A stretch of DNA of 64,000 nucleotides, taken from the IMG/VR virus record IMGVR_UViG_3300042261_001309, positions 1-64,000 of that record, one strand, 5' to 3'. The notes beneath the pieces were generated by a model, which saw only the letters and a program-made list of their open reading frames with translations, was not told the origin of the DNA and did not search any database. How positions within the stretch are numbered: position 1 is the stretch's first letter; each line of letters opens with the position of its first letter. Positions 1 to 64,000 of the stretch are shown here, piece by piece. Source of the DNA: a virus. The translations under genes and the position numbers were made by a program.

Positions 1-236
1 TATTTTTGGCATGACTTAATTCCCGTTTGTATTTATGTGCAATTTTGGTAAGCGTTGTTAAACAGCGTAAAATAAGTTGCAACTCTTGGGCATCTACAAA
101 TGACCGCATATTTTTAAAGTAAGCCACGCTGTCGCCGGAAATATTTTTTATATCTCGCAGCCAGGATGCAAATTCCTCTACAGCATTTGACCGAAGATAG
201 GCTAAGCGTTGTCTGTTTGGCGTAGGCTTTAACTTA

Positions 237-500
237 TTATAAAGGCCCGTAAGTCAACTCTCGCTGAGTCTCGGACTTAATTAATTCCATGACGTTGATT
301 ACACAAGTAACAAATTCACGCAATTCAACCATATTCTCAACTGACCACTGGCCGTCATGGAGACTTTTTATTGTAATCATACAGTTTCTGGCTGCTTTCA
401 GCTGAATTCTAAGCAGTAGTTTTATGTAGTTGCTTAAATCGTATTTGACCTCATCTATAGGATTCGGATTGAGATACGAAAATCTTCGTCTATTTGTCAT
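237..500 (-). CDS. Small hypothetical protein, array member
   Basis: 87-aa ORF; NRRRFSYLNPNPIDEV resembles NRQRLAYLRSNAVEEF in the adjacent open frame that runs off the left window end. Confidence 0.65.
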   Translation of the reverse strand: MTNRRRFSYLNPNPIDEVKYDLSNYIKLLLRIQLKAARNCMITIKSLHDGQWSVENMVELREFVTCVINVMELIKSETQRELTYGPL

Positions 501-642
501 AACAATTGTGTAAGAACATTAGGTTATAGCCTGAGTTCCGGTCCAAACAATCTAGATCTATATAATCGTCGGGCAGACATTGAAAAATCAATAACCTCAC
601 CGCTGATTTTTGCAAACCTATCGACAGCGTCATGCCAAGCTT

Positions 643-831
643 TTATGTTTTGTGTTGGCATAATACTTTTGTGATAAGCCTCGTGACAGTACCGATATCC
701 TCGCAATTTGTGTGATCTATCATATTTTTTAAATCCTCCTTGAGGAATCTTAAATCCAAAAAGCAATAATTCAACGTATACTGTATATCTTTGAGTTTAC
801 AGCGACAGTGGTAGATTTCACCTCTCTTCAT
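643..831 (-). CDS. Small hypothetical protein, array member
   Basis: 62 aa, overlaps the stop of the upstream gene, two amphipathic helices. Confidence 0.55.
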   Translation of the reverse strand: MKRGEIYHCRCKLKDIQYTLNYCFLDLRFLKEDLKNMIDHTNCEDIGTVTRLITKVLCQHKT

Positions 832-1021
832 TCATCCTCCAAGTTAGTAGATTTGCAAGGGTAACTGCTACTCTTTGTAATTCACAGCAATCCCCTAGAC
901 TTAACCTACCTCTTACCCTATGGGTATCTCCGTATAGATGTATTTTAAGTATAAAGGCTATAAACCGTAATTGCGCGGTTATAGCCTTTACGTGATCTTT
1001 CTTTTTCCTTAGTTGCTCCAC
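818..1021 (-). CDS. Small hypothetical protein, array member
   Basis: 67 aa, QLRFIAFILK...ELQRVAVTLANLL pattern, coupled to neighbours. Confidence 0.6.
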   Translation of the reverse strand: MEQLRKKKDHVKAITAQLRFIAFILKIHLYGDTHRVRGRLSLGDCCELQRVAVTLANLLTWRMNEER

Positions 1022-1287
1022 ATATTCGTAGTGGGTCGTTTTAACAATTTTTTAAGTGCTGCTTGCATGCCGGATAGATTTTCAACAGTTAGAACAGCTA
1101 GCAATGTCGGTTTATGTTTAACAGTATTTTTAATTATATCTATCGTGAATATTAAGCCTTCAAACATCGACCTTGTCTTTCTCTTAACTTCACGCCTACG
1201 GTACAGTTCGTCTGTTATTTTCTGATAGTACTTACGCAATTCAACGTAGGCTAAATCGTCGTAATAACTATCTTCGTAATGGAACAT
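1009..1287 (-). CDS. Small hypothetical protein
   Basis: 92-aa ORF overlapping both neighbours. Confidence 0.6.
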   Translation of the reverse strand: MFHYEDSYYDDLAYVELRKYYQKITDELYRRREVKRKTRSMFEGLIFTIDIIKNTVKHKPTLLAVLTVENLSGMQAALKKLLKRPTTNMWSN

Positions 1288-1504
1288 AGGGAGTATTCAA
1301 TAAACTCATGATAATACAATCTTGAACATGCCTAAATTGGCCGGCAATAAACTTAAACCTTTCTTCCCAAGGAGGAGTACCGTCGTGACCTAAATAGTAA
1401 AGTCCAGGCTTAGCGTGTATTTTAATATTTTTAACGTGCCTGACTAGACTAATCAGAGTTATATGCTGAGTAGCCCAATCGGCCGGATATTCTGCGCGTT
1501 CCAT
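1268..1504 (-). CDS. Small hypothetical protein
   Basis: 78-aa ORF in the coupled array. Confidence 0.55.
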   Translation of the reverse strand: MERAEYPADWATQHITLISLVRHVKNIKIHAKPGLYYLGHDGTPPWEERFKFIAGQFRHVQDCIIMSLLNTPYVPLRR

Positions 1505-1743
1505 AGCTTAAAATCAAAAACTCTTCAAACAGGGCCTTAATAACATCATACAATTCTCTTGAACAGCCATGAGCTGTCAGTTTATATATTTAAACCTCTC
1601 GAGCCAATGCCTTCGTAAAGACCAATTTGGTATGGGTTTAAACCCCGCGACCAGATGTACCTTAGTATGTCGTGCTGATTCTTCTAATGATTTAAACATA
1701 TGCTCCATTTGGTCAAACGCGAAGATATTGCTGATATTGCCGG

Positions 1744-1962
1744 CTAGAGTATAAGATGCCATATATCGCCCTTCAATAAATTGACACAGCAAGTTTGTAT
1801 TCCTTTAAGTTGAGGCCAAGCTCCTTCATGGTTGGCCGGCCAGTTGGAATATGAGGTTACGTGAAAATAGACATCCTTAGCGTAATGTCTTAATGTTTGC
1901 GTATGAAGGCGTAACCAGTAAATATATTCTCTAGTTATGGCAGGACTACTAGTGGTTGTCAT
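1744..1962 (-). CDS. Small hypothetical protein
   Basis: 72-aa ORF in the coupled array. Confidence 0.5.
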   Translation of the reverse strand: MTTTSSPAITREYIYWLRLHTQTLRHYAKDVYFHVTSYSNWPANHEGAWPQLKGIQTCCVNLLKGDIWHLIL

Positions 1963-2419
1963 TGTCTACCACAATGTGAGATTTAGGATTAAACAGGAAA
2001 TACCTGAGAGTTTCTTTATCTGCAAATAACTCCATATTTCTACCATTAGCGGCATTAGACTGGTGGTCAATATAAGCCTCTTCTCCTGTCTCTAGGTCAG
2101 GATCCATGTGCAGATGCCATTTAACTTTCTCTACCCCTAATTCCTCTTGAATTACTTCTTCCAGCATTTGCAACCATTGAGCAGCTTGGGCTGGATTAAC
2201 AATAGCCCTATATTGCGTCTGTAAATACGCGAATATCATTTTGGTACCCTCTTCATGGTGCTTTTTAGGTGTCCAACCAAACTCAAATCGACCGGTCCTG
2301 GAGTCCACCAAGTACATATAAGGGTTTGGCATTGTGGGCAGCTTCTCGTAATGTTCTTTAACAATTACGAGAAAACTAGCTGATGATGAGTTACTTACAA
2401 ATCCATTTCTTGTTTTCAT
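1949..2419 (-). CDS. FVSNSSS-motif protein 1 (hypothetical)
   Basis: N-terminus MKTRNGFVSNSSSASF, shared with 10893..11219 and 11984..12337; later YIDHQS segment. Confidence 0.8.
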   Translation of the reverse strand: MKTRNGFVSNSSSASFLVIVKEHYEKLPTMPNPYMYLVDSRTGRFEFGWTPKKHHEEGTKMIFAYLQTQYRAIVNPAQAAQWLQMLEEVIQEELGVEKVKWHLHMDPDLETGEEAYIDHQSNAANGRNMELFADKETLRYFLFNPKSHIVVDNDNH

Positions 2420-2434
2420 TTTTAAACATTAATA

Positions 2435-2596
2435 TCAATTTGATGATTGGATTAATTCCTTGGCGTATTTATGCACATACGTCAGATTTCTAGCAAGTGA
2501 CCAAGCAATGTGCGTAGACATTAATCTAGGCCAACTATATGCTTGCTTGGTCCATAACGCAAATTGCTGAATTAATAGTCTTTTTCTAGATATCAT
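2435..2596 (-). CDS. Small hypothetical protein, array member (53 aa, below ORF-track cutoff)
   Basis: Hand-translated MISRKRLLIQQFALWTKQAYSW...; shares ISRKRL with 4740..4970. Confidence 0.5.
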   Translation of the reverse strand: MISRKRLLIQQFALWTKQAYSWPRLMSTHIAWSLARNLTYVHKYAKELIQSSN

Positions 2597-2703
2597 TTTA
2601 ATTTACCCCCTAGATTGACCTTATAGGTTTCTAATACTTGTCTTACAGCTTTTGAGAAGATGGTTAAATTTTCAACACATACAGTGTACGTCTGTCATTT
2701 AAA

Positions 2704-2886
2704 TCAGTCATAGTTTAACACAGTTGTTAAATACCCTGCGTTTAAGCGCAGCCTGTAAGTTAGATACCACGGATCCATTAAACCCCATGCGTTATAATCA
2801 CTGGCGATTTTTATTTCTTCCTGCATAATATCCGCTATCTGAGATATTTTTGCCAGATTATCTTTAATTTCCTGTTTCACGGTCAA
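2704..2886 (-). CDS. Small hypothetical protein, array member
   Basis: EIKDNLAKISQIADIM N-terminal helix, similar to the neighbour RIKGNLWHFFLGTKAL. Confidence 0.6.
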   Translation of the reverse strand: MTVKQEIKDNLAKISQIADIMQEEIKIASDYNAWGLMDPWYLTYRLRLNAGYLTTVLNYD

Positions 2887-3082
2887 AATACCGCCTTTCG
2901 TCTTTGAGTGGATTTAATAAACCTGTAATATTACGGCGCAGTTCATTTATGATGGGGACATTGAAGCAGTCAAAACTGCCTAAGCGTAAACCAAACCAAC
3001 CTGTGGTTATTTCATCTTTCAAGGCTTTAGTACCCAGAAAGAAATGCCATAAATTACCTTTAATTCGTGCTTTCGGGCGCAT
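2864..3082 (-). CDS. Small hypothetical protein, array member
   Basis: 72 aa, IKGNL start, C-terminal helix NELRRNITGLL. Confidence 0.6.
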   Translation of the reverse strand: MRPKARIKGNLWHFFLGTKALKDEITTGWFGLRLGSFDCFNVPIINELRRNITGLLNPLKDERRYFDRETGN

Positions 3083-3216
3083 TTAGTATTTTTAATAATA
3101 GGGAAGTTGCCCTAATTAATTTAAGGATATCCTCCCGTTTGTGTTTATCTGACCATACACGGTTAAAATTTATACGCAAATGCAACATGTAACTAACCCA
3201 AACCAACCACTGCAGA

Positions 3217-3402
3217 TTATTCTTTAAATCGTGCATATTTCAATACCTGGGCAAGTCGATCTCGTACAGTCAGCAATAACCCACAGTTGTAACTGATCAT
3301 GGTTATATTACTGTAGCGCGCTACTGCAAATTTTAACCATCCAATATCAGAGTACAATAAAGATATATCTGCTTCTATTTGCTCAAGGACTGAATTATCC
3401 AT
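3217..3402 (-). CDS. Small hypothetical protein, array member
   Basis: LYSDIGWLK...NCGLLL...LAQVL resembles LYASIRVVK...SCSCLL...IAQVL in the sub-cutoff ORF at about 3547..3723. Confidence 0.6.
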   Translation of the reverse strand: MDNSVLEQIEADISLLYSDIGWLKFAVARYSNITMISYNCGLLLTVRDRLAQVLKYARFKE

Positions 3403-3566
3403 ATAGCCATCTCGTTTAATGTCGAAGCAATCGGACGATCGAAAGGCGTCCTATTTAATTTTAACGCCAAATTTATTTTGCGTTTACACCAATCCGAGTA
3501 TTGCGCTATAGCGTCTAAATCTACGTATAGCATATAATCAAATTTTTTAGTCATACGCTTTGGCAT
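3375..3566 (-). CDS. Small hypothetical protein, array member
   Basis: 63 aa, DLDAIAQYSDW...LNEMAIWIIQSL. Confidence 0.55.
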   Translation of the reverse strand: MPKRMTKKFDYMLYVDLDAIAQYSDWCKRKINLALKLNRTPFDRPIASTLNEMAIWIIQSLSK

Positions 3567-3719
3567 GTTTTCTAATAAGTAAAACCTGTGCTATGGATTG
3601 TGCATTTAATAAGCATGAACAGCTAAAGGCAGTTTTTGGGCTTTTGCTATGTTCCTTCACCACCCGAATACTTGCATATAAGTACTTGAGCATGTAACGA
3701 TTATCTGAGATTGTGTCGT

Positions 3720-3959
3720 TCATCTAATTTTCAGTAATAGCTGCTCTAGTTTATATACTGCGTTGTTAACGGCTATAGCTCCCACACCGTAAGCAGTATT
3801 TATGTTTAGATCTTCTAGACGTTTAAGCCCAACTACAGACAATTTAAACGTCTCTATCATGCCTTTAATAACACTAATGCGCAGCCTCCGTTCAATAGAT
3901 TCTCGACCTTTTTTAGTCCTTATCTTAGCCTTAAATTGGGCATAAGTTAAAGTTCTCAT
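3720..3959 (-). CDS. Small hypothetical protein
   Basis: 79 aa, ATGA-coupled on both sides. Confidence 0.6.
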   Translation of the reverse strand: MRTLTYAQFKAKIRTKKGRESIERRLRISVIKGMIETFKLSVVGLKRLEDLNINTAYGVGAIAVNNAVYKLEQLLLKIR

Positions 3960-4165
3960 GAATTCTCGGCTACCGCGATAACGTGGCGGCAGTCATAATT
4001 AATTCTTCGTAAAGTAAATATATCCCATTTGCCTATGTGGCTAAATACGTGTAGATTACGCTTGTGATACGCCAAGGTCTCCAAGTTGGCGAGTATTTCT
4101 TTAAATCTACCTCGATACCACGTGAATTGACCCATCGACACTTTATGCTGGCTGTCAGTAACCAT
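3956..4165 (-). CDS. Small hypothetical protein
   Basis: 69 aa, coupled. Confidence 0.5.
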   Translation of the reverse strand: MVTDSQHKVSMGQFTWYRGRFKEILANLETLAYHKRNLHVFSHIGKWDIFTLRRINYDCRHVIAVAENS

Positions 4166-4362
4166 TTTTCAGTACGTCCTTTAATAAGTCGGTTTAGATT
4201 TCTTATCTCTCATGGTTTAATATTTTCACCAACAAGGCGGTTACACGCCCAAGCCTGATTACTAAGCAGTCTTGCTGTATAATGAATGGCAAAGGATAAT
4301 AGATTTGGTGGAAGGTGTAAGCTTCTGTAAAAAACCTATTCACATAGTGGCTTAACTTTTTA

Positions 4363-4554
4363 TTAGCGACTGCGATTATCATAGTTCAGTCGGAATCTAA
4401 TTATTTTAGTCATATCGTGGAGCCATCTCATAGGTGCCAGGCCTAAAGATACTGCGCGATGTCTACTAATACGCCAATGATACTTTAAGTCAGTACTGAC
4501 GGCATAAACACACCTTAATTCCAGTCGGTATTGTGCTTTAATTGGGTTAGACAT
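4363..4554 (-). CDS. Small hypothetical protein, array member
   Basis: ELRCVYAVSTDLKYHW...WLHDMTKII resembles 4547..4759 and 5599..6039. Confidence 0.6.
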   Translation of the reverse strand: MSNPIKAQYRLELRCVYAVSTDLKYHWRISRHRAVSLGLAPMRWLHDMTKIIRFRLNYDNRSR

Positions 4555-4759
4555 TTGATTTTAAAGTAGCAATTGTTTGATCTTTTAAGTCTAATAGCTT
4601 GCTTAATACACCTCGCGATATTTCTCTAGGTAAATTAAAGCGGTAATGCCAATAATTTTTTAGCCCACGAGAACAAAAAAGGATAAAGCTTAAATCTGAC
4701 TTCCAATCAACTATACGCTCGTGCTTAAAGGTCATTACATTATTTTTTGAGTAATTCAC
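4547..4759 (-). CDS. Small hypothetical protein, array member
   Basis: Clear paralog of the N-terminal half of 5599..6039. Confidence 0.7.
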   Translation of the reverse strand: MNYSKNNVMTFKHERIVDWKSDLSFILFCSRGLKNYWHYRFNLPREISRGVLSKLLDLKDQTIATLKSNV

Positions 4760-4970
4760 ACAGATTACAGATTAATTGCCTAGTCTGACAGATTCCAAAC
4801 CACAGTGTTGTAAAGTTGTTGTCGGCTAGTTTTTCCATTTTGGTTAATTTTTTAATCGTTTTGCATAAGCCGACAGTAAGCGTGAGTACTAGCCGTTTAC
4901 GACTTATAACGTATCCAGCTGCTGGTAAAGAACTAAGCAGCCTCGATTCCGAAGAATGGTTTTGATTCAT
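4740..4970 (-). CDS. Small hypothetical protein, array member
   Basis: 76 aa, ISRKRL motif. Confidence 0.55.
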   Translation of the reverse strand: MNQNHSSESRLLSSLPAAGYVISRKRLVLTLTVGLCKTIKKLTKMEKLADNNFTTLWFGICQTRQLICNLCELLKK

Positions 4971-5029
4971 TTAATTTATTTGGGTTATTTCCATCACGCA
5001 TTTCAAGCAACTTGTGACGTAGTTACCGG

Positions 5030-5251
5030 CTATAACGTTCTTCGGTCATAAACGTCCGATAACAAGTCAATTAAGCGAAGTAGAATATCATACAAATAAT
5101 CTATAAGGTCGGAATTTCCCCTCATTCTAGGGTTAATTCGTTCAGTTAATCTTCGTAGCGTAAAAGCGGAATGCCGTAATTCCACCAAGTCTATATAAGG
5201 CCGATAGTGTTTTATTTGCATAACAACTGGTGCAATCTGAAAGCTGTGCAA
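5030..5251 (-). CDS. Small hypothetical protein, array member
   Basis: DLVELRHSAFTLRRL...YLYDILLRLIDLL. Confidence 0.55.
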   Translation of the reverse strand: MHSFQIAPVVMQIKHYRPYIDLVELRHSAFTLRRLTERINPRMRGNSDLIDYLYDILLRLIDLLSDVYDRRTL

Positions 5252-5395
5252 TTTAATTCATATATTAATTTCTTACCCATAGGTTTGGAATGTGGCGATC
5301 GTACAGTAGCTAGGCATTCAATAGCTAAAAATTTAATGTAGCCGATATCTGATTGGACCATTCTTTTATAGCTCAATGATCGAAAGTCGCAGGCT

Positions 5396-5602
5396 TTAGT
5401 GTTGAGGTTCATCGTGCAATCTAGACATAAATTCGTCCAACAATTGGTGAGTCCATGCGGCCATATTTCTAGTAAGCTGCCTTGCTGGTCGAGTAGGATA
5501 ATGTCCTTGGTCATTCCATTGTGACCTAACCAAGCTGGAAACAAACGCAATACTCTTTAAGACTACTCGTTGCCTATATATGTGTATCTTGGTTGTATTC
5601 AC
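5396..5602 (-). CDS. Small hypothetical protein, array member
   Basis: LKSIAFVSSLVRSQW...LTRNMAAWTHQLL, GTGA-coupled. Confidence 0.55.
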   Translation of the reverse strand: MNTTKIHIYRQRVVLKSIAFVSSLVRSQWNDQGHYPTRPARQLTRNMAAWTHQLLDEFMSRLHDEPQH

Positions 5603-6039
5603 TTGTAGGGTTGATAGGTGAAATCGTCTAAAATGTATCTAAGTTCGCTTGCTTGGCTTTCTAACTTTACCGTTAAAGATTTATCGAATATTGCGTAGCT
5701 TTTCCACATCCAGCTTATCAAATGTACAGCATGAATAAGGTGTTGTAGGTCTATTTCCTGACTTTCTATCAAGTCTTTATCTCGCATAACAGGTAATGTA
5801 ATTTTTTTTAAAATCATTCTTAGCTCAATTGCATAAACTTTGGCTTTAAATGTGTAAGCCGCTAAAATATATTTAGTTTGGTCCGTCATGTCTAATAACC
5901 GATTTAAGACACCTCGAGTCAAACAAGTTCGAAAATGATGATTAAGGTACCAGAAAGCACTAACTGACCGAACGCAACTTAATATAAACCGTAAGTCGTC
6001 GATTAACCTATATATTATTTGTTGTTTATCGTTTTTCAT
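5599..6039 (-). CDS. Hypothetical protein, fused double unit of the array family
   Basis: Two copies of the pattern: DLRFILSCVRSVSAFW and DLQHLIHAVHLISWMW, each followed by a helix ending KYIL/RYIL. Confidence 0.65.
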   Translation of the reverse strand: MKNDKQQIIYRLIDDLRFILSCVRSVSAFWYLNHHFRTCLTRGVLNRLLDMTDQTKYILAAYTFKAKVYAIELRMILKKITLPVMRDKDLIESQEIDLQHLIHAVHLISWMWKSYAIFDKSLTVKLESQASELRYILDDFTYQPYK

Positions 6040-6235
6040 TTATGCTGGCGTAATTGAATGCTAAATTTATAATTCTTAACGTACGACGTAAAAAGAATAC
6101 TGTGTTATATCCATGCTTAGCGTAACAGGCTTCATGCGGCCACGCCGCTTTCAGCTTTTTTGTACTTATCTTCATTAGAAATAATTCATATTTGATACTC
6201 CCAGAATTAATTCTGGGATTCTGGTTATTTTGCAT
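6026..6235 (-). CDS. Small hypothetical protein, array member
   Basis: IKYELFLMKISTKKLKAAW pattern. Confidence 0.6.
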   Translation of the reverse strand: MQNNQNPRINSGSIKYELFLMKISTKKLKAAWPHEACYAKHGYNTVFFLRRTLRIINLAFNYASINEKR

Positions 6236-6354
6236 CTTTTAAAAAATTACAGAGTTTTTGCAGCATAATCCGTAGTTCTCCGACTTTCACTCGTTTCTCA
6301 GGTGTAAATTCAGCTAGGCTATACTTAGCTTGAATTCTTATTGATCTAAGCCTA

Positions 6355-6561
6355 CGTGCCGCAAACTCTACCGATCTTTGTTGTGCATTCATGTTCAGTG
6401 TAATTCAGTAATTCAATTACTCCTATTGCGATCATGTCTAAATAAACCATTATACTCTAACTACTCAACCCTGGGCGCGTCAATTGATTAGTACAAGATT
6501 TAATCATTGTCAGCTTAAATCGAATTAACACTTCGGCTTCTTCTTTACGACGATCTTCCAT
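6355..6561 (-). pseudogene. Array member interrupted by an in-frame TAG
   Basis: MEDRRKEEAEVLIRFKLTMIKSCTNQLTRPGLSS*SIMVYLDMIAIGVIELLNY; the TAG at 6457-6459 splits helix 1 from helix 2; left coordinate approximate. Confidence 0.45.
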
Positions 6562-6874
6562 ATATCTCCAATTGTTACCTGAATCCGCTGTAAATCAAAT
6601 AGCACTGGATAATCTCGCTATACGTCTAAATACAAAAGTACTTCAATCGCCCAGCTAGATACATGAGCGACTGAAGTATTGATCTTATTTGTCTGCTGGC
6701 CTTAGTTGATTTCAAGGCCGAATAACTTTCTAAGCTCCATCGGATCTATTTGATCCTTTGGAATGGCCACCTTCACATAGAATATGTCCCCCTTCGGGGT
6801 GTCAAATTCCATGTAATAGTTTATATGGTAATGTTGCTTGAGTTTTTCAATCCAAGCTAAAGGGGACTCATTTG

Positions 6875-7204
6875 TCATATTGGGTATTCCTCAATTGTCT
6901 TCGGTTTAACTTTCCTGGCCGTCCAAGGTTGACAACCACCATCCCATCCAGGAGGCAGCTCGGATAGGCCATTAATTACGCTGCAATGAACTACCGGCGG
7001 TTCATCCAATTGATTGATGATTTCATCCCTGTTTCTATTGAAAGCAGCCCTGGCTGTTTCTACGTGCTTAGCTGGCTTATCGGATCCCTCACACACAATT
7101 TCCGTGTAGAAGGATATTTTAACTCTTAGTAACGGTTTTTTATTCTTCATCTTTAAATACGGTTGGTTTAACAACGTAAGGAATACGAATAATTCTCGAG
7201 TCAA
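6875..7204 (-). CDS. Hypothetical phage protein (real start probably the internal Met, MKNKK)
   Basis: ORF track; C-terminal LPPGWDGGCQPW motif. Confidence 0.55.
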   Translation of the reverse strand: MTRELFVFLTLLNQPYLKMKNKKPLLRVKISFYTEIVCEGSDKPAKHVETARAAFNRNRDEIINQLDEPPVVHCSVINGLSELPPGWDGGCQPWTARKVKPKTIEEYPI

Positions 7205-7412
7205 TATAACCCATCAAATAAGGCTTATTTACTGATACATCTAAATAATTAAACTTAGTACCTTTTTTAATTGATCCGAATTTCTCCGTAAATATTACGT
7301 TGTAGTATTTAGCTCTAAGTACTTGCTTGGTTATGCCAGGTATTCCCTCAATTAAACCTTGATAGCTAAACGGAAACACCTCGTGGTTATAAGTTAGTTC
7401 AGTTTTGTTCAC
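7140..7412 (-). CDS. Hypothetical protein
   Basis: 90-aa ORF, coupled. Confidence 0.6.
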   Translation of the reverse strand: MNKTELTYNHEVFPFSYQGLIEGIPGITKQVLRAKYYNVIFTEKFGSIKKGTKFNYLDVSVNKPYLMGYIDSRIIRIPYVVKPTVFKDEE

Positions 7413-7968
7413 AATTAACTAGGTCAACGGTCATCGTGTCATCTGGATTTGATGTTTCCTTAAGCTCGTGAGTTATCTTGGCCACATAGATTTGGTCAAA
7501 ATCAGGCCATTCACCACGATCACAAGCTATTCGCCACAGCTCATGTAGGCTTTCCTCTGCTGACTTTATTGCTTCTTCCTCGGTATTATAAAAGTCAGTA
7601 GTGTTGTTATTTTCATCCCGCACCATCCATTGTTCATTTTTCTTCTTTGCTGGTGCGGGAATTGCGGCGATTGCCTGCTGCTTAAGCTGTGCTATTTGAT
7701 CCCGGCAATAAGCTTCCGAACAATTTACACTATCATCACCAAAATGGCTGGTATCAAACCCCAACCACCAAAAACCATCAGGTGAATGATTTCCTACGTG
7801 ATCGGCAGCCCAAGTAATTCCTCTATGCACCGTTACATCCGGCAGACTATTGTAATCTTTCCCAAACCACGGATGAGTCGCAGGAACCCCAATATATCCA
7901 CAACCAAAGCCATGCTCACAATCTGACGGCAGCCAATCAGTAATTACTAACTTAGTTTTTATTTCCAT
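7399..7968 (-). CDS. Conserved-type phage hypothetical, two domains
   Basis: CGYIGVPATHPWFGKDY...VHRGITW...WWLGFDTSH, a pattern I recall from phage hypotheticals; acidic second domain. Confidence 0.7.
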   Translation of the reverse strand: MEIKTKLVITDWLPSDCEHGFGCGYIGVPATHPWFGKDYNSLPDVTVHRGITWAADHVGNHSPDGFWWLGFDTSHFGDDSVNCSEAYCRDQIAQLKQQAIAAIPAPAKKKNEQWMVRDENNNTTDFYNTEEEAIKSAEESLHELWRIACDRGEWPDFDQIYVAKITHELKETSNPDDTMTVDLVNCEQN

Positions 7969-7982
7969 ATTTACAGTTAATT

Positions 7983-8063
7983 TGGTGGGCCTGGTCGGAA
8001 TTGAACCGACAATCTCGACGCTTATGAGGCGTGTGTTTTAAGTCCAATTTAAACTACAGGCCC
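7983..8063 (-). tRNA. tRNA with CAT anticodon, probably tRNA-Ile2 (lysidine type) rather than Met
   Basis: Reverse complement GGGCCTG-TA-GTTT..AAAC-A-CACGC-CTCATAA-GCGT..GTCGG-TTCAATT-CCGAC-CAGGCCC-A-CCA; encoded CCA; C4-G69 and C5-G68 pairs. Confidence 0.9.
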
Positions 8064-8339
8064 GATTGATTATTTAACGTTGGGTCTTAATCCACCGCCA
8101 GAGAGGCGCATCTTTGCCTCTCTTTATTATCTTCTTTAAAACCCACAGCTTCCAACCGGTGGCTTCGTGAGGCTGCGGATTTTGCACGGTGTAGTTGTGC
8201 CGATGGTAACCCAGAATTATCTGCACAATCTTTTTCCAAACCGGCAGTGGGTCAAGATAGGCATTGCATCAACAATATTTAGTCACCCGACCAAACAGGT
8301 AGAGATTATCACAGCAACCGTTGAATATCTTCATATCTT

Positions 8340-8816
8340 TTATTCCGGGAACATTTCGTTGGTTAATCTAACTATACGTTTATTTGGCAATGCGAATGGC
8401 GCTATCTGCATTACCAGCTCCATTGCTTCCTTAGACCCCAATCCACGTGCTCGCAGTATAGCATAACCTATTGCTGGGCTTCTACTTATACCCGCGTGAC
8501 AATGGATAATGTTTACTGGATGTTCTTTATCGAAGTTAATGGTGGTTTCAATATGCTCTTTTTCAGGATAAACCAAGCCACGTTCTTTTAGAGCTGCATC
8601 AAATGCTTCTATGTGGCTATCGTCGATGTCATCAATTGGTAAATGCAAATGATGCTGACACATATGCGGATCAATAAAATGCGTTCGTTCAACAGATATA
8701 ACGTTGTAGCGATAAGCACTTTCTACCAGCATGTTAGCTGTGTAGTATGGGAAGATATAAAACAGCCTGTTTTTAAATGGATTAGAGTTCTCGGTTGTGT
8801 TGACTGGCGTAGTCAT
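8340..8816 (-). CDS. Protein-tyrosine/dual-specificity phosphatase-like (CX5R)
   Basis: IHCHAGISRS active-site signature; upstream acidic loop (IDD) and C-terminal PN motif. Confidence 0.85.
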   Translation of the reverse strand: MTTPVNTTENSNPFKNRLFYIFPYYTANMLVESAYRYNVISVERTHFIDPHMCQHHLHLPIDDIDDSHIEAFDAALKERGLVYPEKEHIETTINFDKEHPVNIIHCHAGISRSPAIGYAILRARGLGSKEAMELVMQIAPFALPNKRIVRLTNEMFPE

Positions 8817-8973
8817 ATCCTGCGTCGTATCCAGCTGTTATAGCATCAGTAAACCAACCAAGCATACAAGCTCGGTCGTTATGTTGTTTGGGGTTTTTCT
8901 CCAAAGCCTTAAACCACGAATCAACAAAGGCTTGAGCTTTAATATACTCCTTGTTCGCTTTCTTTTTAGCCAT
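8782..8973 (-). CDS. Hypothetical protein
   Basis: 63 aa, MLGWF..AITAGYD. Confidence 0.55.
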   Translation of the reverse strand: MAKKKANKEYIKAQAFVDSWFKALEKNPKQHNDRACMLGWFTDAITAGYDAGYDYASQHNREL

Positions 8974-8977
8974 TCAG

Positions 8978-9175
8978 TTAAATATTAATATAAGGGTTAA
9001 CTACCACTGGCTTTTTACTATAGTCGTACATTTCCTTGCAAAAGCGGTAATGCCCTTTAGTTACCTTGGTTATTCTACCCCCCATTGTAATTCCTTTGGT
9101 TGAATACCGGTGATGAAGTTTTACAATTTCTCCAAAGTTCAAACCGTCAGCTGTTTTTGTGATTACGATTTCCAT
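8978..9175 (-). CDS. Hypothetical protein
   Basis: 65-aa ORF, coupled. Confidence 0.5.
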   Translation of the reverse strand: MEIVITKTADGLNFGEIVKLHHRYSTKGITMGGRITKVTKGHYRFCKEMYDYSKKPVVVNPYINI

Positions 9176-9347
9176 AGGTATTTATTTTTTCGATTAAGTT
9201 TATGATTGCGAATACCATGTCACACAGACAAAGAGAATCTTCTCTAGCTACGCTTATACGTGGATGACTATCCGTATATTGGAAATGCCAGTCCAAGTTA
9301 TCTTCCAATATCTGCAGTAGCTGTTCGATCTCGGATATGTTGTTCAT
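9147..9347 (-). CDS. Hypothetical protein
   Basis: 66-aa ORF, coupled. Confidence 0.5.
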   Translation of the reverse strand: MNNISEIEQLLQILEDNLDWHFQYTDSHPRISVAREDSLCLCDMVFAIINLIEKINTYGNRNHKNS

Positions 9348-9352
9348 TTAAT

Positions 9353-9601
9353 TTACAGATGATGTAGTCTAGGTTTACCGGCATAATCGTCAACCGATAT
9401 ACGCTTATCATGCCCATCAAATCCTACACAGGTTTTTTCATTGGCCCATTTATCGTGTGAACCATTAATTAGATGTATATTACCGTTTAGCTTGCCAATA
9501 TAGCTGTCAGGCTTGCAACCATAACAAAAGTCACCCAGATGAAATACGTGGTCATCTGGCTGTACTTTATCGTTCCAATTGGCAATTAATTGCGCGTCCA
9601 T
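9353..9601 (-). pseudogene. Truncated calcineurin-like metallophosphoesterase
   Basis: MDAQLIANWN..V...D.VFHLGDF...HLINGSHD matches the central motifs; the first DxH motif (in-frame stop 8 codons upstream) and the C-terminal GHxH are absent. Confidence 0.65.
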
Positions 9602-9608
9602 CTCTTGT

Positions 9609-9857
9609 TCATAGTCTAATGGTTATTCCTTTAAGTGGTTCTTCTATATAGCACTTATTGTGTTCGGTTTTATTAACAAGTGCAGCCGTGTATAAGGCAT
9701 ACAGACAAACGACTAACAATAAGGCCGCCCAAAACCTACTTTGTTCCTCCAAGTTTATTCCGTCTTGTAAATGCGTATCCACCAAAAATACCAAGGCACT
9801 TAAGGCGAATACGAAGATCGTGATTATTTCCCACATATTCAACATTACATCACTCAT
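9609..9857 (-). CDS. Small membrane protein (2 TM)
   Basis: Two hydrophobic stretches. Confidence 0.55.
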   Translation of the reverse strand: MSDVMLNMWEIITIFVFALSALVFLVDTHLQDGINLEEQSRFWAALLLVVCLYALYTAALVNKTEHNKCYIEEPLKGITIRL

Positions 9858-10909
9858 ACGTTAAAGTGGTAGCAACCACGTTGTTGTGCTTCTGCGGTAA
9901 TTATATTGTTACGAGTATTAAGTACTTCGGTGTGATTCCATAAAGATAGGAAATCAGGCGCAGTTAAAACGTCCAATCCATCCCGCCATACAGGTAAATT
10001 TTCTCCTTCAATAAATGAACAAGGAAAGTATTTACCTTCGACATTAATATAAGCTCCAGTTTTTGTTGCTTCACAAGGTTCAACAAACTGAGCGTTCAGT
10101 TTAGCAATAGCCGGTGATAACGCAGCCATTAGCTTAGGCGCCCCGCATGAGTCACAGCCATAGTTAATACCTAGTTCAGCACACTTGTCAGTTACTTGTT
10201 TAAACTCATCCGCAGTAACTGAATTTAAATGTACTCCTCTGCCCTTTTGCTTGGCCATAAGAAATACAATGGCTTTTAAGTTAGCCAGTCTAGGATCATG
10301 TTTAATATCCTCTAATGTTTCGAAGATGGCCGATAACGTAGGCTTTGCTACGAGCTGATGTATAGTCACTTGCTTTAACCCGTTGTCAGTCAACAACTTA
10401 ACTGCGTCATAGCATATATTTTTGTTATTGTACCGGCTGACTGCACAGGCACCGGCCCATTTAGCTATATTTTTAGCTGTCTCTTCCGTAATCCTAGCTA
10501 CGGTTAAGTTAGGTATAATGTTATTCTTACGACAGTGCTCAAATATACGCCAAATATCAGGATTGGCCGTAGCCTCAGCATCTACTCCAAATGCAATTTG
10601 AGTTAAGAAATGTTCACCGTTATATTTAGGAAACTTACTGAGAATGGCTTTAAACGTATCCAAGGACATATGCTCCCCTTTAGGTGTATTGGCTTTATAG
10701 CAATGCATGCAGCCTTCATAGCACTGCGTAGTTAATTCAATGTCAGCCAATTCAGGGCCATAAGGAGAAAATACCGGATCGTCATCCAGGCTCCTTCCCC
10801 AACGAATAAATTTACCGCTACTTAAATTGAATCGGTAATTATAGTCCTCCGACTCGAAGCATTTCCAAAATTCACCCGTTTGCGGGCTTAATTTAAGCGT
10901 TATTTTCAT
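9854..10909 (-). CDS. Radical SAM enzyme with C-terminal SPASM/twitch-like Cys domain
   Basis: CYEGCMHC (CxxxCxxC); C-terminal CDSC, CEA...YINVEGKYFPCSF and GC cysteines. Confidence 0.9.
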   Translation of the reverse strand: MKITLKLSPQTGEFWKCFESEDYNYRFNLSSGKFIRWGRSLDDDPVFSPYGPELADIELTTQCYEGCMHCYKANTPKGEHMSLDTFKAILSKFPKYNGEHFLTQIAFGVDAEATANPDIWRIFEHCRKNNIIPNLTVARITEETAKNIAKWAGACAVSRYNNKNICYDAVKLLTDNGLKQVTIHQLVAKPTLSAIFETLEDIKHDPRLANLKAIVFLMAKQKGRGVHLNSVTADEFKQVTDKCAELGINYGCDSCGAPKLMAALSPAIAKLNAQFVEPCEATKTGAYINVEGKYFPCSFIEGENLPVWRDGLDVLTAPDFLSLWNHTEVLNTRNNIITAEAQQRGCYHFNV

Positions 10910-11219
10910 TGTTAACTGTAAAACCGTAGTTGGTCAGCATTAACGAATCCAATATTCCATCTGAAGTATTTTTATCCACCTGCAAGCCCAATTGTTTAAG
11001 TAAGTATATGGATAAATCACCGTTGTCTATATAAGTTGAGCCTCTTAGGAATTGGTCATTCTCAATTAAGCTAAATTCCCATTCATCCGCCAAGGGATCG
11101 TTGTGGACCGCTTCAGGATAGTCCAAGATTAATTGGTATTGCTTAGCCGTCAATCTATTAAGGGCAACAGTAAAACTCGCTGAAGACGAATTACTGACGA
11201 AGCTTTGGCGTATTTTCAT
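10893..11219 (-). CDS. FVSNSSS-motif protein 2
   Basis: MKIRQSFVSNSSSASF; its stop overlaps the radical SAM start. Confidence 0.8.
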   Translation of the reverse strand: MKIRQSFVSNSSSASFTVALNRLTAKQYQLILDYPEAVHNDPLADEWEFSLIENDQFLRGSTYIDNGDLSIYLLKQLGLQVDKNTSDGILDSLMLTNYGFTVNNENNA

Positions 11220-11554
11220 AGGTTTTGTAGATTTAAGTAATCATTTACTTCATTAAAATTTTCAACCGGCATCCATAAATAGTGCTTATTTAAGAATGTT
11301 TCCAAGCTACTTTCACGAGCATAGTTATCTCCGTATCCGACATAGATATTTTCGTTCGGATATTTAGCCTGCAATTGTTCAAATGGAATATCAACCGAGT
11401 ATTTTTCTCCCTCATGGTTATATGCAACCGGTTGCCAAATAAACCAACCGTCTTCACCGTAGCCAAAACACACGTTCTCGGTGGATATCACTAATATCCG
11501 TTCATCTGGCTTTGGTTTTACTTCGGTCGATTTATTAAAGGTTAAAACAATCAT
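11216..11554 (-). CDS. Hypothetical protein
   Basis: 112 aa, ATGA-coupled. Confidence 0.65.
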   Translation of the reverse strand: MIVLTFNKSTEVKPKPDERILVISTENVCFGYGEDGWFIWQPVAYNHEGEKYSVDIPFEQLQAKYPNENIYVGYGDNYARESSLETFLNKHYLWMPVENFNEVNDYLNLQNL

Positions 11555-11669
11555 AATACACTAACCTTTACATGCTTTATCAGCCACACAATAAGATCAC
11601 ACAATTTCCACGCTCCTAGAGGTAGCAGTAGAACAACCGCGAATTCCAGCTTGGTCGTATATTTATTTA

Positions 11670-11981
11670 TCATTTAGGCCTCACTTCACATACAGCGTTA
11701 TGCTTCATTTCATCCAATGAATATTCTTTGTTAAATTCCCAGCAATCGTTTTCTTTTAACACATATAAAGTTTCATCTAGCTCATTAGCAACGGCTTGCA
11801 AATTATCCCTATCCTTTACCAAGCTAATATCTCCGTACCATATCTTGCCCCTGTTCTCGATGGTAATATTAGCGTTCCAGATAACTTGGTGTTCCTGTGG
11901 TGCTACCTTGGAATAGCTTATCAATCTACCTACCCACAAATTGTGTTTGGCAAAAATGTCCAATATCGCGTCTGTAAGCAT
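11670..11981 (-). CDS. Conserved-type phage hypothetical
   Basis: GRLISYSK...NANI...KIWYGDI...LYVLKE pattern. Confidence 0.7.
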   Translation of the reverse strand: MLTDAILDIFAKHNLWVGRLISYSKVAPQEHQVIWNANITIENRGKIWYGDISLVKDRDNLQAVANELDETLYVLKENDCWEFNKEYSLDEMKHNAVCEVRPK

Positions 11982-11983
11982 AA

Positions 11984-12337
11984 TTAACCTGCTCTGTGTA
12001 ATATCTGTATTTCTTTACTATTGTTAACTAATTCGTTCAATTCTTGGTCATGGTAACTGATGGCTACGTACGCCAATTCTTCATCGGGTTGTAATACTGC
12101 CGCCTTGACCAATTCAACTAACTCATTGTCGTGATAAGGTTTAAGATAATGTAAAATGTCTTTCTTACCAATTGCAATAGTGCGCGTATCGTCTGAATAA
12201 GTAGTGGTTGCATATGCCATCTTGGACAGCAAATCTGGCGCTTTCAGTCCACAATATTCACATCTTTTCGCTGGTTTAATTATCACCAAAAAACTACTGC
12301 TACTTGAATTACTAACAAATCCATTTCTAATTTTCAT
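11984..12337 (-). CDS. FVSNSSS-motif protein 3 with CxxC
   Basis: MKIRNGFVSNSSSSSF followed by CEYC. Confidence 0.8.
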   Translation of the reverse strand: MKIRNGFVSNSSSSSFLVIIKPAKRCEYCGLKAPDLLSKMAYATTTYSDDTRTIAIGKKDILHYLKPYHDNELVELVKAAVLQPDEELAYVAISYHDQELNELVNNSKEIQILHRAG

Positions 12338-12365
12338 ATAGGTACATTTATTTCCAAGTTGTTGT

Positions 12366-12394
12366 TTGCATTCTGTAACATTTTACGGTACAGT
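12366..12394 (+). promoter_or_regulatory. Sigma70-like promoter
   Basis: TTGCAT-17 nt-TACAGT ending 8 nt before the GTG at 12403. Confidence 0.45.
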
Positions 12395-12402
12395 CTTAGT
12401 TA

Positions 12403-13158
12403 GTGAGAGCGAGAAAGTGGCAATTTTTACCGATCATAGTAGGCATAATTTGCCTATCTGGCTGCTCGCTGTTCCGTCCCAAGGACAAAGAATTTTTTCA
12501 AAAGAAAGTAATCGATGTCCCGGAAAAGATTACTCCTGCTTACAGTGAAACCCAACGTCAGGGTTTACAATACGTTAAATACAACGTAGATCAGGCATAT
12601 GTTGCTGCGCTGCAAGAACAAGCATCAACTAACGTCACGCAGCCTCTAACCAATGCCATAACGGTTATCGATCCTTTAATCGTTCAAGCTGGCCCGCCAA
12701 TTAAAGCCTATCAAGGAGATCCAGTTAAGTTAGCGCAGTGGATTAATAAAACTGCGTCTGACTATAATAAAGCGATCGATAAATATACAGATAAGATCGA
12801 ACCTTTAGTTGGTAAAAAGATCGAAGGAACAGGTTGGATTCAGATGGGTTATTTCACCTGGATAGGCTTCCTGTTGTTCGGTCTATTTTTACTGTATGCG
12901 GTCACTAAGATTGTGCTAAGTATTTGGTTTCCAGCTATTAGTGTGGGCGCTCGGTCAGTCAGCAATCTGACTAGTTCGGCCGTCTCTAAAGCGTTATCCC
13001 AAGTAATATCCGGTGGTGAAGCGTTTAAAACAATGCTCGACGATCATCTGGATGACCAAGCCACAATCGATAAAGTCAAAGAACTATTTAAAATTGCTCA
13101 AAATTCCAAACAAGATCAACACGTTCAAGACACAATTAAGGTCTTAACTGTAAAATAA
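12403..13158 (+). CDS. Lipoprotein with an additional TM helix (spanin-like candidate)
   Basis: Signal peptide with lipobox LSGC (Cys21); TM segment around aa 150-176. Confidence 0.6.
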   Translation: MRARKWQFLPIIVGIICLSGCSLFRPKDKEFFQKKVIDVPEKITPAYSETQRQGLQYVKYNVDQAYVAALQEQASTNVTQPLTNAITVIDPLIVQAGPPIKAYQGDPVKLAQWINKTASDYNKAIDKYTDKIEPLVGKKIEGTGWIQMGYFTWIGFLLFGLFLLYAVTKIVLSIWFPAISVGARSVSNLTSSAVSKALSQVISGGEAFKTMLDDHLDDQATIDKVKELFKIAQNSKQDQHVQDTIKVLTVK

Positions 13159-13164
13159 CTTATT

Positions 13165-13668
13165 ATGCCTACCTACGCGCAACTCTGGAAAAAATATTCT
13201 CGTCTAGCTGCTTCAGTTGCAGCTACCCTAACAGCTATTGGTTCCATTTATTTATTCGTTGAGAATGTTGCCAGTGTATCTGCCCGTGTAGGTAGCAATA
13301 CTGAAAAACTGCTGCTGCATACTGGCAGTATTTCCAATCTTCACGATCGCGTTGATGCTCTGCATGAAGAAGTTAAGCTTGATGCTGATCAGGATAAACA
13401 CGTTAAAATGTTAATTGATCAATTGGTTGTAATCGCTAAGGATAACAAACAGCGTATTGATGAATTGGATAAACGCGCAGCTGTAAATAGCTCAGTTACT
13501 GAACAGCTCGTAACTATAGCCAAAGAAAATCGCGAGCGAATTAATTCTTTGGATAGAACTACCACAATGTCTCAAGCTACCCTCAACTACATTAAAGACG
13601 AGGTATGTGAAATTAAAGCTGATGTCAAAGAACACCTTCTTGAGAATAAGCTCACCAAGAAGCAATAA
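13165..13668 (+). CDS. N-terminal TM plus coiled-coil protein (holin/i-spanin-like)
   Basis: Hydrophobic N-terminal helix, then heptad repeats with an internal duplication QLV.IAK.N..RI..LD. Confidence 0.55.
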   Translation: MPTYAQLWKKYSRLAASVAATLTAIGSIYLFVENVASVSARVGSNTEKLLLHTGSISNLHDRVDALHEEVKLDADQDKHVKMLIDQLVVIAKDNKQRIDELDKRAAVNSSVTEQLVTIAKENRERINSLDRTTTMSQATLNYIKDEVCEIKADVKEHLLENKLTKKQ

Positions 13669-13680
13669 ATTTTAAAAGTA

Positions 13681-13713
13681 GGCCTATACTGCTGTTATAG
13701 GTTAATATAGGCC
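13681..13713. terminator. Inverted repeat between convergent genes
   Basis: GGCCTATA...TATAGGCC. Confidence 0.35.
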
Positions 13714-13726
13714 CACTCAGGTATTT

Positions 13727-14074
13727 TCAATAATTAGCGTATCGTAGATTCTCTACTACGCGTTCCCATTTTTCGTTGGCTTCATTATTCTTTTCGATAT
13801 CTTCCAAGTCGTTTTCAATTATCGTAACCTTCAATCGCTTCATATTGGAATTAACGGCCGTAATCATTCCACAATTAGTTAATACCGCAATGTGTGGATC
13901 TTTAGCATATCTAGAAGCCATTGTATGTACTGCGTCTAGCAAGTCATTCAGCGTATAAGTCATCGACGGATGAATACTTACGTTCATCCGCTCCAATTGC
14001 TCAACTAATTCGGCATCAATTCTTACATGCTGATTTAAGGCGCCTGCTCCGCGTATTTTAGTTAATGGCTTCAT
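13727..14074 (-). CDS. Hypothetical protein
   Basis: 115-aa ORF. Confidence 0.6.
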   Translation of the reverse strand: MKPLTKIRGAGALNQHVRIDAELVEQLERMNVSIHPSMTYTLNDLLDAVHTMASRYAKDPHIAVLTNCGMITAVNSNMKRLKVTIIENDLEDIEKNNEANEKWERVVENLRYANY

Positions 14075-14179
14075 ATGGATGCGTTTAATCGTTAATATTT
14101 TTCTGCGTGCGATTATTTTATAAGTTATTTGTTACGATTAGATTACAATTTATATTTACCTATAAAAATCCGACTTTTA

Positions 14180-14371
14180 CTACAAAGGCAATTCAATTTT
14201 AACCAACTCCATAATATTGTTAACCAATTGCAAACACCGACGCAATTTGGTTTTAATAGGTTTGGATATACGCTCCACGCGGTTAAACTCAGCGAGAACT
14301 TCTTCAGCCAATCGGTGAAGTTCATCGATCCAAGCGGAAATTTGCTGCTTTTCTTGTTCGGTTAGGTCCAT
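14180..14371 (-). CDS. Small helical hypothetical protein
   Basis: 63 aa helical hairpin, possibly related to the left array. Confidence 0.55.
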   Translation of the reverse strand: MDLTEQEKQQISAWIDELHRLAEEVLAEFNRVERISKPIKTKLRRCLQLVNNIMELVKIELPL

Positions 14372-14390
14372 ATGTATTGTTGTTTTGGAT

Positions 14391-14594
14391 TTAATTTGTT
14401 TTCAGCCAGATTTTTAATACGCCGTCTGCTACACTAGTGTTATATAATTTAAACTTAGTAAGCTCTAACGGTTCAGCGTAATCCTCACGAATTTTATATA
14501 TTTCTACCAAAGTGGCCTCACTCAGTTCGGTTAAAAGATCTTCAACCACTGCGATTTTACGTCGCAGTTCTTCGGTTAGGTGCATATCTATCAA
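14391..14594 (-). CDS. Small helical hypothetical protein
   Basis: 67 aa, similar N-terminus to 14180..14371 (M.LTE). Confidence 0.5.
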   Translation of the reverse strand: MIDMHLTEELRRKIAVVEDLLTELSEATLVEIYKIREDYAEPLELTKFKLYNTSVADGVLKIWLKTN

Positions 14595-15336
14595 TCAGCC
14601 AATAATTTCGTACTTTATTGTATAAGGGCAGTAATACGTGTTCTTGCGATGCGATTAGTGTTGTGCTGCCGTCCCAATAGCCGTAACTTGCCATTGGCTC
14701 AGCATAAAATTTAAAATTACGGTATTTCTCAGCTGCGCGCAGCCACAGCATTAAGTCGTTACCAATCATCATTGTCTTATGCCATATGAAATCCCTACCG
14801 AAGTTTTTATCACATTCAGCTAGTGTTTCAACTACATGGTCAGTTTTAAATAAGCCGGATACAGGGCTAATACTTTCAATATTTGTATCTGCTGCAACTT
14901 TAAGTAATTTAGCCGATGAATATACTCCAGTTATTAAATTTGGAAAATAACTAACAAACGGTAAACCATACTTAGTGGCATTTGGTCCGTGAGCTATGCA
15001 ATTCCAATGGTAAAACCCAACATTGGAATTCAGGTCTTTTTCCAACAATTTAAACCTAGGTAATACTCGGTCATCGTCATGCAGGATATATGTCCAAGGA
15101 GTGGTAACCAGCTTGGCGCCTCTTAACCATGCTTCGTTATTACCTTTATCTTCTTTAATCGCGGTAATAACTGTATCTGGTTTAATTTTCCGTATTCGAT
15201 TATGTACCAACGCTAATTCGGCATCTTCTCCAGATGAGGTAATGATTAGGTTCTTTACCTCGGCGGCTAGACAGCTTTGAAATGCTTCCATCAACAGCCG
15301 TGGTCGTTTGTAGTTGGTTATGACTACTGTGATCAT
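14557..15336 (-). CDS. Glycosyltransferase family 2 (GT-A)
   Basis: ITVVITNYKRP N-terminal motif, LHDDD (DxD), GNDL. Confidence 0.85.
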   Translation of the reverse strand: MITVVITNYKRPRLLMEAFQSCLAAEVKNLIITSSGEDAELALVHNRIRKIKPDTVITAIKEDKGNNEAWLRGAKLVTTPWTYILHDDDRVLPRFKLLEKDLNSNVGFYHWNCIAHGPNATKYGLPFVSYFPNLITGVYSSAKLLKVAADTNIESISPVSGLFKTDHVVETLAECDKNFGRDFIWHKTMMIGNDLMLWLRAAEKYRNFKFYAEPMASYGYWDGSTTLIASQEHVLLPLYNKVRNYWLIDRYAPNRRTAT

Positions 15337-16085
15337 TGTTTTTTCAACTTATTTTTTAGCCAATAGCCTCTAGTCCGGTTGTAAATAGGTAACAACCTTC
15401 GTTCATGCGCATCAATACACGACGTGCTACCTTCCCAATAACCATAACTCGCCATCGGTTCAGTATAGAATTTGAATAACGGGTATTTCTCTGTTGCTCG
15501 TAACCACAGCATCAAGTCATTGCCTACCATCATGTTTTCACGCCAAAGGAAATTAGGACCGAAGTTCTTTTCACACTCAGCCAGCGTTTCAACTACATGG
15601 TCAGTTTTAAATAAACCGGCTACTGGACTTATGCTGTTATAGCTTGGGTTGGTCATTATGCCGGCAAGCATAGTCGATGGATATATACCAGCCGGCATGT
15701 TAGGAAAATAACTATGCTTACCAAATGTACCCATTCCATGCTTAGCACAATCCCAATGATAATAACTGATATCTGGGTCTAATTCCCGTTCCAATAAACC
15801 AAATCTAGGCAATACCCAATCATCATCATGCAAGATATATGTCCAAGGAGTAGTAACTAATTTTGCTCCTCTCAACCACATCTCATTGCAGCCCAGATCA
15901 TTAGGTATTGCCGTAATTGTTGTATCCGGTTTAATCGCCTTTATTCGACGATGGATTACCGCTAATTCTGCATCAGTACCGGATGATGAAATAACGATAT
16001 GCTTCACGTTAGCCGCCAAACAACTTCTAAACGCTTCCATCAATAACAATGGGCGCTTATAGTTGGTTATAACTACAGTAATCAT
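15333..16085 (-). CDS. Glycosyltransferase family 2 (GT-A), tandem paralog
   Basis: Same motifs; long identical blocks with 14557..15336 (GAKLVTTPWTYILHDDD, GLFKTDHVVETLAEC). Confidence 0.85.
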   Translation of the reverse strand: MITVVITNYKRPLLLMEAFRSCLAANVKHIVISSSGTDAELAVIHRRIKAIKPDTTITAIPNDLGCNEMWLRGAKLVTTPWTYILHDDDWVLPRFGLLERELDPDISYYHWDCAKHGMGTFGKHSYFPNMPAGIYPSTMLAGIMTNPSYNSISPVAGLFKTDHVVETLAECEKNFGPNFLWRENMMVGNDLMLWLRATEKYPLFKFYTEPMASYGYWEGSTSCIDAHERRLLPIYNRTRGYWLKNKLKKQ

Positions 16086-16199
16086 TTGGCTTTCTTCTTA
16101 CGCTTGGCTCTTAACGCTTTAGCACAGTAGTCTAAATAGCTGTCACCTTTGTGATGAAACCCATTTTCCTGGGCAACTAAAGCTAGTCGTTGCCACAAT

Positions 16200-16421
16200 T
16201 CAATTTTCTTTTTTGTCGTCATACGGCCTTATTTTAGGCAAACGCAATAAGTACCCTTGAGTATGCCACAATAACGTAACAATGTCCTCAAGGGTACGCT
16301 CATCGTAATAAGCGGTACATAACCAAGCAAGGCGAGTCTGCATCTCCATACAGGCTAACTCATACGCAAACTCGCTCTTGCTCGATTTCATATGTATTAC
16401 TTTGTAATGGTAAACTGCCAT
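16200..16421 (-). CDS. Small hypothetical protein
   Basis: 73 aa, helical-hairpin pattern. Confidence 0.5.
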   Translation of the reverse strand: MAVYHYKVIHMKSSKSEFAYELACMEMQTRLAWLCTAYYDERTLEDIVTLLWHTQGYLLRLPKIRPYDDKKEN

Positions 16422-17404
16422 TTACCGATGTCCAGCTTGTCATCTAACATGCTGGTAAACCCGGCCGCATGCTTATGCCCACCGCCACCAAACTTCTGAC
16501 AAAGCTCAGCACAGCTATTGTCCGTGCCCTGCTTTGAGCGCACAGAAAACATGATTGCATTTCCGCGCACGCACCAGATTACAGCGAATTTAACTTTATC
16601 GATATTTTCAGGTTTATGCAACAGATAATCACCGAGCTCTGACATCAGTACAGCTGAGTTTACCATAACAACCGGTTGATTTGCCAGTGTTGCGTAAACA
16701 GCGTTCTTAGCGATGTTCCGGACCATTTCCTCGCTATACACCAATATGGAATGCCCGGTAGCTATAAGGTCTAGCACACGGCTTTCGTCCTGCAGAATAC
16801 TAGTCCAATTACGCAAATCCTTCGTAACCGTAGCTATCCCGGCATTGAAGGCTTTGGTTTCCTCGTATTCGTATTTCCACAAGTCGCGGTCTTGGATATA
16901 CCGCAGCATAAATGGCATTTCTTCACCGGGATGAAAATAATCCCAAGTCAAGCCGACGCCAGATTTACACATGTCAAACTTGCAGAAGTCCAAGCCTTCC
17001 AAGTTCTTTTGTGCTGTTTCATGATGGTCCAACACCGTCAGTTCTTTGACCATCGATTTAATCTTCAGCAGATCTTCCCGGCTGAATGAAAAATCCAGAA
17101 TGAATACTGCGTCTTCTGGAGTGAACCAGTCCCAAGGAACGGGTTCTTTGTGCACCATGCCTTTACCTTCAACCGGAATAGGGTATAGCGCGGCAGCTGC
17201 GACAATATATGAACCAAACCCGTCATTACAGTTTCCACCGTGATAGATGATTTTAACCATAGGTTGTTTTGTTTGTTGTTTAATGATGAACCCGTCTTTC
17301 CATTCCGCGTGTAACTTTTTACAAATAGGAAACAAATAAGGATTATCACTTAATTGTTGTCCTGCTAAATAAGCTTTCTCTCCTTCTGTCTTAGCTCGAC
17401 TCAC
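16397..17404 (-). CDS. DHH/DHHA1 phosphoesterase with N-terminal RMF-like segment
   Basis: YH..NCNDG, ILDFS, LDHH, DRDLW, SVRS, GGGGH..AAGF; N-terminal EG.KAY.AG....NPY....W..GF. Confidence 0.85.
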   Translation of the reverse strand: MSRAKTEGEKAYLAGQQLSDNPYLFPICKKLHAEWKDGFIIKQQTKQPMVKIIYHGGNCNDGFGSYIVAAAALYPIPVEGKGMVHKEPVPWDWFTPEDAVFILDFSFSREDLLKIKSMVKELTVLDHHETAQKNLEGLDFCKFDMCKSGVGLTWDYFHPGEEMPFMLRYIQDRDLWKYEYEETKAFNAGIATVTKDLRNWTSILQDESRVLDLIATGHSILVYSEEMVRNIAKNAVYATLANQPVVMVNSAVLMSELGDYLLHKPENIDKVKFAVIWCVRGNAIMFSVRSKQGTDNSCAELCQKFGGGGHKHAAGFTSMLDDKLDIGKWQFTITK

Positions 17405-17545
17405 TTCTTTTTCTTCTTTCGCTTACTGCAACCAGCCAAAGTCCCTAAGCTTTTAAAAAAATTGCGGCTGGTCTTGTTCATTTCTTTAGCCATTTCAAAG
17501 AATAAGGTTAAAAGATACTGTTCCATATACTTGATTATCAGATAC

Positions 17546-18100
17546 TTACAGTACTTCGATCTTACGACCCACTTCTTCTACAACCGAACTATCGATAAGG
17601 TCGAACAAGGCTGTAAATTTCTTAAGGTCACCAATATCTGCATGCAATGAAATAGCCTTGTTATTAATCAATAAATAATGCTTATGTAATTTGTTATCAG
17701 TAAATAGGGTCCAAATAAGGTTAGTTAAGCCTACGCTACCCGCATTGATTGGTGTATTGTATACCCTTTCAATACGATCAAGATCTAGAGCGGTGGCTGT
17801 TACGACATAGATAGAAAACCAATTAATTAAACCAAAGTCTTCAATCACTGTACGCTTGAAGGCTGAGTCCTGATACCATTTATCTACACGAATAAGCGGC
17901 GGTTCAACACCAGTTACAGGCACAATAAAATTATACCGGTAAGCAATCCACAGCTTATTAGGCTCAGGCGCAGGGTCGTTTTTCTTGGGTGCAAACTTTA
18001 GATCGGTAAACCCTTTATCTTTTAACTTTTGTTCAGTTTCTTCTTTGTTAGTTGTATTAAGTTCGATAGTTAAGAAATTATATGCGATTCGATAGTTCAC
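17546..18100 (-). CDS. Hypothetical protein
   Basis: 184-aa ORF, GTGA-coupled. Confidence 0.65.
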   Translation of the reverse strand: MNYRIAYNFLTIELNTTNKEETEQKLKDKGFTDLKFAPKKNDPAPEPNKLWIAYRYNFIVPVTGVEPPLIRVDKWYQDSAFKRTVIEDFGLINWFSIYVVTATALDLDRIERVYNTPINAGSVGLTNLIWTLFTDNKLHKHYLLINNKAISLHADIGDLKKFTALFDLIDSSVVEEVGRKIEVL

Positions 18101-18531
18101 GATATTTCGATTGAGGTTGACGTAATGTTATACACTTGAGTTTGGCGCAAGGTGTCCAGTGCATCCAGATTTTCAATTAAAATTTGAATCTCGGCAATTA
18201 TGCTATCTAAAATACTCTGCATAAATGTCGGATTCGTATACCTGAATGCCACCTTACAATCTCGGAAATCTCCGAGTTTATTTTCCGGCGCGTAAGCCGG
18301 TAATTCTTCCAATTGGGCGGCCGTACAAATAGCCCTAAATTCGTCAGTATACTCTTCCACGAATTGTACGGAATTTATATTTACCGCTTGTTTACGCTGT
18401 TTAATGAATAATTCTTTAGGTAAATCTACGGCGCCAGTTATCTCTAACTCGGTTTCGTAGGTAATAGCCGAAGATGAAACTACGGTTGTTAAATCTGCAT
18501 CCCGGCGTATAAGGGTTATGTTTCTGCTCAT
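18097..18531 (-). CDS. Hypothetical protein (possibly virion-associated)
   Basis: 144-aa ORF next to the structural module. Confidence 0.65.
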   Translation of the reverse strand: MSRNITLIRRDADLTTVVSSSAITYETELEITGAVDLPKELFIKQRKQAVNINSVQFVEEYTDEFRAICTAAQLEELPAYAPENKLGDFRDCKVAFRYTNPTFMQSILDSIIAEIQILIENLDALDTLRQTQVYNITSTSIEIS

Positions 18532-18574
18532 AGTGCTTTACTTCCTGTTCGTTTATCCCTAATAATATTGCACT

Positions 18575-19105
18575 ATGACTAAAAATTCGATAATAAATGA
18601 CGAGTATGATGAATTGGCAACACCTGGTACGGTAGTTGTTGGATCATACACGGAGACTGGTAAACCTAAAACACCCACTAAAATGTTAGGCAACCAAGAG
18701 ATTATCACCAAGTTAAATCAACGCTTAGCGGCTGAGAGTGAACACAACGGCGGTATACCTATCAGCAGCAAAAAGAAAAAAGTAAAAAATGTCGAAATTA
18801 ACGAGTCGCGGTTCATCAATTTACCGGTTAAATCAAAAACTAAAACAATTGTTTTTAACACCCAGATTGGTAAAATAAGAGTAAATACCGTAGGTGTGCT
18901 GACATGTGATCACGCCATCTGCCTGATCATTAGTCGAGATGAATTAAAATATGAGCCAAGCCTTGGATATAATTGTGAACTCATCATTGACGAAGAAACT
19001 TATCCGGTGGCTTATTTTGGCTTTAAATTTAACTGGCCTGACAGCGACAACATATTAATGATTTTCGTTATTAACCGAGAGAATAATAATCATGACTCCG
19101 AATGA
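18575..19105 (+). CDS. Hypothetical protein
   Basis: 176-aa ORF at the start of the plus-strand module. Confidence 0.65.
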   Translation: MTKNSIINDEYDELATPGTVVVGSYTETGKPKTPTKMLGNQEIITKLNQRLAAESEHNGGIPISSKKKKVKNVEINESRFINLPVKSKTKTIVFNTQIGKIRVNTVGVLTCDHAICLIISRDELKYEPSLGYNCELIIDEETYPVAYFGFKFNWPDSDNILMIFVINRENNNHDSE

Positions 19106-19280
19106 TATAGATACGCTACTGCGCTACGCGCAGCAATCACCTCAAAATGATAAAACTAAAAAAAGGAATCCGGTAGGCCAAGGAATAGAAACGATAGTAA
19201 AGACTATCGGCAAGGGAGGTTTATCAGCGTTAAACGCAATAGCCAATGTAAGGCCTAATTACAATATTCGTACTGTATAA
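19092..19280 (+). CDS. Hypothetical protein
   Basis: 62 aa, coupled. Confidence 0.5.
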   Translation: MTPNDIDTLLRYAQQSPQNDKTKKRNPVGQGIETIVKTIGKGGLSALNAIANVRPNYNIRTV

Positions 19281-19281
19281 T

Positions 19282-19458
19282 ATGGAAAAATACGGGATAC
19301 TTACCGAAGATTCTCACGGTGACTTCAACACCAAGAAAGCCGAATATATCGATGAAGACGGCTATTTAATTGCTGACAAACAAAACAAGCACAAGCTGAA
19401 GAATCCCAGCAAAATCGACTTCGAGGTAGCTAAAAAAAATGACCTCGATCAAAGTTGA
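19282..19458 (+). CDS. Hypothetical protein (58 aa, below ORF-track cutoff)
   Basis: Hand-translated MEKYGILTEDSHGDFNTKKAEYIDEDG... Confidence 0.55.
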   Translation: MEKYGILTEDSHGDFNTKKAEYIDEDGYLIADKQNKHKLKNPSKIDFEVAKKNDLDQS

Positions 19459-19512
19459 TTTCTGTCTTACTAAATGTCTAACATCTGCTCATTTAATTAT
19501 ACCATTTTTACC

Positions 19513-19532
19513 ACCCCCTCTTCGCAGGGGGT
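19513..19532 (+). promoter_or_regulatory. GC-rich hairpin in the leader of the putative portal gene
   Basis: ACCCCCT-CTTCGC-AGGGGGT, no U-tract, 16 nt before the ATG. Confidence 0.35.
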
Positions 19533-19548
19533 AAACGCTTAATATCTC

Positions 19549-21279
19549 ATGCCAGATCCAATTTCAAATATCGCTTACGATGGACCTAGTTTAACTTCAC
19601 GAGACAGGTACGCTAATCCATTCTTTGGCATACCACACAAATTCCTACCGCAGAATATGGATCATATGCTGTGGTGGGCTTCTCATTTCTTGTTGAGGTT
19701 TGGTTTCTACCGTGCAGCCTTACAACGTATTGCTAATTATTTTATTACTTCGTTAAAGATCGAATGCGACGATGCTGAAGTAAAACGTAATTATATGCAG
19801 GCTTTTGAAAAGCTGCATTGGAAGCAGCTGTTGTCCCAAGGTGGGTTAAATCTGTTGGCTTACGGCAATCTGTTCATGACCGTTCAACAAGGCTTTGAAC
19901 GTTATTTGGAATGCTCTAAATGTAAAAAGATCACCTCCATTCATAGAGTAAAAGATTACGAGTTCAGCGTTAAATGCGAATACAAATGTACCTGCACTCG
20001 TTGCAAAATAAGGCTGACCCATTATCCTATTGATCGGCCAGTAAAAGATATTGAACGGATTACCCCAGTATTTTGGAATCCTAGAGATATTATTGTACGG
20101 CACGACGAGACCAGCAATTCAGCAGAATACTATTGGAAGATTCCCGCTGACTATAAGCAGAAAGCACTAAAGGCTAACAATCGGTTCTTTTCAAAATATA
20201 CCCTAAAGGTTATTTATGACTGCTTATTAGCCGATAAGTTGGTATCTCTTAATCCTAAGAATTTCGTCCACATTAAAATACCGACACCGGCTGGCATTCG
20301 TACCGAAGGTAAAGCTATTCCTTATTGTATTTATTTGTTTGATGACTTTTTTATGCTGAAGGTTCTACAGCGGCATAACGAAGCTATTTCATTTGAAGAT
20401 ATTGTACCGTTCAGGGTTATTTCCATGGCTGATGCTTCCAATCCGCAAGCCAATCCTATTCTAGGCCAAAGCTCGTCTTTGTGGCGTAGTAATGTGGAAA
20501 GCATGATTAAAGAGCATCGGCAGGATCCAGGTGCTTATCACATATTTCCGTTTCCAGTGCAATATCAGCAACTATCTGGCGACGGTAAAAATTTAGTTCC
20601 GCAAGACCTTATTGCTCAAGCAGTTTCAAATATTCTTAACGCTCTTCAAATACCTCAAGAGCTGATGACTATGACGTTACAAGTCCAGGCTATTGGACCT
20701 GCATTAAGGCTGTTTGAAAATTCATGGAGTGTGATGATCGACTCCTACAATATGTTGCTTGGTAAAATGGCGGAGGTAATCAGCGCCATTAAGGGTTACC
20801 CAGCCGCTAAAGTTACGTTAGTACCTGTAACCCTTAGTGACGACATGGAACGTAAGAGTATTATTGCTCAGTTGGTTTCAGCTAATGCCATTGCCCGCAG
20901 CGAACTGCTTAATCTGTACAACTTCGATTATGAAGATCAGCTTAGGAAGCGGCACGAAGAGCAGATGACTGAGAAGCAATTACAGGAAGAGACAGAAGCT
21001 AAAGAACAATTACGTCAAATGGCTAGCGCAGGTGGCAATGCGCAGCAAGCGCCAGCAACTACGCCTGGTGACATAATCAGTAATGCGCAGCAAATTGCGC
21101 AAGAAATATTCCCATTGGATAACGTGCAAAGACGGGAAAGGTTACAACAGATTAAACAGCAAGATATTCAATTATATTCTACTGTTAAATCGATGTTAGC
21201 TGAAATGACGCGTGATGCAAGATCGCAAGGAACGCAACAAGCCAAGCAACAAATGAGCCAACAGGGAGGACAGCAATAG
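19549..21279 (+). CDS. Probable portal protein with Zn-ribbon insertion and Gln-rich tail
   Basis: 576 aa; helical N-terminus, GN.F turn, clip-like beta region (WNPRDIIVRH), ILNALQIPQEL segment; CSKC...CKCTCTRC insertion; position at the head of the structural module. Confidence 0.55.
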   Translation: MPDPISNIAYDGPSLTSRDRYANPFFGIPHKFLPQNMDHMLWWASHFLLRFGFYRAALQRIANYFITSLKIECDDAEVKRNYMQAFEKLHWKQLLSQGGLNLLAYGNLFMTVQQGFERYLECSKCKKITSIHRVKDYEFSVKCEYKCTCTRCKIRLTHYPIDRPVKDIERITPVFWNPRDIIVRHDETSNSAEYYWKIPADYKQKALKANNRFFSKYTLKVIYDCLLADKLVSLNPKNFVHIKIPTPAGIRTEGKAIPYCIYLFDDFFMLKVLQRHNEAISFEDIVPFRVISMADASNPQANPILGQSSSLWRSNVESMIKEHRQDPGAYHIFPFPVQYQQLSGDGKNLVPQDLIAQAVSNILNALQIPQELMTMTLQVQAIGPALRLFENSWSVMIDSYNMLLGKMAEVISAIKGYPAAKVTLVPVTLSDDMERKSIIAQLVSANAIARSELLNLYNFDYEDQLRKRHEEQMTEKQLQEETEAKEQLRQMASAGGNAQQAPATTPGDIISNAQQIAQEIFPLDNVQRRERLQQIKQQDIQLYSTVKSMLAEMTRDARSQGTQQAKQQMSQQGGQQ

Positions 21280-21280
21280 T

Positions 21281-21523
21281 ATGAAGATGTCAGAAATTCG
21301 CTGTTTTGTCTGTAACGAGAAAATACCACAAGTACGTATAGAAGCATTGAAATTGCTGCACTCTCCATTAGCTGAATGGTGTCACGTAGCTTGCTCGCAA
21401 GTTCAAAAGAAAAAAGGCATCTTTATGGGTGAGCCTGGAGTATCTGAATTAAAATTAGTTGATCAGGTATACGAACAATCCGTACGTGGCATATTTAATA
21501 ACGAAGAAAGCCGGGAAGATTAA
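21281..21523 (+). CDS. TraR/DksA-type C4 zinc-finger protein
   Basis: CFVCNEKIPQVRIEAL...WCHVAC matches CxxCxxxIPxxRLxA...CxxC. Confidence 0.7.
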   Translation: MKMSEIRCFVCNEKIPQVRIEALKLLHSPLAEWCHVACSQVQKKKGIFMGEPGVSELKLVDQVYEQSVRGIFNNEESRED

Positions 21524-21526
21524 TTT

Positions 21527-23302
21527 ATGTTTGATAATATATTAGCCAGATTAGGCATCGACGGAACCATTAAAAAAGTAGCCAGCCCTCAAGCGGCCGG
21601 AGCTAATAAAGTAGTTACTACCGACTATACTGGAAAAATTAGTCCTACCTTGGTATCTGCTGGGACGGTGGATTCCGTAACGGCGGAACAAGTAACTTAT
21701 ACCGTAAACAATGATTTACCAACGACGGATAATTTACAAAAGCTGTTGGAAGCGTTTGAAGATCGGTATTTACACGTTGCGAATCAACTTAGCGAATTTA
21801 CAGGCAACAACGCTATCTTGGCATTTAACAATATTAAACAGGCAGCTGGAGTTGGTACAGGATGGACTAACGCAGGTGTAGTATTTCAAGCAGCTTATAA
21901 TACATCAACGGATACCGTAACCACCAGTGACAACCACGTTGTTCCTTACGTTGTTACACCGGCCGTAGCTAATAATAGGTATTTAATTAAAAATGCCGGT
22001 ACCTCTGATACACCTGTAGACCCGGGTGCACAAATTACCTATGGTTATGTTGGGTATACTACCGCTTTAAGCGCAGGGCTTGGAACATCTACCGCTGCTA
22101 ACGCACGTACACTTGTAAGTCGTGAATATGTGGATTCTACTGTCGCTGCGGGATTAGGGGTCACCACAGTCGGTACCGTATGGCTACATCCTGACGGCAG
22201 TAATACAGGTTCTACAAACATATTTAAATTTACTTCACCGTATGGCTCATTAAAAGCGGCCAAAAATGCAATTATTGATTATCGTGCAGGTAACAGTGAA
22301 TGGGCTACTAAGCTTATCACAGTCATGGTAATGCCTGGTACGTATACAGCCGGCAGTGCTACATATGACGTAGCGTTAGACCATTTACGTATACATTTTA
22401 TGCCTGGTGCAAAAATGACGTGCAGTGACTCCGCTTCTGACCCTTTATTTAAGTTGGATGGTTTAACGAATTTTGCAGTAACCGGCTATGGCGAATTCGT
22501 AGATAACAATAGTAATTCTGGAAACGGTATTTTACGTTGCAACGGCAGTGGCACATCTAGTAATGCAAACGTATATTTCGAATGCCAGTCCATTACTGCT
22601 GCCTATGGAAATGCAATTTATTTAGAAAATTACAACAATCTAGCGGCCGATGCATTTTTAAATGTAAATGTAAAAATACACGGTAACGTTATAAATACCA
22701 ATAGTGGACTGCCTGCAATCTATCTAGGAGGACAATTAGCATCAAATATACAAATTGATGGTAACCTAATCTCTGCACAAACAGGTATTACTATTGGTAA
22801 ATCGGCTACTGGTGGTTTAGCTGGGGCATATCACACAATTAAAGCCAATACAATTAACTGTGTTGGAACGGCTGTAGATTTTTATACGGCCAGCAGCAAC
22901 AGTGGGGTCGAAGTGGCTACCACAATTATTGCTAACGTTTTAAAAACATCGGGTGGTGCTTCCACAATTAAAACAGCCGATGTTGCCGGAACTACAGGTA
23001 AATTAAATATCATTGCTGAAAATATCTATAGCGGTTCAGGCAAGTGCGTGGAAACCTATGACGGCATTGTGAGTATAAGTAATGCTACATTAAATAGCCC
23101 CTCAGGTAACGCCATTTATTTAAATTCCACCAACGTTGTATTAACTTTGAAAGGCTTAAATATAATCACGACATCACAAGCTAGCTCAATAGGAGCTGGG
23201 GCAACAACTACGGTTAAGCTTATAGGCACCACTAGAGCAAATTACGCAGCTAGCAATTATGTTTCATTTAGCGGCGGCTTTTTCGACGTGGCTTTAAACT
23301 AG
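21527..23302 (+). CDS. Virion fibre/spike protein with a probable C-terminal beta-helix
   Basis: Gly/Thr/Ser/Asn-rich; PYGSLKAA..AI and MPGTY motifs typical of pectin-lyase-like domain starts. Confidence 0.6.
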   Translation: MFDNILARLGIDGTIKKVASPQAAGANKVVTTDYTGKISPTLVSAGTVDSVTAEQVTYTVNNDLPTTDNLQKLLEAFEDRYLHVANQLSEFTGNNAILAFNNIKQAAGVGTGWTNAGVVFQAAYNTSTDTVTTSDNHVVPYVVTPAVANNRYLIKNAGTSDTPVDPGAQITYGYVGYTTALSAGLGTSTAANARTLVSREYVDSTVAAGLGVTTVGTVWLHPDGSNTGSTNIFKFTSPYGSLKAAKNAIIDYRAGNSEWATKLITVMVMPGTYTAGSATYDVALDHLRIHFMPGAKMTCSDSASDPLFKLDGLTNFAVTGYGEFVDNNSNSGNGILRCNGSGTSSNANVYFECQSITAAYGNAIYLENYNNLAADAFLNVNVKIHGNVINTNSGLPAIYLGGQLASNIQIDGNLISAQTGITIGKSATGGLAGAYHTIKANTINCVGTAVDFYTASSNSGVEVATTIIANVLKTSGGASTIKTADVAGTTGKLNIIAENIYSGSGKCVETYDGIVSISNATLNSPSGNAIYLNSTNVVLTLKGLNIITTSQASSIGAGATTTVKLIGTTRANYAASNYVSFSGGFFDVALN

Positions 23303-23305
23303 CGC

Positions 23306-23935
23306 ATGTCTGTAAATAGAACAATTAGTTCCGAAACACTAAGGCTTCCAACTAATCCTACGGAAGCCTTAGATGCGGCTACTAAGCAGTATGTTGATGC
23401 TGTCTTAGCTTCCAAGGTAACCAAAACCGGAGATACAATGACCGGCACTTTGGTATTGGATGCTGATCCATTAACCGATTTAGAAGCGGCAACCAAACAC
23501 TATGTAGATGACCGTATTCTTAATGGTCCAATTGCTGCTTCCAGCGTAGTGGTAACGCCTACAGGCGCTATTGCGGCTACTAATGCACAAGCGGCTTTAG
23601 CTGAATTAGACAGTGAAAAAGTAGCCAAAGGCGGGGACACCATGACGGGGTTACTAACATTAGCTGGTGATCCAACCACAAATTATCAAGCAGCGACTAA
23701 AATATACGTCGATAAATTAACCAAGTCTGCCAATGAAACATATGCATTTACTGATGTTAATCAAATTGTACTTGCGTATTCAACACACGGCATGACCAAA
23801 AAGCCCAACGTGACTACTGTCACTGCAGACGGTGTAGAAATTATTGGTGAGGTATCTTATGCCGTAACCAATGGTGATTATACCGTTACTATAAATTTCA
23901 ATCATAACCAGACCGGACTCGTAATTTTAACCTAG
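23306..23935 (+). CDS. Fibre-associated protein with AATKxYVD repeats
   Basis: Three AATK.YVD and two GDTMTG.L.L repeats. Confidence 0.7.
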   Translation: MSVNRTISSETLRLPTNPTEALDAATKQYVDAVLASKVTKTGDTMTGTLVLDADPLTDLEAATKHYVDDRILNGPIAASSVVVTPTGAIAATNAQAALAELDSEKVAKGGDTMTGLLTLAGDPTTNYQAATKIYVDKLTKSANETYAFTDVNQIVLAYSTHGMTKKPNVTTVTADGVEIIGEVSYAVTNGDYTVTINFNHNQTGLVILT

Positions 23936-23945
23936 GCTAATAAAT

Positions 23946-26900
23946 ATGGCAGAAATCAGGGTAGATACACATCAAGACCTTTTAGACAATGAGCTACGTA
24001 ATGCGGTTATTGGAATCGTTACTGCTAGTTCATTGACCGGTATAAGTACAGCTACTGGTAAAATTGTTACGCATGACTACCCAGATCCAGCAAGACTAGC
24101 TTGGTACAATGGCACAGAATGGCGTTATTTAGATGATCAAGTAGTTGTTGGTTCGTCCTTAACGGCCGATAGGCTGTTAATTTCTACTACCTCAGGATGG
24201 ACAACCAGTATATTGGGCATTAATTCTTCGGGTAGCCTTGTACTAGGCGTTGGTAGTGCTTCACCGCATTATATTGAAAATGTCGCCACACCTATTACAG
24301 ATTATCAAGCTGCCAATAGATTATTCGTATTGAATACCTTAAGTGGCGCCTCAGATATTCATGCCGCAGCTAAGTTAAAATCAATTGCGAATTTATCTTC
24401 TCTTACTTTTCCTACAGCAGATACAGGTAATTATTTTGATGCGGATTATACGCTACTCAACGGTGACCGCGTATTATTGACAGATCAGATATCTTTACCA
24501 ACAAACGGTATTTACACGGTAGGCATCGGGTCAGTAAATACTACGTTAACCAGGGCGACTGATGCGGATGAAACCGGTGAATTAAAAAATGGTTCGTCTA
24601 TTTTGGTCACACAAGGAACTGTTTGGGGTAGTACATCTTGGGCAATTGCCGATTGTGACACCACAATCACTATCGGTACGAGCGATATTAAATGGGTACA
24701 AACTGCAGCCAGTCGAGAATATACGGCAGGCGCAGGATTAACGTTAACTGGTAGTGTATTCGATATAGGCACTGGCGATACACAAGCCATTGTGGTTGGC
24801 GCTAACAGTATTAATTTATACGACAATCTAACTACAGCTAGAACAAATAAAACAAAGTTTAGCGTAAATAAATACGGTGTTATTACCTCCGTTGATGAAA
24901 TTACCTCAGCTAACGGAATTGTACTTAGAACAGCCGCAGATACTTATTCCGCGTTAACCGGTACAGCTAATTATGTACCGAAATGGTCAGGTACTTCATT
25001 AAGTTCTACTTCATTAATTTATGACACTGGTACAGCGGTTGGAATTGGAACTACCACTCCAGCTACGTTATTGCATGTAAACGGTGCATTAACTGTAGGT
25101 GTATTAAGTGGGGTATTAAAAGCAACCACAGGTTTAGTATCTGGATTAGCCGGTATTAACGATTTAAGTGATGTTGCAGCGGGTACAGCTACTACGGGTC
25201 AGCTATTAGGATATAACACAGCTACCAGTAAATGGATTAACGTTACACGCACCGTAAACACTACAACTCCGTTAAGTGGTGGCGGTGCCTTAACTGGTGA
25301 TATTACTTTAACCTTAGGTGGACTTACTGGAATCGGCACAACAAATTACGTACTAGGCGTTAATGCTGCTGGTGCCGCTTGGGAGTATAAAGCAATCCAA
25401 GCCACGGCGTTGCAAACAACGGTAAGCCATAGTGCTAATGCTGTTACTATCGGTACCGTGCAAGGTATTGGTACGGTTTCTACACCTACCTTTGCTGACT
25501 TGTATTTAACTGGGATGACTGGGCAAATAATCACGTCCACCTCAGTAAAAACAGCCATCCAAGATTTAGATGATTCCGCGTATAAAACTACTCAAACTGG
25601 TTTTGATAGCTGGAGCGGTAGCGGCAATTACTACAGTGTAACTGGCGCTGTGGGCAGCCAGATGTTTAATTTGCTGCGTGGTGGTTATGCCTACGTTAAA
25701 GGTAAAAAAGTAACCTTTAGTGGTGGTCAAAGCATAAGTGTTGGTACTTCCAACCAAGCTTATTATATTTGGGTTAGCTCGGCTGGAGCTATAGGCACCA
25801 CAACTTACACTAATTTAAATGAAACCAGCTATTTGGATAACGCAATGTTATTTGAGGCGCTGAACGATGGCACTAACGTACTGGTGGTAAAAGAAAATCA
25901 TCCGTATAGTATGAATACGGCCGCCAGTGTATATATTCACCACAATATTGGCATTGTAATACGAGGTTCTGGCGCAGTAATTACCCAAGTAACCACAGGT
26001 ACAGGAACGACCGTTACCGATCGTAAAGTAAGAATTGCCGGTAACGATTATCTTGAAGACCACGGCATAGTTACCAATATTTCAAATACTGTCGCTGGTG
26101 TAACGTGGAATTTTTATTATCAAGACAACTATGGTAAATGGCTGAGACATTCACAAAGCGATGAATTTCCAATTGTTTATTTAGATACTGATGCTTCTGC
26201 AGGTGGCACTATAACCACAGTCGCAAATTCAAAGTTTAGTATTATTTGCCTGTATGTATCTAAAGACGATTTAAATTCAAGCTCTCCTACTTACTACGCG
26301 GTTATAAATCGAGCAACTGAGCCATATTCCAACTCTAGTGACGCGTTAAACGCTATTACTGCCGGCAATTTCTCTATAGCTTCAAATGAACTAGCTTCTT
26401 TAGAGTTAGCACAGCTAGGTTATGCTGTAATTGCCGGTAATACCGGAGCCGGCTATATTTTCAGAGTAATTCCAGCTAAGAGCACAATTAACGCCAGGTT
26501 TATTGGTGGATCGTCCACAGGTATACACGGCTTGCTTTCTGGTTTAACTGCAGATGATCATACGCAGTACGCTTTACTTGCTGGGCGCATAAGTGGACAA
26601 ACCCTTTATGGTGGGACTACAACCGGAGAAACACTAAAGCTATTTGGTACAGCATCCGGCACTGGTAATGTATTTATTAATTCAAGTGGTGGTAATGTGG
26701 GTATCGGCACTACGGTAGCCAGTACCACATTACATGTTGGTGGTAGTTTAACACTCGGTACATTAAGCGGAGTATTAAAAGCCACCGCCGGTTTAGTTTC
26801 TAATTCTGCGGGGATTGACGATTTAAATGATGTAACAATTACCTCTGCTGCCACAGGCCAATTATTAGGCTACAGCACTGTAACTGGGCAATGGTCGAAT

Positions 26901-29900
26901 ATAACTCGAACAATTAATACAACAGGGCCATTAGCAGGTGGTGGTGCTTTAACAAGTGATTTAACATTGAGCATGCCCGGTGCGGGAACTTCGACTTCAG
27001 GTTATCTTACCAGTACGGATTGGAACACATTTAACAATAAGGCAAACGCCAGTACAACTATCAGTGTAACTTCTCCTTTAAGCGGTGGTGGAGATTTATC
27101 TGCGAATCGAAGTATTGCCCTAGCTGGATTATCGAGCTTAGGTCCAGCTAATTATCTTGTAGGCGTAAATAGCGGCGCCAACGCTTGGGAATACAAGAGT
27201 ATTTCCGGTACAAGCAATCAAATTAGCGTAACACATACAGCAAATGCGATTACTTTAAGTACGCCTCAATCGATTGGAACTGGGAATACGGTTACCTTTG
27301 CTGGGCTAACTTTAACTGGTTTATCAGGAGTATTAAAAGCATCGGCTGGCGTAATTAGTGGATCTGCCAGTATCAATGACTTAAGTAACGTAGCGGCAGG
27401 AACGGCAACTACCGGGCAATTGCTAGGCTATAACACGGCTACAAGTAAATGGGAAAACGTAACGAGAACAATTAATACTTCTGCCCCTCTGGGTGGCGGT
27501 GGAGCCTTAACCGGAGATTTAACACTTACTATTACAGCAGCCGGAACTGCTTCTACTGGATATCTTACAAGCACAGATTGGAATACATTCAACAACAAGG
27601 TTAGTACTTCTAGGTCGATAAGTACTACCTCACCACTAACTGGTGGTGGCTCGCTATCCGGTGACCTTACATTAGGTGTTGGTGGATTAACTTCTTTAGG
27701 TACAGCTAACTACGTAATTGGCGTTAATACAGCCGGTACAGCTTGGGAATATAAGAGTATCGCTGGTACAGCCAATCAAGTAAATGTAACTACAGCGGCG
27801 GGTTTAATAACGTTAAGCACACCGCAAGCAATAGGTAGTACTTCGTCGCCTACATTTTCAGGAATCACTTTATCTGGTTTAGGCGCAGGGGTAGTTAAAT
27901 CAAATAGTTCGGGCGTATTAACCAACATATCAACTGGATCGACAGGTACAATTTTACGAAGTACCGGCCCAGAGCCAGCTTGGACTACCTTAACGTTGCC
28001 TGACACAATTGCAGCTGGTTCAGTATTAGTTGCCAATTCCGTCAACACACTTACCAGTTTAACTTCTACCTCGAGTACAACGGTATTACAAAATAACGCC
28101 GGAACAATTACTTGGGGTACCTTATCGGGTATTTCTGGTGTAACAGGCGCAGGCGTCACAAACCAAGTTGCAAAATGGCAAACCGCTTCAGCATTAACAA
28201 CTTCAATTATTTATGACACTGGTTCTGCCGTTGGAATAGGTACAACTAGTCCTGTAAACAAGCTTACTACTTATGGAGCAATCACCATGGTATCTGCTTA
28301 TGATGGGGGTGCGCTGGTTGACTATTCCTTACGGTTAGACCAAGGGAATGGTAATGACCCTCGCATATTAACAGTAGGCAGTGCAACTACGGCTGGGACG
28401 TTAAAAATATCTCAAGTAACATCCAGTAACACAGACTATCGAGATGTAATTTATATTGCTAATGGAGGGCAGGTTGGAATCGGCACTAACATTGTATCTA
28501 ATGGCTTACTTAACGTTTATGGTAATACCTATACCGGTACCTTGGGCTTCAACACCACCTATACTGTAAATTCACCAGTAACCGGCACAACCTATTGGGA
28601 TAATTCAAACCATACTATTTCTACGGCCTTATTAAACGGCGTAGTATTGCAGCACGGCCAAGAATTACACGTTTATGTTAAAAACAACTCAAACGTAGAT
28701 ATTTTAAACGGCGATCCTGTATCTATTGATAGCCAAGGCGGTTCATCTGAAATTTGGGTAAAACCCACAGACATTACTAGCTTAACCAGCGCAAAAGGTT
28801 TCCTAGGTTTAGCTACGCAAGATATCGCCAAAAACGCTCGCGGCTATATCACCACGTTCGGACTAGTGCGCGATTTAGCTACGTCTTCCTTTACGGAAGG
28901 TATTCCTGTTTACGTAGGAATGCCTACTACTGGAACTACAAAATTAACGCATACGGTACCGTCACATCCATATTCGGTTATTGACGTAGGTATAGTTGTG
29001 TATGCCCAAAACAATAATGGAATAATTTTCGTTAATCCGCACTTACAACCAGCGTTTGTAGACCTTTCAGACGTAGACGGTACAGCCTTAACTGCGGATG
29101 GCCAATTTGCTGTATGGTTGAACACACCGCAATATTTTGACTTTGTTGGAAAAATATCCGGGACAGCTAATAAAATAGCCAAATTTACTGATACGTATAA
29201 ATTGGCGGATTCCGTAATATCCGAAGTGAGTGGCAATATCGGTATAAATACTGCAACTCCGGCCGCCATGTTGCACGTAGCTGGTACAACAAAAATAGAT
29301 AGTAATTTAACTATCGGTACTTTAACTGGGTTTCTATACGCTACGGCTGGCGGTGTAGGGACTACTAACGTATGGAATGGTACAGCACCCACACCAGCTG
29401 TACATAATTTACTAGATTCAATCACACACGGCGATACATTAACTACTGCTGTTGCTCGGGGTTCCATCGTAGTTGGTAATAGCACTCCAAAATGGACTGC
29501 ATTGGGAATAGGTACTACCGCAGGCTATGTATTAAAAACCAGTGGAACAGAGCCATATTGGGCCACAATAACCAAATCTGATATAGGCTTAGGTAGCGTT
29601 GAAAATACAGCCTTAAGCACTTGGGCAGGTTCTTCAAATGTAACAATTGTTGGGGTAGTTACTTCCGGCACGTGGAATGGCGCAGTAGTTGGTATTAGCT
29701 ACGGCGGAACAGGAGCAACGACTAAGACACTGGCATTTAATGCGCTATCTCCATTAACAACGCTTGGTGACATTGTTTACCACGATGGAACAAATAGCGT
29801 AAGACTAGCTGGAAACATCACGACCACTAAACAAGTCCTAGCGCAAACAGGTATAGGATCTATTTCAGCCGCACCTCAATGGACCACGTTAACTAAGTCT

Positions 29901-32900
29901 GATGTTGGTTTAAGTAATGTTGAAAATACGGCGTTAAGTACTTGGGCAGGCTCATCCAATATTACAACGGTTGGAATGATTTCTTCCGGAACATGGACTG
30001 CTTCAGTTATCGACGTAGTACACGGCGGTACTGGTTTAAATACGGTTGCAGCCGGTTCAATCTTAGCCGCAAATACCGCAAATACGCTGAGTGCCATTAC
30101 TTCAGCTAGCGGCACGAAAGTACTAAAGAATATTGATGGTGTAGTTTCATGGGATACTGTGGCAGGTATCAGCGGAATAACCGGAACAGGTACAACTGGT
30201 AAAATACCGAAATGGAGTTCCGCTTCCGCATTAACCGATTCCGTAATTACAGAAAGCTCTTCGAATATCGGTATCGGATCTACCTTGCCTCAAGCTAAAC
30301 TAGATATTGCCGGCAGTATTTTAGTTGGAACGACTCGCCGATTTTCATACGATGGTTCAACTGGTAGCGTATACATTCGCGGAGATTCTGGCGGTTATGC
30401 CAATGCTTATAGCTTTTTAAATAATTCAGGAAGTAATTTAGGCGGGTTTGGAGTTTTCGGCGGTGCAGATGACCTCGCTTACTATTACGTAGGAACCTAT
30501 GGCGCAGAAAAGCTGATCATAAATACTACCGGCGATGCCGGATTCGGGATTACTCCAACTAATTACGGACACGGTGGAAATAATAAACATCTGCAGGTTT
30601 ATAACCCTAACACAGTTCAAAATTCACAGTCGCATTTATGGCTGTTATCAGGTTCCACTGTAGCCAGTTCTTCTGTGGGTACAATTTCTTGGGCATTACC
30701 AAACGCCACATCTACCCAAAAAAATATAGGCTTAATTGCTGGTGTGACGGGATCAGGTTCTACCGCAGGTACACCTAGCATGTATATGTCCTTTTATACC
30801 CGTAACACTACGGATATTAATTGGGCGGAACGGATGCGCATTTCTGAACTCGGGTATGTCGGAATTGGGACAGGTACTCCCGCTTATAAATTAGAGGTAA
30901 ATAGTGGAGCTACCCAAGGAATAGCTAAATTCGATAATGATTACGGAACGGTTTTATTAGTTGCTGATTCAAATGCAAATTACATCGAAAGCGCAAATAC
31001 TACCTTCTCGGCTGTAAAGAACCTAAGAATTACCGGGTATCTTGCACAATCCCCAGCCTTAACCCAAATTGACGGCACAAATATCTATTTAAATGGCAGC
31101 GTAGGAATCAATACCGCAGATCCTGGAACTTATAAATTAAATGTAAACGGTACAGCTAATTTTTCAGATGAAGTAACCATCGCTACGCTTAATGCGCCTA
31201 AATTAAAAAGGTATATAGCTGGAGCATTAACCGCAGGTAACTGGTATCGCATCGCATATCAAGGGCGTTTAGTTTACAACAGTCCTGCAGGAGGAACGCG
31301 AGCATCAGCCAAAATAACCTTATATGATGTCGTTTCTAGTTACCATTCAACTACGTCATTCTGGGTAAGCTACCATTTCGGTTTACAACCAACAATTATA
31401 TTATTGGGCCGCAGCTCCTACGGATCCGGCGGTATATTTTCAAAAATACGCCTAATTACAGGATCAACTTACGATGGCTGTGCACTAGAAGTTTATTGCG
31501 CAAACAACGCTACAGCTAACTATTGTTATTATACTATAGAAAATAACGATCAAATTAACGGATTCACTACAGCTTTATTTACAGCGGGGAGTATACCTGC
31601 AAATTTCACAGCTAATGTATTAGATTTTAGCACAGATAATCCAATATACGCAGCTACCACTGAAGCAGCATCTAATGCCATATTTATTAACCGTTCAGGA
31701 GTAATCCAAGCACCAAGCTTAACTTTCACAGCCGGAGGTCAAATCGGCGGCACCGCTAGTGGTCCTGCTATTTATTCACAGGACAATACGCTCGCCGGTA
31801 GATTTTATAACGGAGCCAATTATTTAAACGGTTCACTTACTGTACGTAACGACGCAGACAACGCAACCAATCTATTAGTTGAAAATACCGGTAACGTAGG
31901 CATTGGAACAATCTATCCACAGTCTAAATTACACGTAAACAACAGTAGTACAACTGGAACTGTTTTAATCACTGGTGTAGGCGAAAGCACCAGCACAATC
32001 GGTGCCTTAAATTTCCGACACATAACCTACAATACCGCCACAGTAGCCTCTGTAGAATGTAGGAGAACAGTTGATGACGCAGTCGGGCAATTAGTATTTA
32101 CAACCGCGCCAGGCTCAGCATCCCCAGCTGTTGATAGAATGATTATTACGGCTGACGGCAAAATAGGTATAGGTACCGTCATACCGACTGCAAATTTGCA
32201 TGTTTATTCAGGCTCCAATTATGGTTCACCTTCATTGTCAGCTGATACTTACAATTTATTTAAAATTGGAACCGCATTAAGTCCAGAATTAGCATTTGGT
32301 AGCTACAGCGCTTCGCCATATGCAATGTGGCTACAAACTAAAACAACTGCCAATAATGGAACATATTGGCCGCTGGCGATTAATCCATTGGGAGGCAACG
32401 TTGGGATTGGTACTTCTGCACCATCGGCTCTTTTGCACGTAAACGGGAATACGTATGTCAGCGGTACGTTAACTTTAAGTAATTTAACTGGCCATTTATA
32501 CGCAACCAACGGTAGCGTTGGAGTTACTTCAGTTTGGACCGGTAATGCACCTACACCCGCTGCGCACAATATATTAGATTCTACTGTTCATGGCGATACA
32601 TTAACAACCGCTGTTGCACGAGGATCTATTATAATTGGCAATAGCACGCCAAAATGGACAGCGCTAGGAATAGGTACTACAGCAGGATACGTATTAAAAA
32701 CCAGTGGAACAGATCCATATTGGGCTTTGTTAGATACTAATCATCATTCTCTTCAGGGATTAGGTGACGACGATCATACACAATACGCTTTATTAGCCGG
32801 ACGAACAGGTGGGCAAACGCTATACGGTGGCACAGCTGCGGCAGATAAACTAATCCTTCATGGATCCACTGCGGGTACTGGCGCCATATATATTAATCCT

Positions 32901-35900
32901 GGAAATGCTGGAGTAGTTATCGGTGGTACTGGCTCTGATTCCACCGTAGCTCGTCTATACGTTGTAGCCGACAGTAAAAGCGCTCTCCGCACCGATGCCA
33001 GCTATACGGCAGCACTTGGTGAAACCGTTACCACCACATGTACAGCGTTTGCGAATTATCAAGATATCGTTAATAGCGGTACGATGACAAATTATGTATA
33101 TAATAATTACTCCAGCTTAACGTTAGGTGGAACCGGTAGTTTTGCAAATGCTGTAAATATTTTTGCTTATACAAAATTAACTGGTGGCACAGCTAAAACG
33201 GTTACAGCCTTAACGCAATATTTAAGTCGTATTTATGCAGATGCAACTCCAAATGCGGGAACTATCACTTCGGCTTATCATTTTAAAGCCGACGACGCAA
33301 CCGACAATTTAACAATAACCACCCAATACGGGCTGTACATATCCGCATTAACTAAAGCTTCAACTAATTGGGCAATTTATACTGCGGGCACAACGCCAAG
33401 TTATTTTGGTGGTGCCGTGACCATTGGTGGCGCAATTAGTTCAGGCTCACTTTCCGTTGGTTCGTTGACTGGCGTATTAAAAGCAAGTGCCGGAACAGTA
33501 ACTGCAGGCAGCGTAGCTCTAGGCTCTGAAGTAACTGGAACACTACCTATAACTAATGGTGGCACAGGCCTAGCTACTGTTGCAATTGGTTCTATTTTAG
33601 CCGCTAATTCTGCCGATGCGCTAAGCGCAGTCACTTCTGCTAGTGGAACTAAAATACTTAAGAACGTAAATGGTGCCATTTCTTGGGATACTGTCTCGGG
33701 TATTAGCGGTGTAAGCGGCACAGGTACTACTGGCTATATGGCTCGTTGGACAAATTCAACAACCATTGCTGCTTCATCTGTATTATATGACGATGGTACT
33801 AATGTTGGAATTGGTACGACTTCACCAGTAGAGACACTGACGATTTATAAACCAGCAGGATCAAATTCTAGTCTATCCCTAGGCGATGGTGATGTTGCTC
33901 ACGGCGTTACTTCCCTAGCCAAAACAAACGTATGGCTGCTTGCAAATGAACATACTACCGATAAAGGTGGTGCGCAATTAACAGGCTTTTCAGATGCCCC
34001 AGATAATCCAGCCTTCGAAATAAAAGGCGTAAATACCACCGATCCAGATACAAATATACCGGCTATTACGCTAGATGGTTATAGCGCAAACGGTACCGGC
34101 GTTAAAGCCTTGGCCGCCACAAAAACTGTTTTACAAATTCAAAACAGCGGCTCAGCTTTAATGAGCATTTTAGGTAATGGTAATGTCGGAGTTGGAATAA
34201 CTAATCCAGAAACTAGCTTAGTGGTGGCCGGCCCCACCGTGTATTCCAACCCTACATTTACACACTATCAAAATTTAGCCTATTACAGCTACAGTGGTGC
34301 GCCAACTGAAACAGGTACAAAGATAATTACGCTACCTCAAGGTTGGACCAGCACCATGATGTCGATAACTGTTAAGGGTTACGATTACAGCGGTAATGGC
34401 GGCTGGGAAGCGATCGTAAGTGGCTATAATTATGCTCCTAGCCCAACTTGGATTAATACTTCTGCAGAAATACGAGGAAAAGCACCGTTCACATCCGTAC
34501 GCTTAGGTTATAACACAACTAGCAGTAAAATGGTTCTAATGCTTGGAACCTCTACCACCGTTTGGAATTATCCTAAATTATCTGTCAGTGACTTTTATGC
34601 TGGGCACAGTAACGTAACAGGTTGGGGTACAGGTTGGTCAATTATCAACGATCCCACTGAAACAGGTATTGGATCGGCGTACACTGTTAACGTAACAGCA
34701 CCAATATGGATTGATTCTAACGGGGCCGTAGGTATCGGTACAAGCATTCCGACTAGTCACGCACCAAACCGTAAATCAGTAATTATTTCTGATACGGCTA
34801 ATGACGCGTTACTTGAGATTTGGGGACAAAGTGGGCAAAAATCAATCGTCCAATCCGCCGGTGGAAATACTTACATGGGGGTATTAGCTGGCCCGGGTAA
34901 CTTAAATCTTACCTACGGCCCCAGTGGTAATGTCGGGTTAATCATGCAAAATACCACGGGTAATATAGGTATAAATACTACCGACTTTACCGGGTATAGG
35001 TTAAACGTAAACGGTAATACAAATATCACTGGTACGCTAACAGCCAGTAGTTTGCTAAGCGCCAGCGCACAGATAGTCTATCCTTACGCTAAAACTGATA
35101 CGACTTTAAGGACGGGCATATCCATTTATAGTAACGATAGCACAAATCAATTTAACGTAGCTATTGCAATGCTTGGCGGTGCGTCTCAATCGGCTAGAAC
35201 CGCAGTAATTCAAACCTCGGAAGCTGGTGTATCTAACACAGGAAACATAGCACTACAAGTCTACGGTGGAAATGTTGGAATTGGAACAGCCGCTCCAACA
35301 GCAAAATTAACAATCGTCGGAAATTCTTTAACTGGGGCAGAGGCTACTTACGGTGGTTACATTAAAATCATTGGCGGAGGAGGAGCCTTAACGTCTACTG
35401 GAGGTATTGAATTTTGCGCAGCTACTAGTGGCGCAGGTTATGGTTTTCGTATAGCCAATCCTGATTTGGGTACCGGAGAATGCCCGTTGTATATAATGAG
35501 CCGTTGCGTAAGTGCTTCTTGGACACTAGCGATGTCTATTCTTGGTTCAAATGGGTTTGTGGGTATTGGCAGTGCCACCCCTACACAAAAATTAGATGTA
35601 GCTGGAAATATTGTGGCTTCCGGTTCTGTTGGTGCTACAACCGTATATCCAATTGCGGATAATTCCTATACTTCAGGCTCAAGCTATGCACGCTGGTCAA
35701 CGGTTTATGGTGTAAATGCAGACTTCAGTGGCAGCTTAACGGTTAAAGGCCTTTATAATACCTCAGATTATACTGAACGAGTATTTCAAAGCGCGGCAGC
35801 ATTTGTGAATGGCGAAGCCGACAAGGCTGTAGATATACGGCTATCAAATTCAATCTGGGGATGGATTGAGCTGGAAGTGACAGGCTCATATTATATCGAT

Positions 35901-38900
35901 AATACAACTGGTAAATTAACAAAGATATTTGCTTTTGGTGGTAACGACGGAGCACTGTATTTACAGAATACGCGTGTTAGTGATGCAATGGGGTATATCT
36001 CCAGCCATATAACAATAGGTGACATTGTTTGGGATGGTGCAGTAAGTAAATGGAAAATAACCGTATATCACACTTCTACTTACGGCAATACTTACACATT
36101 CAAATTAAGGTCATTTAGTCATGGCGGTGCTGCGTCATTATTATCCGGTGCGGCAGTTTCTGCGATATACACGGCTGCGTCACCACTAACAAGGCAATAT
36201 ACCTATTATAACGATCGTTTAGGCGTCGGTACCTCAACCCCAGCTGAAGTATTAGACGTAAACGGAAATATCGCGTTACCTGGAGCTACCAATTATTTAA
36301 CTTTTGGTGGCGGGGCCGGAGGCAGTAGAAGATTGAAGCTATATGAAACTTCGGTTATTCATGCTGGATTAGGAATCGACTTAGCTGGTGGCCCATACGA
36401 ATTAAGTATATACGGCATGGCCGGTGATGCAGGGCAAGGAAGGATAAGTTTTGGTTTTGCAGCAAATGCCAATCCCGGAACATACAGCGAAAAAGTAAGT
36501 TTCTTGAATAGTGGTAATGTTGGGATCGGTATAACTAATCCAACCGGTAAATTGCAGGTATCAATGCCAGGTATGGCTGCGTCATTAACCTATACGCAAC
36601 CAGGGTTATTGCAATTAACTGATACTACAGGCCCAACGGAACTAGTATTTACTGTCGACGGTGTTGGACCTTACGCCGCAGCATTACAACACAGGCACGC
36701 CACATTGTCCGGTTACAGTTATCCAATAACAATTAATCCATTAGGCGGCAATGTTGGTATTGGTACTATAGCACCTTCTGAATTATTGCACGTAAACGGC
36801 AATATCTTAGCAACACGAATTAACTTCAGCGCTGGCGGAGCTATAGCGGGCACAGCTAACGGCCCAGCCATTTATTCTCAAGACGGCTCACTCGCAGGTA
36901 GGTTTTATAACGGTAACAATTATTTAAATGGCGCTCTCGTTATCCGTAGTGATGCTGATGTGCAAAACATGATTGTTACAGACACAGGCTACGTAGGCAT
37001 AGGTACGGCGTCACCGACAACAAAACTTGAGTCTAGCGCCGTATACGGCGATCCGGCGACTTCTGGCTCGAGTCCAAACGGTATGCTGGCACTGACAACG
37101 GCAAGTGCGTATCGGGGCATATATTTAGGAATATCGAGTAACGCCACCGCGAATTATCCTGGTTGGCTACAAGTATCAGATTGGAATGATTTATCTCAAA
37201 CTAGAAATTTCATTTTAAATCCTCGCGGTGGATACGTAGGTATTGGAACCGTAGATCCAACCGCAAAATTACATGTATATGGCGGCGGTGTTAATGTAGG
37301 CGGTTCCGTAACAAGCACAGGAGCCTCAATTAACGGGCTAACCGTCAGTCAAATTGTTCGTCCTGCAAGCGACAACACTTATACATTAGGCACCATCGGT
37401 TATCGTTGGAGTACTATTTACGGGGTAGATTGCGCGTTATCTGACGAGTTATCCGTTCAAGGGCGTATTTGGGGTACTGATTGTACATTTAGCGGAACCG
37501 TAACCAGCGCTAACTTAATCGGTGTAGCTAATGAAAATGTAGATTCTTCTTCCTATTGTTTAGGTGACATATCTTCTACCGAATGGACGTACGAGTATAA
37601 AGCTTTAGGTTATGGTGCAGATGTACAATCCAACTACACCGTTGATCCTACCTACGGAAAAGTAAATTGGCTTAACTATAATGGAGCGGCCGGGAATTAC
37701 GGGGTACTGTCTTATCGCATTTGCACTCCTGCGGCGGTAAGTAGTATTACATTTTCAGTTCCTGCAAAATTGGCACTGGGTGTATCTACAGCTATCGCAG
37801 TTGCCATTTATAATAGTGCGGCAAATACTGTGTTAGCTTCCACGGCCTATACGCTTACCAGTAATTGGCAAAATTGCACAGTTACCTATAACAGCCCCAG
37901 TGCAAATACAGAATATATTGTAGTTATTAACTGCAATAACGTAAGTGGCGCCAGTGTACAAGCTCAAGCGTTAGTTGGAAAAGCTACGTGCACAATGGCA
38001 GGTACTAACAACGGCATAACAGAAAGCAGTTACACTCGGCTTACAGTTACCAATGACGCATTGGAAGATGACCTTTGGAATATCCAATCCACTAGAGTAA
38101 ATATCGCTTCACCGTTCTCAAGATACGTCATCGATACCGACGCCACTACGTTAATGGTTGAAATGGTATCAACCATGCGTGCGGCAATTTCGAGTCTGGC
38201 ACATATTGCGTATAAGGTAAACGGAGAAGCTGCAGGCGTAATAGCAGCGACCACTAACGGCTTAGTAGAACAGCATGTAATTACGTTACCGGCTGGGCAT
38301 AAACGAGTAGAATTTATTAATGGTCCAACTTCAAAGCCCAGTGCAACTATTTTAGGTACTTGGCTACGCGCAATATTTGTACCCGGCACGGCCAGAGTGG
38401 CTACTGTAAAAAGTAAGGTAAACGATTGCAGAATAGCAATCTATGGTGACAGTATTTGCGTTGGTAATAGTGATACAAGTGCCGCACTTCAAGCTTGGCC
38501 GGTTCAACTACGTGAACGTAACGTAGGCAGCGTAGCTGTAGATGCTTACGGATGGCGTAATCTATGGGATGACAAAAACGATTCCGCCGGTTGGTATGTA
38601 CCACTAGCTAGATCAATTAATCGCTTTAAACCTACTCATATTTGGTTAGCTATCGGAACAAACGACTATGGGCTGTATAAACAAAATGCTGCAAGTTTCC
38701 GTAAAACTTACGATGCCTTGCTTGATTTATTACACGCTCAAAATCCTCAAGCAAAAATATTCTGTCAGTCGCCGATAACTCGAACAGATTCTCCTTCTCC
38801 TACGTACGAAGTAATCGCAAACTATAGAACAGCCGTATCGGCAAGCGCTACAGCCCGACCGGATTTTGCGCATTTCGTGGACGGTACCGCAATTATTGCA

Positions 38901-40283
38901 TCTGGAGATTTAGCAGACGGCGTGCATCCAACCACAGCGGGTGATTATAAATTTGCACAGTACGTAGAAAACTTTATTCGTACTTATCGGGATAATAACA
39001 CCTTTAATACAGTTCAAACCCTTAGCGCACTTATACCTACGCAGGTAGGCCAGACTATTTATGGCGCACCCAGCCAAACGGCAGATTTATTCCAAGTTGG
39101 CAATAACGCATCAGACAGTACGCTAAGCATTTATTCTGTATTCGATAGTGCGGGTAAACTCGGTGTTGGTTGCAATACGCCAAAACAAAAATTGCAAATC
39201 GGCAATAACTGGACCGGCAGCTACGATTCAAGTAGAAGCGTATTAGTAAATCCAGCTGGGACACAAAATGTAATACCCAGCGTTAATATTTCTGACATTG
39301 CCAGTACGAATACCACGGCTTATATCAAAGCAATCGGGTTAAATATCCATAACGACGATATTACCACTACCGGTACCCGTGTTCCTGCCCTAGCTTTTTC
39401 AAGAAGGGCTAATGCAACGTATACTGATGTATTAGGAGCTATTGATGCAATAGATATCGGTTCAGGCCAAGATGCCAATTGGAGAGCTGGTGCGCTAACA
39501 TTTCATACAGCTGAGGAAGCAGGCACCGGCATAATCGAAAGAATGCGAATAAATGGAACAGGCCTAGGTATCGGTACAACTACACCTGGCGCCAAATTGG
39601 ACGTGGTTGGCAGCATACAAGCAACTGGTATCGTACATGCAGGTTCAACTTCAGGATTTGCTAATTCAACCTATGCTGTAAATTCCAGAAATCCGATTTG
39701 GAGATTTGCTAACGCGTCAACTTACGGCTTAAGTTATTTCCAAGGCTCAGCTGGATTAGATGGCGCAAACGATACGATTGGTATTCATTTTGGAACAGCT
39801 ACAGCGGCTGGCTCACAATACCAATTTAATTTATCCGGTGCGTTTACGTTAGGCGGTAAAATAGGTATTGGCGTAACTAATCCATCCAGTAAATTATCGT
39901 TTGGTAATGCCTCAGCCAGTGCCTTGCAACGTATAGCCTTATACGAAACTTCAACCAGTACGTATTTTTATGGTATTGGTATGGCTAATCCGGCCACCGA
40001 TATTTATGGATTAGGCTTATGGTCTAGTACCGATACTGCAGTGGTATCCGACACCAACATGCAGGTGTTTATAAAAAATAATGGCAACATCGGTATTGGT
40101 ACATATTCAGCTGATGCAAAATTACATATTCGTGGAACCGCTTCAACAAACGCATTTAAATTCGATACCTTGGCAACAGCCACTGGTACAAAGACGTTGC
40201 AGGGTTATATCACCGTAAGTTTGGTTGGGTCTGGAAATTCGAATTTAGCTAACGGAACTTATTATATTCCATTGTATCAATAA
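23946..40283 (+). CDS. Giant (5445 aa) tail fibre/adhesin with GNVGIGT repeats and an SGNH hydrolase domain
   Basis: Uninterrupted 16.3-kb ORF; about 20 G.VGIGT..P repeats, internal duplications, GDS...GTND...DGVHP SGNH motifs at about 38430-38990. Confidence 0.85.
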   Translation: MAEIRVDTHQDLLDNELRNAVIGIVTASSLTGISTATGKIVTHDYPDPARLAWYNGTEWRYLDDQVVVGSSLTADRLLISTTSGWTTSILGINSSGSLVLGVGSASPHYIENVATPITDYQAANRLFVLNTLSGASDIHAAAKLKSIANLSSLTFPTADTGNYFDADYTLLNGDRVLLTDQISLPTNGIYTVGIGSVNTTLTRATDADETGELKNGSSILVTQGTVWGSTSWAIADCDTTITIGTSDIKWVQTAASREYTAGAGLTLTGSVFDIGTGDTQAIVVGANSINLYDNLTTARTNKTKFSVNKYGVITSVDEITSANGIVLRTAADTYSALTGTANYVPKWSGTSLSSTSLIYDTGTAVGIGTTTPATLLHVNGALTVGVLSGVLKATTGLVSGLAGINDLSDVAAGTATTGQLLGYNTATSKWINVTRTVNTTTPLSGGGALTGDITLTLGGLTGIGTTNYVLGVNAAGAAWEYKAIQATALQTTVSHSANAVTIGTVQGIGTVSTPTFADLYLTGMTGQIITSTSVKTAIQDLDDSAYKTTQTGFDSWSGSGNYYSVTGAVGSQMFNLLRGGYAYVKGKKVTFSGGQSISVGTSNQAYYIWVSSAGAIGTTTYTNLNETSYLDNAMLFEALNDGTNVLVVKENHPYSMNTAASVYIHHNIGIVIRGSGAVITQVTTGTGTTVTDRKVRIAGNDYLEDHGIVTNISNTVAGVTWNFYYQDNYGKWLRHSQSDEFPIVYLDTDASAGGTITTVANSKFSIICLYVSKDDLNSSSPTYYAVINRATEPYSNSSDALNAITAGNFSIASNELASLELAQLGYAVIAGNTGAGYIFRVIPAKSTINARFIGGSSTGIHGLLSGLTADDHTQYALLAGRISGQTLYGGTTTGETLKLFGTASGTGNVFINSSGGNVGIGTTVASTTLHVGGSLTLGTLSGVLKATAGLVSNSAGIDDLNDVTITSAATGQLLGYSTVTGQWSNITRTINTTGPLAGGGALTSDLTLSMPGAGTSTSGYLTSTDWNTFNNKANASTTISVTSPLSGGGDLSANRSIALAGLSSLGPANYLVGVNSGANAWEYKSISGTSNQISVTHTANAITLSTPQSIGTGNTVTFAGLTLTGLSGVLKASAGVISGSASINDLSNVAAGTATTGQLLGYNTATSKWENVTRTINTSAPLGGGGALTGDLTLTITAAGTASTGYLTSTDWNTFNNKVSTSRSISTTSPLTGGGSLSGDLTLGVGGLTSLGTANYVIGVNTAGTAWEYKSIAGTANQVNVTTAAGLITLSTPQAIGSTSSPTFSGITLSGLGAGVVKSNSSGVLTNISTGSTGTILRSTGPEPAWTTLTLPDTIAAGSVLVANSVNTLTSLTSTSSTTVLQNNAGTITWGTLSGISGVTGAGVTNQVAKWQTASALTTSIIYDTGSAVGIGTTSPVNKLTTYGAITMVSAYDGGALVDYSLRLDQGNGNDPRILTVGSATTAGTLKISQVTSSNTDYRDVIYIANGGQVGIGTNIVSNGLLNVYGNTYTGTLGFNTTYTVNSPVTGTTYWDNSNHTISTALLNGVVLQHGQELHVYVKNNSNVDILNGDPVSIDSQGGSSEIWVKPTDITSLTSAKGFLGLATQDIAKNARGYITTFGLVRDLATSSFTEGIPVYVGMPTTGTTKLTHTVPSHPYSVIDVGIVVYAQNNNGIIFVNPHLQPAFVDLSDVDGTALTADGQFAVWLNTPQYFDFVGKISGTANKIAKFTDTYKLADSVISEVSGNIGINTATPAAMLHVAGTTKIDSNLTIGTLTGFLYATAGGVGTTNVWNGTAPTPAVHNLLDSITHGDTLTTAVARGSIVVGNSTPKWTALGIGTTAGYVLKTSGTEPYWATITKSDIGLGSVENTALSTWAGSSNVTIVGVVTSGTWNGAVVGISYGGTGATTKTLAFNALSPLTTLGDIVYHDGTNSVRLAGNITTTKQVLAQTGIGSISAAPQWTTLTKSDVGLSNVENTALSTWAGSSNITTVGMISSGTWTASVIDVVHGGTGLNTVAAGSILAANTANTLSAITSASGTKVLKNIDGVVSWDTVAGISGITGTGTTGKIPKWSSASALTDSVITESSSNIGIGSTLPQAKLDIAGSILVGTTRRFSYDGSTGSVYIRGDSGGYANAYSFLNNSGSNLGGFGVFGGADDLAYYYVGTYGAEKLIINTTGDAGFGITPTNYGHGGNNKHLQVYNPNTVQNSQSHLWLLSGSTVASSSVGTISWALPNATSTQKNIGLIAGVTGSGSTAGTPSMYMSFYTRNTTDINWAERMRISELGYVGIGTGTPAYKLEVNSGATQGIAKFDNDYGTVLLVADSNANYIESANTTFSAVKNLRITGYLAQSPALTQIDGTNIYLNGSVGINTADPGTYKLNVNGTANFSDEVTIATLNAPKLKRYIAGALTAGNWYRIAYQGRLVYNSPAGGTRASAKITLYDVVSSYHSTTSFWVSYHFGLQPTIILLGRSSYGSGGIFSKIRLITGSTYDGCALEVYCANNATANYCYYTIENNDQINGFTTALFTAGSIPANFTANVLDFSTDNPIYAATTEAASNAIFINRSGVIQAPSLTFTAGGQIGGTASGPAIYSQDNTLAGRFYNGANYLNGSLTVRNDADNATNLLVENTGNVGIGTIYPQSKLHVNNSSTTGTVLITGVGESTSTIGALNFRHITYNTATVASVECRRTVDDAVGQLVFTTAPGSASPAVDRMIITADGKIGIGTVIPTANLHVYSGSNYGSPSLSADTYNLFKIGTALSPELAFGSYSASPYAMWLQTKTTANNGTYWPLAINPLGGNVGIGTSAPSALLHVNGNTYVSGTLTLSNLTGHLYATNGSVGVTSVWTGNAPTPAAHNILDSTVHGDTLTTAVARGSIIIGNSTPKWTALGIGTTAGYVLKTSGTDPYWALLDTNHHSLQGLGDDDHTQYALLAGRTGGQTLYGGTAAADKLILHGSTAGTGAIYINPGNAGVVIGGTGSDSTVARLYVVADSKSALRTDASYTAALGETVTTTCTAFANYQDIVNSGTMTNYVYNNYSSLTLGGTGSFANAVNIFAYTKLTGGTAKTVTALTQYLSRIYADATPNAGTITSAYHFKADDATDNLTITTQYGLYISALTKASTNWAIYTAGTTPSYFGGAVTIGGAISSGSLSVGSLTGVLKASAGTVTAGSVALGSEVTGTLPITNGGTGLATVAIGSILAANSADALSAVTSASGTKILKNVNGAISWDTVSGISGVSGTGTTGYMARWTNSTTIAASSVLYDDGTNVGIGTTSPVETLTIYKPAGSNSSLSLGDGDVAHGVTSLAKTNVWLLANEHTTDKGGAQLTGFSDAPDNPAFEIKGVNTTDPDTNIPAITLDGYSANGTGVKALAATKTVLQIQNSGSALMSILGNGNVGVGITNPETSLVVAGPTVYSNPTFTHYQNLAYYSYSGAPTETGTKIITLPQGWTSTMMSITVKGYDYSGNGGWEAIVSGYNYAPSPTWINTSAEIRGKAPFTSVRLGYNTTSSKMVLMLGTSTTVWNYPKLSVSDFYAGHSNVTGWGTGWSIINDPTETGIGSAYTVNVTAPIWIDSNGAVGIGTSIPTSHAPNRKSVIISDTANDALLEIWGQSGQKSIVQSAGGNTYMGVLAGPGNLNLTYGPSGNVGLIMQNTTGNIGINTTDFTGYRLNVNGNTNITGTLTASSLLSASAQIVYPYAKTDTTLRTGISIYSNDSTNQFNVAIAMLGGASQSARTAVIQTSEAGVSNTGNIALQVYGGNVGIGTAAPTAKLTIVGNSLTGAEATYGGYIKIIGGGGALTSTGGIEFCAATSGAGYGFRIANPDLGTGECPLYIMSRCVSASWTLAMSILGSNGFVGIGSATPTQKLDVAGNIVASGSVGATTVYPIADNSYTSGSSYARWSTVYGVNADFSGSLTVKGLYNTSDYTERVFQSAAAFVNGEADKAVDIRLSNSIWGWIELEVTGSYYIDNTTGKLTKIFAFGGNDGALYLQNTRVSDAMGYISSHITIGDIVWDGAVSKWKITVYHTSTYGNTYTFKLRSFSHGGAASLLSGAAVSAIYTAASPLTRQYTYYNDRLGVGTSTPAEVLDVNGNIALPGATNYLTFGGGAGGSRRLKLYETSVIHAGLGIDLAGGPYELSIYGMAGDAGQGRISFGFAANANPGTYSEKVSFLNSGNVGIGITNPTGKLQVSMPGMAASLTYTQPGLLQLTDTTGPTELVFTVDGVGPYAAALQHRHATLSGYSYPITINPLGGNVGIGTIAPSELLHVNGNILATRINFSAGGAIAGTANGPAIYSQDGSLAGRFYNGNNYLNGALVIRSDADVQNMIVTDTGYVGIGTASPTTKLESSAVYGDPATSGSSPNGMLALTTASAYRGIYLGISSNATANYPGWLQVSDWNDLSQTRNFILNPRGGYVGIGTVDPTAKLHVYGGGVNVGGSVTSTGASINGLTVSQIVRPASDNTYTLGTIGYRWSTIYGVDCALSDELSVQGRIWGTDCTFSGTVTSANLIGVANENVDSSSYCLGDISSTEWTYEYKALGYGADVQSNYTVDPTYGKVNWLNYNGAAGNYGVLSYRICTPAAVSSITFSVPAKLALGVSTAIAVAIYNSAANTVLASTAYTLTSNWQNCTVTYNSPSANTEYIVVINCNNVSGASVQAQALVGKATCTMAGTNNGITESSYTRLTVTNDALEDDLWNIQSTRVNIASPFSRYVIDTDATTLMVEMVSTMRAAISSLAHIAYKVNGEAAGVIAATTNGLVEQHVITLPAGHKRVEFINGPTSKPSATILGTWLRAIFVPGTARVATVKSKVNDCRIAIYGDSICVGNSDTSAALQAWPVQLRERNVGSVAVDAYGWRNLWDDKNDSAGWYVPLARSINRFKPTHIWLAIGTNDYGLYKQNAASFRKTYDALLDLLHAQNPQAKIFCQSPITRTDSPSPTYEVIANYRTAVSASATARPDFAHFVDGTAIIASGDLADGVHPTTAGDYKFAQYVENFIRTYRDNNTFNTVQTLSALIPTQVGQTIYGAPSQTADLFQVGNNASDSTLSIYSVFDSAGKLGVGCNTPKQKLQIGNNWTGSYDSSRSVLVNPAGTQNVIPSVNISDIASTNTTAYIKAIGLNIHNDDITTTGTRVPALAFSRRANATYTDVLGAIDAIDIGSGQDANWRAGALTFHTAEEAGTGIIERMRINGTGLGIGTTTPGAKLDVVGSIQATGIVHAGSTSGFANSTYAVNSRNPIWRFANASTYGLSYFQGSAGLDGANDTIGIHFGTATAAGSQYQFNLSGAFTLGGKIGIGVTNPSSKLSFGNASASALQRIALYETSTSTYFYGIGMANPATDIYGLGLWSSTDTAVVSDTNMQVFIKNNGNIGIGTYSADAKLHIRGTASTNAFKFDTLATATGTKTLQGYITVSLVGSGNSNLANGTYYIPLYQ

Positions 40284-40298
40284 ATTAAAATAGCCTAC

Positions 40299-40327
40299 TT
40301 GACACGCTAAGGCGTATCGAATATATT
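40299..40327 (+). promoter_or_regulatory. Sigma70 consensus promoter
   Basis: TTGACA-17 nt-TATATT, 10 nt before the ATG at 40338. Confidence 0.7.
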
Positions 40328-40337
40328 GAACGGACAT

Positions 40338-40751
40338 ATGAGCAAAATACAATTAACACCAAATCAAGTACTGGCCACTATCAACGCGATCGTCAAGCTG
40401 GAAGGTGCACCTTCTGGCGATCCTAAAGAGGCGCCAGTCTCTAAATACAACTTCAAGGCCAAGGTCCTATATGGCTTGGCTAAGAATTATAATACGCTGA
40501 AGCGCTTGGTAGAAGATATTGAATCTACCCGGCAGAAGACACTGAAGAAATATCAAACTGAAGGGGAAGCTAATCTCGGAGAAGCCCAGGCGGCTAAATT
40601 CTCTGCTGATTTTTCTGACTTCCTTAATACGCCGCTGGATGTCGATCTGCACCAAGTGGACATCAACGAAATTGATTTGGACCTGAACCAAATTCCAATT
40701 TCAGTATTGGCCGACTTGGCCGGTCGAGTATTTACCGGTGATCTGAAGTAA
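40338..40751 (+). CDS. Hypothetical protein of the type often found after fibre genes
   Basis: ATG start chosen because the TTG at 40326 lies inside the -10 box; YGLAKN...L..IE..R...KKY pattern. Confidence 0.7.
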   Translation: MSKIQLTPNQVLATINAIVKLEGAPSGDPKEAPVSKYNFKAKVLYGLAKNYNTLKRLVEDIESTRQKTLKKYQTEGEANLGEAQAAKFSADFSDFLNTPLDVDLHQVDINEIDLDLNQIPISVLADLAGRVFTGDLK

Positions 40752-40756
40752 GCTAA

Positions 40757-41026
40757 TTAATCGTCATCATCGTCACACGAGGAAGAATCCGTATCTTCCT
40801 CGTTGTCGTTTAGATCTAGCACATCTTCTTCCCTTAACGATTGCTGCATCTGGCCACTGACAATATCCGCAAAATTAACCAAGCCCATATAATCAGCAAC
40901 ACCATCTGTCTTATGATAAACTTCAAACTCTCGTTTATCGTTGATTACGATAAGCAAAAACCCGTTAGTAAACTCGTTAAGCTGACTCAAAAGAGACTCA
41001 GGTATCTGAAACGATTTTTTAGCCAT
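40757..41026 (-). CDS. Hypothetical protein with acidic tail
   Basis: FQIPESLLSQLNEFTNGF, Asp/Glu-rich C-terminus. Confidence 0.7.
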   Translation of the reverse strand: MAKKSFQIPESLLSQLNEFTNGFLLIVINDKREFEVYHKTDGVADYMGLVNFADIVSGQMQQSLREEDVLDLNDNEEDTDSSSCDDDDD

Positions 41027-41060
41027 ATCATCAGTGTAACACTTATCATTCCTAATAGCT

Positions 41061-41085
41061 AAAAAAAAGGGGCCAAGACCCCTTT
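41061..41085 (-). terminator. Rho-independent terminator
   Basis: Minus strand AAAGGGG-TCTTGG-CCCC followed by T8. Confidence 0.6.
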
Positions 41086-41092
41086 AATTTTT

Positions 41093-41224
41093 TCACTCTT
41101 TTTTATCTGCCGAGATAATTGACACGGCAGCCATACCAGCCACCACCACTAACACGACTGGCAGATTTTCGATCACCACACACACAGCGACCACACCAGC
41201 GACTAACGAGAGAACATCAGACAT
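41093..41224 (-). CDS. 43-aa hydrophobic membrane peptide
   Basis: Hand-translated MSDVLSLVAGVVAVCVVIENLPVVLVVVAGMAAVSIISADKKE, followed directly by a terminator. Confidence 0.55.
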   Translation of the reverse strand: MSDVLSLVAGVVAVCVVIENLPVVLVVVAGMAAVSIISADKKE

Positions 41225-41605
41225 ATGCGTACAAACCTTTCTTTTTTACTGGGTATTATGTATACCAAGTTTCATCCGACTGAACGAAGCAAAGGTATAC
41301 GAATTTATTTTCAAGCAACAGAAACACCGTTGCTTGATCTTTTTTTAAAACGCTTTGGAGGTATTGCGTACAAGCATAAGACTTATACGCTATACGAAAT
41401 ACTCTCCGAGAAAGATCTACGCCACTTTCGCAGTATCGTGATTAAATCACGAATTCCTATGCTGCAACCGTGGCGTGTGTTTTTAGATTACTACGCACCG
41501 TTACCAAAACGATTGCGAGGTAAAAATCGGCGAATTCTTAAGTTGTACAAAGAAGAACGCGCAATATACAACTTAACTACAAATTACTGTCATTCTTCCA
41601 ACTGA
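41225..41605 (+). CDS. Hypothetical protein, possibly a degenerate LAGLIDADG-fold DNA-binding protein
   Basis: LSFLLG...IRIYFQ...LLDLFLKRFGG...YEI.S.KDL pattern without the acidic catalytic residue. Confidence 0.4.
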   Translation: MRTNLSFLLGIMYTKFHPTERSKGIRIYFQATETPLLDLFLKRFGGIAYKHKTYTLYEILSEKDLRHFRSIVIKSRIPMLQPWRVFLDYYAPLPKRLRGKNRRILKLYKEERAIYNLTTNYCHSSN

Positions 41606-42300
41606 TCGGCAATTTCGTTGCCGGTGCAGTTTAAGACATCGATACGCTCCAATGTGGGCGTGAAGTGCAACGAAGGTCCCACGCACCAGCCGAAAAACTC
41701 TGTTTTACCTTCAGCGATCTCCAAGATGAAGGTCAATTCGTTTGTTCTCGGTAGGACGTCCGAGCTGCACATAATTGGTAAACCGTCAACCACGGTTACT
41801 TTAATAGATTCCAACCGCCGAGAAATAACGTCCGGAATTCCTTTGCAGGCGTTTGCCCACCAAGCGTTCCAACTTATACTTCCTGCATAACCACACCACT
41901 CTCTAGGGATGGCCATGGAATACAGCCGAAATGTCAGTGCGCCTACTTTATGATGTGCCACCCCGTAACAATAATTCAATTTTAGCAAAAAGTTTAAAAA
42001 CTCTTTCGCTTCTGAAAACCCATTAGTATGCAGAGGTTTTCCGGAATTCCCTGCAGGACACAATATCCCCGACATGGGGATTTCTATTCCTGCCTTGTCT
42101 TCCTTCAGCGAGGCGGCGAGAACCACCTCGTTAAAAGGATACTTAATATGCGCCGGCGCCGCTTGCCGCCGATTACGATTAATTGTAACTTGCTTGTTTG
42201 AAACAATTTTAGGATCACCTTCTGGTGATCCGTCCGGCTTGACAATCGCACTGCTCTGCATCATTGTATTTTTCATATTTTTTTTTAGGTATTTCACCAA
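41590..42300 (-). CDS. Hypothetical protein
   Basis: Long ORF; start uncertain. Confidence 0.55.
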   Translation of the reverse strand: MVKYLKKNMKNTMMQSSAIVKPDGSPEGDPKIVSNKQVTINRNRRQAAPAHIKYPFNEVVLAASLKEDKAGIEIPMSGILCPAGNSGKPLHTNGFSEAKEFLNFLLKLNYCYGVAHHKVGALTFRLYSMAIPREWCGYAGSISWNAWWANACKGIPDVISRRLESIKVTVVDGLPIMCSSDVLPRTNELTFILEIAEGKTEFFGWCVGPSLHFTPTLERIDVLNCTGNEIADQLEE

Positions 42301-42317
42301 CTATTTATCTATTGGCT

Positions 42318-42366
42318 AAAAAAATGAGGTAGCGATCCTCATTTCGAAGTAGGTAATTTCTACTTC
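42318..42366 (-). ncRNA. Candidate ~50-nt two-hairpin small RNA or attenuator
   Basis: Extended -10 TGGTATAAT (42372-42380), then GAAGTAG-7-CTACTTC and AAATGAGG-7-CCTCATTT with a T-run. Confidence 0.45.
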
Positions 42367-42406
42367 ATATAATTATACCAGCAAAGCAGGCTAAATAAGT
42401 AACCGG

Positions 42407-42865
42407 CTAGTCGGGGCAGTGAAAAGAAAAGAAGTTTTTAAATGGCTCCAAGATATGCCCTGTATAAAGGTGCAATCCACCAAATCCCCTATAGACCGAA
42501 TTAGTATGCGTGAATACCCAACAATAACCTTTAATATACACACAGCATAAATACTTACCACTGTTAACATGGTTAGGTTCAACGTATTCCCACATTTTCA
42601 CGTAGCTCGTAAATACCTCTGTGTTCTCGACCTTATCTGGATTGAGTAAATCCAAGATATTTATTTTGCCTTGCTGCTCCAAGCAGTAATAAACATAGTC
42701 GTAAGAAAATAGATCTGCTAAGGCTGGAATTCTAAATAGCGGTAAATTCTCTTCAGTATCTGGATGCTTCAAATACCGCTTTTGCAGCATCTTATACGGC
42801 GTTTTAAAATATGACGCTAACTTTTTAAGTACTTGGTGTTCTGCTTGTTGAGATTGAACAATCAT
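42407..42865 (-). CDS. Hypothetical protein
   Basis: 152 aa, ATGA-coupled to the resolvase. Confidence 0.6.
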   Translation of the reverse strand: MIVQSQQAEHQVLKKLASYFKTPYKMLQKRYLKHPDTEENLPLFRIPALADLFSYDYVYYCLEQQGKINILDLLNPDKVENTEVFTSYVKMWEYVEPNHVNSGKYLCCVYIKGYCWVFTHTNSVYRGFGGLHLYTGHILEPFKNFFSFHCPD

Positions 42866-43356
42866 AATTGTTTTTTGCGGGCATATTCACCAATCAATAA
42901 ATAGTCCGCATCTTTGGAAAGTTTTAAATCTGGAAATAGTTTTTTACCGAGGGCCAGACTGGCTTCCTTTAACCCGTCTGACCCTTTAATCTGAGGAAGC
43001 AATACACTCTGCCATTCCTTGGAGTCTAAAAAGCGATATGGAATATTTAAACTTTCCAATACCACTAAGGTAGCTTCCAAACAACGTACAGCCGATAATG
43101 ACGCATTAAAGCGCATAGCATTTACCATGGGCCGTTCCATGACTGCCAAGATCTCAACTCCTTTAAGTGTATGTGCACTTATAAGCTCCGTTAGCTTTGA
43201 AGCGTCGATACGCGTGATATTCTTTTTTACGGTCTTCTGGTAATTTTCACACGATTTAGTGGGCAGCTTAAATGCTCGATAACTCCCGTCAGGAAAAAAT
43301 ATGGAAAATCCCCGGGCAGTTACTCCATTATCAAAGGAAATGTATTGCTTGCTCAT
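42862..43356 (-). CDS. ruvC: RuvC-like Holliday junction resolvase
   Basis: ISFDNG, VMERP, W-containing helix and ADYLLIGEY acidic motifs. Confidence 0.75.
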   Translation of the reverse strand: MSKQYISFDNGVTARGFSIFFPDGSYRAFKLPTKSCENYQKTVKKNITRIDASKLTELISAHTLKGVEILAVMERPMVNAMRFNASLSAVRCLEATLVVLESLNIPYRFLDSKEWQSVLLPQIKGSDGLKEASLALGKKLFPDLKLSKDADYLLIGEYARKKQL

Positions 43357-43372
43357 GTGGTCGAATTATCAG

Positions 43373-43582
43373 CTACTTACAGGCTGAATTCAACACTTTC
43401 TTCAAAGAACGGATTTGTGCCCCATTTAACAGCACTTCTTGTCCGTCTATCTCGAAGAATAATTGACTGCGCTTATGTGAGCCTTTTTTAGCTTTGGCAT
43501 ATTCGCAATAAATTTTGCTGTTCTTAATCGCCGACAATTTATGTGTACGATTAAATACTACAGTTAAACGATTATTTCTCAT
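43373..43582 (-). CDS. Hypothetical basic protein
   Basis: 69 aa, coupled to recA. Confidence 0.55.
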   Translation of the reverse strand: MRNNRLTVVFNRTHKLSAIKNSKIYCEYAKAKKGSHKRSQLFFEIDGQEVLLNGAQIRSLKKVLNSACK

Positions 43583-44781
43583 GACGTTATATCTATTGTT
43601 TTTTCTGTTTGTTGTTCATTGGTTGTACTCTTTTTACGGCGAGTCTTCCGGGTATTTTCAACTTGCTGAATTTCTTCTATTGGTGGTAAGTCTGGAATAC
43701 CAAAGGCTTTACGAATGTGTTCTTTAGCCTCATTGCTTCTTGCAATCTGTAAGGCTAATTCAGTACATCGATACTGTTCATCAGAATTAATTAATACCGG
43801 TTCATTATTTTCCAGCTTCAATGTAAGACTAGGAGGGCCAACCCAACGAAAATACCCGCTGCCGTTATCAGCTACCAGATCGGTATAGCTTTCACCAAGC
43901 TTACGAACCAGCGGACCCCACCAATCCATACCGCCATTAATATAAAGGTCTACTTCTACTTCTTGCCCTTTACCTTCACGACCTAACTTATTTCGCTTAC
44001 ATTGAATTTTATGCCTAGAACCTGTTTTACGCGGCGCACCATGTTCATCGTTGTCTTCAAACTCTTTGGTACGCGCAAACTTAAAATGATATGTAGAATA
44101 AAAGAATTGCGATTCACCGCCAAGCAAGGCGTCTTGTGAGTCATCTGAAAACCCAAAAGCGCCAATTTTACTTCTCAGCTGGTTAATCAACAAAATGTTG
44201 CATTTTTCATTCGCTAGCAATCTGTCTGTTTCACGGAAGAAACGACTAAGTCTACGAGCGTGCACGCCAGGTTGTGAATCTGTAAGTGTATGCTTGGCAT
44301 CCAATTCGTCTTCTGTGGCAATACCTGCAATTGAATCCAAACATAGTAATACAGGCGTGTCACCTTCAGGATACGCTTTAGGCATACTACGTAGATACAT
44401 CTCAATTAGCTCTAAACCCTGCTCAAACGATTCAGGATGCTGAATGGTTACTTTACTTAGGTCTACGCCTTGCTTAACTGCATAATCACGATCAATGGCG
44501 TTCTCAGTTTCAATCCAAACTACGTCACCACCATTCGCTTGGTATAATTTGGCCAGCTCGTAAAATGTGCTGGTTTTTCCGCTGCCTTTCCTTCCGTATG
44601 AAAGAATAAATCTACCATACGCAATAAAGCGCCGATCAAGAATAAATTCCAATAACGGATTATCGACTATCAAACCCGTAATTGGTTTTAAATCCTTCGC
44701 CAATACAAAGTCTACGTTTGAGTTTTTGTATTTCTTTTTAAACTGACTCGATGTTATGTCTATTAGATCTTTAAAAGCCAT
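43579..44781 (-). CDS. recA: RecA/UvsX-family recombinase
   Basis: GRKGSGKT Walker A, WIETENAID, LCLDSIA Walker B, ARRLS, INQLR, LGG. Confidence 0.9.
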   Translation of the reverse strand: MAFKDLIDITSSQFKKKYKNSNVDFVLAKDLKPITGLIVDNPLLEFILDRRFIAYGRFILSYGRKGSGKTSTFYELAKLYQANGGDVVWIETENAIDRDYAVKQGVDLSKVTIQHPESFEQGLELIEMYLRSMPKAYPEGDTPVLLCLDSIAGIATEDELDAKHTLTDSQPGVHARRLSRFFRETDRLLANEKCNILLINQLRSKIGAFGFSDDSQDALLGGESQFFYSTYHFKFARTKEFEDNDEHGAPRKTGSRHKIQCKRNKLGREGKGQEVEVDLYINGGMDWWGPLVRKLGESYTDLVADNGSGYFRWVGPPSLTLKLENNEPVLINSDEQYRCTELALQIARSNEAKEHIRKAFGIPDLPPIEEIQQVENTRKTRRKKSTTNEQQTEKTIDITS

Positions 44782-44790
44782 ATGTGTAAT

Positions 44791-44820
44791 AAAAAAGGGG
44801 AGAGTTTTGTTACTCTCCCC
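44791..44820 (-). terminator. Rho-independent terminator after the putative SSB gene
   Basis: GGGGAGAGT/ACTCTCCCC stem plus T6 on the minus strand. Confidence 0.75.
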
Positions 44821-44842
44821 AATTACCGACTATTAATATAAC

Positions 44843-45931
44843 TTATCGCTTTTGATTCAGCAACAGCTGCCTTACAGCATCCGCTGTTAATGGCGCTGCA
44901 GCCGTGTTTACAGGCTGTGGAGGTGTTGGTGGGGCACCTACAGTAGCCCTAGGAAACGAAGGCTTAGGCATGCCCAAAGCGGCCATAGGATTGGATGCGT
45001 GTTCGGCTTGAATGCGCTCAACAGGCTCTGGCTCTGCTGGAGCTGATGGAATAGCTTGAACAACCGGTTGCTGCACTGGTTGTGGAATGGTCGGCATAAC
45101 CGGATTAATAGGTTGAATCTGCGATGGTGTTGGAATACTACGAGGCACAGCAACTGTAGTGTTGAAATACCCCGCCATGCATTTATCAAACACATCTGCG
45201 GCGTACATAGTCCGCAGCTGTTCTACCAACCATTCCTTTTCAGGATACAGAATAACGTCATCCAAGTTATACAGGTATTCCCAATCTGACAACTCAGTGG
45301 GAAGCTCATAAAACCGTTGTTCCGAAACAGACACAGTCCAAGGATTACTCTTTCCACCAGAACCAGGGGCCAGCTTAAACAGCACCGGCCACGCGGCTTT
45401 GGGATGATTAATCGGAGGATGATGCTGACCGTCAGCAAAACGACCGCGTTGCCACTCGTCGATTTTAGATCCACAGTTATGCACAGGCACGTCCAATACG
45501 TGTGCGCCTAATGTAAGATCACTGGTAAATGCGGCATTAAATAATACCCGTTTCTGAATACGACCAAAAAACGGATAACGCTTACGAGACTGCCCTGACA
45601 TAGGATCAGTTACGTCTTCAATCTTAGCTAGGTTAGGAAAATGCGCCTTAACCTGCGAGCTGAAATAGACTACCGGACAACCGACTTGTGATGATAATTT
45701 AATCTTGGAATCCATACCAAAATTATCTCGAATCTCGTAGGTTTTCCAAGAGACTGCGCGACCATTAGAATCCAGTTTATAAGGAGGCAAAATAAAGAAG
45801 TAAGTGCCTTCTGGATTCTTCTGACTTTTAAAGTCAACAACTCGTACGCCTTCTTTAATTGTTCGACCATAGGCGGAACTTGATGATAGATCTGAGCCTT
45901 CAAAATTTGATGTTGGTTCGTAAACTGCCAT
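44843..45931 (-). CDS. Probable single-stranded DNA-binding protein (gp32-like) with Pro-rich tail
   Basis: FFILPP, CPV and aromatic-rich OB-like N-terminus; adjacent to recA; own terminator. Confidence 0.5.
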   Translation of the reverse strand: MAVYEPTSNFEGSDLSSSSAYGRTIKEGVRVVDFKSQKNPEGTYFFILPPYKLDSNGRAVSWKTYEIRDNFGMDSKIKLSSQVGCPVVYFSSQVKAHFPNLAKIEDVTDPMSGQSRKRYPFFGRIQKRVLFNAAFTSDLTLGAHVLDVPVHNCGSKIDEWQRGRFADGQHHPPINHPKAAWPVLFKLAPGSGGKSNPWTVSVSEQRFYELPTELSDWEYLYNLDDVILYPEKEWLVEQLRTMYAADVFDKCMAGYFNTTVAVPRSIPTPSQIQPINPVMPTIPQPVQQPVVQAIPSAPAEPEPVERIQAEHASNPMAALGMPKPSFPRATVGAPPTPPQPVNTAAAPLTADAVRQLLLNQKR

Positions 45932-45957
45932 AATTTTTAATACTTTCTTTTAATTGT

Positions 45958-46551
45958 TTAGAGATGCATTACTACTGCTTGTTTTGTGTCTTCGGCACGG
46001 AGGTGGTTCAAAAATACCTGAACCATCATTGCCGCTACTATAATAGGTGTTGTGTGCGATTTTTGATTTTGTTTGTCGTAAGGTAATAGGCATCCATGGC
46101 GTTCTTGGCTTTTAAAATTGTAGTATCCTTCAATCTCTTGCTTAGCGCAACTAGAATTAAAAACCCCGAAACTGCGGGATGCGCAACGGCCGTCACATAC
46201 CCATAAATTATCCTGATGTTCATAGACGTAATCAAACAATTTCTTTCTGAAACTGCCTTCGTCTACGCATGAAAAAATATAGTTATAATTCCCAAAATCA
46301 TCTTCAGTCATGAAGCGATCAATAGGATTTACAACAAACTGATTTGATAGCACTACAGCTTTTTTCTTTCCAATGTCTTCGATGGAAAACCGCTGATGAA
46401 GTAGATTATCGATTTCTACTATATCGTTATCGTACAAGTCTATTTCAAAATTATCAGTATCCCATTGTTTACGGTTATAGCCGTAATCATGAAGAATACT
46501 GACCAAGTTTGATCCAAGTCCACCAGCGCCAGCGATACCGATTTTTATCAT
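45958..46551 (-). CDS. ThiF/E1-like adenylyltransferase
   Basis: GAGGLGS, YDNDIVEIDNLLHQ, KK, SCVD, DGR; no Zn CxxC pairs; candidate catalytic Cys in HGCLL. Confidence 0.85.
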   Translation of the reverse strand: MIKIGIAGAGGLGSNLVSILHDYGYNRKQWDTDNFEIDLYDNDIVEIDNLLHQRFSIEDIGKKKAVVLSNQFVVNPIDRFMTEDDFGNYNYIFSCVDEGSFRKKLFDYVYEHQDNLWVCDGRCASRSFGVFNSSCAKQEIEGYYNFKSQERHGCLLPYDKQNQKSHTTPIIVAAMMVQVFLNHLRAEDTKQAVVMHL

Positions 46552-46976
46552 ACTTTGAAAAAGCGTTTACCTATAAACGCATTTAATTGTTTATGCTTTT
46601 GTGAATAAATGAAGTTCATCCCGAAGCCGGGGAACAACCGATAAATATCTATGTCAGAAGGAAAAGCCTGAAATTGCGGATGAGTGTGTATGCTGGAATG
46701 GTTAAACCAACCGTCAAACAATATAGGTAGCACCTTGTCACCGTATTCCCAAGGATCCACTTCATACAACACACGAGCAATAACTGTTCCTGTATGCTTA
46801 TTTGCTAGGCGAATAAACTTAAATTCATCACCTTTAGATAAAATAACTCCGCCAGCTTCCTCAACCGGCGAAGTTAACTTATCTGGCATAGCTATTACGC
46901 ACTGCCGCAAAGCATCGGGTAGAACTAACCGGTTTTTAACTATATACGCACTGGCGAGTTCAGCCGAGGAATTCAT
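46548..46976 (-). CDS. JAB/MPN+ metallopeptidase
   Basis: EEAGGVIL plus HTHP...PSDID complete JAMM motif. Confidence 0.85.
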   Translation of the reverse strand: MNSSAELASAYIVKNRLVLPDALRQCVIAMPDKLTSPVEEAGGVILSKGDEFKFIRLANKHTGTVIARVLYEVDPWEYGDKVLPILFDGWFNHSSIHTHPQFQAFPSDIDIYRLFPGFGMNFIYSQKHKQLNAFIGKRFFKV

Positions 46977-46980
46977 AAGG

Positions 46981-49026
46981 CTAAGCTGCTTTTAACGTAG
47001 ATATGAATGAAACAGCATATTGATCATTAGCCAAGGCCAACAACCTGGAAACCAAGGCATCGTAGCCGACACCTTCATAGCTGTTACCATTTACAATGCA
47101 GATATACTTTCCAGTATCGTGATTCCAAACTTTAAACGGAGGTTCCTTAGATACAAAATAACTGCGTAACTTGCCTTTTACAAGATACCCTTTTTCACCG
47201 TGAGCTTCCGCTTCAGTACAGCCCAACTGCTCAACAATTTCAATTAGCAACTTCTCAGAACGCTGCTTAGCTTTAATGCGATCTGCACAAGCATAGCGAA
47301 TAATAGCCTCTTTTGTGGCGGGAGCGCCGGTTAAATCAGGACAAAATGCGCCTATACCTGCACAAAACTCGCGCTTTAAACGATCTGTTCTAGTAATACC
47401 ATCAGAACGTATACGCGTTTTACGATCGATAGTTTGCAGCCATTGCACACAGGAAGTGAATCGATTAACCTTAAAGTACTTAGGTTCTTCATTTTCAGGC
47501 TTATGAATCAAATACACCTGGTTATCCCGCATAATAAACTTAAGCTTAGGATGCCGAGGAGTCGCAGGACGTTTTAACTCATAACAATCATTATTTGTTC
47601 CTAACGTCTCGAACTTCATGAATACTCCATTAGTAAGAGCATTCCTAGCCAGCAGTGACATATTCTGAACATCCCGCAAAAACAAATTATATTGTTCTAT
47701 GCTGTGATAACATGTCGCATGGTTCAAGACAGCCTTTAACTCAGATTCATTAATACGATAACCGTTAATACGACGACGAGTATCTTTGGTTGAGATACTT
47801 AACGTAATAGGGATATCGTTGATTTTAAACGACACCTCTTTATCCTCTTTGAAGCCTAAGACATTTTTACAGTTAGACGTATCAAAACGGGATTCTGCAT
47901 CTTTATGCAACCGAGTTATATGCGTAGTAACTACATCAGTCACAATATTGTAAATAGTTAGAGGTACATTATCATTACTAGAATTACGATTAACCAACTG
48001 ATGCTTGAGCATTTCAGCTAACCATTCACACTCTACAGATACCGTTTCATAACTTACCTTGTTCTTAGCGATATCCATATCGTCAATTTTAAACGACGCT
48101 ATTTCCCCTGCCATTAACTTGGCGTATAAGGAATTCTTTGCATTGCACATCAATGTATAGGTGATACTTGCAGTAAATACAAAGTAATCCTTAAACATAC
48201 TCTGGACTGACCAAGACGTAGTTTCAGTTTTACCAACTACAGCTACGATTTTTTCCAGCTTCTGTATCTGTGTACGAATAAACTCGCGCTTATTACGTAC
48301 GTCCAGATAAGGAGTATCTTCCAATGGATTATTTTGCAGCTTAGTGCCCGCTAACCCAATCAGTATTAATAACTTATAAATATCGCAGTTTATTTCATCA
48401 AGCGCTAGGGGTATTAGCTTACCTCCGCGTCGATAAAATACCAAGAACCTTCCTTTATCCAAGTAATTATAAATAGGCGAAATATGCGTAGCTACAAACA
48501 CCCCCGGCACGAGTGGTTTGGTACTACCTGCAGGCACCCAAGTGGGATCCTTTACAGCTTCCGTCGATTGCGCTGTTGGTGAAGCCAATATACGGTAAGT
48601 AACTTGGTCTGCCACAACTTCAACCGGGTTATCCGTTATCTTGGTAACGAGCGGCTCGTAAGCAGATCGGGATAAATAATACGAAGAAGCCCAAGCTACG
48701 CTAATACTATCCGCAAATTCTTCTGTATAAACATTTAGCTTCTTAATTTGGGCTAGGGCTACCTTATCATTCCATTTTAACGACAAGCCCGTAAGCCACC
48801 CTATGCTTGTGGTAAATGGCGTTTCCAACCAATCTGAAGTTACATACCCTACCGTTTCGCAGGCGTCTGCAAGTTCTTTGAGTTTATTAATGGAGATCTT
48901 TTCAATTTTATAAGTGGCGAAAAAATCGTTGGAAGAAATTACAATCGATTCGCTAGGGGCCTGGTGAGCTTTTAAAAGCTCTTGGTACATTTGAGCTAAT
49001 TTAATAGAAGATATGGTGATAGACAT
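46981..49026 (-). CDS. 681-aa hypothetical protein inside the Ubl cassette
   Basis: Long ORF between the Ubl and JAB genes; compact C-terminal domain with YICIV and RLLALAND. Confidence 0.75.
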   Translation of the reverse strand: MSITISSIKLAQMYQELLKAHQAPSESIVISSNDFFATYKIEKISINKLKELADACETVGYVTSDWLETPFTTSIGWLTGLSLKWNDKVALAQIKKLNVYTEEFADSISVAWASSYYLSRSAYEPLVTKITDNPVEVVADQVTYRILASPTAQSTEAVKDPTWVPAGSTKPLVPGVFVATHISPIYNYLDKGRFLVFYRRGGKLIPLALDEINCDIYKLLILIGLAGTKLQNNPLEDTPYLDVRNKREFIRTQIQKLEKIVAVVGKTETTSWSVQSMFKDYFVFTASITYTLMCNAKNSLYAKLMAGEIASFKIDDMDIAKNKVSYETVSVECEWLAEMLKHQLVNRNSSNDNVPLTIYNIVTDVVTTHITRLHKDAESRFDTSNCKNVLGFKEDKEVSFKINDIPITLSISTKDTRRRINGYRINESELKAVLNHATCYHSIEQYNLFLRDVQNMSLLARNALTNGVFMKFETLGTNNDCYELKRPATPRHPKLKFIMRDNQVYLIHKPENEEPKYFKVNRFTSCVQWLQTIDRKTRIRSDGITRTDRLKREFCAGIGAFCPDLTGAPATKEAIIRYACADRIKAKQRSEKLLIEIVEQLGCTEAEAHGEKGYLVKGKLRSYFVSKEPPFKVWNHDTGKYICIVNGNSYEGVGYDALVSRLLALANDQYAVSFISTLKAA

Positions 49027-49057
49027 AAAGATTGAGAATGAGAATAAGAGTTAGAAT

Positions 49058-49085
49058 AAAAAAGGGAGAGGCCGAAACCCCTCCC
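49058..49085 (-). terminator. Rho-independent terminator after the Ubl gene
   Basis: GGGAGGGG-TTTCGG-CCTCTCCC-T6 on the minus strand. Confidence 0.75.
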
Positions 49086-49115
49086 ATTAACTGCCAGATT
49101 TTACAGCTTAACTAA

Positions 49116-49706
49116 TTACGCCACTTTAATAACCACTTCTTTGGGGTAGTCAGCGCCCAGCTCATTGATTTTACGAACATTCTGCAAATAGGTGCGCAGG
49201 CTTACTGTAAACTCAAGGAAGTCTACCGGGCAACTTAACGCATCCCGGCTGATAACAATTACGTTCTCACCATCCAGCATAAAGGCATTCTCAAAAGCCT
49301 CAAGCTGATTTAATACCACTTGGGTTTCGTCGTCGACTTCTTCGTCTTCTTCGACCACTTCAGCTTCCATGATGTTAGCCTTTTCCAATGCGGCTAAAAC
49401 GGAAGAAGAAATAATAGCCGCCAATTCTTGAGGATTAATATCTGCACCGCCGAGCAGTTCGGTGCCGAGCGTGACTGTAAGACCGTCAGGCATTTCCTCT
49501 AGCCGCGCACGCAGATCGGCCGTATCTTGATAGATAGCTGGATCTTTTTCGTTAGTGGCAGTGAACATGAACGGATCTTTGCCCAAATAGGGTCGGCACT
49601 TCTTGGTGAGGTATTCTTTAACAATTGCTTCTACGGCGGCGCCAATCTCCATGGCTACGGTATTATCGCCTTCGTGATTCAAGAAACGAACATTGATGTT
49701 TTTCAT
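49116..49706 (-). CDS. Putative ubiquitin-like precursor (87-aa Ubl ending LLGG plus 109-aa acidic extension)
   Basis: ATG at 49706 (MKNINVRFLNHEGDNTV...); strand-strand-helix start and final strand VTLGTELLGG; operonic with JAB and E1. Confidence 0.65.
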   Translation of the reverse strand: MKNINVRFLNHEGDNTVAMEIGAAVEAIVKEYLTKKCRPYLGKDPFMFTATNEKDPAIYQDTADLRARLEEMPDGLTVTLGTELLGGADINPQELAAIISSSVLAALEKANIMEAEVVEEDEEVDDETQVVLNQLEAFENAFMLDGENVIVISRDALSCPVDFLEFTVSLRTYLQNVRKINELGADYPKEVVIKVA

Positions 49707-49713
49707 ATGTTTT

Positions 49714-50439
49714 TTAGTGTATGCGGAATTGAATGTTGCGGAGTTTGATTTTGTCGGAATAAGTAAGGCAAAGCTTGCATTGTGCACACGCACCAAGCTT
49801 AGGTTTATTTTTAACTTTTCCTGTTATTTCAGGACAAGCTATCCACCGCTTACTAATCGGCGGGTTGTTACCCATAAACGCAATGCCTACATTATTATAA
49901 TGACTATATTTGTCGCTTAATTTTTGCGCTTCCTGATAATTTACAGGATCCGCCGAAATGTACAACGCCAAGTTTTTGCATTCAGCCAAAATAGGCACGG
50001 CAAAGAACGACCGGGTGTAAACCCAGAATTTAACTTCAGAATACTTATTAATAACAGCTGCCCAAGCTTTCGCTTCGACTTCTGTCTTTATATCACCACT
50101 ATAACACAAACGGAAATACGGAGCACGACCCTTATCTTTTTTAATAAAACTGACAATCGTCGAATCGAAGATGGCAAACAGCTCGTCAAAGGATTTACCG
50201 GCCAGTAATTCTGTATTAAATAATAACCATTTGCCGACATCCTTGTATGCTTTTATAATGTTATCCATATAACAAGTGAGCTGTTTGCCCCCTACTTTTT
50301 TCAGTGCGAGGCACCCTCCTTTTTCTGAAGTTGCGCCTGGGCATGTTCCTCCGTTTTGCGGGAGACCTGGATTAAACCCTACTGTGTTACAATGCTCAGA
50401 GTAGAATTTAACTTTTGAATTATCTGTAAGGTGTAACAA
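49714..50439 (-). CDS. Gp88-like Cys-rich phage protein
   Basis: TCPGA..C..CY, FRL..SGD, WVYTRS, S.D, CP...C..C..C. Confidence 0.7.
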   Translation of the reverse strand: MLHLTDNSKVKFYSEHCNTVGFNPGLPQNGGTCPGATSEKGGCLALKKVGGKQLTCYMDNIIKAYKDVGKWLLFNTELLAGKSFDELFAIFDSTIVSFIKKDKGRAPYFRLCYSGDIKTEVEAKAWAAVINKYSEVKFWVYTRSFFAVPILAECKNLALYISADPVNYQEAQKLSDKYSHYNNVGIAFMGNNPPISKRWIACPEITGKVKNKPKLGACAQCKLCLTYSDKIKLRNIQFRIH

Positions 50440-50549
50440 TGATTATTCATAGTAATATATTCGCGTAAAACCCTCAGCCTAGCCAAGGGAAAAGGCTTTC
50501 CTTTTTAGAGTTAGAGTTAAGGTAAGTAATGGACGAGAGGACAGGAAGC

Positions 50550-51308
50550 TTAAATAACAGGCTGAGTTTCAGTACCTAAACTACGTAGGCGGGAAAGACG
50601 AGCCTGCACTTTGCTTTTGAATACCAATGATTTATCTGCTGGTGTGGTTTTATTTGCTAATGCCGCCACAGTGAATTTATTAACCGCTAAATTCCAGCGA
50701 TTCTTTACATTTGAAATTTCACGCGCAATACCTTGTGGTGAATCACTAAAATCGATTGCTTGTCTTAATCGATAATCCAGATTGCCTATATATGCATCCA
50801 CATTAGAAGCTGTTCGGCTTAACTCACGTGGAATAGCTAATTCATTGTGTGCAAACCGAGGATTGTTATTCCAAGGGATGCTGTTTTCCACCATAAACAG
50901 ATTGATAGCTCTTAACGCTTCTGGATTCATGTGTGGAATAATCGCCAAATCTACCCGGCTTAATTTAACCAAATCATTTAACGTAGCTATTCCATAACGT
51001 TTTAATGCAGCAATAATACGGCCGTTACAATGCTTATTAACATCAAATACGAAGTTTGATATAGGCCTAGTTAAATCAGGTGTAACTCGTAATTCATCGT
51101 CGTTGGCCTTCATGTACTCCTGCATTTCTCTACAGGTATCTTTAATTTTACGTACATGCTTTAGCACGATTGATTTTTTAAACTCCGATAACTCATGCTT
51201 AGCTGCGTAATCTCTGGCCAACTGTAAGTCGATCTGACAATTAGTTAATTCCGCTGTAAGATCTGTAGCCATTGAAAACAATTCTAACTGGGTTGGTGTA
51301 TCACTCAT
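50550..51308 (-). CDS. Protein containing an RNA polymerase alpha-CTD-like HhH domain
   Basis: RIIAALKRYGIATLNDLVKLSRVDLAIIPHM matches the alpha-CTD pattern R..N.L.R.GI.T..DL...S..DL..IPN.G. Confidence 0.65.
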   Translation of the reverse strand: MSDTPTQLELFSMATDLTAELTNCQIDLQLARDYAAKHELSEFKKSIVLKHVRKIKDTCREMQEYMKANDDELRVTPDLTRPISNFVFDVNKHCNGRIIAALKRYGIATLNDLVKLSRVDLAIIPHMNPEALRAINLFMVENSIPWNNNPRFAHNELAIPRELSRTASNVDAYIGNLDYRLRQAIDFSDSPQGIAREISNVKNRWNLAVNKFTVAALANKTTPADKSLVFKSKVQARLSRLRSLGTETQPVI

Positions 51309-51652
51309 AGGAGAGGTTTGGTTGTTATTTGATGATTAAGCTGTTTTTCTTTGTTAATTTTAGCTGTCGTAAGCTCAGCGTATTGAGGATGTAAACCTAA
51401 GGCTAATTCACTTATATGCATTAAACCAATATGCTGCTGTAGTTCTTTTGGATCCGCTGTACCTAAGCCTACGTTGTATTCATAAACAGTTTTACGAAAC
51501 TTTTCTACTTGAGCTTCAACCGCAGCAATTACGTTGTTTAAATGCGCTAAGTGAATTTCATCTATTTTAACGTATTTAGCTTTTGATTTACTGTAATAAT
51601 AACCGGGCTGATATTGTGTAAATGCCGGCAGAATGGGATATTTAATTTCCAT
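51305..51652 (-). CDS. Hypothetical protein
   Basis: YYSKSK.KY..I....HL.N pattern. Confidence 0.6.
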   Translation of the reverse strand: MEIKYPILPAFTQYQPGYYYSKSKAKYVKIDEIHLAHLNNVIAAVEAQVEKFRKTVYEYNVGLGTADPKELQQHIGLMHISELALGLHPQYAELTTAKINKEKQLNHQITTKPLL

Positions 51653-51654
51653 AT

Positions 51655-52059
51655 TTAAGGTTTGATAGGCAAAACTTCAAATTCGCCTTTTCTGTTTGTG
51701 TACCATATCGTATCGACTTGATAATGTTCCAGCATACGCTGGCAGCCCTCACAAGGCTTAGACATGGCTAGTTGCCCGTTATTGTCCACCCGGATAACCA
51801 CTAATTCATAACCTTTATACGATGCCTTATTGCCCTTTAAACAAGCCTTGAATTCAGCATGTGTGCCTTGCGCTTGGGGATACCTATAGGCGAATTTAAG
51901 ATTATCCGGGTGGGTCTTAGTATTGTTTATTCCAATAGCGACTATTTTATTTTTACGTAGTAGAAAGGCTTGGTGCTTGCACCTATGAGAAGCCTGGGTA
52001 TTTTTTGAAGCATAAGCCAACGAGATTTTAGCCAAGTTCGCCAATGTCTCTTTTTTCAT
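51655..52059 (-). CDS. Zinc-dependent cytidine/dCMP deaminase family protein
   Basis: HAE and SKPCEGC motifs. Confidence 0.85.
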   Translation of the reverse strand: MKKETLANLAKISLAYASKNTQASHRCKHQAFLLRKNKIVAIGINNTKTHPDNLKFAYRYPQAQGTHAEFKACLKGNKASYKGYELVVIRVDNNGQLAMSKPCEGCQRMLEHYQVDTIWYTNRKGEFEVLPIKP

Positions 52060-52871
52060 TTAGATTTAGGCGGCACCGGCGTAATAACCGCTTTTTCTGG
52101 AGAACAACCACGTCGCAAACGCCCGCGAATAGTGTGCGTTGAAATGCCTGTTCGTTTACTCCAACCTGTAATAGACAACGTTACACCATCAACTGTGATA
52201 TTGCGGGCGTGCGGATCTGGGCTATTAGGCCGTCTAGTTACATTCGCGGGAGTAGCTAACGCTTCTTCTGGCGCCCAGCCGTTAGCTATTCTTCTAGCTA
52301 TTTGATTACTTGTAAGCCCTGTCCTTCTGGACCATTCGGCAATAATGCGTGTTTCTCCGTTAGCTGTGATATTTATATTGCGCCTAGTATTGGCAGTTTG
52401 AACACTTCGGTTAGCCCATCTGCAATTTTCTGGTGAATAATCCTTCTCGTTATCGACACGATCGAGAGTTAATCCCAAAACAAACGATGAAAACATATCC
52501 GTCACGAAATTTTCAAATCCTGACAGACCTTGCCATCTGGCACAAACAGTAATACCCCTGCCGCCGTAATGGTGATAATCTGTGTTATTTTTATCGAAAC
52601 ACCGCGATAACATGCTGTGATAAGCTCGATAAAACTTATATTTATGCTTATTTTTTTTAGACAAAAAGCCGTGTTTTCTGTTGGCTGTAAATCTTAGACA
52701 ACCGCAGGATTTTGTTGTTCCACGCAGCAAGTTGTGCCCATAGATTTCTTTTGTATTGCCACAATCACAAACACAGAGATATCTTGTATTTCTATTTATA
52801 TTGGCTGCGCGGTTGAGCACGATTAAACGCCCAAACCGTTGTCCTTCTAATTTATTTAAGCTTACTTCCAT
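52056..52871 (-). mobile_element. Free-standing HNH homing endonuclease
   Basis: GQRFGRL..CVCDCG..KSCGC, YGGRGITVC..W, TLDRVDN..DYSPENCRW, two C-terminal HTH repeats; overlaps the polA stop. Confidence 0.85.
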
Positions 52872-55621
52872 ATCCAGGAGGCGCTATCAAAGCACCACTT
52901 AGTTTCACCGGCGAAGATTTTTTCCTTACCTTTCCAACAGGTTGTGGCAATCATTTCCATGCCCAATGTAGTCCCCGTGGGAAGCTTACAATGTTCAGTA
53001 ATGAAATACTTAACCAAACTTGGAAAATAGTTATCTCTAAATAAGTCTTTGTTTACGCACCATTGTATGTCGTCATGAACCGTATTAAGTGCGAACACTT
53101 TGGTCATCCATAATTTTTGCTTCTGCAATTCTTTTTTAATACAAATGCATATATCCCAAAACAACTGAGCTAACACACTGGCGATACACCAAGCTAAGGC
53201 GGTATTATACTGTGCAGATTTAACCCCAATATTTGCGGATGGCTCAAAATAAAATCGAGTTCCGTAAATATTATCCACATACTTATTACGATCTACACTA
53301 TCCTTAACGCTCTTTCTGAAAGCCATATATTGCTTATAGTGCTCCCAAGTCGTTAAAGCGTAAGATATGTCTTCTAATGGAATTAAGAAACCTGACTCTG
53401 AAAATATCTCAGCTTGAATAGGCACTACTGCTGATTGTAACTCAGCAGTATAAGCTACTCTAAACGTAATACCTTTTGCTGAAACATAACGAGATGTGTC
53501 GTCTTTAGTTAATTTATTGTTCTTAAAATACGTCTGCATCTTTTTAAGGTGAAAATCTCCCAATAGCATATCCGTGATATAATCCTTATCCTGTGACACA
53601 TAAGCAGCAATCATTAAATCGCTACCGGCTAAGTCAACCGAGGTATAAGCATAATTAGGATCACCTGTGTAAAAAATATTACGTATGTTAGCCGGTATTT
53701 TATCGGCAAACTGTTTTTGCTGTTCTTTCGATAATGTCGTATAACCCGGCACAAATATGTTGGGAATATGTGCCAACACTTTGGAGGCTGGATTCTGGAT
53801 GTTCGGCCTAGAGCTGCTTCTAAAGTTATCTAAACACTCGTAGAAATCTGCGTGTATTCGATTATCTTTAGTTAAGGCAGCCCAATAACTTTGCTTAATA
53901 GGTTCATCCTCTTCATCTTCTTCCGTATCTTCATAATTTGCCGTCTCGAAAGGTGTGCCACGTTGATTTAGGAATTTATTAGCGAATACACCTACCCTGT
54001 TCATATCCAATAAGATAGAAACAATTTTTAGTGCATCTGCTTGCGCTTCGGTAGGCTCGGCAGATAATTGATACTTTAATGTGCTAAGCGACTTATTATT
54101 AGATGAAGGCGCGTAATTCATCGCTGAAGGCTTTTTAGGCTTCTTCATATTTTCGAAATACGCTTTAGACTTAATCTTGCCACCCTTAGTGTAATAAGGC
54201 GGAGTAAGCTTTAACTTATCATATAGCAATGCCCGCTTATCTAACGCTGACGCTGGATTAAAGGATTCCAGGTATTTTGGTACAACCAAGGCTTCCAGCT
54301 GTTGATGCAACTCGGCGTATTTACCTTGATATTTTTCAGTGAGATCCTTAAGCAACGGCATATCAATTGGCACTCCCGTATTCTCAAGGTCTATGAAGTA
54401 ATTGCTAAGAGGTAAAAACGTATCCTTATAAAATGATTGCACTTTAATTGGTAAACGTTTCATCTTCTCCCGCATCGTCACACAGGCCGCATAATGTGCC
54501 ACAGCATCACCAGCGCAGTATTCATAAAATACTTCCGGTTCCTTATACTTGAGCATACATAAATCGCACTTGGCAATTTTATGCTCAGCTAGCTTTAAAT
54601 AGAACGGAACGTAATACGGCCGATAATCTGTGAACAACCTAATACCTGTTTCCAGCCCTTTACTATACCTCGAATCAATAAACCCCATGGCTTTCATACC
54701 GTCAAAAGCCAAGGTATGTTCAGGTAGATTAAAGCCACGTCGAATAAGCCGTTTATCGTCGACTTTGATATTCCAGCCCATTCGTTGAGCGTTTGGATGC
54801 TCAAACAACGGCTTTAATGTATTTAATAATTCTAGGTTTTCAACATTACCGTTACCCACCAAGTCTAAAACAACGGCGTGATGTGGCTCACAACAATACT
54901 GCATTGTACAAAGAATTTCAGTATCATCGTAAAGCCTTCCATCAGTAAACCATTCCCCATCGTAACCGACAGTCAACAAGCCACGAGCAATATAAGAATC
55001 TACAAGCTCTTTGCTTCTGGCTGGATCAGTTACGACTTCCCATGTGTAATCTGTGTAATGTAGCTCATCTCGAATGTATCGCTTAGCTATCTCAAATATA
55101 TCTCTAAACAATGGCCGAACCGAAGGATCCTGATTAACCAGCATCCCAATGGAATAATTAGGTATTATTTTACCGTAAGGGCTATCAATAACCTCGCCTA
55201 AGTAATCCCCCATCTTGGCGTTCTTTTTTATTACCCGTTTAAACGCTTCAGATCCCAACGGCATTATCAGCTTAGGTTTTACCATTTCCACCTCAAAGTC
55301 GAAAAGTGGTGCACACTCTTCAATCATTTCTTTAGATGGTTTTGGTGATCGCCCAATACTATATTTAACCATCGAAGTGACAATCACATCATTTCTGGTT
55401 AATCCTGCTGACGCTAAGGCATTATCAAATTCATCAGCATAATCACCTTCTTCCAACAATTTGCCATTTTCCAAGTCTTCGTGACCGGGGTGCGATAGCA
55501 CAATCATTAATGGCGCCGATATATTTTTCCAACAACCCATCCAGCTACGCCCATTAACGTGCTTGGTGGTGAATAAGTCATCTACAGTACTAAGTATTAA
55601 CGGTAAGTCCATTTGCTGCAA
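52862..55621 (-). CDS. polA: Family A DNA polymerase with N-terminal UDG-like and 3'-5' exonuclease domains
   Basis: UDG4-like N-terminus; exonuclease YDGE, NIKVD, YCAGD; RSSSRPNIQN; motif A VDLAGSDL, motif B AKGITFRVAY, motif C VHDD. Confidence 0.9.
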   Translation of the reverse strand: MQQMDLPLILSTVDDLFTTKHVNGRSWMGCWKNISAPLMIVLSHPGHEDLENGKLLEEGDYADEFDNALASAGLTRNDVIVTSMVKYSIGRSPKPSKEMIEECAPLFDFEVEMVKPKLIMPLGSEAFKRVIKKNAKMGDYLGEVIDSPYGKIIPNYSIGMLVNQDPSVRPLFRDIFEIAKRYIRDELHYTDYTWEVVTDPARSKELVDSYIARGLLTVGYDGEWFTDGRLYDDTEILCTMQYCCEPHHAVVLDLVGNGNVENLELLNTLKPLFEHPNAQRMGWNIKVDDKRLIRRGFNLPEHTLAFDGMKAMGFIDSRYSKGLETGIRLFTDYRPYYVPFYLKLAEHKIAKCDLCMLKYKEPEVFYEYCAGDAVAHYAACVTMREKMKRLPIKVQSFYKDTFLPLSNYFIDLENTGVPIDMPLLKDLTEKYQGKYAELHQQLEALVVPKYLESFNPASALDKRALLYDKLKLTPPYYTKGGKIKSKAYFENMKKPKKPSAMNYAPSSNNKSLSTLKYQLSAEPTEAQADALKIVSILLDMNRVGVFANKFLNQRGTPFETANYEDTEEDEEDEPIKQSYWAALTKDNRIHADFYECLDNFRSSSRPNIQNPASKVLAHIPNIFVPGYTTLSKEQQKQFADKIPANIRNIFYTGDPNYAYTSVDLAGSDLMIAAYVSQDKDYITDMLLGDFHLKKMQTYFKNNKLTKDDTSRYVSAKGITFRVAYTAELQSAVVPIQAEIFSESGFLIPLEDISYALTTWEHYKQYMAFRKSVKDSVDRNKYVDNIYGTRFYFEPSANIGVKSAQYNTALAWCIASVLAQLFWDICICIKKELQKQKLWMTKVFALNTVHDDIQWCVNKDLFRDNYFPSLVKYFITEHCKLPTGTTLGMEMIATTCWKGKEKIFAGETKWCFDSASWIWK

Positions 55622-57140
55622 ACCTTTCAGTTACACCGTCAATCATAGCACTGACTGTTACCGGTGGTTTATATTGTGGAGGACCTGCAAGCTGATCTAC
55701 TTTTTTAGAAACAGCCAACACTCTACTAACATCAGCTGTATGTGGTTGCACAATAGTTGTTTCTTCCTTTGGCCTTCTCGCCTCTGATATAGGAGAAGTC
55801 ATTGTGTTATCCTGCGTAGCCCCGCCTAGCTGATCCGGTGGTTCGCTGATCGTCATGAATTCCAATTCAGCTTGAAACCTTAATTCGAAGTTTTTTGCAT
55901 GGCGACATTTTAACGAGAATATAACGCATTCGTCAGCTGTCAGTTTTTCCCTACCCAAACAAAAAACATTATCTGCTTTTTGAATAATCCCCTTATAGCC
56001 TTGTAAGTCCGACGCATTATATCTCGCTTTAGGACTGCCTTTTGCCTGATGCAATACCCATAACCCAAACCGCTTATCAGCCACCGTTTTATGCGACAAC
56101 TGATCCAGTTCTTCTGAAGTTATTCTATCCTTATCCCAAGCTGCATCTTTTGCATTGGCAATATTAGGTTGAACAAACTGAAACTGATCAACGATTACCA
56201 AGTCAGGTAAAAAACCATCTTTTTCATGGTGATCCACCAGCCGGGTATACAATTGATCACAGGTTAACATACCAATGCCAACCAAGCTATCTACGGCTAA
56301 GTTTTGTTTTAATGCTGAACTAGCTACTGGATCGAGGGTGTCCCACCTTTCAGTAAGTTCCATATTGGCGTTACCATTATGCAATAACGTATATTGAATT
56401 CGATATGCTCGCGCATAAAACCGATTTACGACATTGTGTACAGTATCCTCCATGGAAAAGTAAGTAACCTTCTTTCCAAGCAATACGGCGTTATAAGCCA
56501 AGTTCACAGCCAAAGCTGTTTTACCTGCACCAGAATGCCCGATTAATAAACCGTATTCTCCATAGCCTAAACCACCGCCTAAAATAGTATCCAGTGACGG
56601 ATAGCCTGTAGGCACCATAGTGTAAATAGGCTTTTCCAATAAACTGCGAAATGGATATACCCGTTCCGCAGGCTGAGACCAATCGTCTTTATTAACCTCG
56701 TTATTTACCTTTGAGACTTCAACAGCGAGCTGGTCTAGATCGTTTTCATACTTGTGCTTAACCCGCTGATGCCGTCGATGTTTTATAAACGGCTTAAACT
56801 CAGCCAAGAAAAACACCAAGTTTAACTCATCGAGTTTTGTATACAGCTCAACCACTAACGGTATGAGTTGTTCGATCAGTTGAATAAACGCTGGGCTATC
56901 GTCCATCTCCAAACGCAGATACTCGATCAATAAATTCTGCTGAATTGGAACAGAGCCTATTTTAAGTATGGTGTCTACCAACACCTTATACTTACGTAGA
57001 CCAAATACGTCATCCGTAATGAAGTCATCGCCGGTGACAGTTAAGTCACGCGCTCGTTTGAGCATTTCTGGACAATGAAGCAGATGTTTGATTAATCCAT
57101 CAATAAAAGCTGAACTGTCATAAATAGTGGCCATGCTCAA
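55590..57140 (-). CDS. dnaB: DnaB-like replicative helicase
   Basis: PTGY..LD..LGGGL..GE, GHSGAGKT, FSME, IVD, HQ, KCRH. Confidence 0.85.
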   Translation of the reverse strand: MSMATIYDSSAFIDGLIKHLLHCPEMLKRARDLTVTGDDFITDDVFGLRKYKVLVDTILKIGSVPIQQNLLIEYLRLEMDDSPAFIQLIEQLIPLVVELYTKLDELNLVFFLAEFKPFIKHRRHQRVKHKYENDLDQLAVEVSKVNNEVNKDDWSQPAERVYPFRSLLEKPIYTMVPTGYPSLDTILGGGLGYGEYGLLIGHSGAGKTALAVNLAYNAVLLGKKVTYFSMEDTVHNVVNRFYARAYRIQYTLLHNGNANMELTERWDTLDPVASSALKQNLAVDSLVGIGMLTCDQLYTRLVDHHEKDGFLPDLVIVDQFQFVQPNIANAKDAAWDKDRITSEELDQLSHKTVADKRFGLWVLHQAKGSPKARYNASDLQGYKGIIQKADNVFCLGREKLTADECVIFSLKCRHAKNFELRFQAELEFMTISEPPDQLGGATQDNTMTSPISEARRPKEETTIVQPHTADVSRVLAVSKKVDQLAGPPQYKPPVTVSAMIDGVTERFAANGLTVNT

Positions 57141-57721
57141 TGCGTTACGCGGGCTATATCAAACTGCTTTGCTTTAAAAAATGCAACAAATTTCGCAACT
57201 TGCATATAATCAGCCGCCGACTCTCCGTATTTTTCTATAACTGCCGGAATTGGATTATCGGATACAAATATCCGAAACCAGGGTTTGAAGTTATAGTGAT
57301 CATCGAGCAATACTTCCTCTACATTTCGACCTGTGTCCAAGACACACTGTAGATAGCTAATTTGAACTTTGTATTGCATCTCGAGATCGTTAAATTTACC
57401 GGCATTCCATTTTTCCAACCAAAAAGAGTACGCAGAAGCGGCAAGTGTGTTGGCAAAAAACTCAGGGGTGGTCCTATAAAGCCAACACATTTCCACGTAA
57501 TCTTCCGGAGCCATCTCCAGCTTAAGGCATCTTTCAGCCGCCAATTGAAAGAAATGCTCGTCAACTGCTCTTACTTTCGCAAAGGGCACCGTTTTCCTGC
57601 GCCGTCTAATATAAGCTTTTTTTAACCTGTCTACCACCTCCTCTTTTTCTGTTTGACCTTTCATACTGTCCTTTCGATAGTCTAATGCAGTAACGTAAAA
57701 CCAACCGCAAACGTGAAGCAA
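57137..57721 (-). CDS. Hypothetical protein (possible helicase partner)
   Basis: Coupled to dnaB; start uncertain. Confidence 0.6.
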   Translation of the reverse strand: MLHVCGWFYVTALDYRKDSMKGQTEKEEVVDRLKKAYIRRRRKTVPFAKVRAVDEHFFQLAAERCLKLEMAPEDYVEMCWLYRTTPEFFANTLAASAYSFWLEKWNAGKFNDLEMQYKVQISYLQCVLDTGRNVEEVLLDDHYNFKPWFRIFVSDNPIPAVIEKYGESAADYMQVAKFVAFFKAKQFDIARVTH

Positions 57722-57824
57722 CCAACAGGTAATTGTACGTACGCAAATAAAACAGGTAGGCTTGTGCTTAAATACGCCAATTCAGATAAATCTTCAAATG
57801 CGTATCTAGATGTGAGCATAGCTG

Positions 57825-58379
57825 TTAAAACCTATAATATTTAACTCCGGCTATTTCAGCTTGAGTTAATTGTACGATTTGTTGTGTTTGCGGTTCATAG
57901 AATATAATCTTATAGCCTGTTTGGTCGTCCCACACCATGGCCACGTTAATTGCATGTACACCTCCTCTGGCTAGCGAAGCATACCAAATCTCACCTACCG
58001 CTAAGGCGGTTTTTTTATTTTTCTGTGGCGTATTGTGATGCAATATTTGCGCAAAAGCGAAAGCCAAGGTACTGAAGTTATCGCAGTCGTTTTCCGTTGC
58101 TACGTAAGTGGCGGATTTAAACGACGTTAAAAACCGATATAGTGATTCCGAATATTCATTAGCCAACCAATGCTCACTAGGCAAAGCGTATACGTCGTCA
58201 GCAAAAAATGAATTAGGTGTAGTAACACCTAAGCTTTCCAACATTGCGGCTATTTCTACCGCTTCAACCGTGTGCTTAATAGTAGGACTAGGCGCGTTTT
58301 TACTGCAACTAGTAACTAACCAGGCATGTGCCACTATCACAGCCAAATATACGGGCAACCATTTAATCCATTTTTTCAT
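57825..58379 (-). CDS. Secreted/lipoprotein papain- or transglutaminase-like cysteine protease
   Basis: Signal peptide ending VTSC; DCDNF, HAIN and EPQ catalytic-type motifs. Confidence 0.65.
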   Translation of the reverse strand: MKKWIKWLPVYLAVIVAHAWLVTSCSKNAPSPTIKHTVEAVEIAAMLESLGVTTPNSFFADDVYALPSEHWLANEYSESLYRFLTSFKSATYVATENDCDNFSTLAFAFAQILHHNTPQKNKKTALAVGEIWYASLARGGVHAINVAMVWDDQTGYKIIFYEPQTQQIVQLTQAEIAGVKYYRF

Positions 58380-58483
58380 GTTAATTTTGAGAATAGGTTA
58401 CAGCGGGTAAATTTACTGGAGTGCTTTTATTTGTGGAAGCACAACCAGTAAGGCCTAATAGCAATAATCCGAATAATAATGTT

Positions 58484-59401
58484 TTAATCATATTTTAATG
58501 CCCATTCTTTTGAAATAATCTCCACCAGTTGTTCCGTAGTGGCTTCGTCTGGGGAGGGAAGGTTATACTTACGAAGATCCACATTAACACAGTTTCGATC
58601 GTTATGGCTAATCATTTTCGCCATGTACGCCGCTTCATCTTGTGTAGCGTCTTCAGCATCAAGCATTATCGCGATATTTTTCCATTCCTGTACAAGTTGA
58701 ATTTGAATGTCTGATAAGCCTTTTCCGAAGGTCGCTACCGCGTTATCCAATTTAAGCGCTTTCTTAACTCCTTCCACAACAACCACTAAATCGAATTTTT
58801 TAGCTTTGTCGTAGTTGTATAAACAGGCGCCCTTATTGAACAGATGATAATACTTTAAACAATCTGCGCGATCTCCGTAAACAGTGCCTGGCAAAGACCG
58901 CATTTGCCAACCAATGAACTCGCCTTTATAAATTACTGGGAATACTAAACGTTCTGCCGAAGAAACAAAAGGATCAGCTCTACGTAAAACTAATCCACCA
59001 TCACCGGGGCAGAACAGCATATGATAGTCGTTGTAATATTTATCCAAATCGAATAAATGATCTTTATGTAGAAACTTCACCGCTGGGTGATTAGTGGGTA
59101 ATTGGTTTATTGGAATAAATTTAGTACCCGGTAATTGCCTGGCTAATGGATTTTCTTTCTTTTCTTCTTTAATTAATGTATCCGTTTTGGTCGGTATCAG
59201 TAGTTCACCAAACAATGCCGCACTATCCAGCGGAGTTTCACAGATCCAACAATTAGAATAGTAAGTTGTTAGATTCATGAAACGTTTGCGTTTCTTACGG
59301 TTTTTTACAGTACAGCTAGGACAGTTGAAATAGACAAAGTTACCGTAAACCTTCGCCTTGCCGTACCTAGACTCGATTTTTTTAACTATGTCTTGTGTCA
59401 T
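58484..59401 (-). CDS. dnaG: DNA primase (Zn finger plus Toprim)
   Basis: CPSC...CWIC, RLVFP..GWQMR, KY, LYNYD, VVVEG, AVATFG, LD; ATG at 59401 preferred. Confidence 0.85.
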   Translation of the reverse strand: MTQDIVKKIESRYGKAKVYGNFVYFNCPSCTVKNRKKRKRFMNLTTYYSNCWICETPLDSAALFGELLIPTKTDTLIKEEKKENPLARQLPGTKFIPINQLPTNHPAVKFLHKDHLFDLDKYYNDYHMLFCPGDGGLVLRRADPFVSSAERLVFPVIYKGEFIGWQMRSLPGTVYGDRADCLKYYHLFNKGACLYNYDKAKKFDLVVVVEGVKKALKLDNAVATFGKGLSDIQIQLVQEWKNIAIMLDAEDATQDEAAYMAKMISHNDRNCVNVDLRKYNLPSPDEATTEQLVEIISKEWALKYD

Positions 59402-59408
59402 TTTAATA

Positions 59409-59738
59409 TTATTCGCTACGAGTTGCCTCAATAGCGGCCGCAAGCTCCACTTCGAGCTGCGTTTTTTCATCTCGAAGCTTTGATACCTTTTCTTCTAATT
59501 CTTTAATTTCATCTTTGCACCCTGATAGGTCGCCCCGCAATAAGTCGATTTCCCATCGGGCATCCTCCAATCGTCTTTCAGTGTTTCGCAGTTGGTCTTG
59601 TACATCCTCTAACTCCGCCGCCTCTATCGCTGTATCTATTAAAGAGGAAGTGTCTATCAACTCTAAACCTAGACCTAACGGTTGCAACTGCTGCTCTAAA
59701 GCTTGCAAAGATCTTAATTCACTTAACGTGTAAGCCAT
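59409..59738 (-). CDS. Coiled-coil hypothetical protein
   Basis: Heptad pattern. Confidence 0.6.
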   Translation of the reverse strand: MAYTLSELRSLQALEQQLQPLGLGLELIDTSSLIDTAIEAAELEDVQDQLRNTERRLEDARWEIDLLRGDLSGCKDEIKELEEKVSKLRDEKTQLEVELAAAIEATRSE

Positions 59739-59739
59739 A

Positions 59740-59973
59740 TTAGCTCTCCGATAAGCGATAGTTTAACTCAGTTATCTGCCCAGTGGCATCTTCCCGAGCT
59801 GATTCCAAAAACGCCACTTTTTGCTCTAGGTCGGCCATTTCATCCATAGCGGATATGAGCTGGTCTACTAATAAGATAACCACAGACGTGCCTATAGGTG
59901 CGCGAGTAAATTCGTCTTTTTCAAGTACTCGCCGCATTGCTTTTAATTCGTCGTATGTTTTATTTAAGATCAT
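59740..59973 (-). CDS. Hypothetical protein
   Basis: 77 aa, coupled. Confidence 0.55.
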   Translation of the reverse strand: MILNKTYDELKAMRRVLEKDEFTRAPIGTSVVILLVDQLISAMDEMADLEQKVAFLESAREDATGQITELNYRLSES

Positions 59974-60556
59974 AGCATCCTTGTAAGTCCTTACTCCATT
60001 GTTGAGCCATTGCTTCGGCTATACCGGTATAGGTTAAACTTCGTATCTTCCATCTATTTGGGCCGGGTGGCAAGTAATGAATACGCATACGCTCTAGCTT
60101 ATTATCCGGCAACGTAACAATATTGGTTGGTTTTAATTTAGGTAAGTTCTTCAACCACAAACAAGTAGCCTTGGTTTCTGGATGGCCAAATTGCCAAGGT
60201 TGAATAATTTGTTCCGGTTTACGTATTTCCCTGCTTAATATACCTATAGGATTCTCAATAGCTATTCTTGGAATTGGGGCAGCCATTAACAATTTAACAA
60301 ACGCAATAGCCTGCTGCTGCTCTGTTTGTTTATACTTAAACCATCGGGCACCCGAAGATGCCAAATGCGTACACGGCGGATGAGCAATCATTAAATCCCA
60401 TCCACGATCCAGAATATCTCGTATATCGCACTGGTAATGATTTCCAGGCGCTTCAGTATCGAGCAAATCACAAGACCAAGCTTCAATACCTAATTTAGTA
60501 AACGCATCTCTTACTCGGCCACTGAATTCGCAACCGATTAATACTTTAACTGACAT
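59960..60556 (-). CDS. Short phage C5-cytosine DNA methyltransferase-like protein
   Basis: VLIGCEFSG, SCD, AHPPC (catalytic PC), IENP, K.T.LWL. Confidence 0.75.
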   Translation of the reverse strand: MSVKVLIGCEFSGRVRDAFTKLGIEAWSCDLLDTEAPGNHYQCDIRDILDRGWDLMIAHPPCTHLASSGARWFKYKQTEQQQAIAFVKLLMAAPIPRIAIENPIGILSREIRKPEQIIQPWQFGHPETKATCLWLKNLPKLKPTNIVTLPDNKLERMRIHYLPPGPNRWKIRSLTYTGIAEAMAQQWSKDLQGCYDLK

Positions 60557-60570
60557 TAAATACTACTCCT

Positions 60571-62055
60571 TTACTTAGGGCACTCCGTCCAATTAATGGA
60601 TTTAATATCTTTTACGATTTGTACGTGCCAACCTTGTTCCCTGTATGCTGCCATTCGCTTATAACTCATACCTTCCAAAGCTTGATCATGCGAATCAAGA
60701 AAATCAATTAATACAAAATGCGTTTTCTCTGATACGCCCATTTCAGTTCTTACGGCTTCCGGCAATGTACGAGAGCAGCGATAGGCTTCTTGCAGTACTT
60801 CTACTTCTGAACTACCGCCAGCCGCTTGCACAATAACCCTAGCATTAAGTATGTTTACACCTGCCCGGCCGCAGTCACTCATTATTAAATGCTGAAAGCC
60901 GTTTCCTTTAAACTCTTCAATAACCTGCTTCTGTTGTTTACCTGTTAAAGCAAAGCCTTTATAATCTGCTTTGCTCGAACCTCTATGGAAGAATTTCGTA
61001 CCTACTGGCATTTCAGCATATAGCTTAGGTAAATGATCAGCAATATGATCGAGAAATACAATTGTTTGATAATCCCTAGGAATTGTACGGCATATTTCAC
61101 CGATTAACCAATTACGATATTTGCAGTTTTTTATGCCTTGGCTAATTTTACCTTCGATAGTCGAAGCGGTAACCAATAACTGGTCGCTAGGCATTTGAAC
61201 GAAATATACCGCGCCTGGTAATACCGCGCCTAATTCTTCAGCTTCCCGATAAGGCATGGTAACAATTACTTCACCAAACATGCCTTTGAGGAGTTTCTCG
61301 GCCTGATTAAACAAGTTCTTAATCGTAGCCGAAAAACCAAAAGCGCGAATCGGAAAAATGGAACAAAATATCTTACTAGTTTGATCACCAGTGGAAGATT
61401 GAATTTCATCCGCCAACAACAACTGGCATTTTTCAATGGCACAACTACGAATGGATTTATACGTAGTTATGGTTATATCGTTGGAGATATCGTGTATACC
61501 ATCACCAACTCGGCCAATATGTTTGTGCGGAAATAAACCTTTAAACTTGGTATATAGCTCGTTATACACCTCTTTTAACGGTACGGCCAAAATAGTATTT
61601 AACTGCTGATATGCCCCGTATAAGCAAGCAGCGTAAACTGACTTTCCAGTAGCACCGGTGGTGTTTATTATGCCGTTTTCCAACTGTGCCTTGTTGACCA
61701 TCTCTAAAACCGTATCAACTTGATAATCACGCAAACCTGTGGATCCAATGGCTTCCCAATTCATGTTTTTAATGTTTTCCCAATTAGGCGCCGGCATTGG
61801 TGTGCGATGGTCGTGTATAATCTTCAGATCGTTATGCTTGTCAATCAGCTTACATATCTTTGGAAAAAAGCCAGCTAGAGTGATAATTCCGCCGTCTTCG
61901 TCTTGGTCGTATAGTAACCTTTTTTGAAAATCATTAACTCGTTGATAATTCTGCATTGCAAAACCTCGACGAGAATACTGAAGGTAATCCAATAAATAGA
62001 GCGGAGCAGGATTTATTTTTACTGCTCCGTCTACGCGAATAAGTTCAATTTCCAT
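60571..62055 (-). CDS. Superfamily 2 helicase (UvsW-like)
   Basis: LRDYQ, TGATGKS, DEIQ, GFSAT, GVNI, Q..YR..R. Confidence 0.85.
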   Translation of the reverse strand: MEIELIRVDGAVKINPAPLYLLDYLQYSRRGFAMQNYQRVNDFQKRLLYDQDEDGGIITLAGFFPKICKLIDKHNDLKIIHDHRTPMPAPNWENIKNMNWEAIGSTGLRDYQVDTVLEMVNKAQLENGIINTTGATGKSVYAACLYGAYQQLNTILAVPLKEVYNELYTKFKGLFPHKHIGRVGDGIHDISNDITITTYKSIRSCAIEKCQLLLADEIQSSTGDQTSKIFCSIFPIRAFGFSATIKNLFNQAEKLLKGMFGEVIVTMPYREAEELGAVLPGAVYFVQMPSDQLLVTASTIEGKISQGIKNCKYRNWLIGEICRTIPRDYQTIVFLDHIADHLPKLYAEMPVGTKFFHRGSSKADYKGFALTGKQQKQVIEEFKGNGFQHLIMSDCGRAGVNILNARVIVQAAGGSSEVEVLQEAYRCSRTLPEAVRTEMGVSEKTHFVLIDFLDSHDQALEGMSYKRMAAYREQGWHVQIVKDIKSINWTECPK

Positions 62056-62091
62056 TTTTTAAAGTCCGGAAATTCTGCCTAGCTGGAATAG

Positions 62092-62529
62092 CTAAAGTGC
62101 GGCTTTATCTGTCTTAGTAAACATTTCCGTCCAAACAGCATCCAGCACCGCCATGTGCTTTTTACAATTTTCAATTGTTTCTTTATGCTTGGCTATTTTA
62201 GCCGCTACCTCTACTAGATCTTTTTCATATAGCTTAAGCATTATATCTTTTTTAATTTTATCTAAGTCTAACGCCCTTGGTAATTTTAGTATTTCTAAGT
62301 TTAATTTATTTAAATACTTTGTACGGTATTCCAACAACTTTGTTTCGGATTTAATAGTTAAGGTTGATTCGTCATATTCATATTGAATCCGTTCCTTTAC
62401 TTTTAAATCATTATAGTATTTCTTAAATTCACCCTTTTTAAAATCAATCAAATTTCGTAAATCGTTTGTTTGTCCAATTACATCATTACAAAAAACTAAC
62501 GCTAAAATCATAAAAAATACGTTTTTCAC
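62092..62529 (-). CDS. Exported/helical hypothetical protein
   Basis: N-terminal signal-like segment. Confidence 0.55.
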   Translation of the reverse strand: MKNVFFMILALVFCNDVIGQTNDLRNLIDFKKGEFKKYYNDLKVKERIQYEYDESTLTIKSETKLLEYRTKYLNKLNLEILKLPRALDLDKIKKDIMLKLYEKDLVEVAAKIAKHKETIENCKKHMAVLDAVWTEMFTKTDKAAL

Positions 62530-62575
62530 ACGATCTCAGTTCACGTATCCATAAAAAGTTGTACTTTAATAAGTA

Positions 62576-62609
62576 AGCTGAGGCAGAGGTTATTTTCACT
62601 GCCTCAGCT
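62576..62609. terminator. Stem-loop, possible terminator
   Basis: AGCTGAGGCAG...CTGCCTCAGCT. Confidence 0.4.
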
Positions 62610-62629
62610 CTCCAATCAGGTTATTTCTA

Positions 62630-62815
62630 TTACTTGTCTTTAGTAGATACGTCCACCACGACGGCATTGGCATAACCTCCAGATTTAGAACCCCGTGATC
62701 GTGGTGTAGTTAGAGCCGTAAAAAACTCCTTGGCCTTATCCCTGAGTGACGTATCAAAAATGAGTTGAGACGTAACTCCCCCTAAACAAAATGTTAATAA
62801 ATAGGCAAATGTCAT
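62630..62815 (-). CDS. Small hypothetical protein with hydrophobic N-terminus
   Basis: ATGA-coupled to sbcC. Confidence 0.5.
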   Translation of the reverse strand: MTFAYLLTFCLGGVTSQLIFDTSLRDKAKEFFTALTTPRSRGSKSGGYANAVVVDVSTKDK

Positions 62816-64000
62816 ACTGTTAGATTAATTACATTGTCCACACAATCTATCAAGCCTTCGTCGTGGTCGATTAAGATTACTTGGCCAATTGTTTGTTGTT
62901 CTCGCAGATTTTTAATACACGAGAAATATTGTTCACGTTTTTTAACATCCAGATTAGTGGTTCCCTCGTCTATGACCAGCATTGGAAAAGCTTGAGCAAA
63001 CAAGCTATGCAACGCCAATCTAAGACACAACCCAGCAATCATCTTCTGTCCACCTGACAACGCTGGAATTACCCGTTCTTCTGGATTGAGCACGACGAAT
63101 TTAAACTCATCGTTAATGCGAATTAAGTAAGGCAAATCAAACCGCTGCAACTGCATACCTAATTCTTCTTCCAACGTACCTCTATAGGTTTGTATTAAGT
63201 TTCTAGGAAACCGAGTAATATGCAAGGTATCATAAGCCAACCGTAATTTACTGAGATACTTATCCCGTTGAGCATTCTTGGCTTTATTTTGCTGAGAAGT
63301 AGCTAACTGATTATCCAGCATAGTTAATTCAGCGTTAACCGTAGCTACGGCGTTTGATAACTCATTTACTTCTACGACACGGCGCTTATTAATATCCAGC
63401 GCTTCCTGCATAGCTCTTAACTCAGCTTCAGGTGAACCGTTACCCGCATAGCTCATTAATCCTTTTAGCTTTTCATTAGCTACGGCGATTTCACCGGTTA
63501 AACAAACTACAGTAAGATTAAGCTCATTAACCTGTTTAGTTAAATTAACCAATCTTCCAAGTTCATTATTTACTTGGCGGTCTTCAGTTTCGTCGTATTT
63601 TGACGCTTCTAATACTTGTAAGTCCTGTCGCAGTTTTTCACAGTTTTTAAAGTCCCACCGTTGCGCAAGCTTGGCGTTAAGCTTATCACTCTCCGCTCTA
63701 GCTGCTTGAATCAAGTTAGTCCTGACCGTGTTTCTTTCACTCAACGCAACTATTTCCTGCTGCACAGCATTTAGTCTTTCCTGTACATTCGCAATAGCTT
63801 GCCCACACGTAGGACAAGTAGGATTAACAGACAAAGTATGATAACCTTCAAATTCAACGGCTAATTGATCTAGGCGATTATCCGCGATTGCTTTATCACT
63901 GGTTAACGCCGCTATGGTTGTTTGCTGTTTATTGAACTCTGCGGACAGCTGGGTAAACTCTTCTTCTGATTTTACAGTTAATTTTGATTCAGCTGCCGTA
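62812..64000 (-). CDS. sbcC: SbcC/Rad50 (gp46-like) ATPase, 5'-truncated by the window
   Basis: Zn-hook CPTC, coiled coil, LSGGQ signature, IDEG Walker B, IDHD; the frame stays open to the window end. Confidence 0.9.
   Translation of the reverse strand, partial: TAAESKLTVKSEEEFTQLSAEFNKQQTTIAALTSDKAIADNRLDQLAVEFEGYHTLSVNPTCPTCGQAIANVQERLNAVQQEIVALSERNTVRTNLIQAARAESDKLNAKLAQRWDFKNCEKLRQDLQVLEASKYDETEDRQVNNELGRLVNLTKQVNELNLTVVCLTGEIAVANEKLKGLMSYAGNGSPEAELRAMQEALDINKRRVVEVNELSNAVATVNAELTMLDNQLATSQQNKAKNAQRDKYLSKLRLAYDTLHITRFPRNLIQTYRGTLEEELGMQLQRFDLPYLIRINDEFKFVVLNPEERVIPALSGGQKMIAGLCLRLALHSLFAQAFPMLVIDEGTTNLDVKKREQYFSCIKNLREQQTIGQVILIDHDEGLIDCVDNVINLTV

What the first reader, a model, noticed from the sequence alone, without database searches (positions are those of the whole stretch)
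9854..12337. Radical SAM/SPASM enzyme with a family of proteins sharing the N-terminal tag MKxRxxFVSNSSSxSF
Seen: three otherwise dissimilar proteins start with almost the same 16 residues: MKTRNGFVSNSSSASF (2419), MKIRQSFVSNSSSASF (11219) and MKIRNGFVSNSSSSSF (12337). One overlaps the start of the radical SAM gene and another heads the same transcription unit. Established: SPASM/twitch radical SAM enzymes often modify peptides or proteins at Ser/Cys/Asn/aromatic residues (anaerobic sulfatase maturases, RiPP maturases). Inference: the tag is a recognition or modification site, so one phage enzyme post-translationally modifies several folded proteins (for example Ser oxidation or crosslinking), perhaps creating an N-terminal cofactor. 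I recall similar tags on uncharacterised proteins but know of no characterised function.
Basis: partly seen in the sequence, partly recalled or inferred. Interest (0 to 1): 0.85.

Follow-up and report, generated by a model that had tools for sequence, protein, structure and literature searches.

The report
Radical-SAM enzyme with N-terminally tagged proteins
A large phage encodes one radical-SAM enzyme and three unrelated small proteins that all start with the same 16 amino acids; this enzyme-plus-tag pair recurs in many phages and in bacterial immune-type operons, and is probably an undescribed protein-modification system.

Summary
Exactly three ORFs in the 127-kb virus record start MK[TI]R[NQ][GS]FVSNSSS[AS]SF. 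One of them overlaps the start of a radical-SAM gene at 9854-10909.

The tag is selected at the protein level, because synonymous codons vary, including AGY/TCN serine switches. It heads proteins whose remaining sequences are unrelated: 345 proteins fall into 106 clusters, and 1 of 210 profile pairs is related.

Tag and enzyme travel together in both directions.
- 52 of 55 enzyme-bearing viral records hold a tag.
- 34 of 49 further tag-bearing records hold the enzyme, including 6 of 6 that are at least 90% complete.
- No third gene is conserved in the neighbourhood.

A complex model places tag residues 1-22 on and inside the enzyme barrel (score 0.88, best control 0.16). AlphaFold leaves tag residues 1-11/13 disordered.

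The pair is also found in RB43/KP27-type laboratory phages. In bacteria it sits behind STAND immune genes.

No chemistry has been shown. I found no description in print. This scan has met the same system before on other DNA.

The parts
9854..10909 (-). Radical-SAM enzyme, 351 aa. It has Cx3Cx2C at C63/C67/C70, a CX13GX4C motif at C279-C297, and further invariant Cys at C255 and C346 (one auxiliary cluster, twitch-like).
   Evidence: 713 homologues; nearest Atlas clusters are 94-100% viral.
10893..11219 (-). Tagged protein, 108 aa (core cluster 2, 31 members). Its stop overlaps the start of the radical-SAM gene by 17 bases.
   Evidence: AF2 model: pLDDT 67.5, residues 1-11 below 50. No PDB fold match at E<=0.001.
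11172..11219 (-). 16-codon tag MKIRQSFVSNSSSASF
11984..12337 (-). Tagged protein, 117 aa (core cluster 7, 8 members, with CxxCGRSD and SYHD motifs)
12290..12337 (-). 16-codon tag MKIRNGFVSNSSSSSF
1949..2419 (-). Tagged protein, 156 aa (core cluster 5, 15 members, with EFGW, IDHQS and NDN motifs), 7.4 kb downstream of the enzyme gene
   Evidence: AF2 model: pLDDT 79.7, pTM 0.78, residues 1-13 below 50. No PDB fold match.
2372..2419 (-). 16-codon tag MKTRNGFVSNSSSASF

Best explanation
This is a two-part system: one radical-SAM enzyme with a twitch-like auxiliary-cluster domain, and a set of client proteins. The clients are unrelated folded domains that share an invariant, flexible N-terminal tag, M-K-I-R-x-G-F-V-S-N-S-S-S-S-S-F. 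Shown or computed here: tag and enzyme co-occur, the tag is under protein-level selection, and a model predicts docking. In that model residues 2-4 (K-I-R) pair like a beta strand with enzyme residues 32-37 (the conserved G-x-F-x-R-W segment), and the F-V-S-N-S-S-S-S-S-F stretch threads into the barrel, where F7 touches the invariant Q104, N134, G153/A154 and Q180. Inferred: the 5'-deoxyadenosyl radical abstracts a hydrogen within F7-S15 and leaves a covalent change. My best guess for that change is an intramolecular crosslink of the F-x-S (cyclophane or ether) kind, or oxidation of a serine as anSME does. One enzyme would then mature all tagged proteins of a phage (three here, up to 13 elsewhere). 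The clients are probably fast-evolving accessory or conflict proteins, because in bacteria the same pair is an add-on to STAND immune operons.
For: Co-occurrence. 50 of 55 viral loci fetched with the enzyme profile have tag ORFs within 10 kb. Under a stricter pattern there are 163 tag ORFs in 47 of 55 loci, all on the enzyme's strand, 155 of them downstream. Two of the five loci without a nearby tag have tags elsewhere in the record, and the other three are fragments 9-41% complete. In the reverse direction, 34 of 49 tag-bearing records hold the enzyme, including 6 of 6 that are at least 90% complete, and all 15 misses are at most 40% complete. In GenBank phages the enzyme is in 173 records and a tagged protein in 175, with nearly the same genus tally. 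In prokaryote contigs 67 of 118 tag stretches (at most 8 kb each) hold the enzyme.

No third partner. Only these two families are conserved around the enzyme.

Protein-level selection. Synonymous codons vary, including AGY/TCN, and upstream there is only a generic ribosome-binding signal.

Position and cores. The tag sits at residue 1 in 158 of 167 unique ORFs. The cores are unrelated.

Structure. The tag is unstructured in two AF2 models. Complex model: ipSAE 0.87/0.88/0.92 against a best control of 0.16, at least 87% contact agreement, partner pLDDT at least 62. That mark was reached by 58 of 80 solved complexes and 2 of 110 mismatched pairs; the counts hold only roughly here, because I used my own alignments and ligands rode along.

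Family context. Weak family hits are all to peptide or protein maturases.
Against: No chemistry is shown; a docking model is not catalysis. No member reaches any curated family cut-off. In KP27 the tags lie 19-23 kb from the enzyme, so linkage holds for the genome but not always for the operon. Fifteen of 49 tag-bearing records show no enzyme; all are fragments, so this is neither support nor refutation.
Confidence: 0.55

Rival explanations
1. The tag is only a docking handle. It tethers variable adaptor or client domains to the enzyme, which then modifies something else: a residue in the variable core, a third protein, or a nucleic acid or small molecule brought in by the core. Alternatively, the tag plugs and regulates the enzyme.
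For: Co-occurrence and the docking model fit this reading equally well. Conserved leaders in RiPP systems act as handles (PMC10114670, passages read; the caution). In the KpAvs2 operon the radical-SAM protein Avap1 is needed against only some phages, and its substrate is unknown (PMC11564622, passages read).
Against: The cores share no residue or fold that one active site could target. Every serine of the tag is near-invariant, which is more than binding should require. The model puts F7 deep among invariant barrel residues rather than on a surface groove.
Confidence: 0.27
2. The tag is a sorting or stability signal unrelated to the enzyme (capsid targeting as in T4 internal proteins, export, or a degron), and the radical-SAM gene is merely a syntenic neighbour.
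For: The tag is N-terminal, flexible and placed on unrelated small phage proteins. T4 internal proteins share a short N-terminal targeting peptide (recalled, not checked here).
Against: The pair stays together in unrelated contexts: jumbo-phage arrays, T4-like phages with the genes 20 kb apart, bacterial chromosomes and an Agrobacterium plasmid. The docking score is far above the controls. The tag pattern matches 118 stretches of prokaryote contigs, and at least some lie in chromosomal or plasmid STAND cassettes, where a capsid-sorting signal has no obvious role.
Confidence: 0.08
3. All tagged proteins are diverged paralogues of one fold, and the tag is its conserved first strand and active-site loop.
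For: Residues 14-19 of the tag region do form the first beta strand in both models. Several clusters have D/H/N motifs after a strand: MDNFD, IDHQS, SYHD.
Against: With the tag removed, only 1 of 210 cluster pairs reaches 90% hhalign probability. Lengths range from 19 to 269 aa. Residues 1-11/13 are unstructured. The two models have different topologies and no common PDB match.
Confidence: 0.04

Closest known systems
Anaerobic sulfatase-maturating enzymes (anSME/AtsB) with their sulfatases
   Same: Both are radical-SAM enzymes with a C-terminal Fe-S domain that act on whole proteins, near a Ser, close to the N-terminal region. AtsB oxidises Ser by C-beta hydrogen abstraction (PMC10114670, passages read).
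   Different: The tag has no (C/S)xPxR motif. The clients are many unrelated small proteins rather than one enzyme family. The phage enzymes lack the CX2CX5CX3C half of SPASM. There is no family-model hit.
RiPP systems in which one radical-SAM/SPASM maturase serves several precursors with a shared leader; cyclophane makers XyeB/GrrB/FxsB
   Same: One enzyme serves many substrates that share a conserved recognition sequence, the genes are adjacent, and the tag contains an F-x-S-x-x string. Those enzymes make cyclophanes (PMC10114670). The Omega-x-x three-residue rule is recalled, not checked here.
   Different: The variable part here is an 80-270 aa folded domain, not a short core peptide. The conserved part is the very N-terminus and is itself Ser-rich. 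No PqqD-like recognition domain was detected by hmmscan. The FxSxx peptides of print are C-terminal (PMC7159879).
KpAvs2-Avap1-Avap2 operon of Klebsiella pneumoniae (Bechon et al. 2024, PMC11564622; passages read)
   Same: A STAND immune receptor is encoded with a radical-SAM protein of unknown substrate and a small accessory protein that binds the receptor. The bacterial cassettes found here have the order STAND - small protein - tagged protein - radical-SAM.
   Different: Avap2 is defined by an HHpred hit to DUF6375 (PF19902). That family was not detected in the tagged or small proteins here. The window itself is a phage with no STAND gene beside the pair.
Peptide-processing add-ons of NTPase conflict systems (Kaur, Burroughs, Iyer, Aravind 2020, PMC7159879; passages read)
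   Same: Radical-SAM/SPASM genes lie beside variable proteins with a conserved short piece (FxSxx type), in operons with STAND-class (AP-ATPase) proteins.
   Different: There the conserved piece is C-terminal and is released by a peptidase. Here it is the N-terminus, and no peptidase is conserved in the phage loci.

Membership tests
Radical SAM superfamily | Cx3Cx2C motif for the SAM-binding 4Fe-4S cluster | tested here: met
   C63, C67 and C70 in the window protein. C70 is invariant and C63/C67 are at least 90% conserved in 30 homologues.
Radical SAM superfamily | Score over the curated Pfam PF04055 cut-off | tested here: not met
   19.4 bits against a cut-off of 29.5. Some homologues carry PF04055 or PF13186 in precomputed hits. 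The nearest Atlas clusters are radical SAM/SPASM at TM 0.92-0.94.
SPASM domain (two auxiliary clusters) | CX9-15GX4C motif (motif definition recalled) | tested here: met
   C279-X13-G-X4-C297; present in 29 of 30 homologues.
SPASM domain (two auxiliary clusters) | CX2CX5CX3C motif for the second auxiliary cluster (motif definition recalled) | tested here: not met
   0 of 30 phage-clade members have it. The window enzyme has a single Cys (C346) after C297. The bacterial homologue from Acetatifactor has the full motif. The phage enzyme is therefore twitch-like; the twitch definition is from PMC10114670.
anSME/AtsB | Substrate motif (C/S)-x-(P/A)-x-R (recalled) and a match to the family model | tested here: not met
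   The tag has no such motif. No anSME model appears among the NCBIfam hits of 30 members.
RiPP maturase with RRE | PqqD-like recognition element N-terminal of the barrel | tested here: inconclusive
   No Pfam hit at E<=0.1. The 55-residue N-terminal extension is nevertheless the part predicted to pair with tag residues 2-4. No structure comparison of the enzyme was run.
FxsB / FXSXX-COOH system | C-terminal FxSxx peptide plus an FxsB-family enzyme | tested here: not met
   The F-V-S-N-S string is N-terminal. No FxsB model is among the NCBIfam hits.
KpAvs2-Avap1-Avap2 type operon | STAND NTPase adjacent to a radical-SAM gene | tested here: not met
   Not met for the window: no STAND gene lies beside the pair. 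Met for bacterial relatives: 19 of 40 low-score enzyme loci have a STAND homologue, against 0 of 27 phage-type loci, with PADLOC Avs1a/Avs2 hits and SMEK_N+NACHT.
KpAvs2-Avap1-Avap2 type operon | Small partner protein of family DUF6375 (PF19902) | tested here: inconclusive
   No PF19902 hit by hmmscan in 20 bacterial tagged proteins or in the neighbouring small proteins. Nothing over the cut-off in 5 genomes. None in the precomputed Pfam of 120 listed relatives. The paper used HHpred, which is more sensitive. No true DUF6375 protein was available to compare (searches found none in 402 genomes).

The most novel reading that the evidence does not exclude
The enzyme turns the Ser-rich N-terminus into a new protein-derived structure (a strained F-x-S type crosslink or a serine-derived aldehyde or cofactor). 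That structure would serve as a universal activation mark on tens of thousands of unrelated protein families, used on both sides of the phage-bacterium conflict: on phage accessory or anti-defence proteins, and on the small accessory subunits of STAND immune receptors. Phage arrays of tagged proteins might mimic or jam those receptors.
Probability: 0.3. Interest if true: 0.9.

Novelty: new variant of a known kind. Interest (0 to 1): 0.75.

Why it matters
If the enzyme does modify the tag, this would be a radical-SAM maturation system whose substrates are whole, unrelated proteins marked by a 16-residue N-terminal tag. At least 27,155 representative clusters carry that tag. That would give a new post-translational chemistry and a portable tag-and-enzyme pair. 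It would also suggest a role for the unexplained radical-SAM genes in RB43/KP27-type phages, and possibly for the one in STAND (Avs-type) immune operons, whose substrate is unknown in print (PMC11564622). The system can be tested directly in E. coli with laboratory phages.

Tried and rejected
Searches that found nothing.
- Single-protein locus search for the enzyme: nothing.
- blastn of the region against GenBank phages: no match.
- Word-based search with the 117-aa tagged protein: only 2 proteins.

Family scans.
- Pfam on 136 tagged proteins: no shared family.
- PHROGs: phrog_7397 in 82 of 136, matching tag residues 1-20 in the one alignment shown.
- PDB sequence searches with the enzyme and with its profile: nothing meaningful.

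Fold searches of the two client models.
- Foldseek against PDB: no match at E<=0.001.
- VIA wide search: best Z 3.1.
- An Atlas lead to Tad2-like proteins (TM 0.60 by query, 0.40 by row) was not borne out. There was no Pfam hit, and no Tad2 entry appeared in the rows printed. I drop it.

Other negative results.
- Promoter and terminator scan: uninformative.
- The DUF6375 link to Avap2 could not be made.
- Papers: the motif strings appear in 0 papers. Searches on phage radical SAM, RiPP, Slopekvirus and KP27 found no description of the tag. [quoted passage not shown]
- The Ophion defence system is a different radical-SAM system (10.1101/2025.09.30.679545, passages).

Supplements were closed. 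Supplementary Data S1 of PMC11564622 may bear on the Avap2 question.
Full report
**What is in the window.** The minus strand holds a radical-SAM ORF at 9854-10909 (351 aa). Three ORFs start with almost the same 16 residues: 10893-11219 (108 aa), 11984-12337 (117 aa) and 1949-2419 (156 aa). Six-frame scans of the window and of the whole 127,116-base virus record (CheckV completeness 61%) find exactly these three copies. A tag HMM scores them at 38-42 bits, against 12 bits for the next hit. The 108-aa ORF overlaps the start of the enzyme gene by 17 bases. The 117-aa ORF is the first gene of the minus-strand block. Two untagged ORFs (11216-11554 and 11670-11981) lie between the tagged genes and are not conserved elsewhere.

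**The enzyme.** It has Cx3Cx2C at C63/C67/C70, a weak Pfam Radical_SAM match (19.4 bits, cut-off 29.5) and a strong match to phrog_7293. It has 713 homologues at E<=0.001 in the word-based search, some carrying PF13186 SPASM. In 30 aligned homologues the invariant residues include C70, Q104, A106-G108, P133, N134, T136, G153, S158, Q180, H184, D253-C255, C279, E280, C297-F299 and C346. The CX9-15GX4C motif is present (C279...C297, in 29 of 30). The CX2CX5CX3C motif of a full SPASM domain is absent in all 30, whereas a bacterial homologue has it. The phage clade therefore probably keeps one auxiliary cluster and is twitch-like; the motif definitions are recalled, and the twitch definition was read in PMC10114670. 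Weak NCBIfam hits all fall far below cut-off and are to peptide or protein maturases. The nearest Atlas clusters are 94-100% viral.

**The tag.** In 158 unique ORFs from related loci it reads M-K-[I]-R-x-G-F-V-S-N-S-S-S-S-S-F-[IV]-[IV], and it sits at residue 1 in 158 of 167 cases. K2, R4 and G6 were not part of my search pattern and are still near-invariant. In an alignment of 136 representatives the invariant columns are M1, R4, N10, S11, S12 and S15. Codons vary freely, including two-base AGY/TCN serine switches, and the upstream DNA shows only a purine-rich ribosome-binding region. Selection therefore acts on the peptide, not on a DNA or RNA element.

**The proteins behind the tag.** The 345 unique tagged proteins then in hand fall into 106 BLAST clusters once the first 18 residues are removed. 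The window's three belong to three different recurrent clusters. Profile-profile comparison of the 21 largest clusters gives 1 of 210 pairs above 90% probability, with the next four pairs at 46-56%. No Pfam family is shared. AlphaFold models of two clusters (pLDDT 79.7 and 67.5) leave residues 1-13 and 1-11 below pLDDT 50, and the first strand starts at residues 14-16. Neither model matches a solved fold. A profile dominated by the tag finds 27,155 representative clusters at E<=0.001 and 2,576 at E<=1e-10 among 1.84 billion. Ten sampled hits all carry the tag, and some predicted proteins are two tagged ORFs joined together.

**Linkage, from the enzyme side.** 50 of 55 viral loci fetched with the enzyme profile have tag ORFs within 10 kb. 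With a stricter pattern there are 163 tag ORFs in 47 of 55 loci. All are on the enzyme's strand, 155 downstream and 8 upstream, with a median of 3 and a maximum of 13 per locus. Of the five loci without a nearby tag, a 97%-complete record has three tags 28-56 kb from the enzyme gene, another record has one, and the remaining three are fragments (9, 11 and 41% complete).

**Linkage, from the tag side.** Of 49 records not already in the enzyme set, 34 hold the enzyme, including 6 of 6 that are at least 90% complete, and every miss is at most 40% complete. Nine further candidate records were not searched. Clustering of all ORFs in the 56 neighbourhoods shows no third conserved family. My data agree that the distance varies: 19-23 kb in KP27, and 0-7 kb here. 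Linkage still holds at the level of the record.

**Predicted docking.** I modelled the enzyme alignment with tag residues 1-40, SAM and two 4Fe-4S clusters. The scores were 0.87, 0.88 and 0.92, against 0.00, 0.16 and 0.00 for the controls. Contact agreement was at least 87% and partner pLDDT at least 62. The mark was reached by 58 of 80 solved complexes and 2 of 110 mismatched pairs; these counts hold only roughly here. Tag residues 1-22 all touch the enzyme. Residues 2-4 lie against enzyme residues 32-37 and 274-275. F7 touches Q104, N134, G153, A154 and Q180, which are invariant barrel residues. This supports binding. It does not show binding, and it says nothing about chemistry.

**Other hosts of the pair.** The enzyme is in 173 GenBank phage records (Klebsiella, Enterobacter, Cronobacter, Citrobacter and Escherichia phages, including KP27, Matisse, RB43 and Lw1). 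KP27 has two tagged proteins, KP27_124 and KP27_130. Homologues of the latter are in 175 records with nearly the same genus tally.

In prokaryote genome contigs the tag pattern hits 118 stretches, and 67 of them hold the enzyme within at most 8 kb. In Veillonella parvula and Acetatifactor muris one tagged 137-aa protein and a full-SPASM enzyme end an operon. The operon begins with an MBL-fold protein (PADLOC LmuA 4e-56, Avs1a 2e-36), followed by a trypsin-like protease fused to a NACHT/STAND NTPase (Avs2 1e-17), and then a small protein. A STAND homologue is present in 19 of 40 loci with this bacterial type of enzyme and in 0 of 27 loci with the phage type. On an Agrobacterium plasmid the same cassette follows a SMEK_N+NACHT protein.

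**What is in print.** Trypsin-MBL modules are known defence effectors (abstracts listed). The KpAvs2 operon pairs a STAND receptor with a radical-SAM protein (Avap1) of unknown substrate and a small binding partner (Avap2, DUF6375) (PMC11564622, passages). I could not show that Avap2 carries the tag. Kaur et al. 2020 describe radical-SAM/SPASM genes beside variable proteins with a conserved C-terminal FxSxx piece in NTPase conflict systems (PMC7159879, passages). The tag here contains F-V-S-N-S at the N-terminus, which is a resemblance and not membership.

**Verdict.** The pair is a genuine, widespread two-gene system. The tag is very probably the enzyme's recognition site, and with about even odds also the site it alters. 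The chemistry and the biological role are inferred, not shown. I found no description in print. This scan has reported the same system on other genomes before.

Noticed in passing
L202 2423-7998; L185 1061-7997; L309 3583-8035: In bacteria one tagged 131-137-aa protein plus a full-SPASM radical-SAM enzyme end operons that begin with a STAND NTPase (a trypsin-like protease-NACHT with an MBL-fold partner, or SMEK_N-NACHT) and a 121-142-aa small protein. A STAND homologue is present in 19 of 40 such loci and in 0 of 27 phage-type loci.
   Followed up: partly
window 237-6392, minus strand: About 25 back-to-back small ORFs of 53-146 aa, most with overlapping stops and starts. Many look like two-helix proteins. 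Only three show pairwise BLAST similarity (4547-4759, 5599-6039, 6225-6392). This may be a very diverged paralogue array.
   Followed up: partly
window 23946-40283, plus strand: A single ORF of 5,445 aa; not examined.
   Followed up: no
window 14557-15336 and 15333-16085, minus strand: Two tandem paralogous ORFs (259 and 250 aa) with near-identical N-termini (MITVVITNYKRP...); not examined.
   Followed up: no
window 9353-9601, minus strand: An 82-aa ORF matches only positions 58-115 of a 245-position phosphoesterase family (phrog_547, 2e-14). It may be a gene fragment.
   Followed up: no
records G005, G020, G047, G048: The radical-SAM gene matches in two to four separate pieces in some viral records. 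A paper reports the Slopekvirus gene split beside a GIY-YIG homing endonuclease (PMC9960720). G016 shows stop codons inside the match.
   Followed up: no
P0125-P0130, P0136: Some predicted proteins contain two complete tags, each with its own Met. They look like two neighbouring tagged genes read as one, which could mean a lost or recoded stop codon.
   Followed up: no
window 12403-13668, plus strand: A plus-strand pair of membrane or lipoprotein-like ORFs faces the tagged-gene block. Another first-stage note on this window calls it spanin-like.
   Followed up: no
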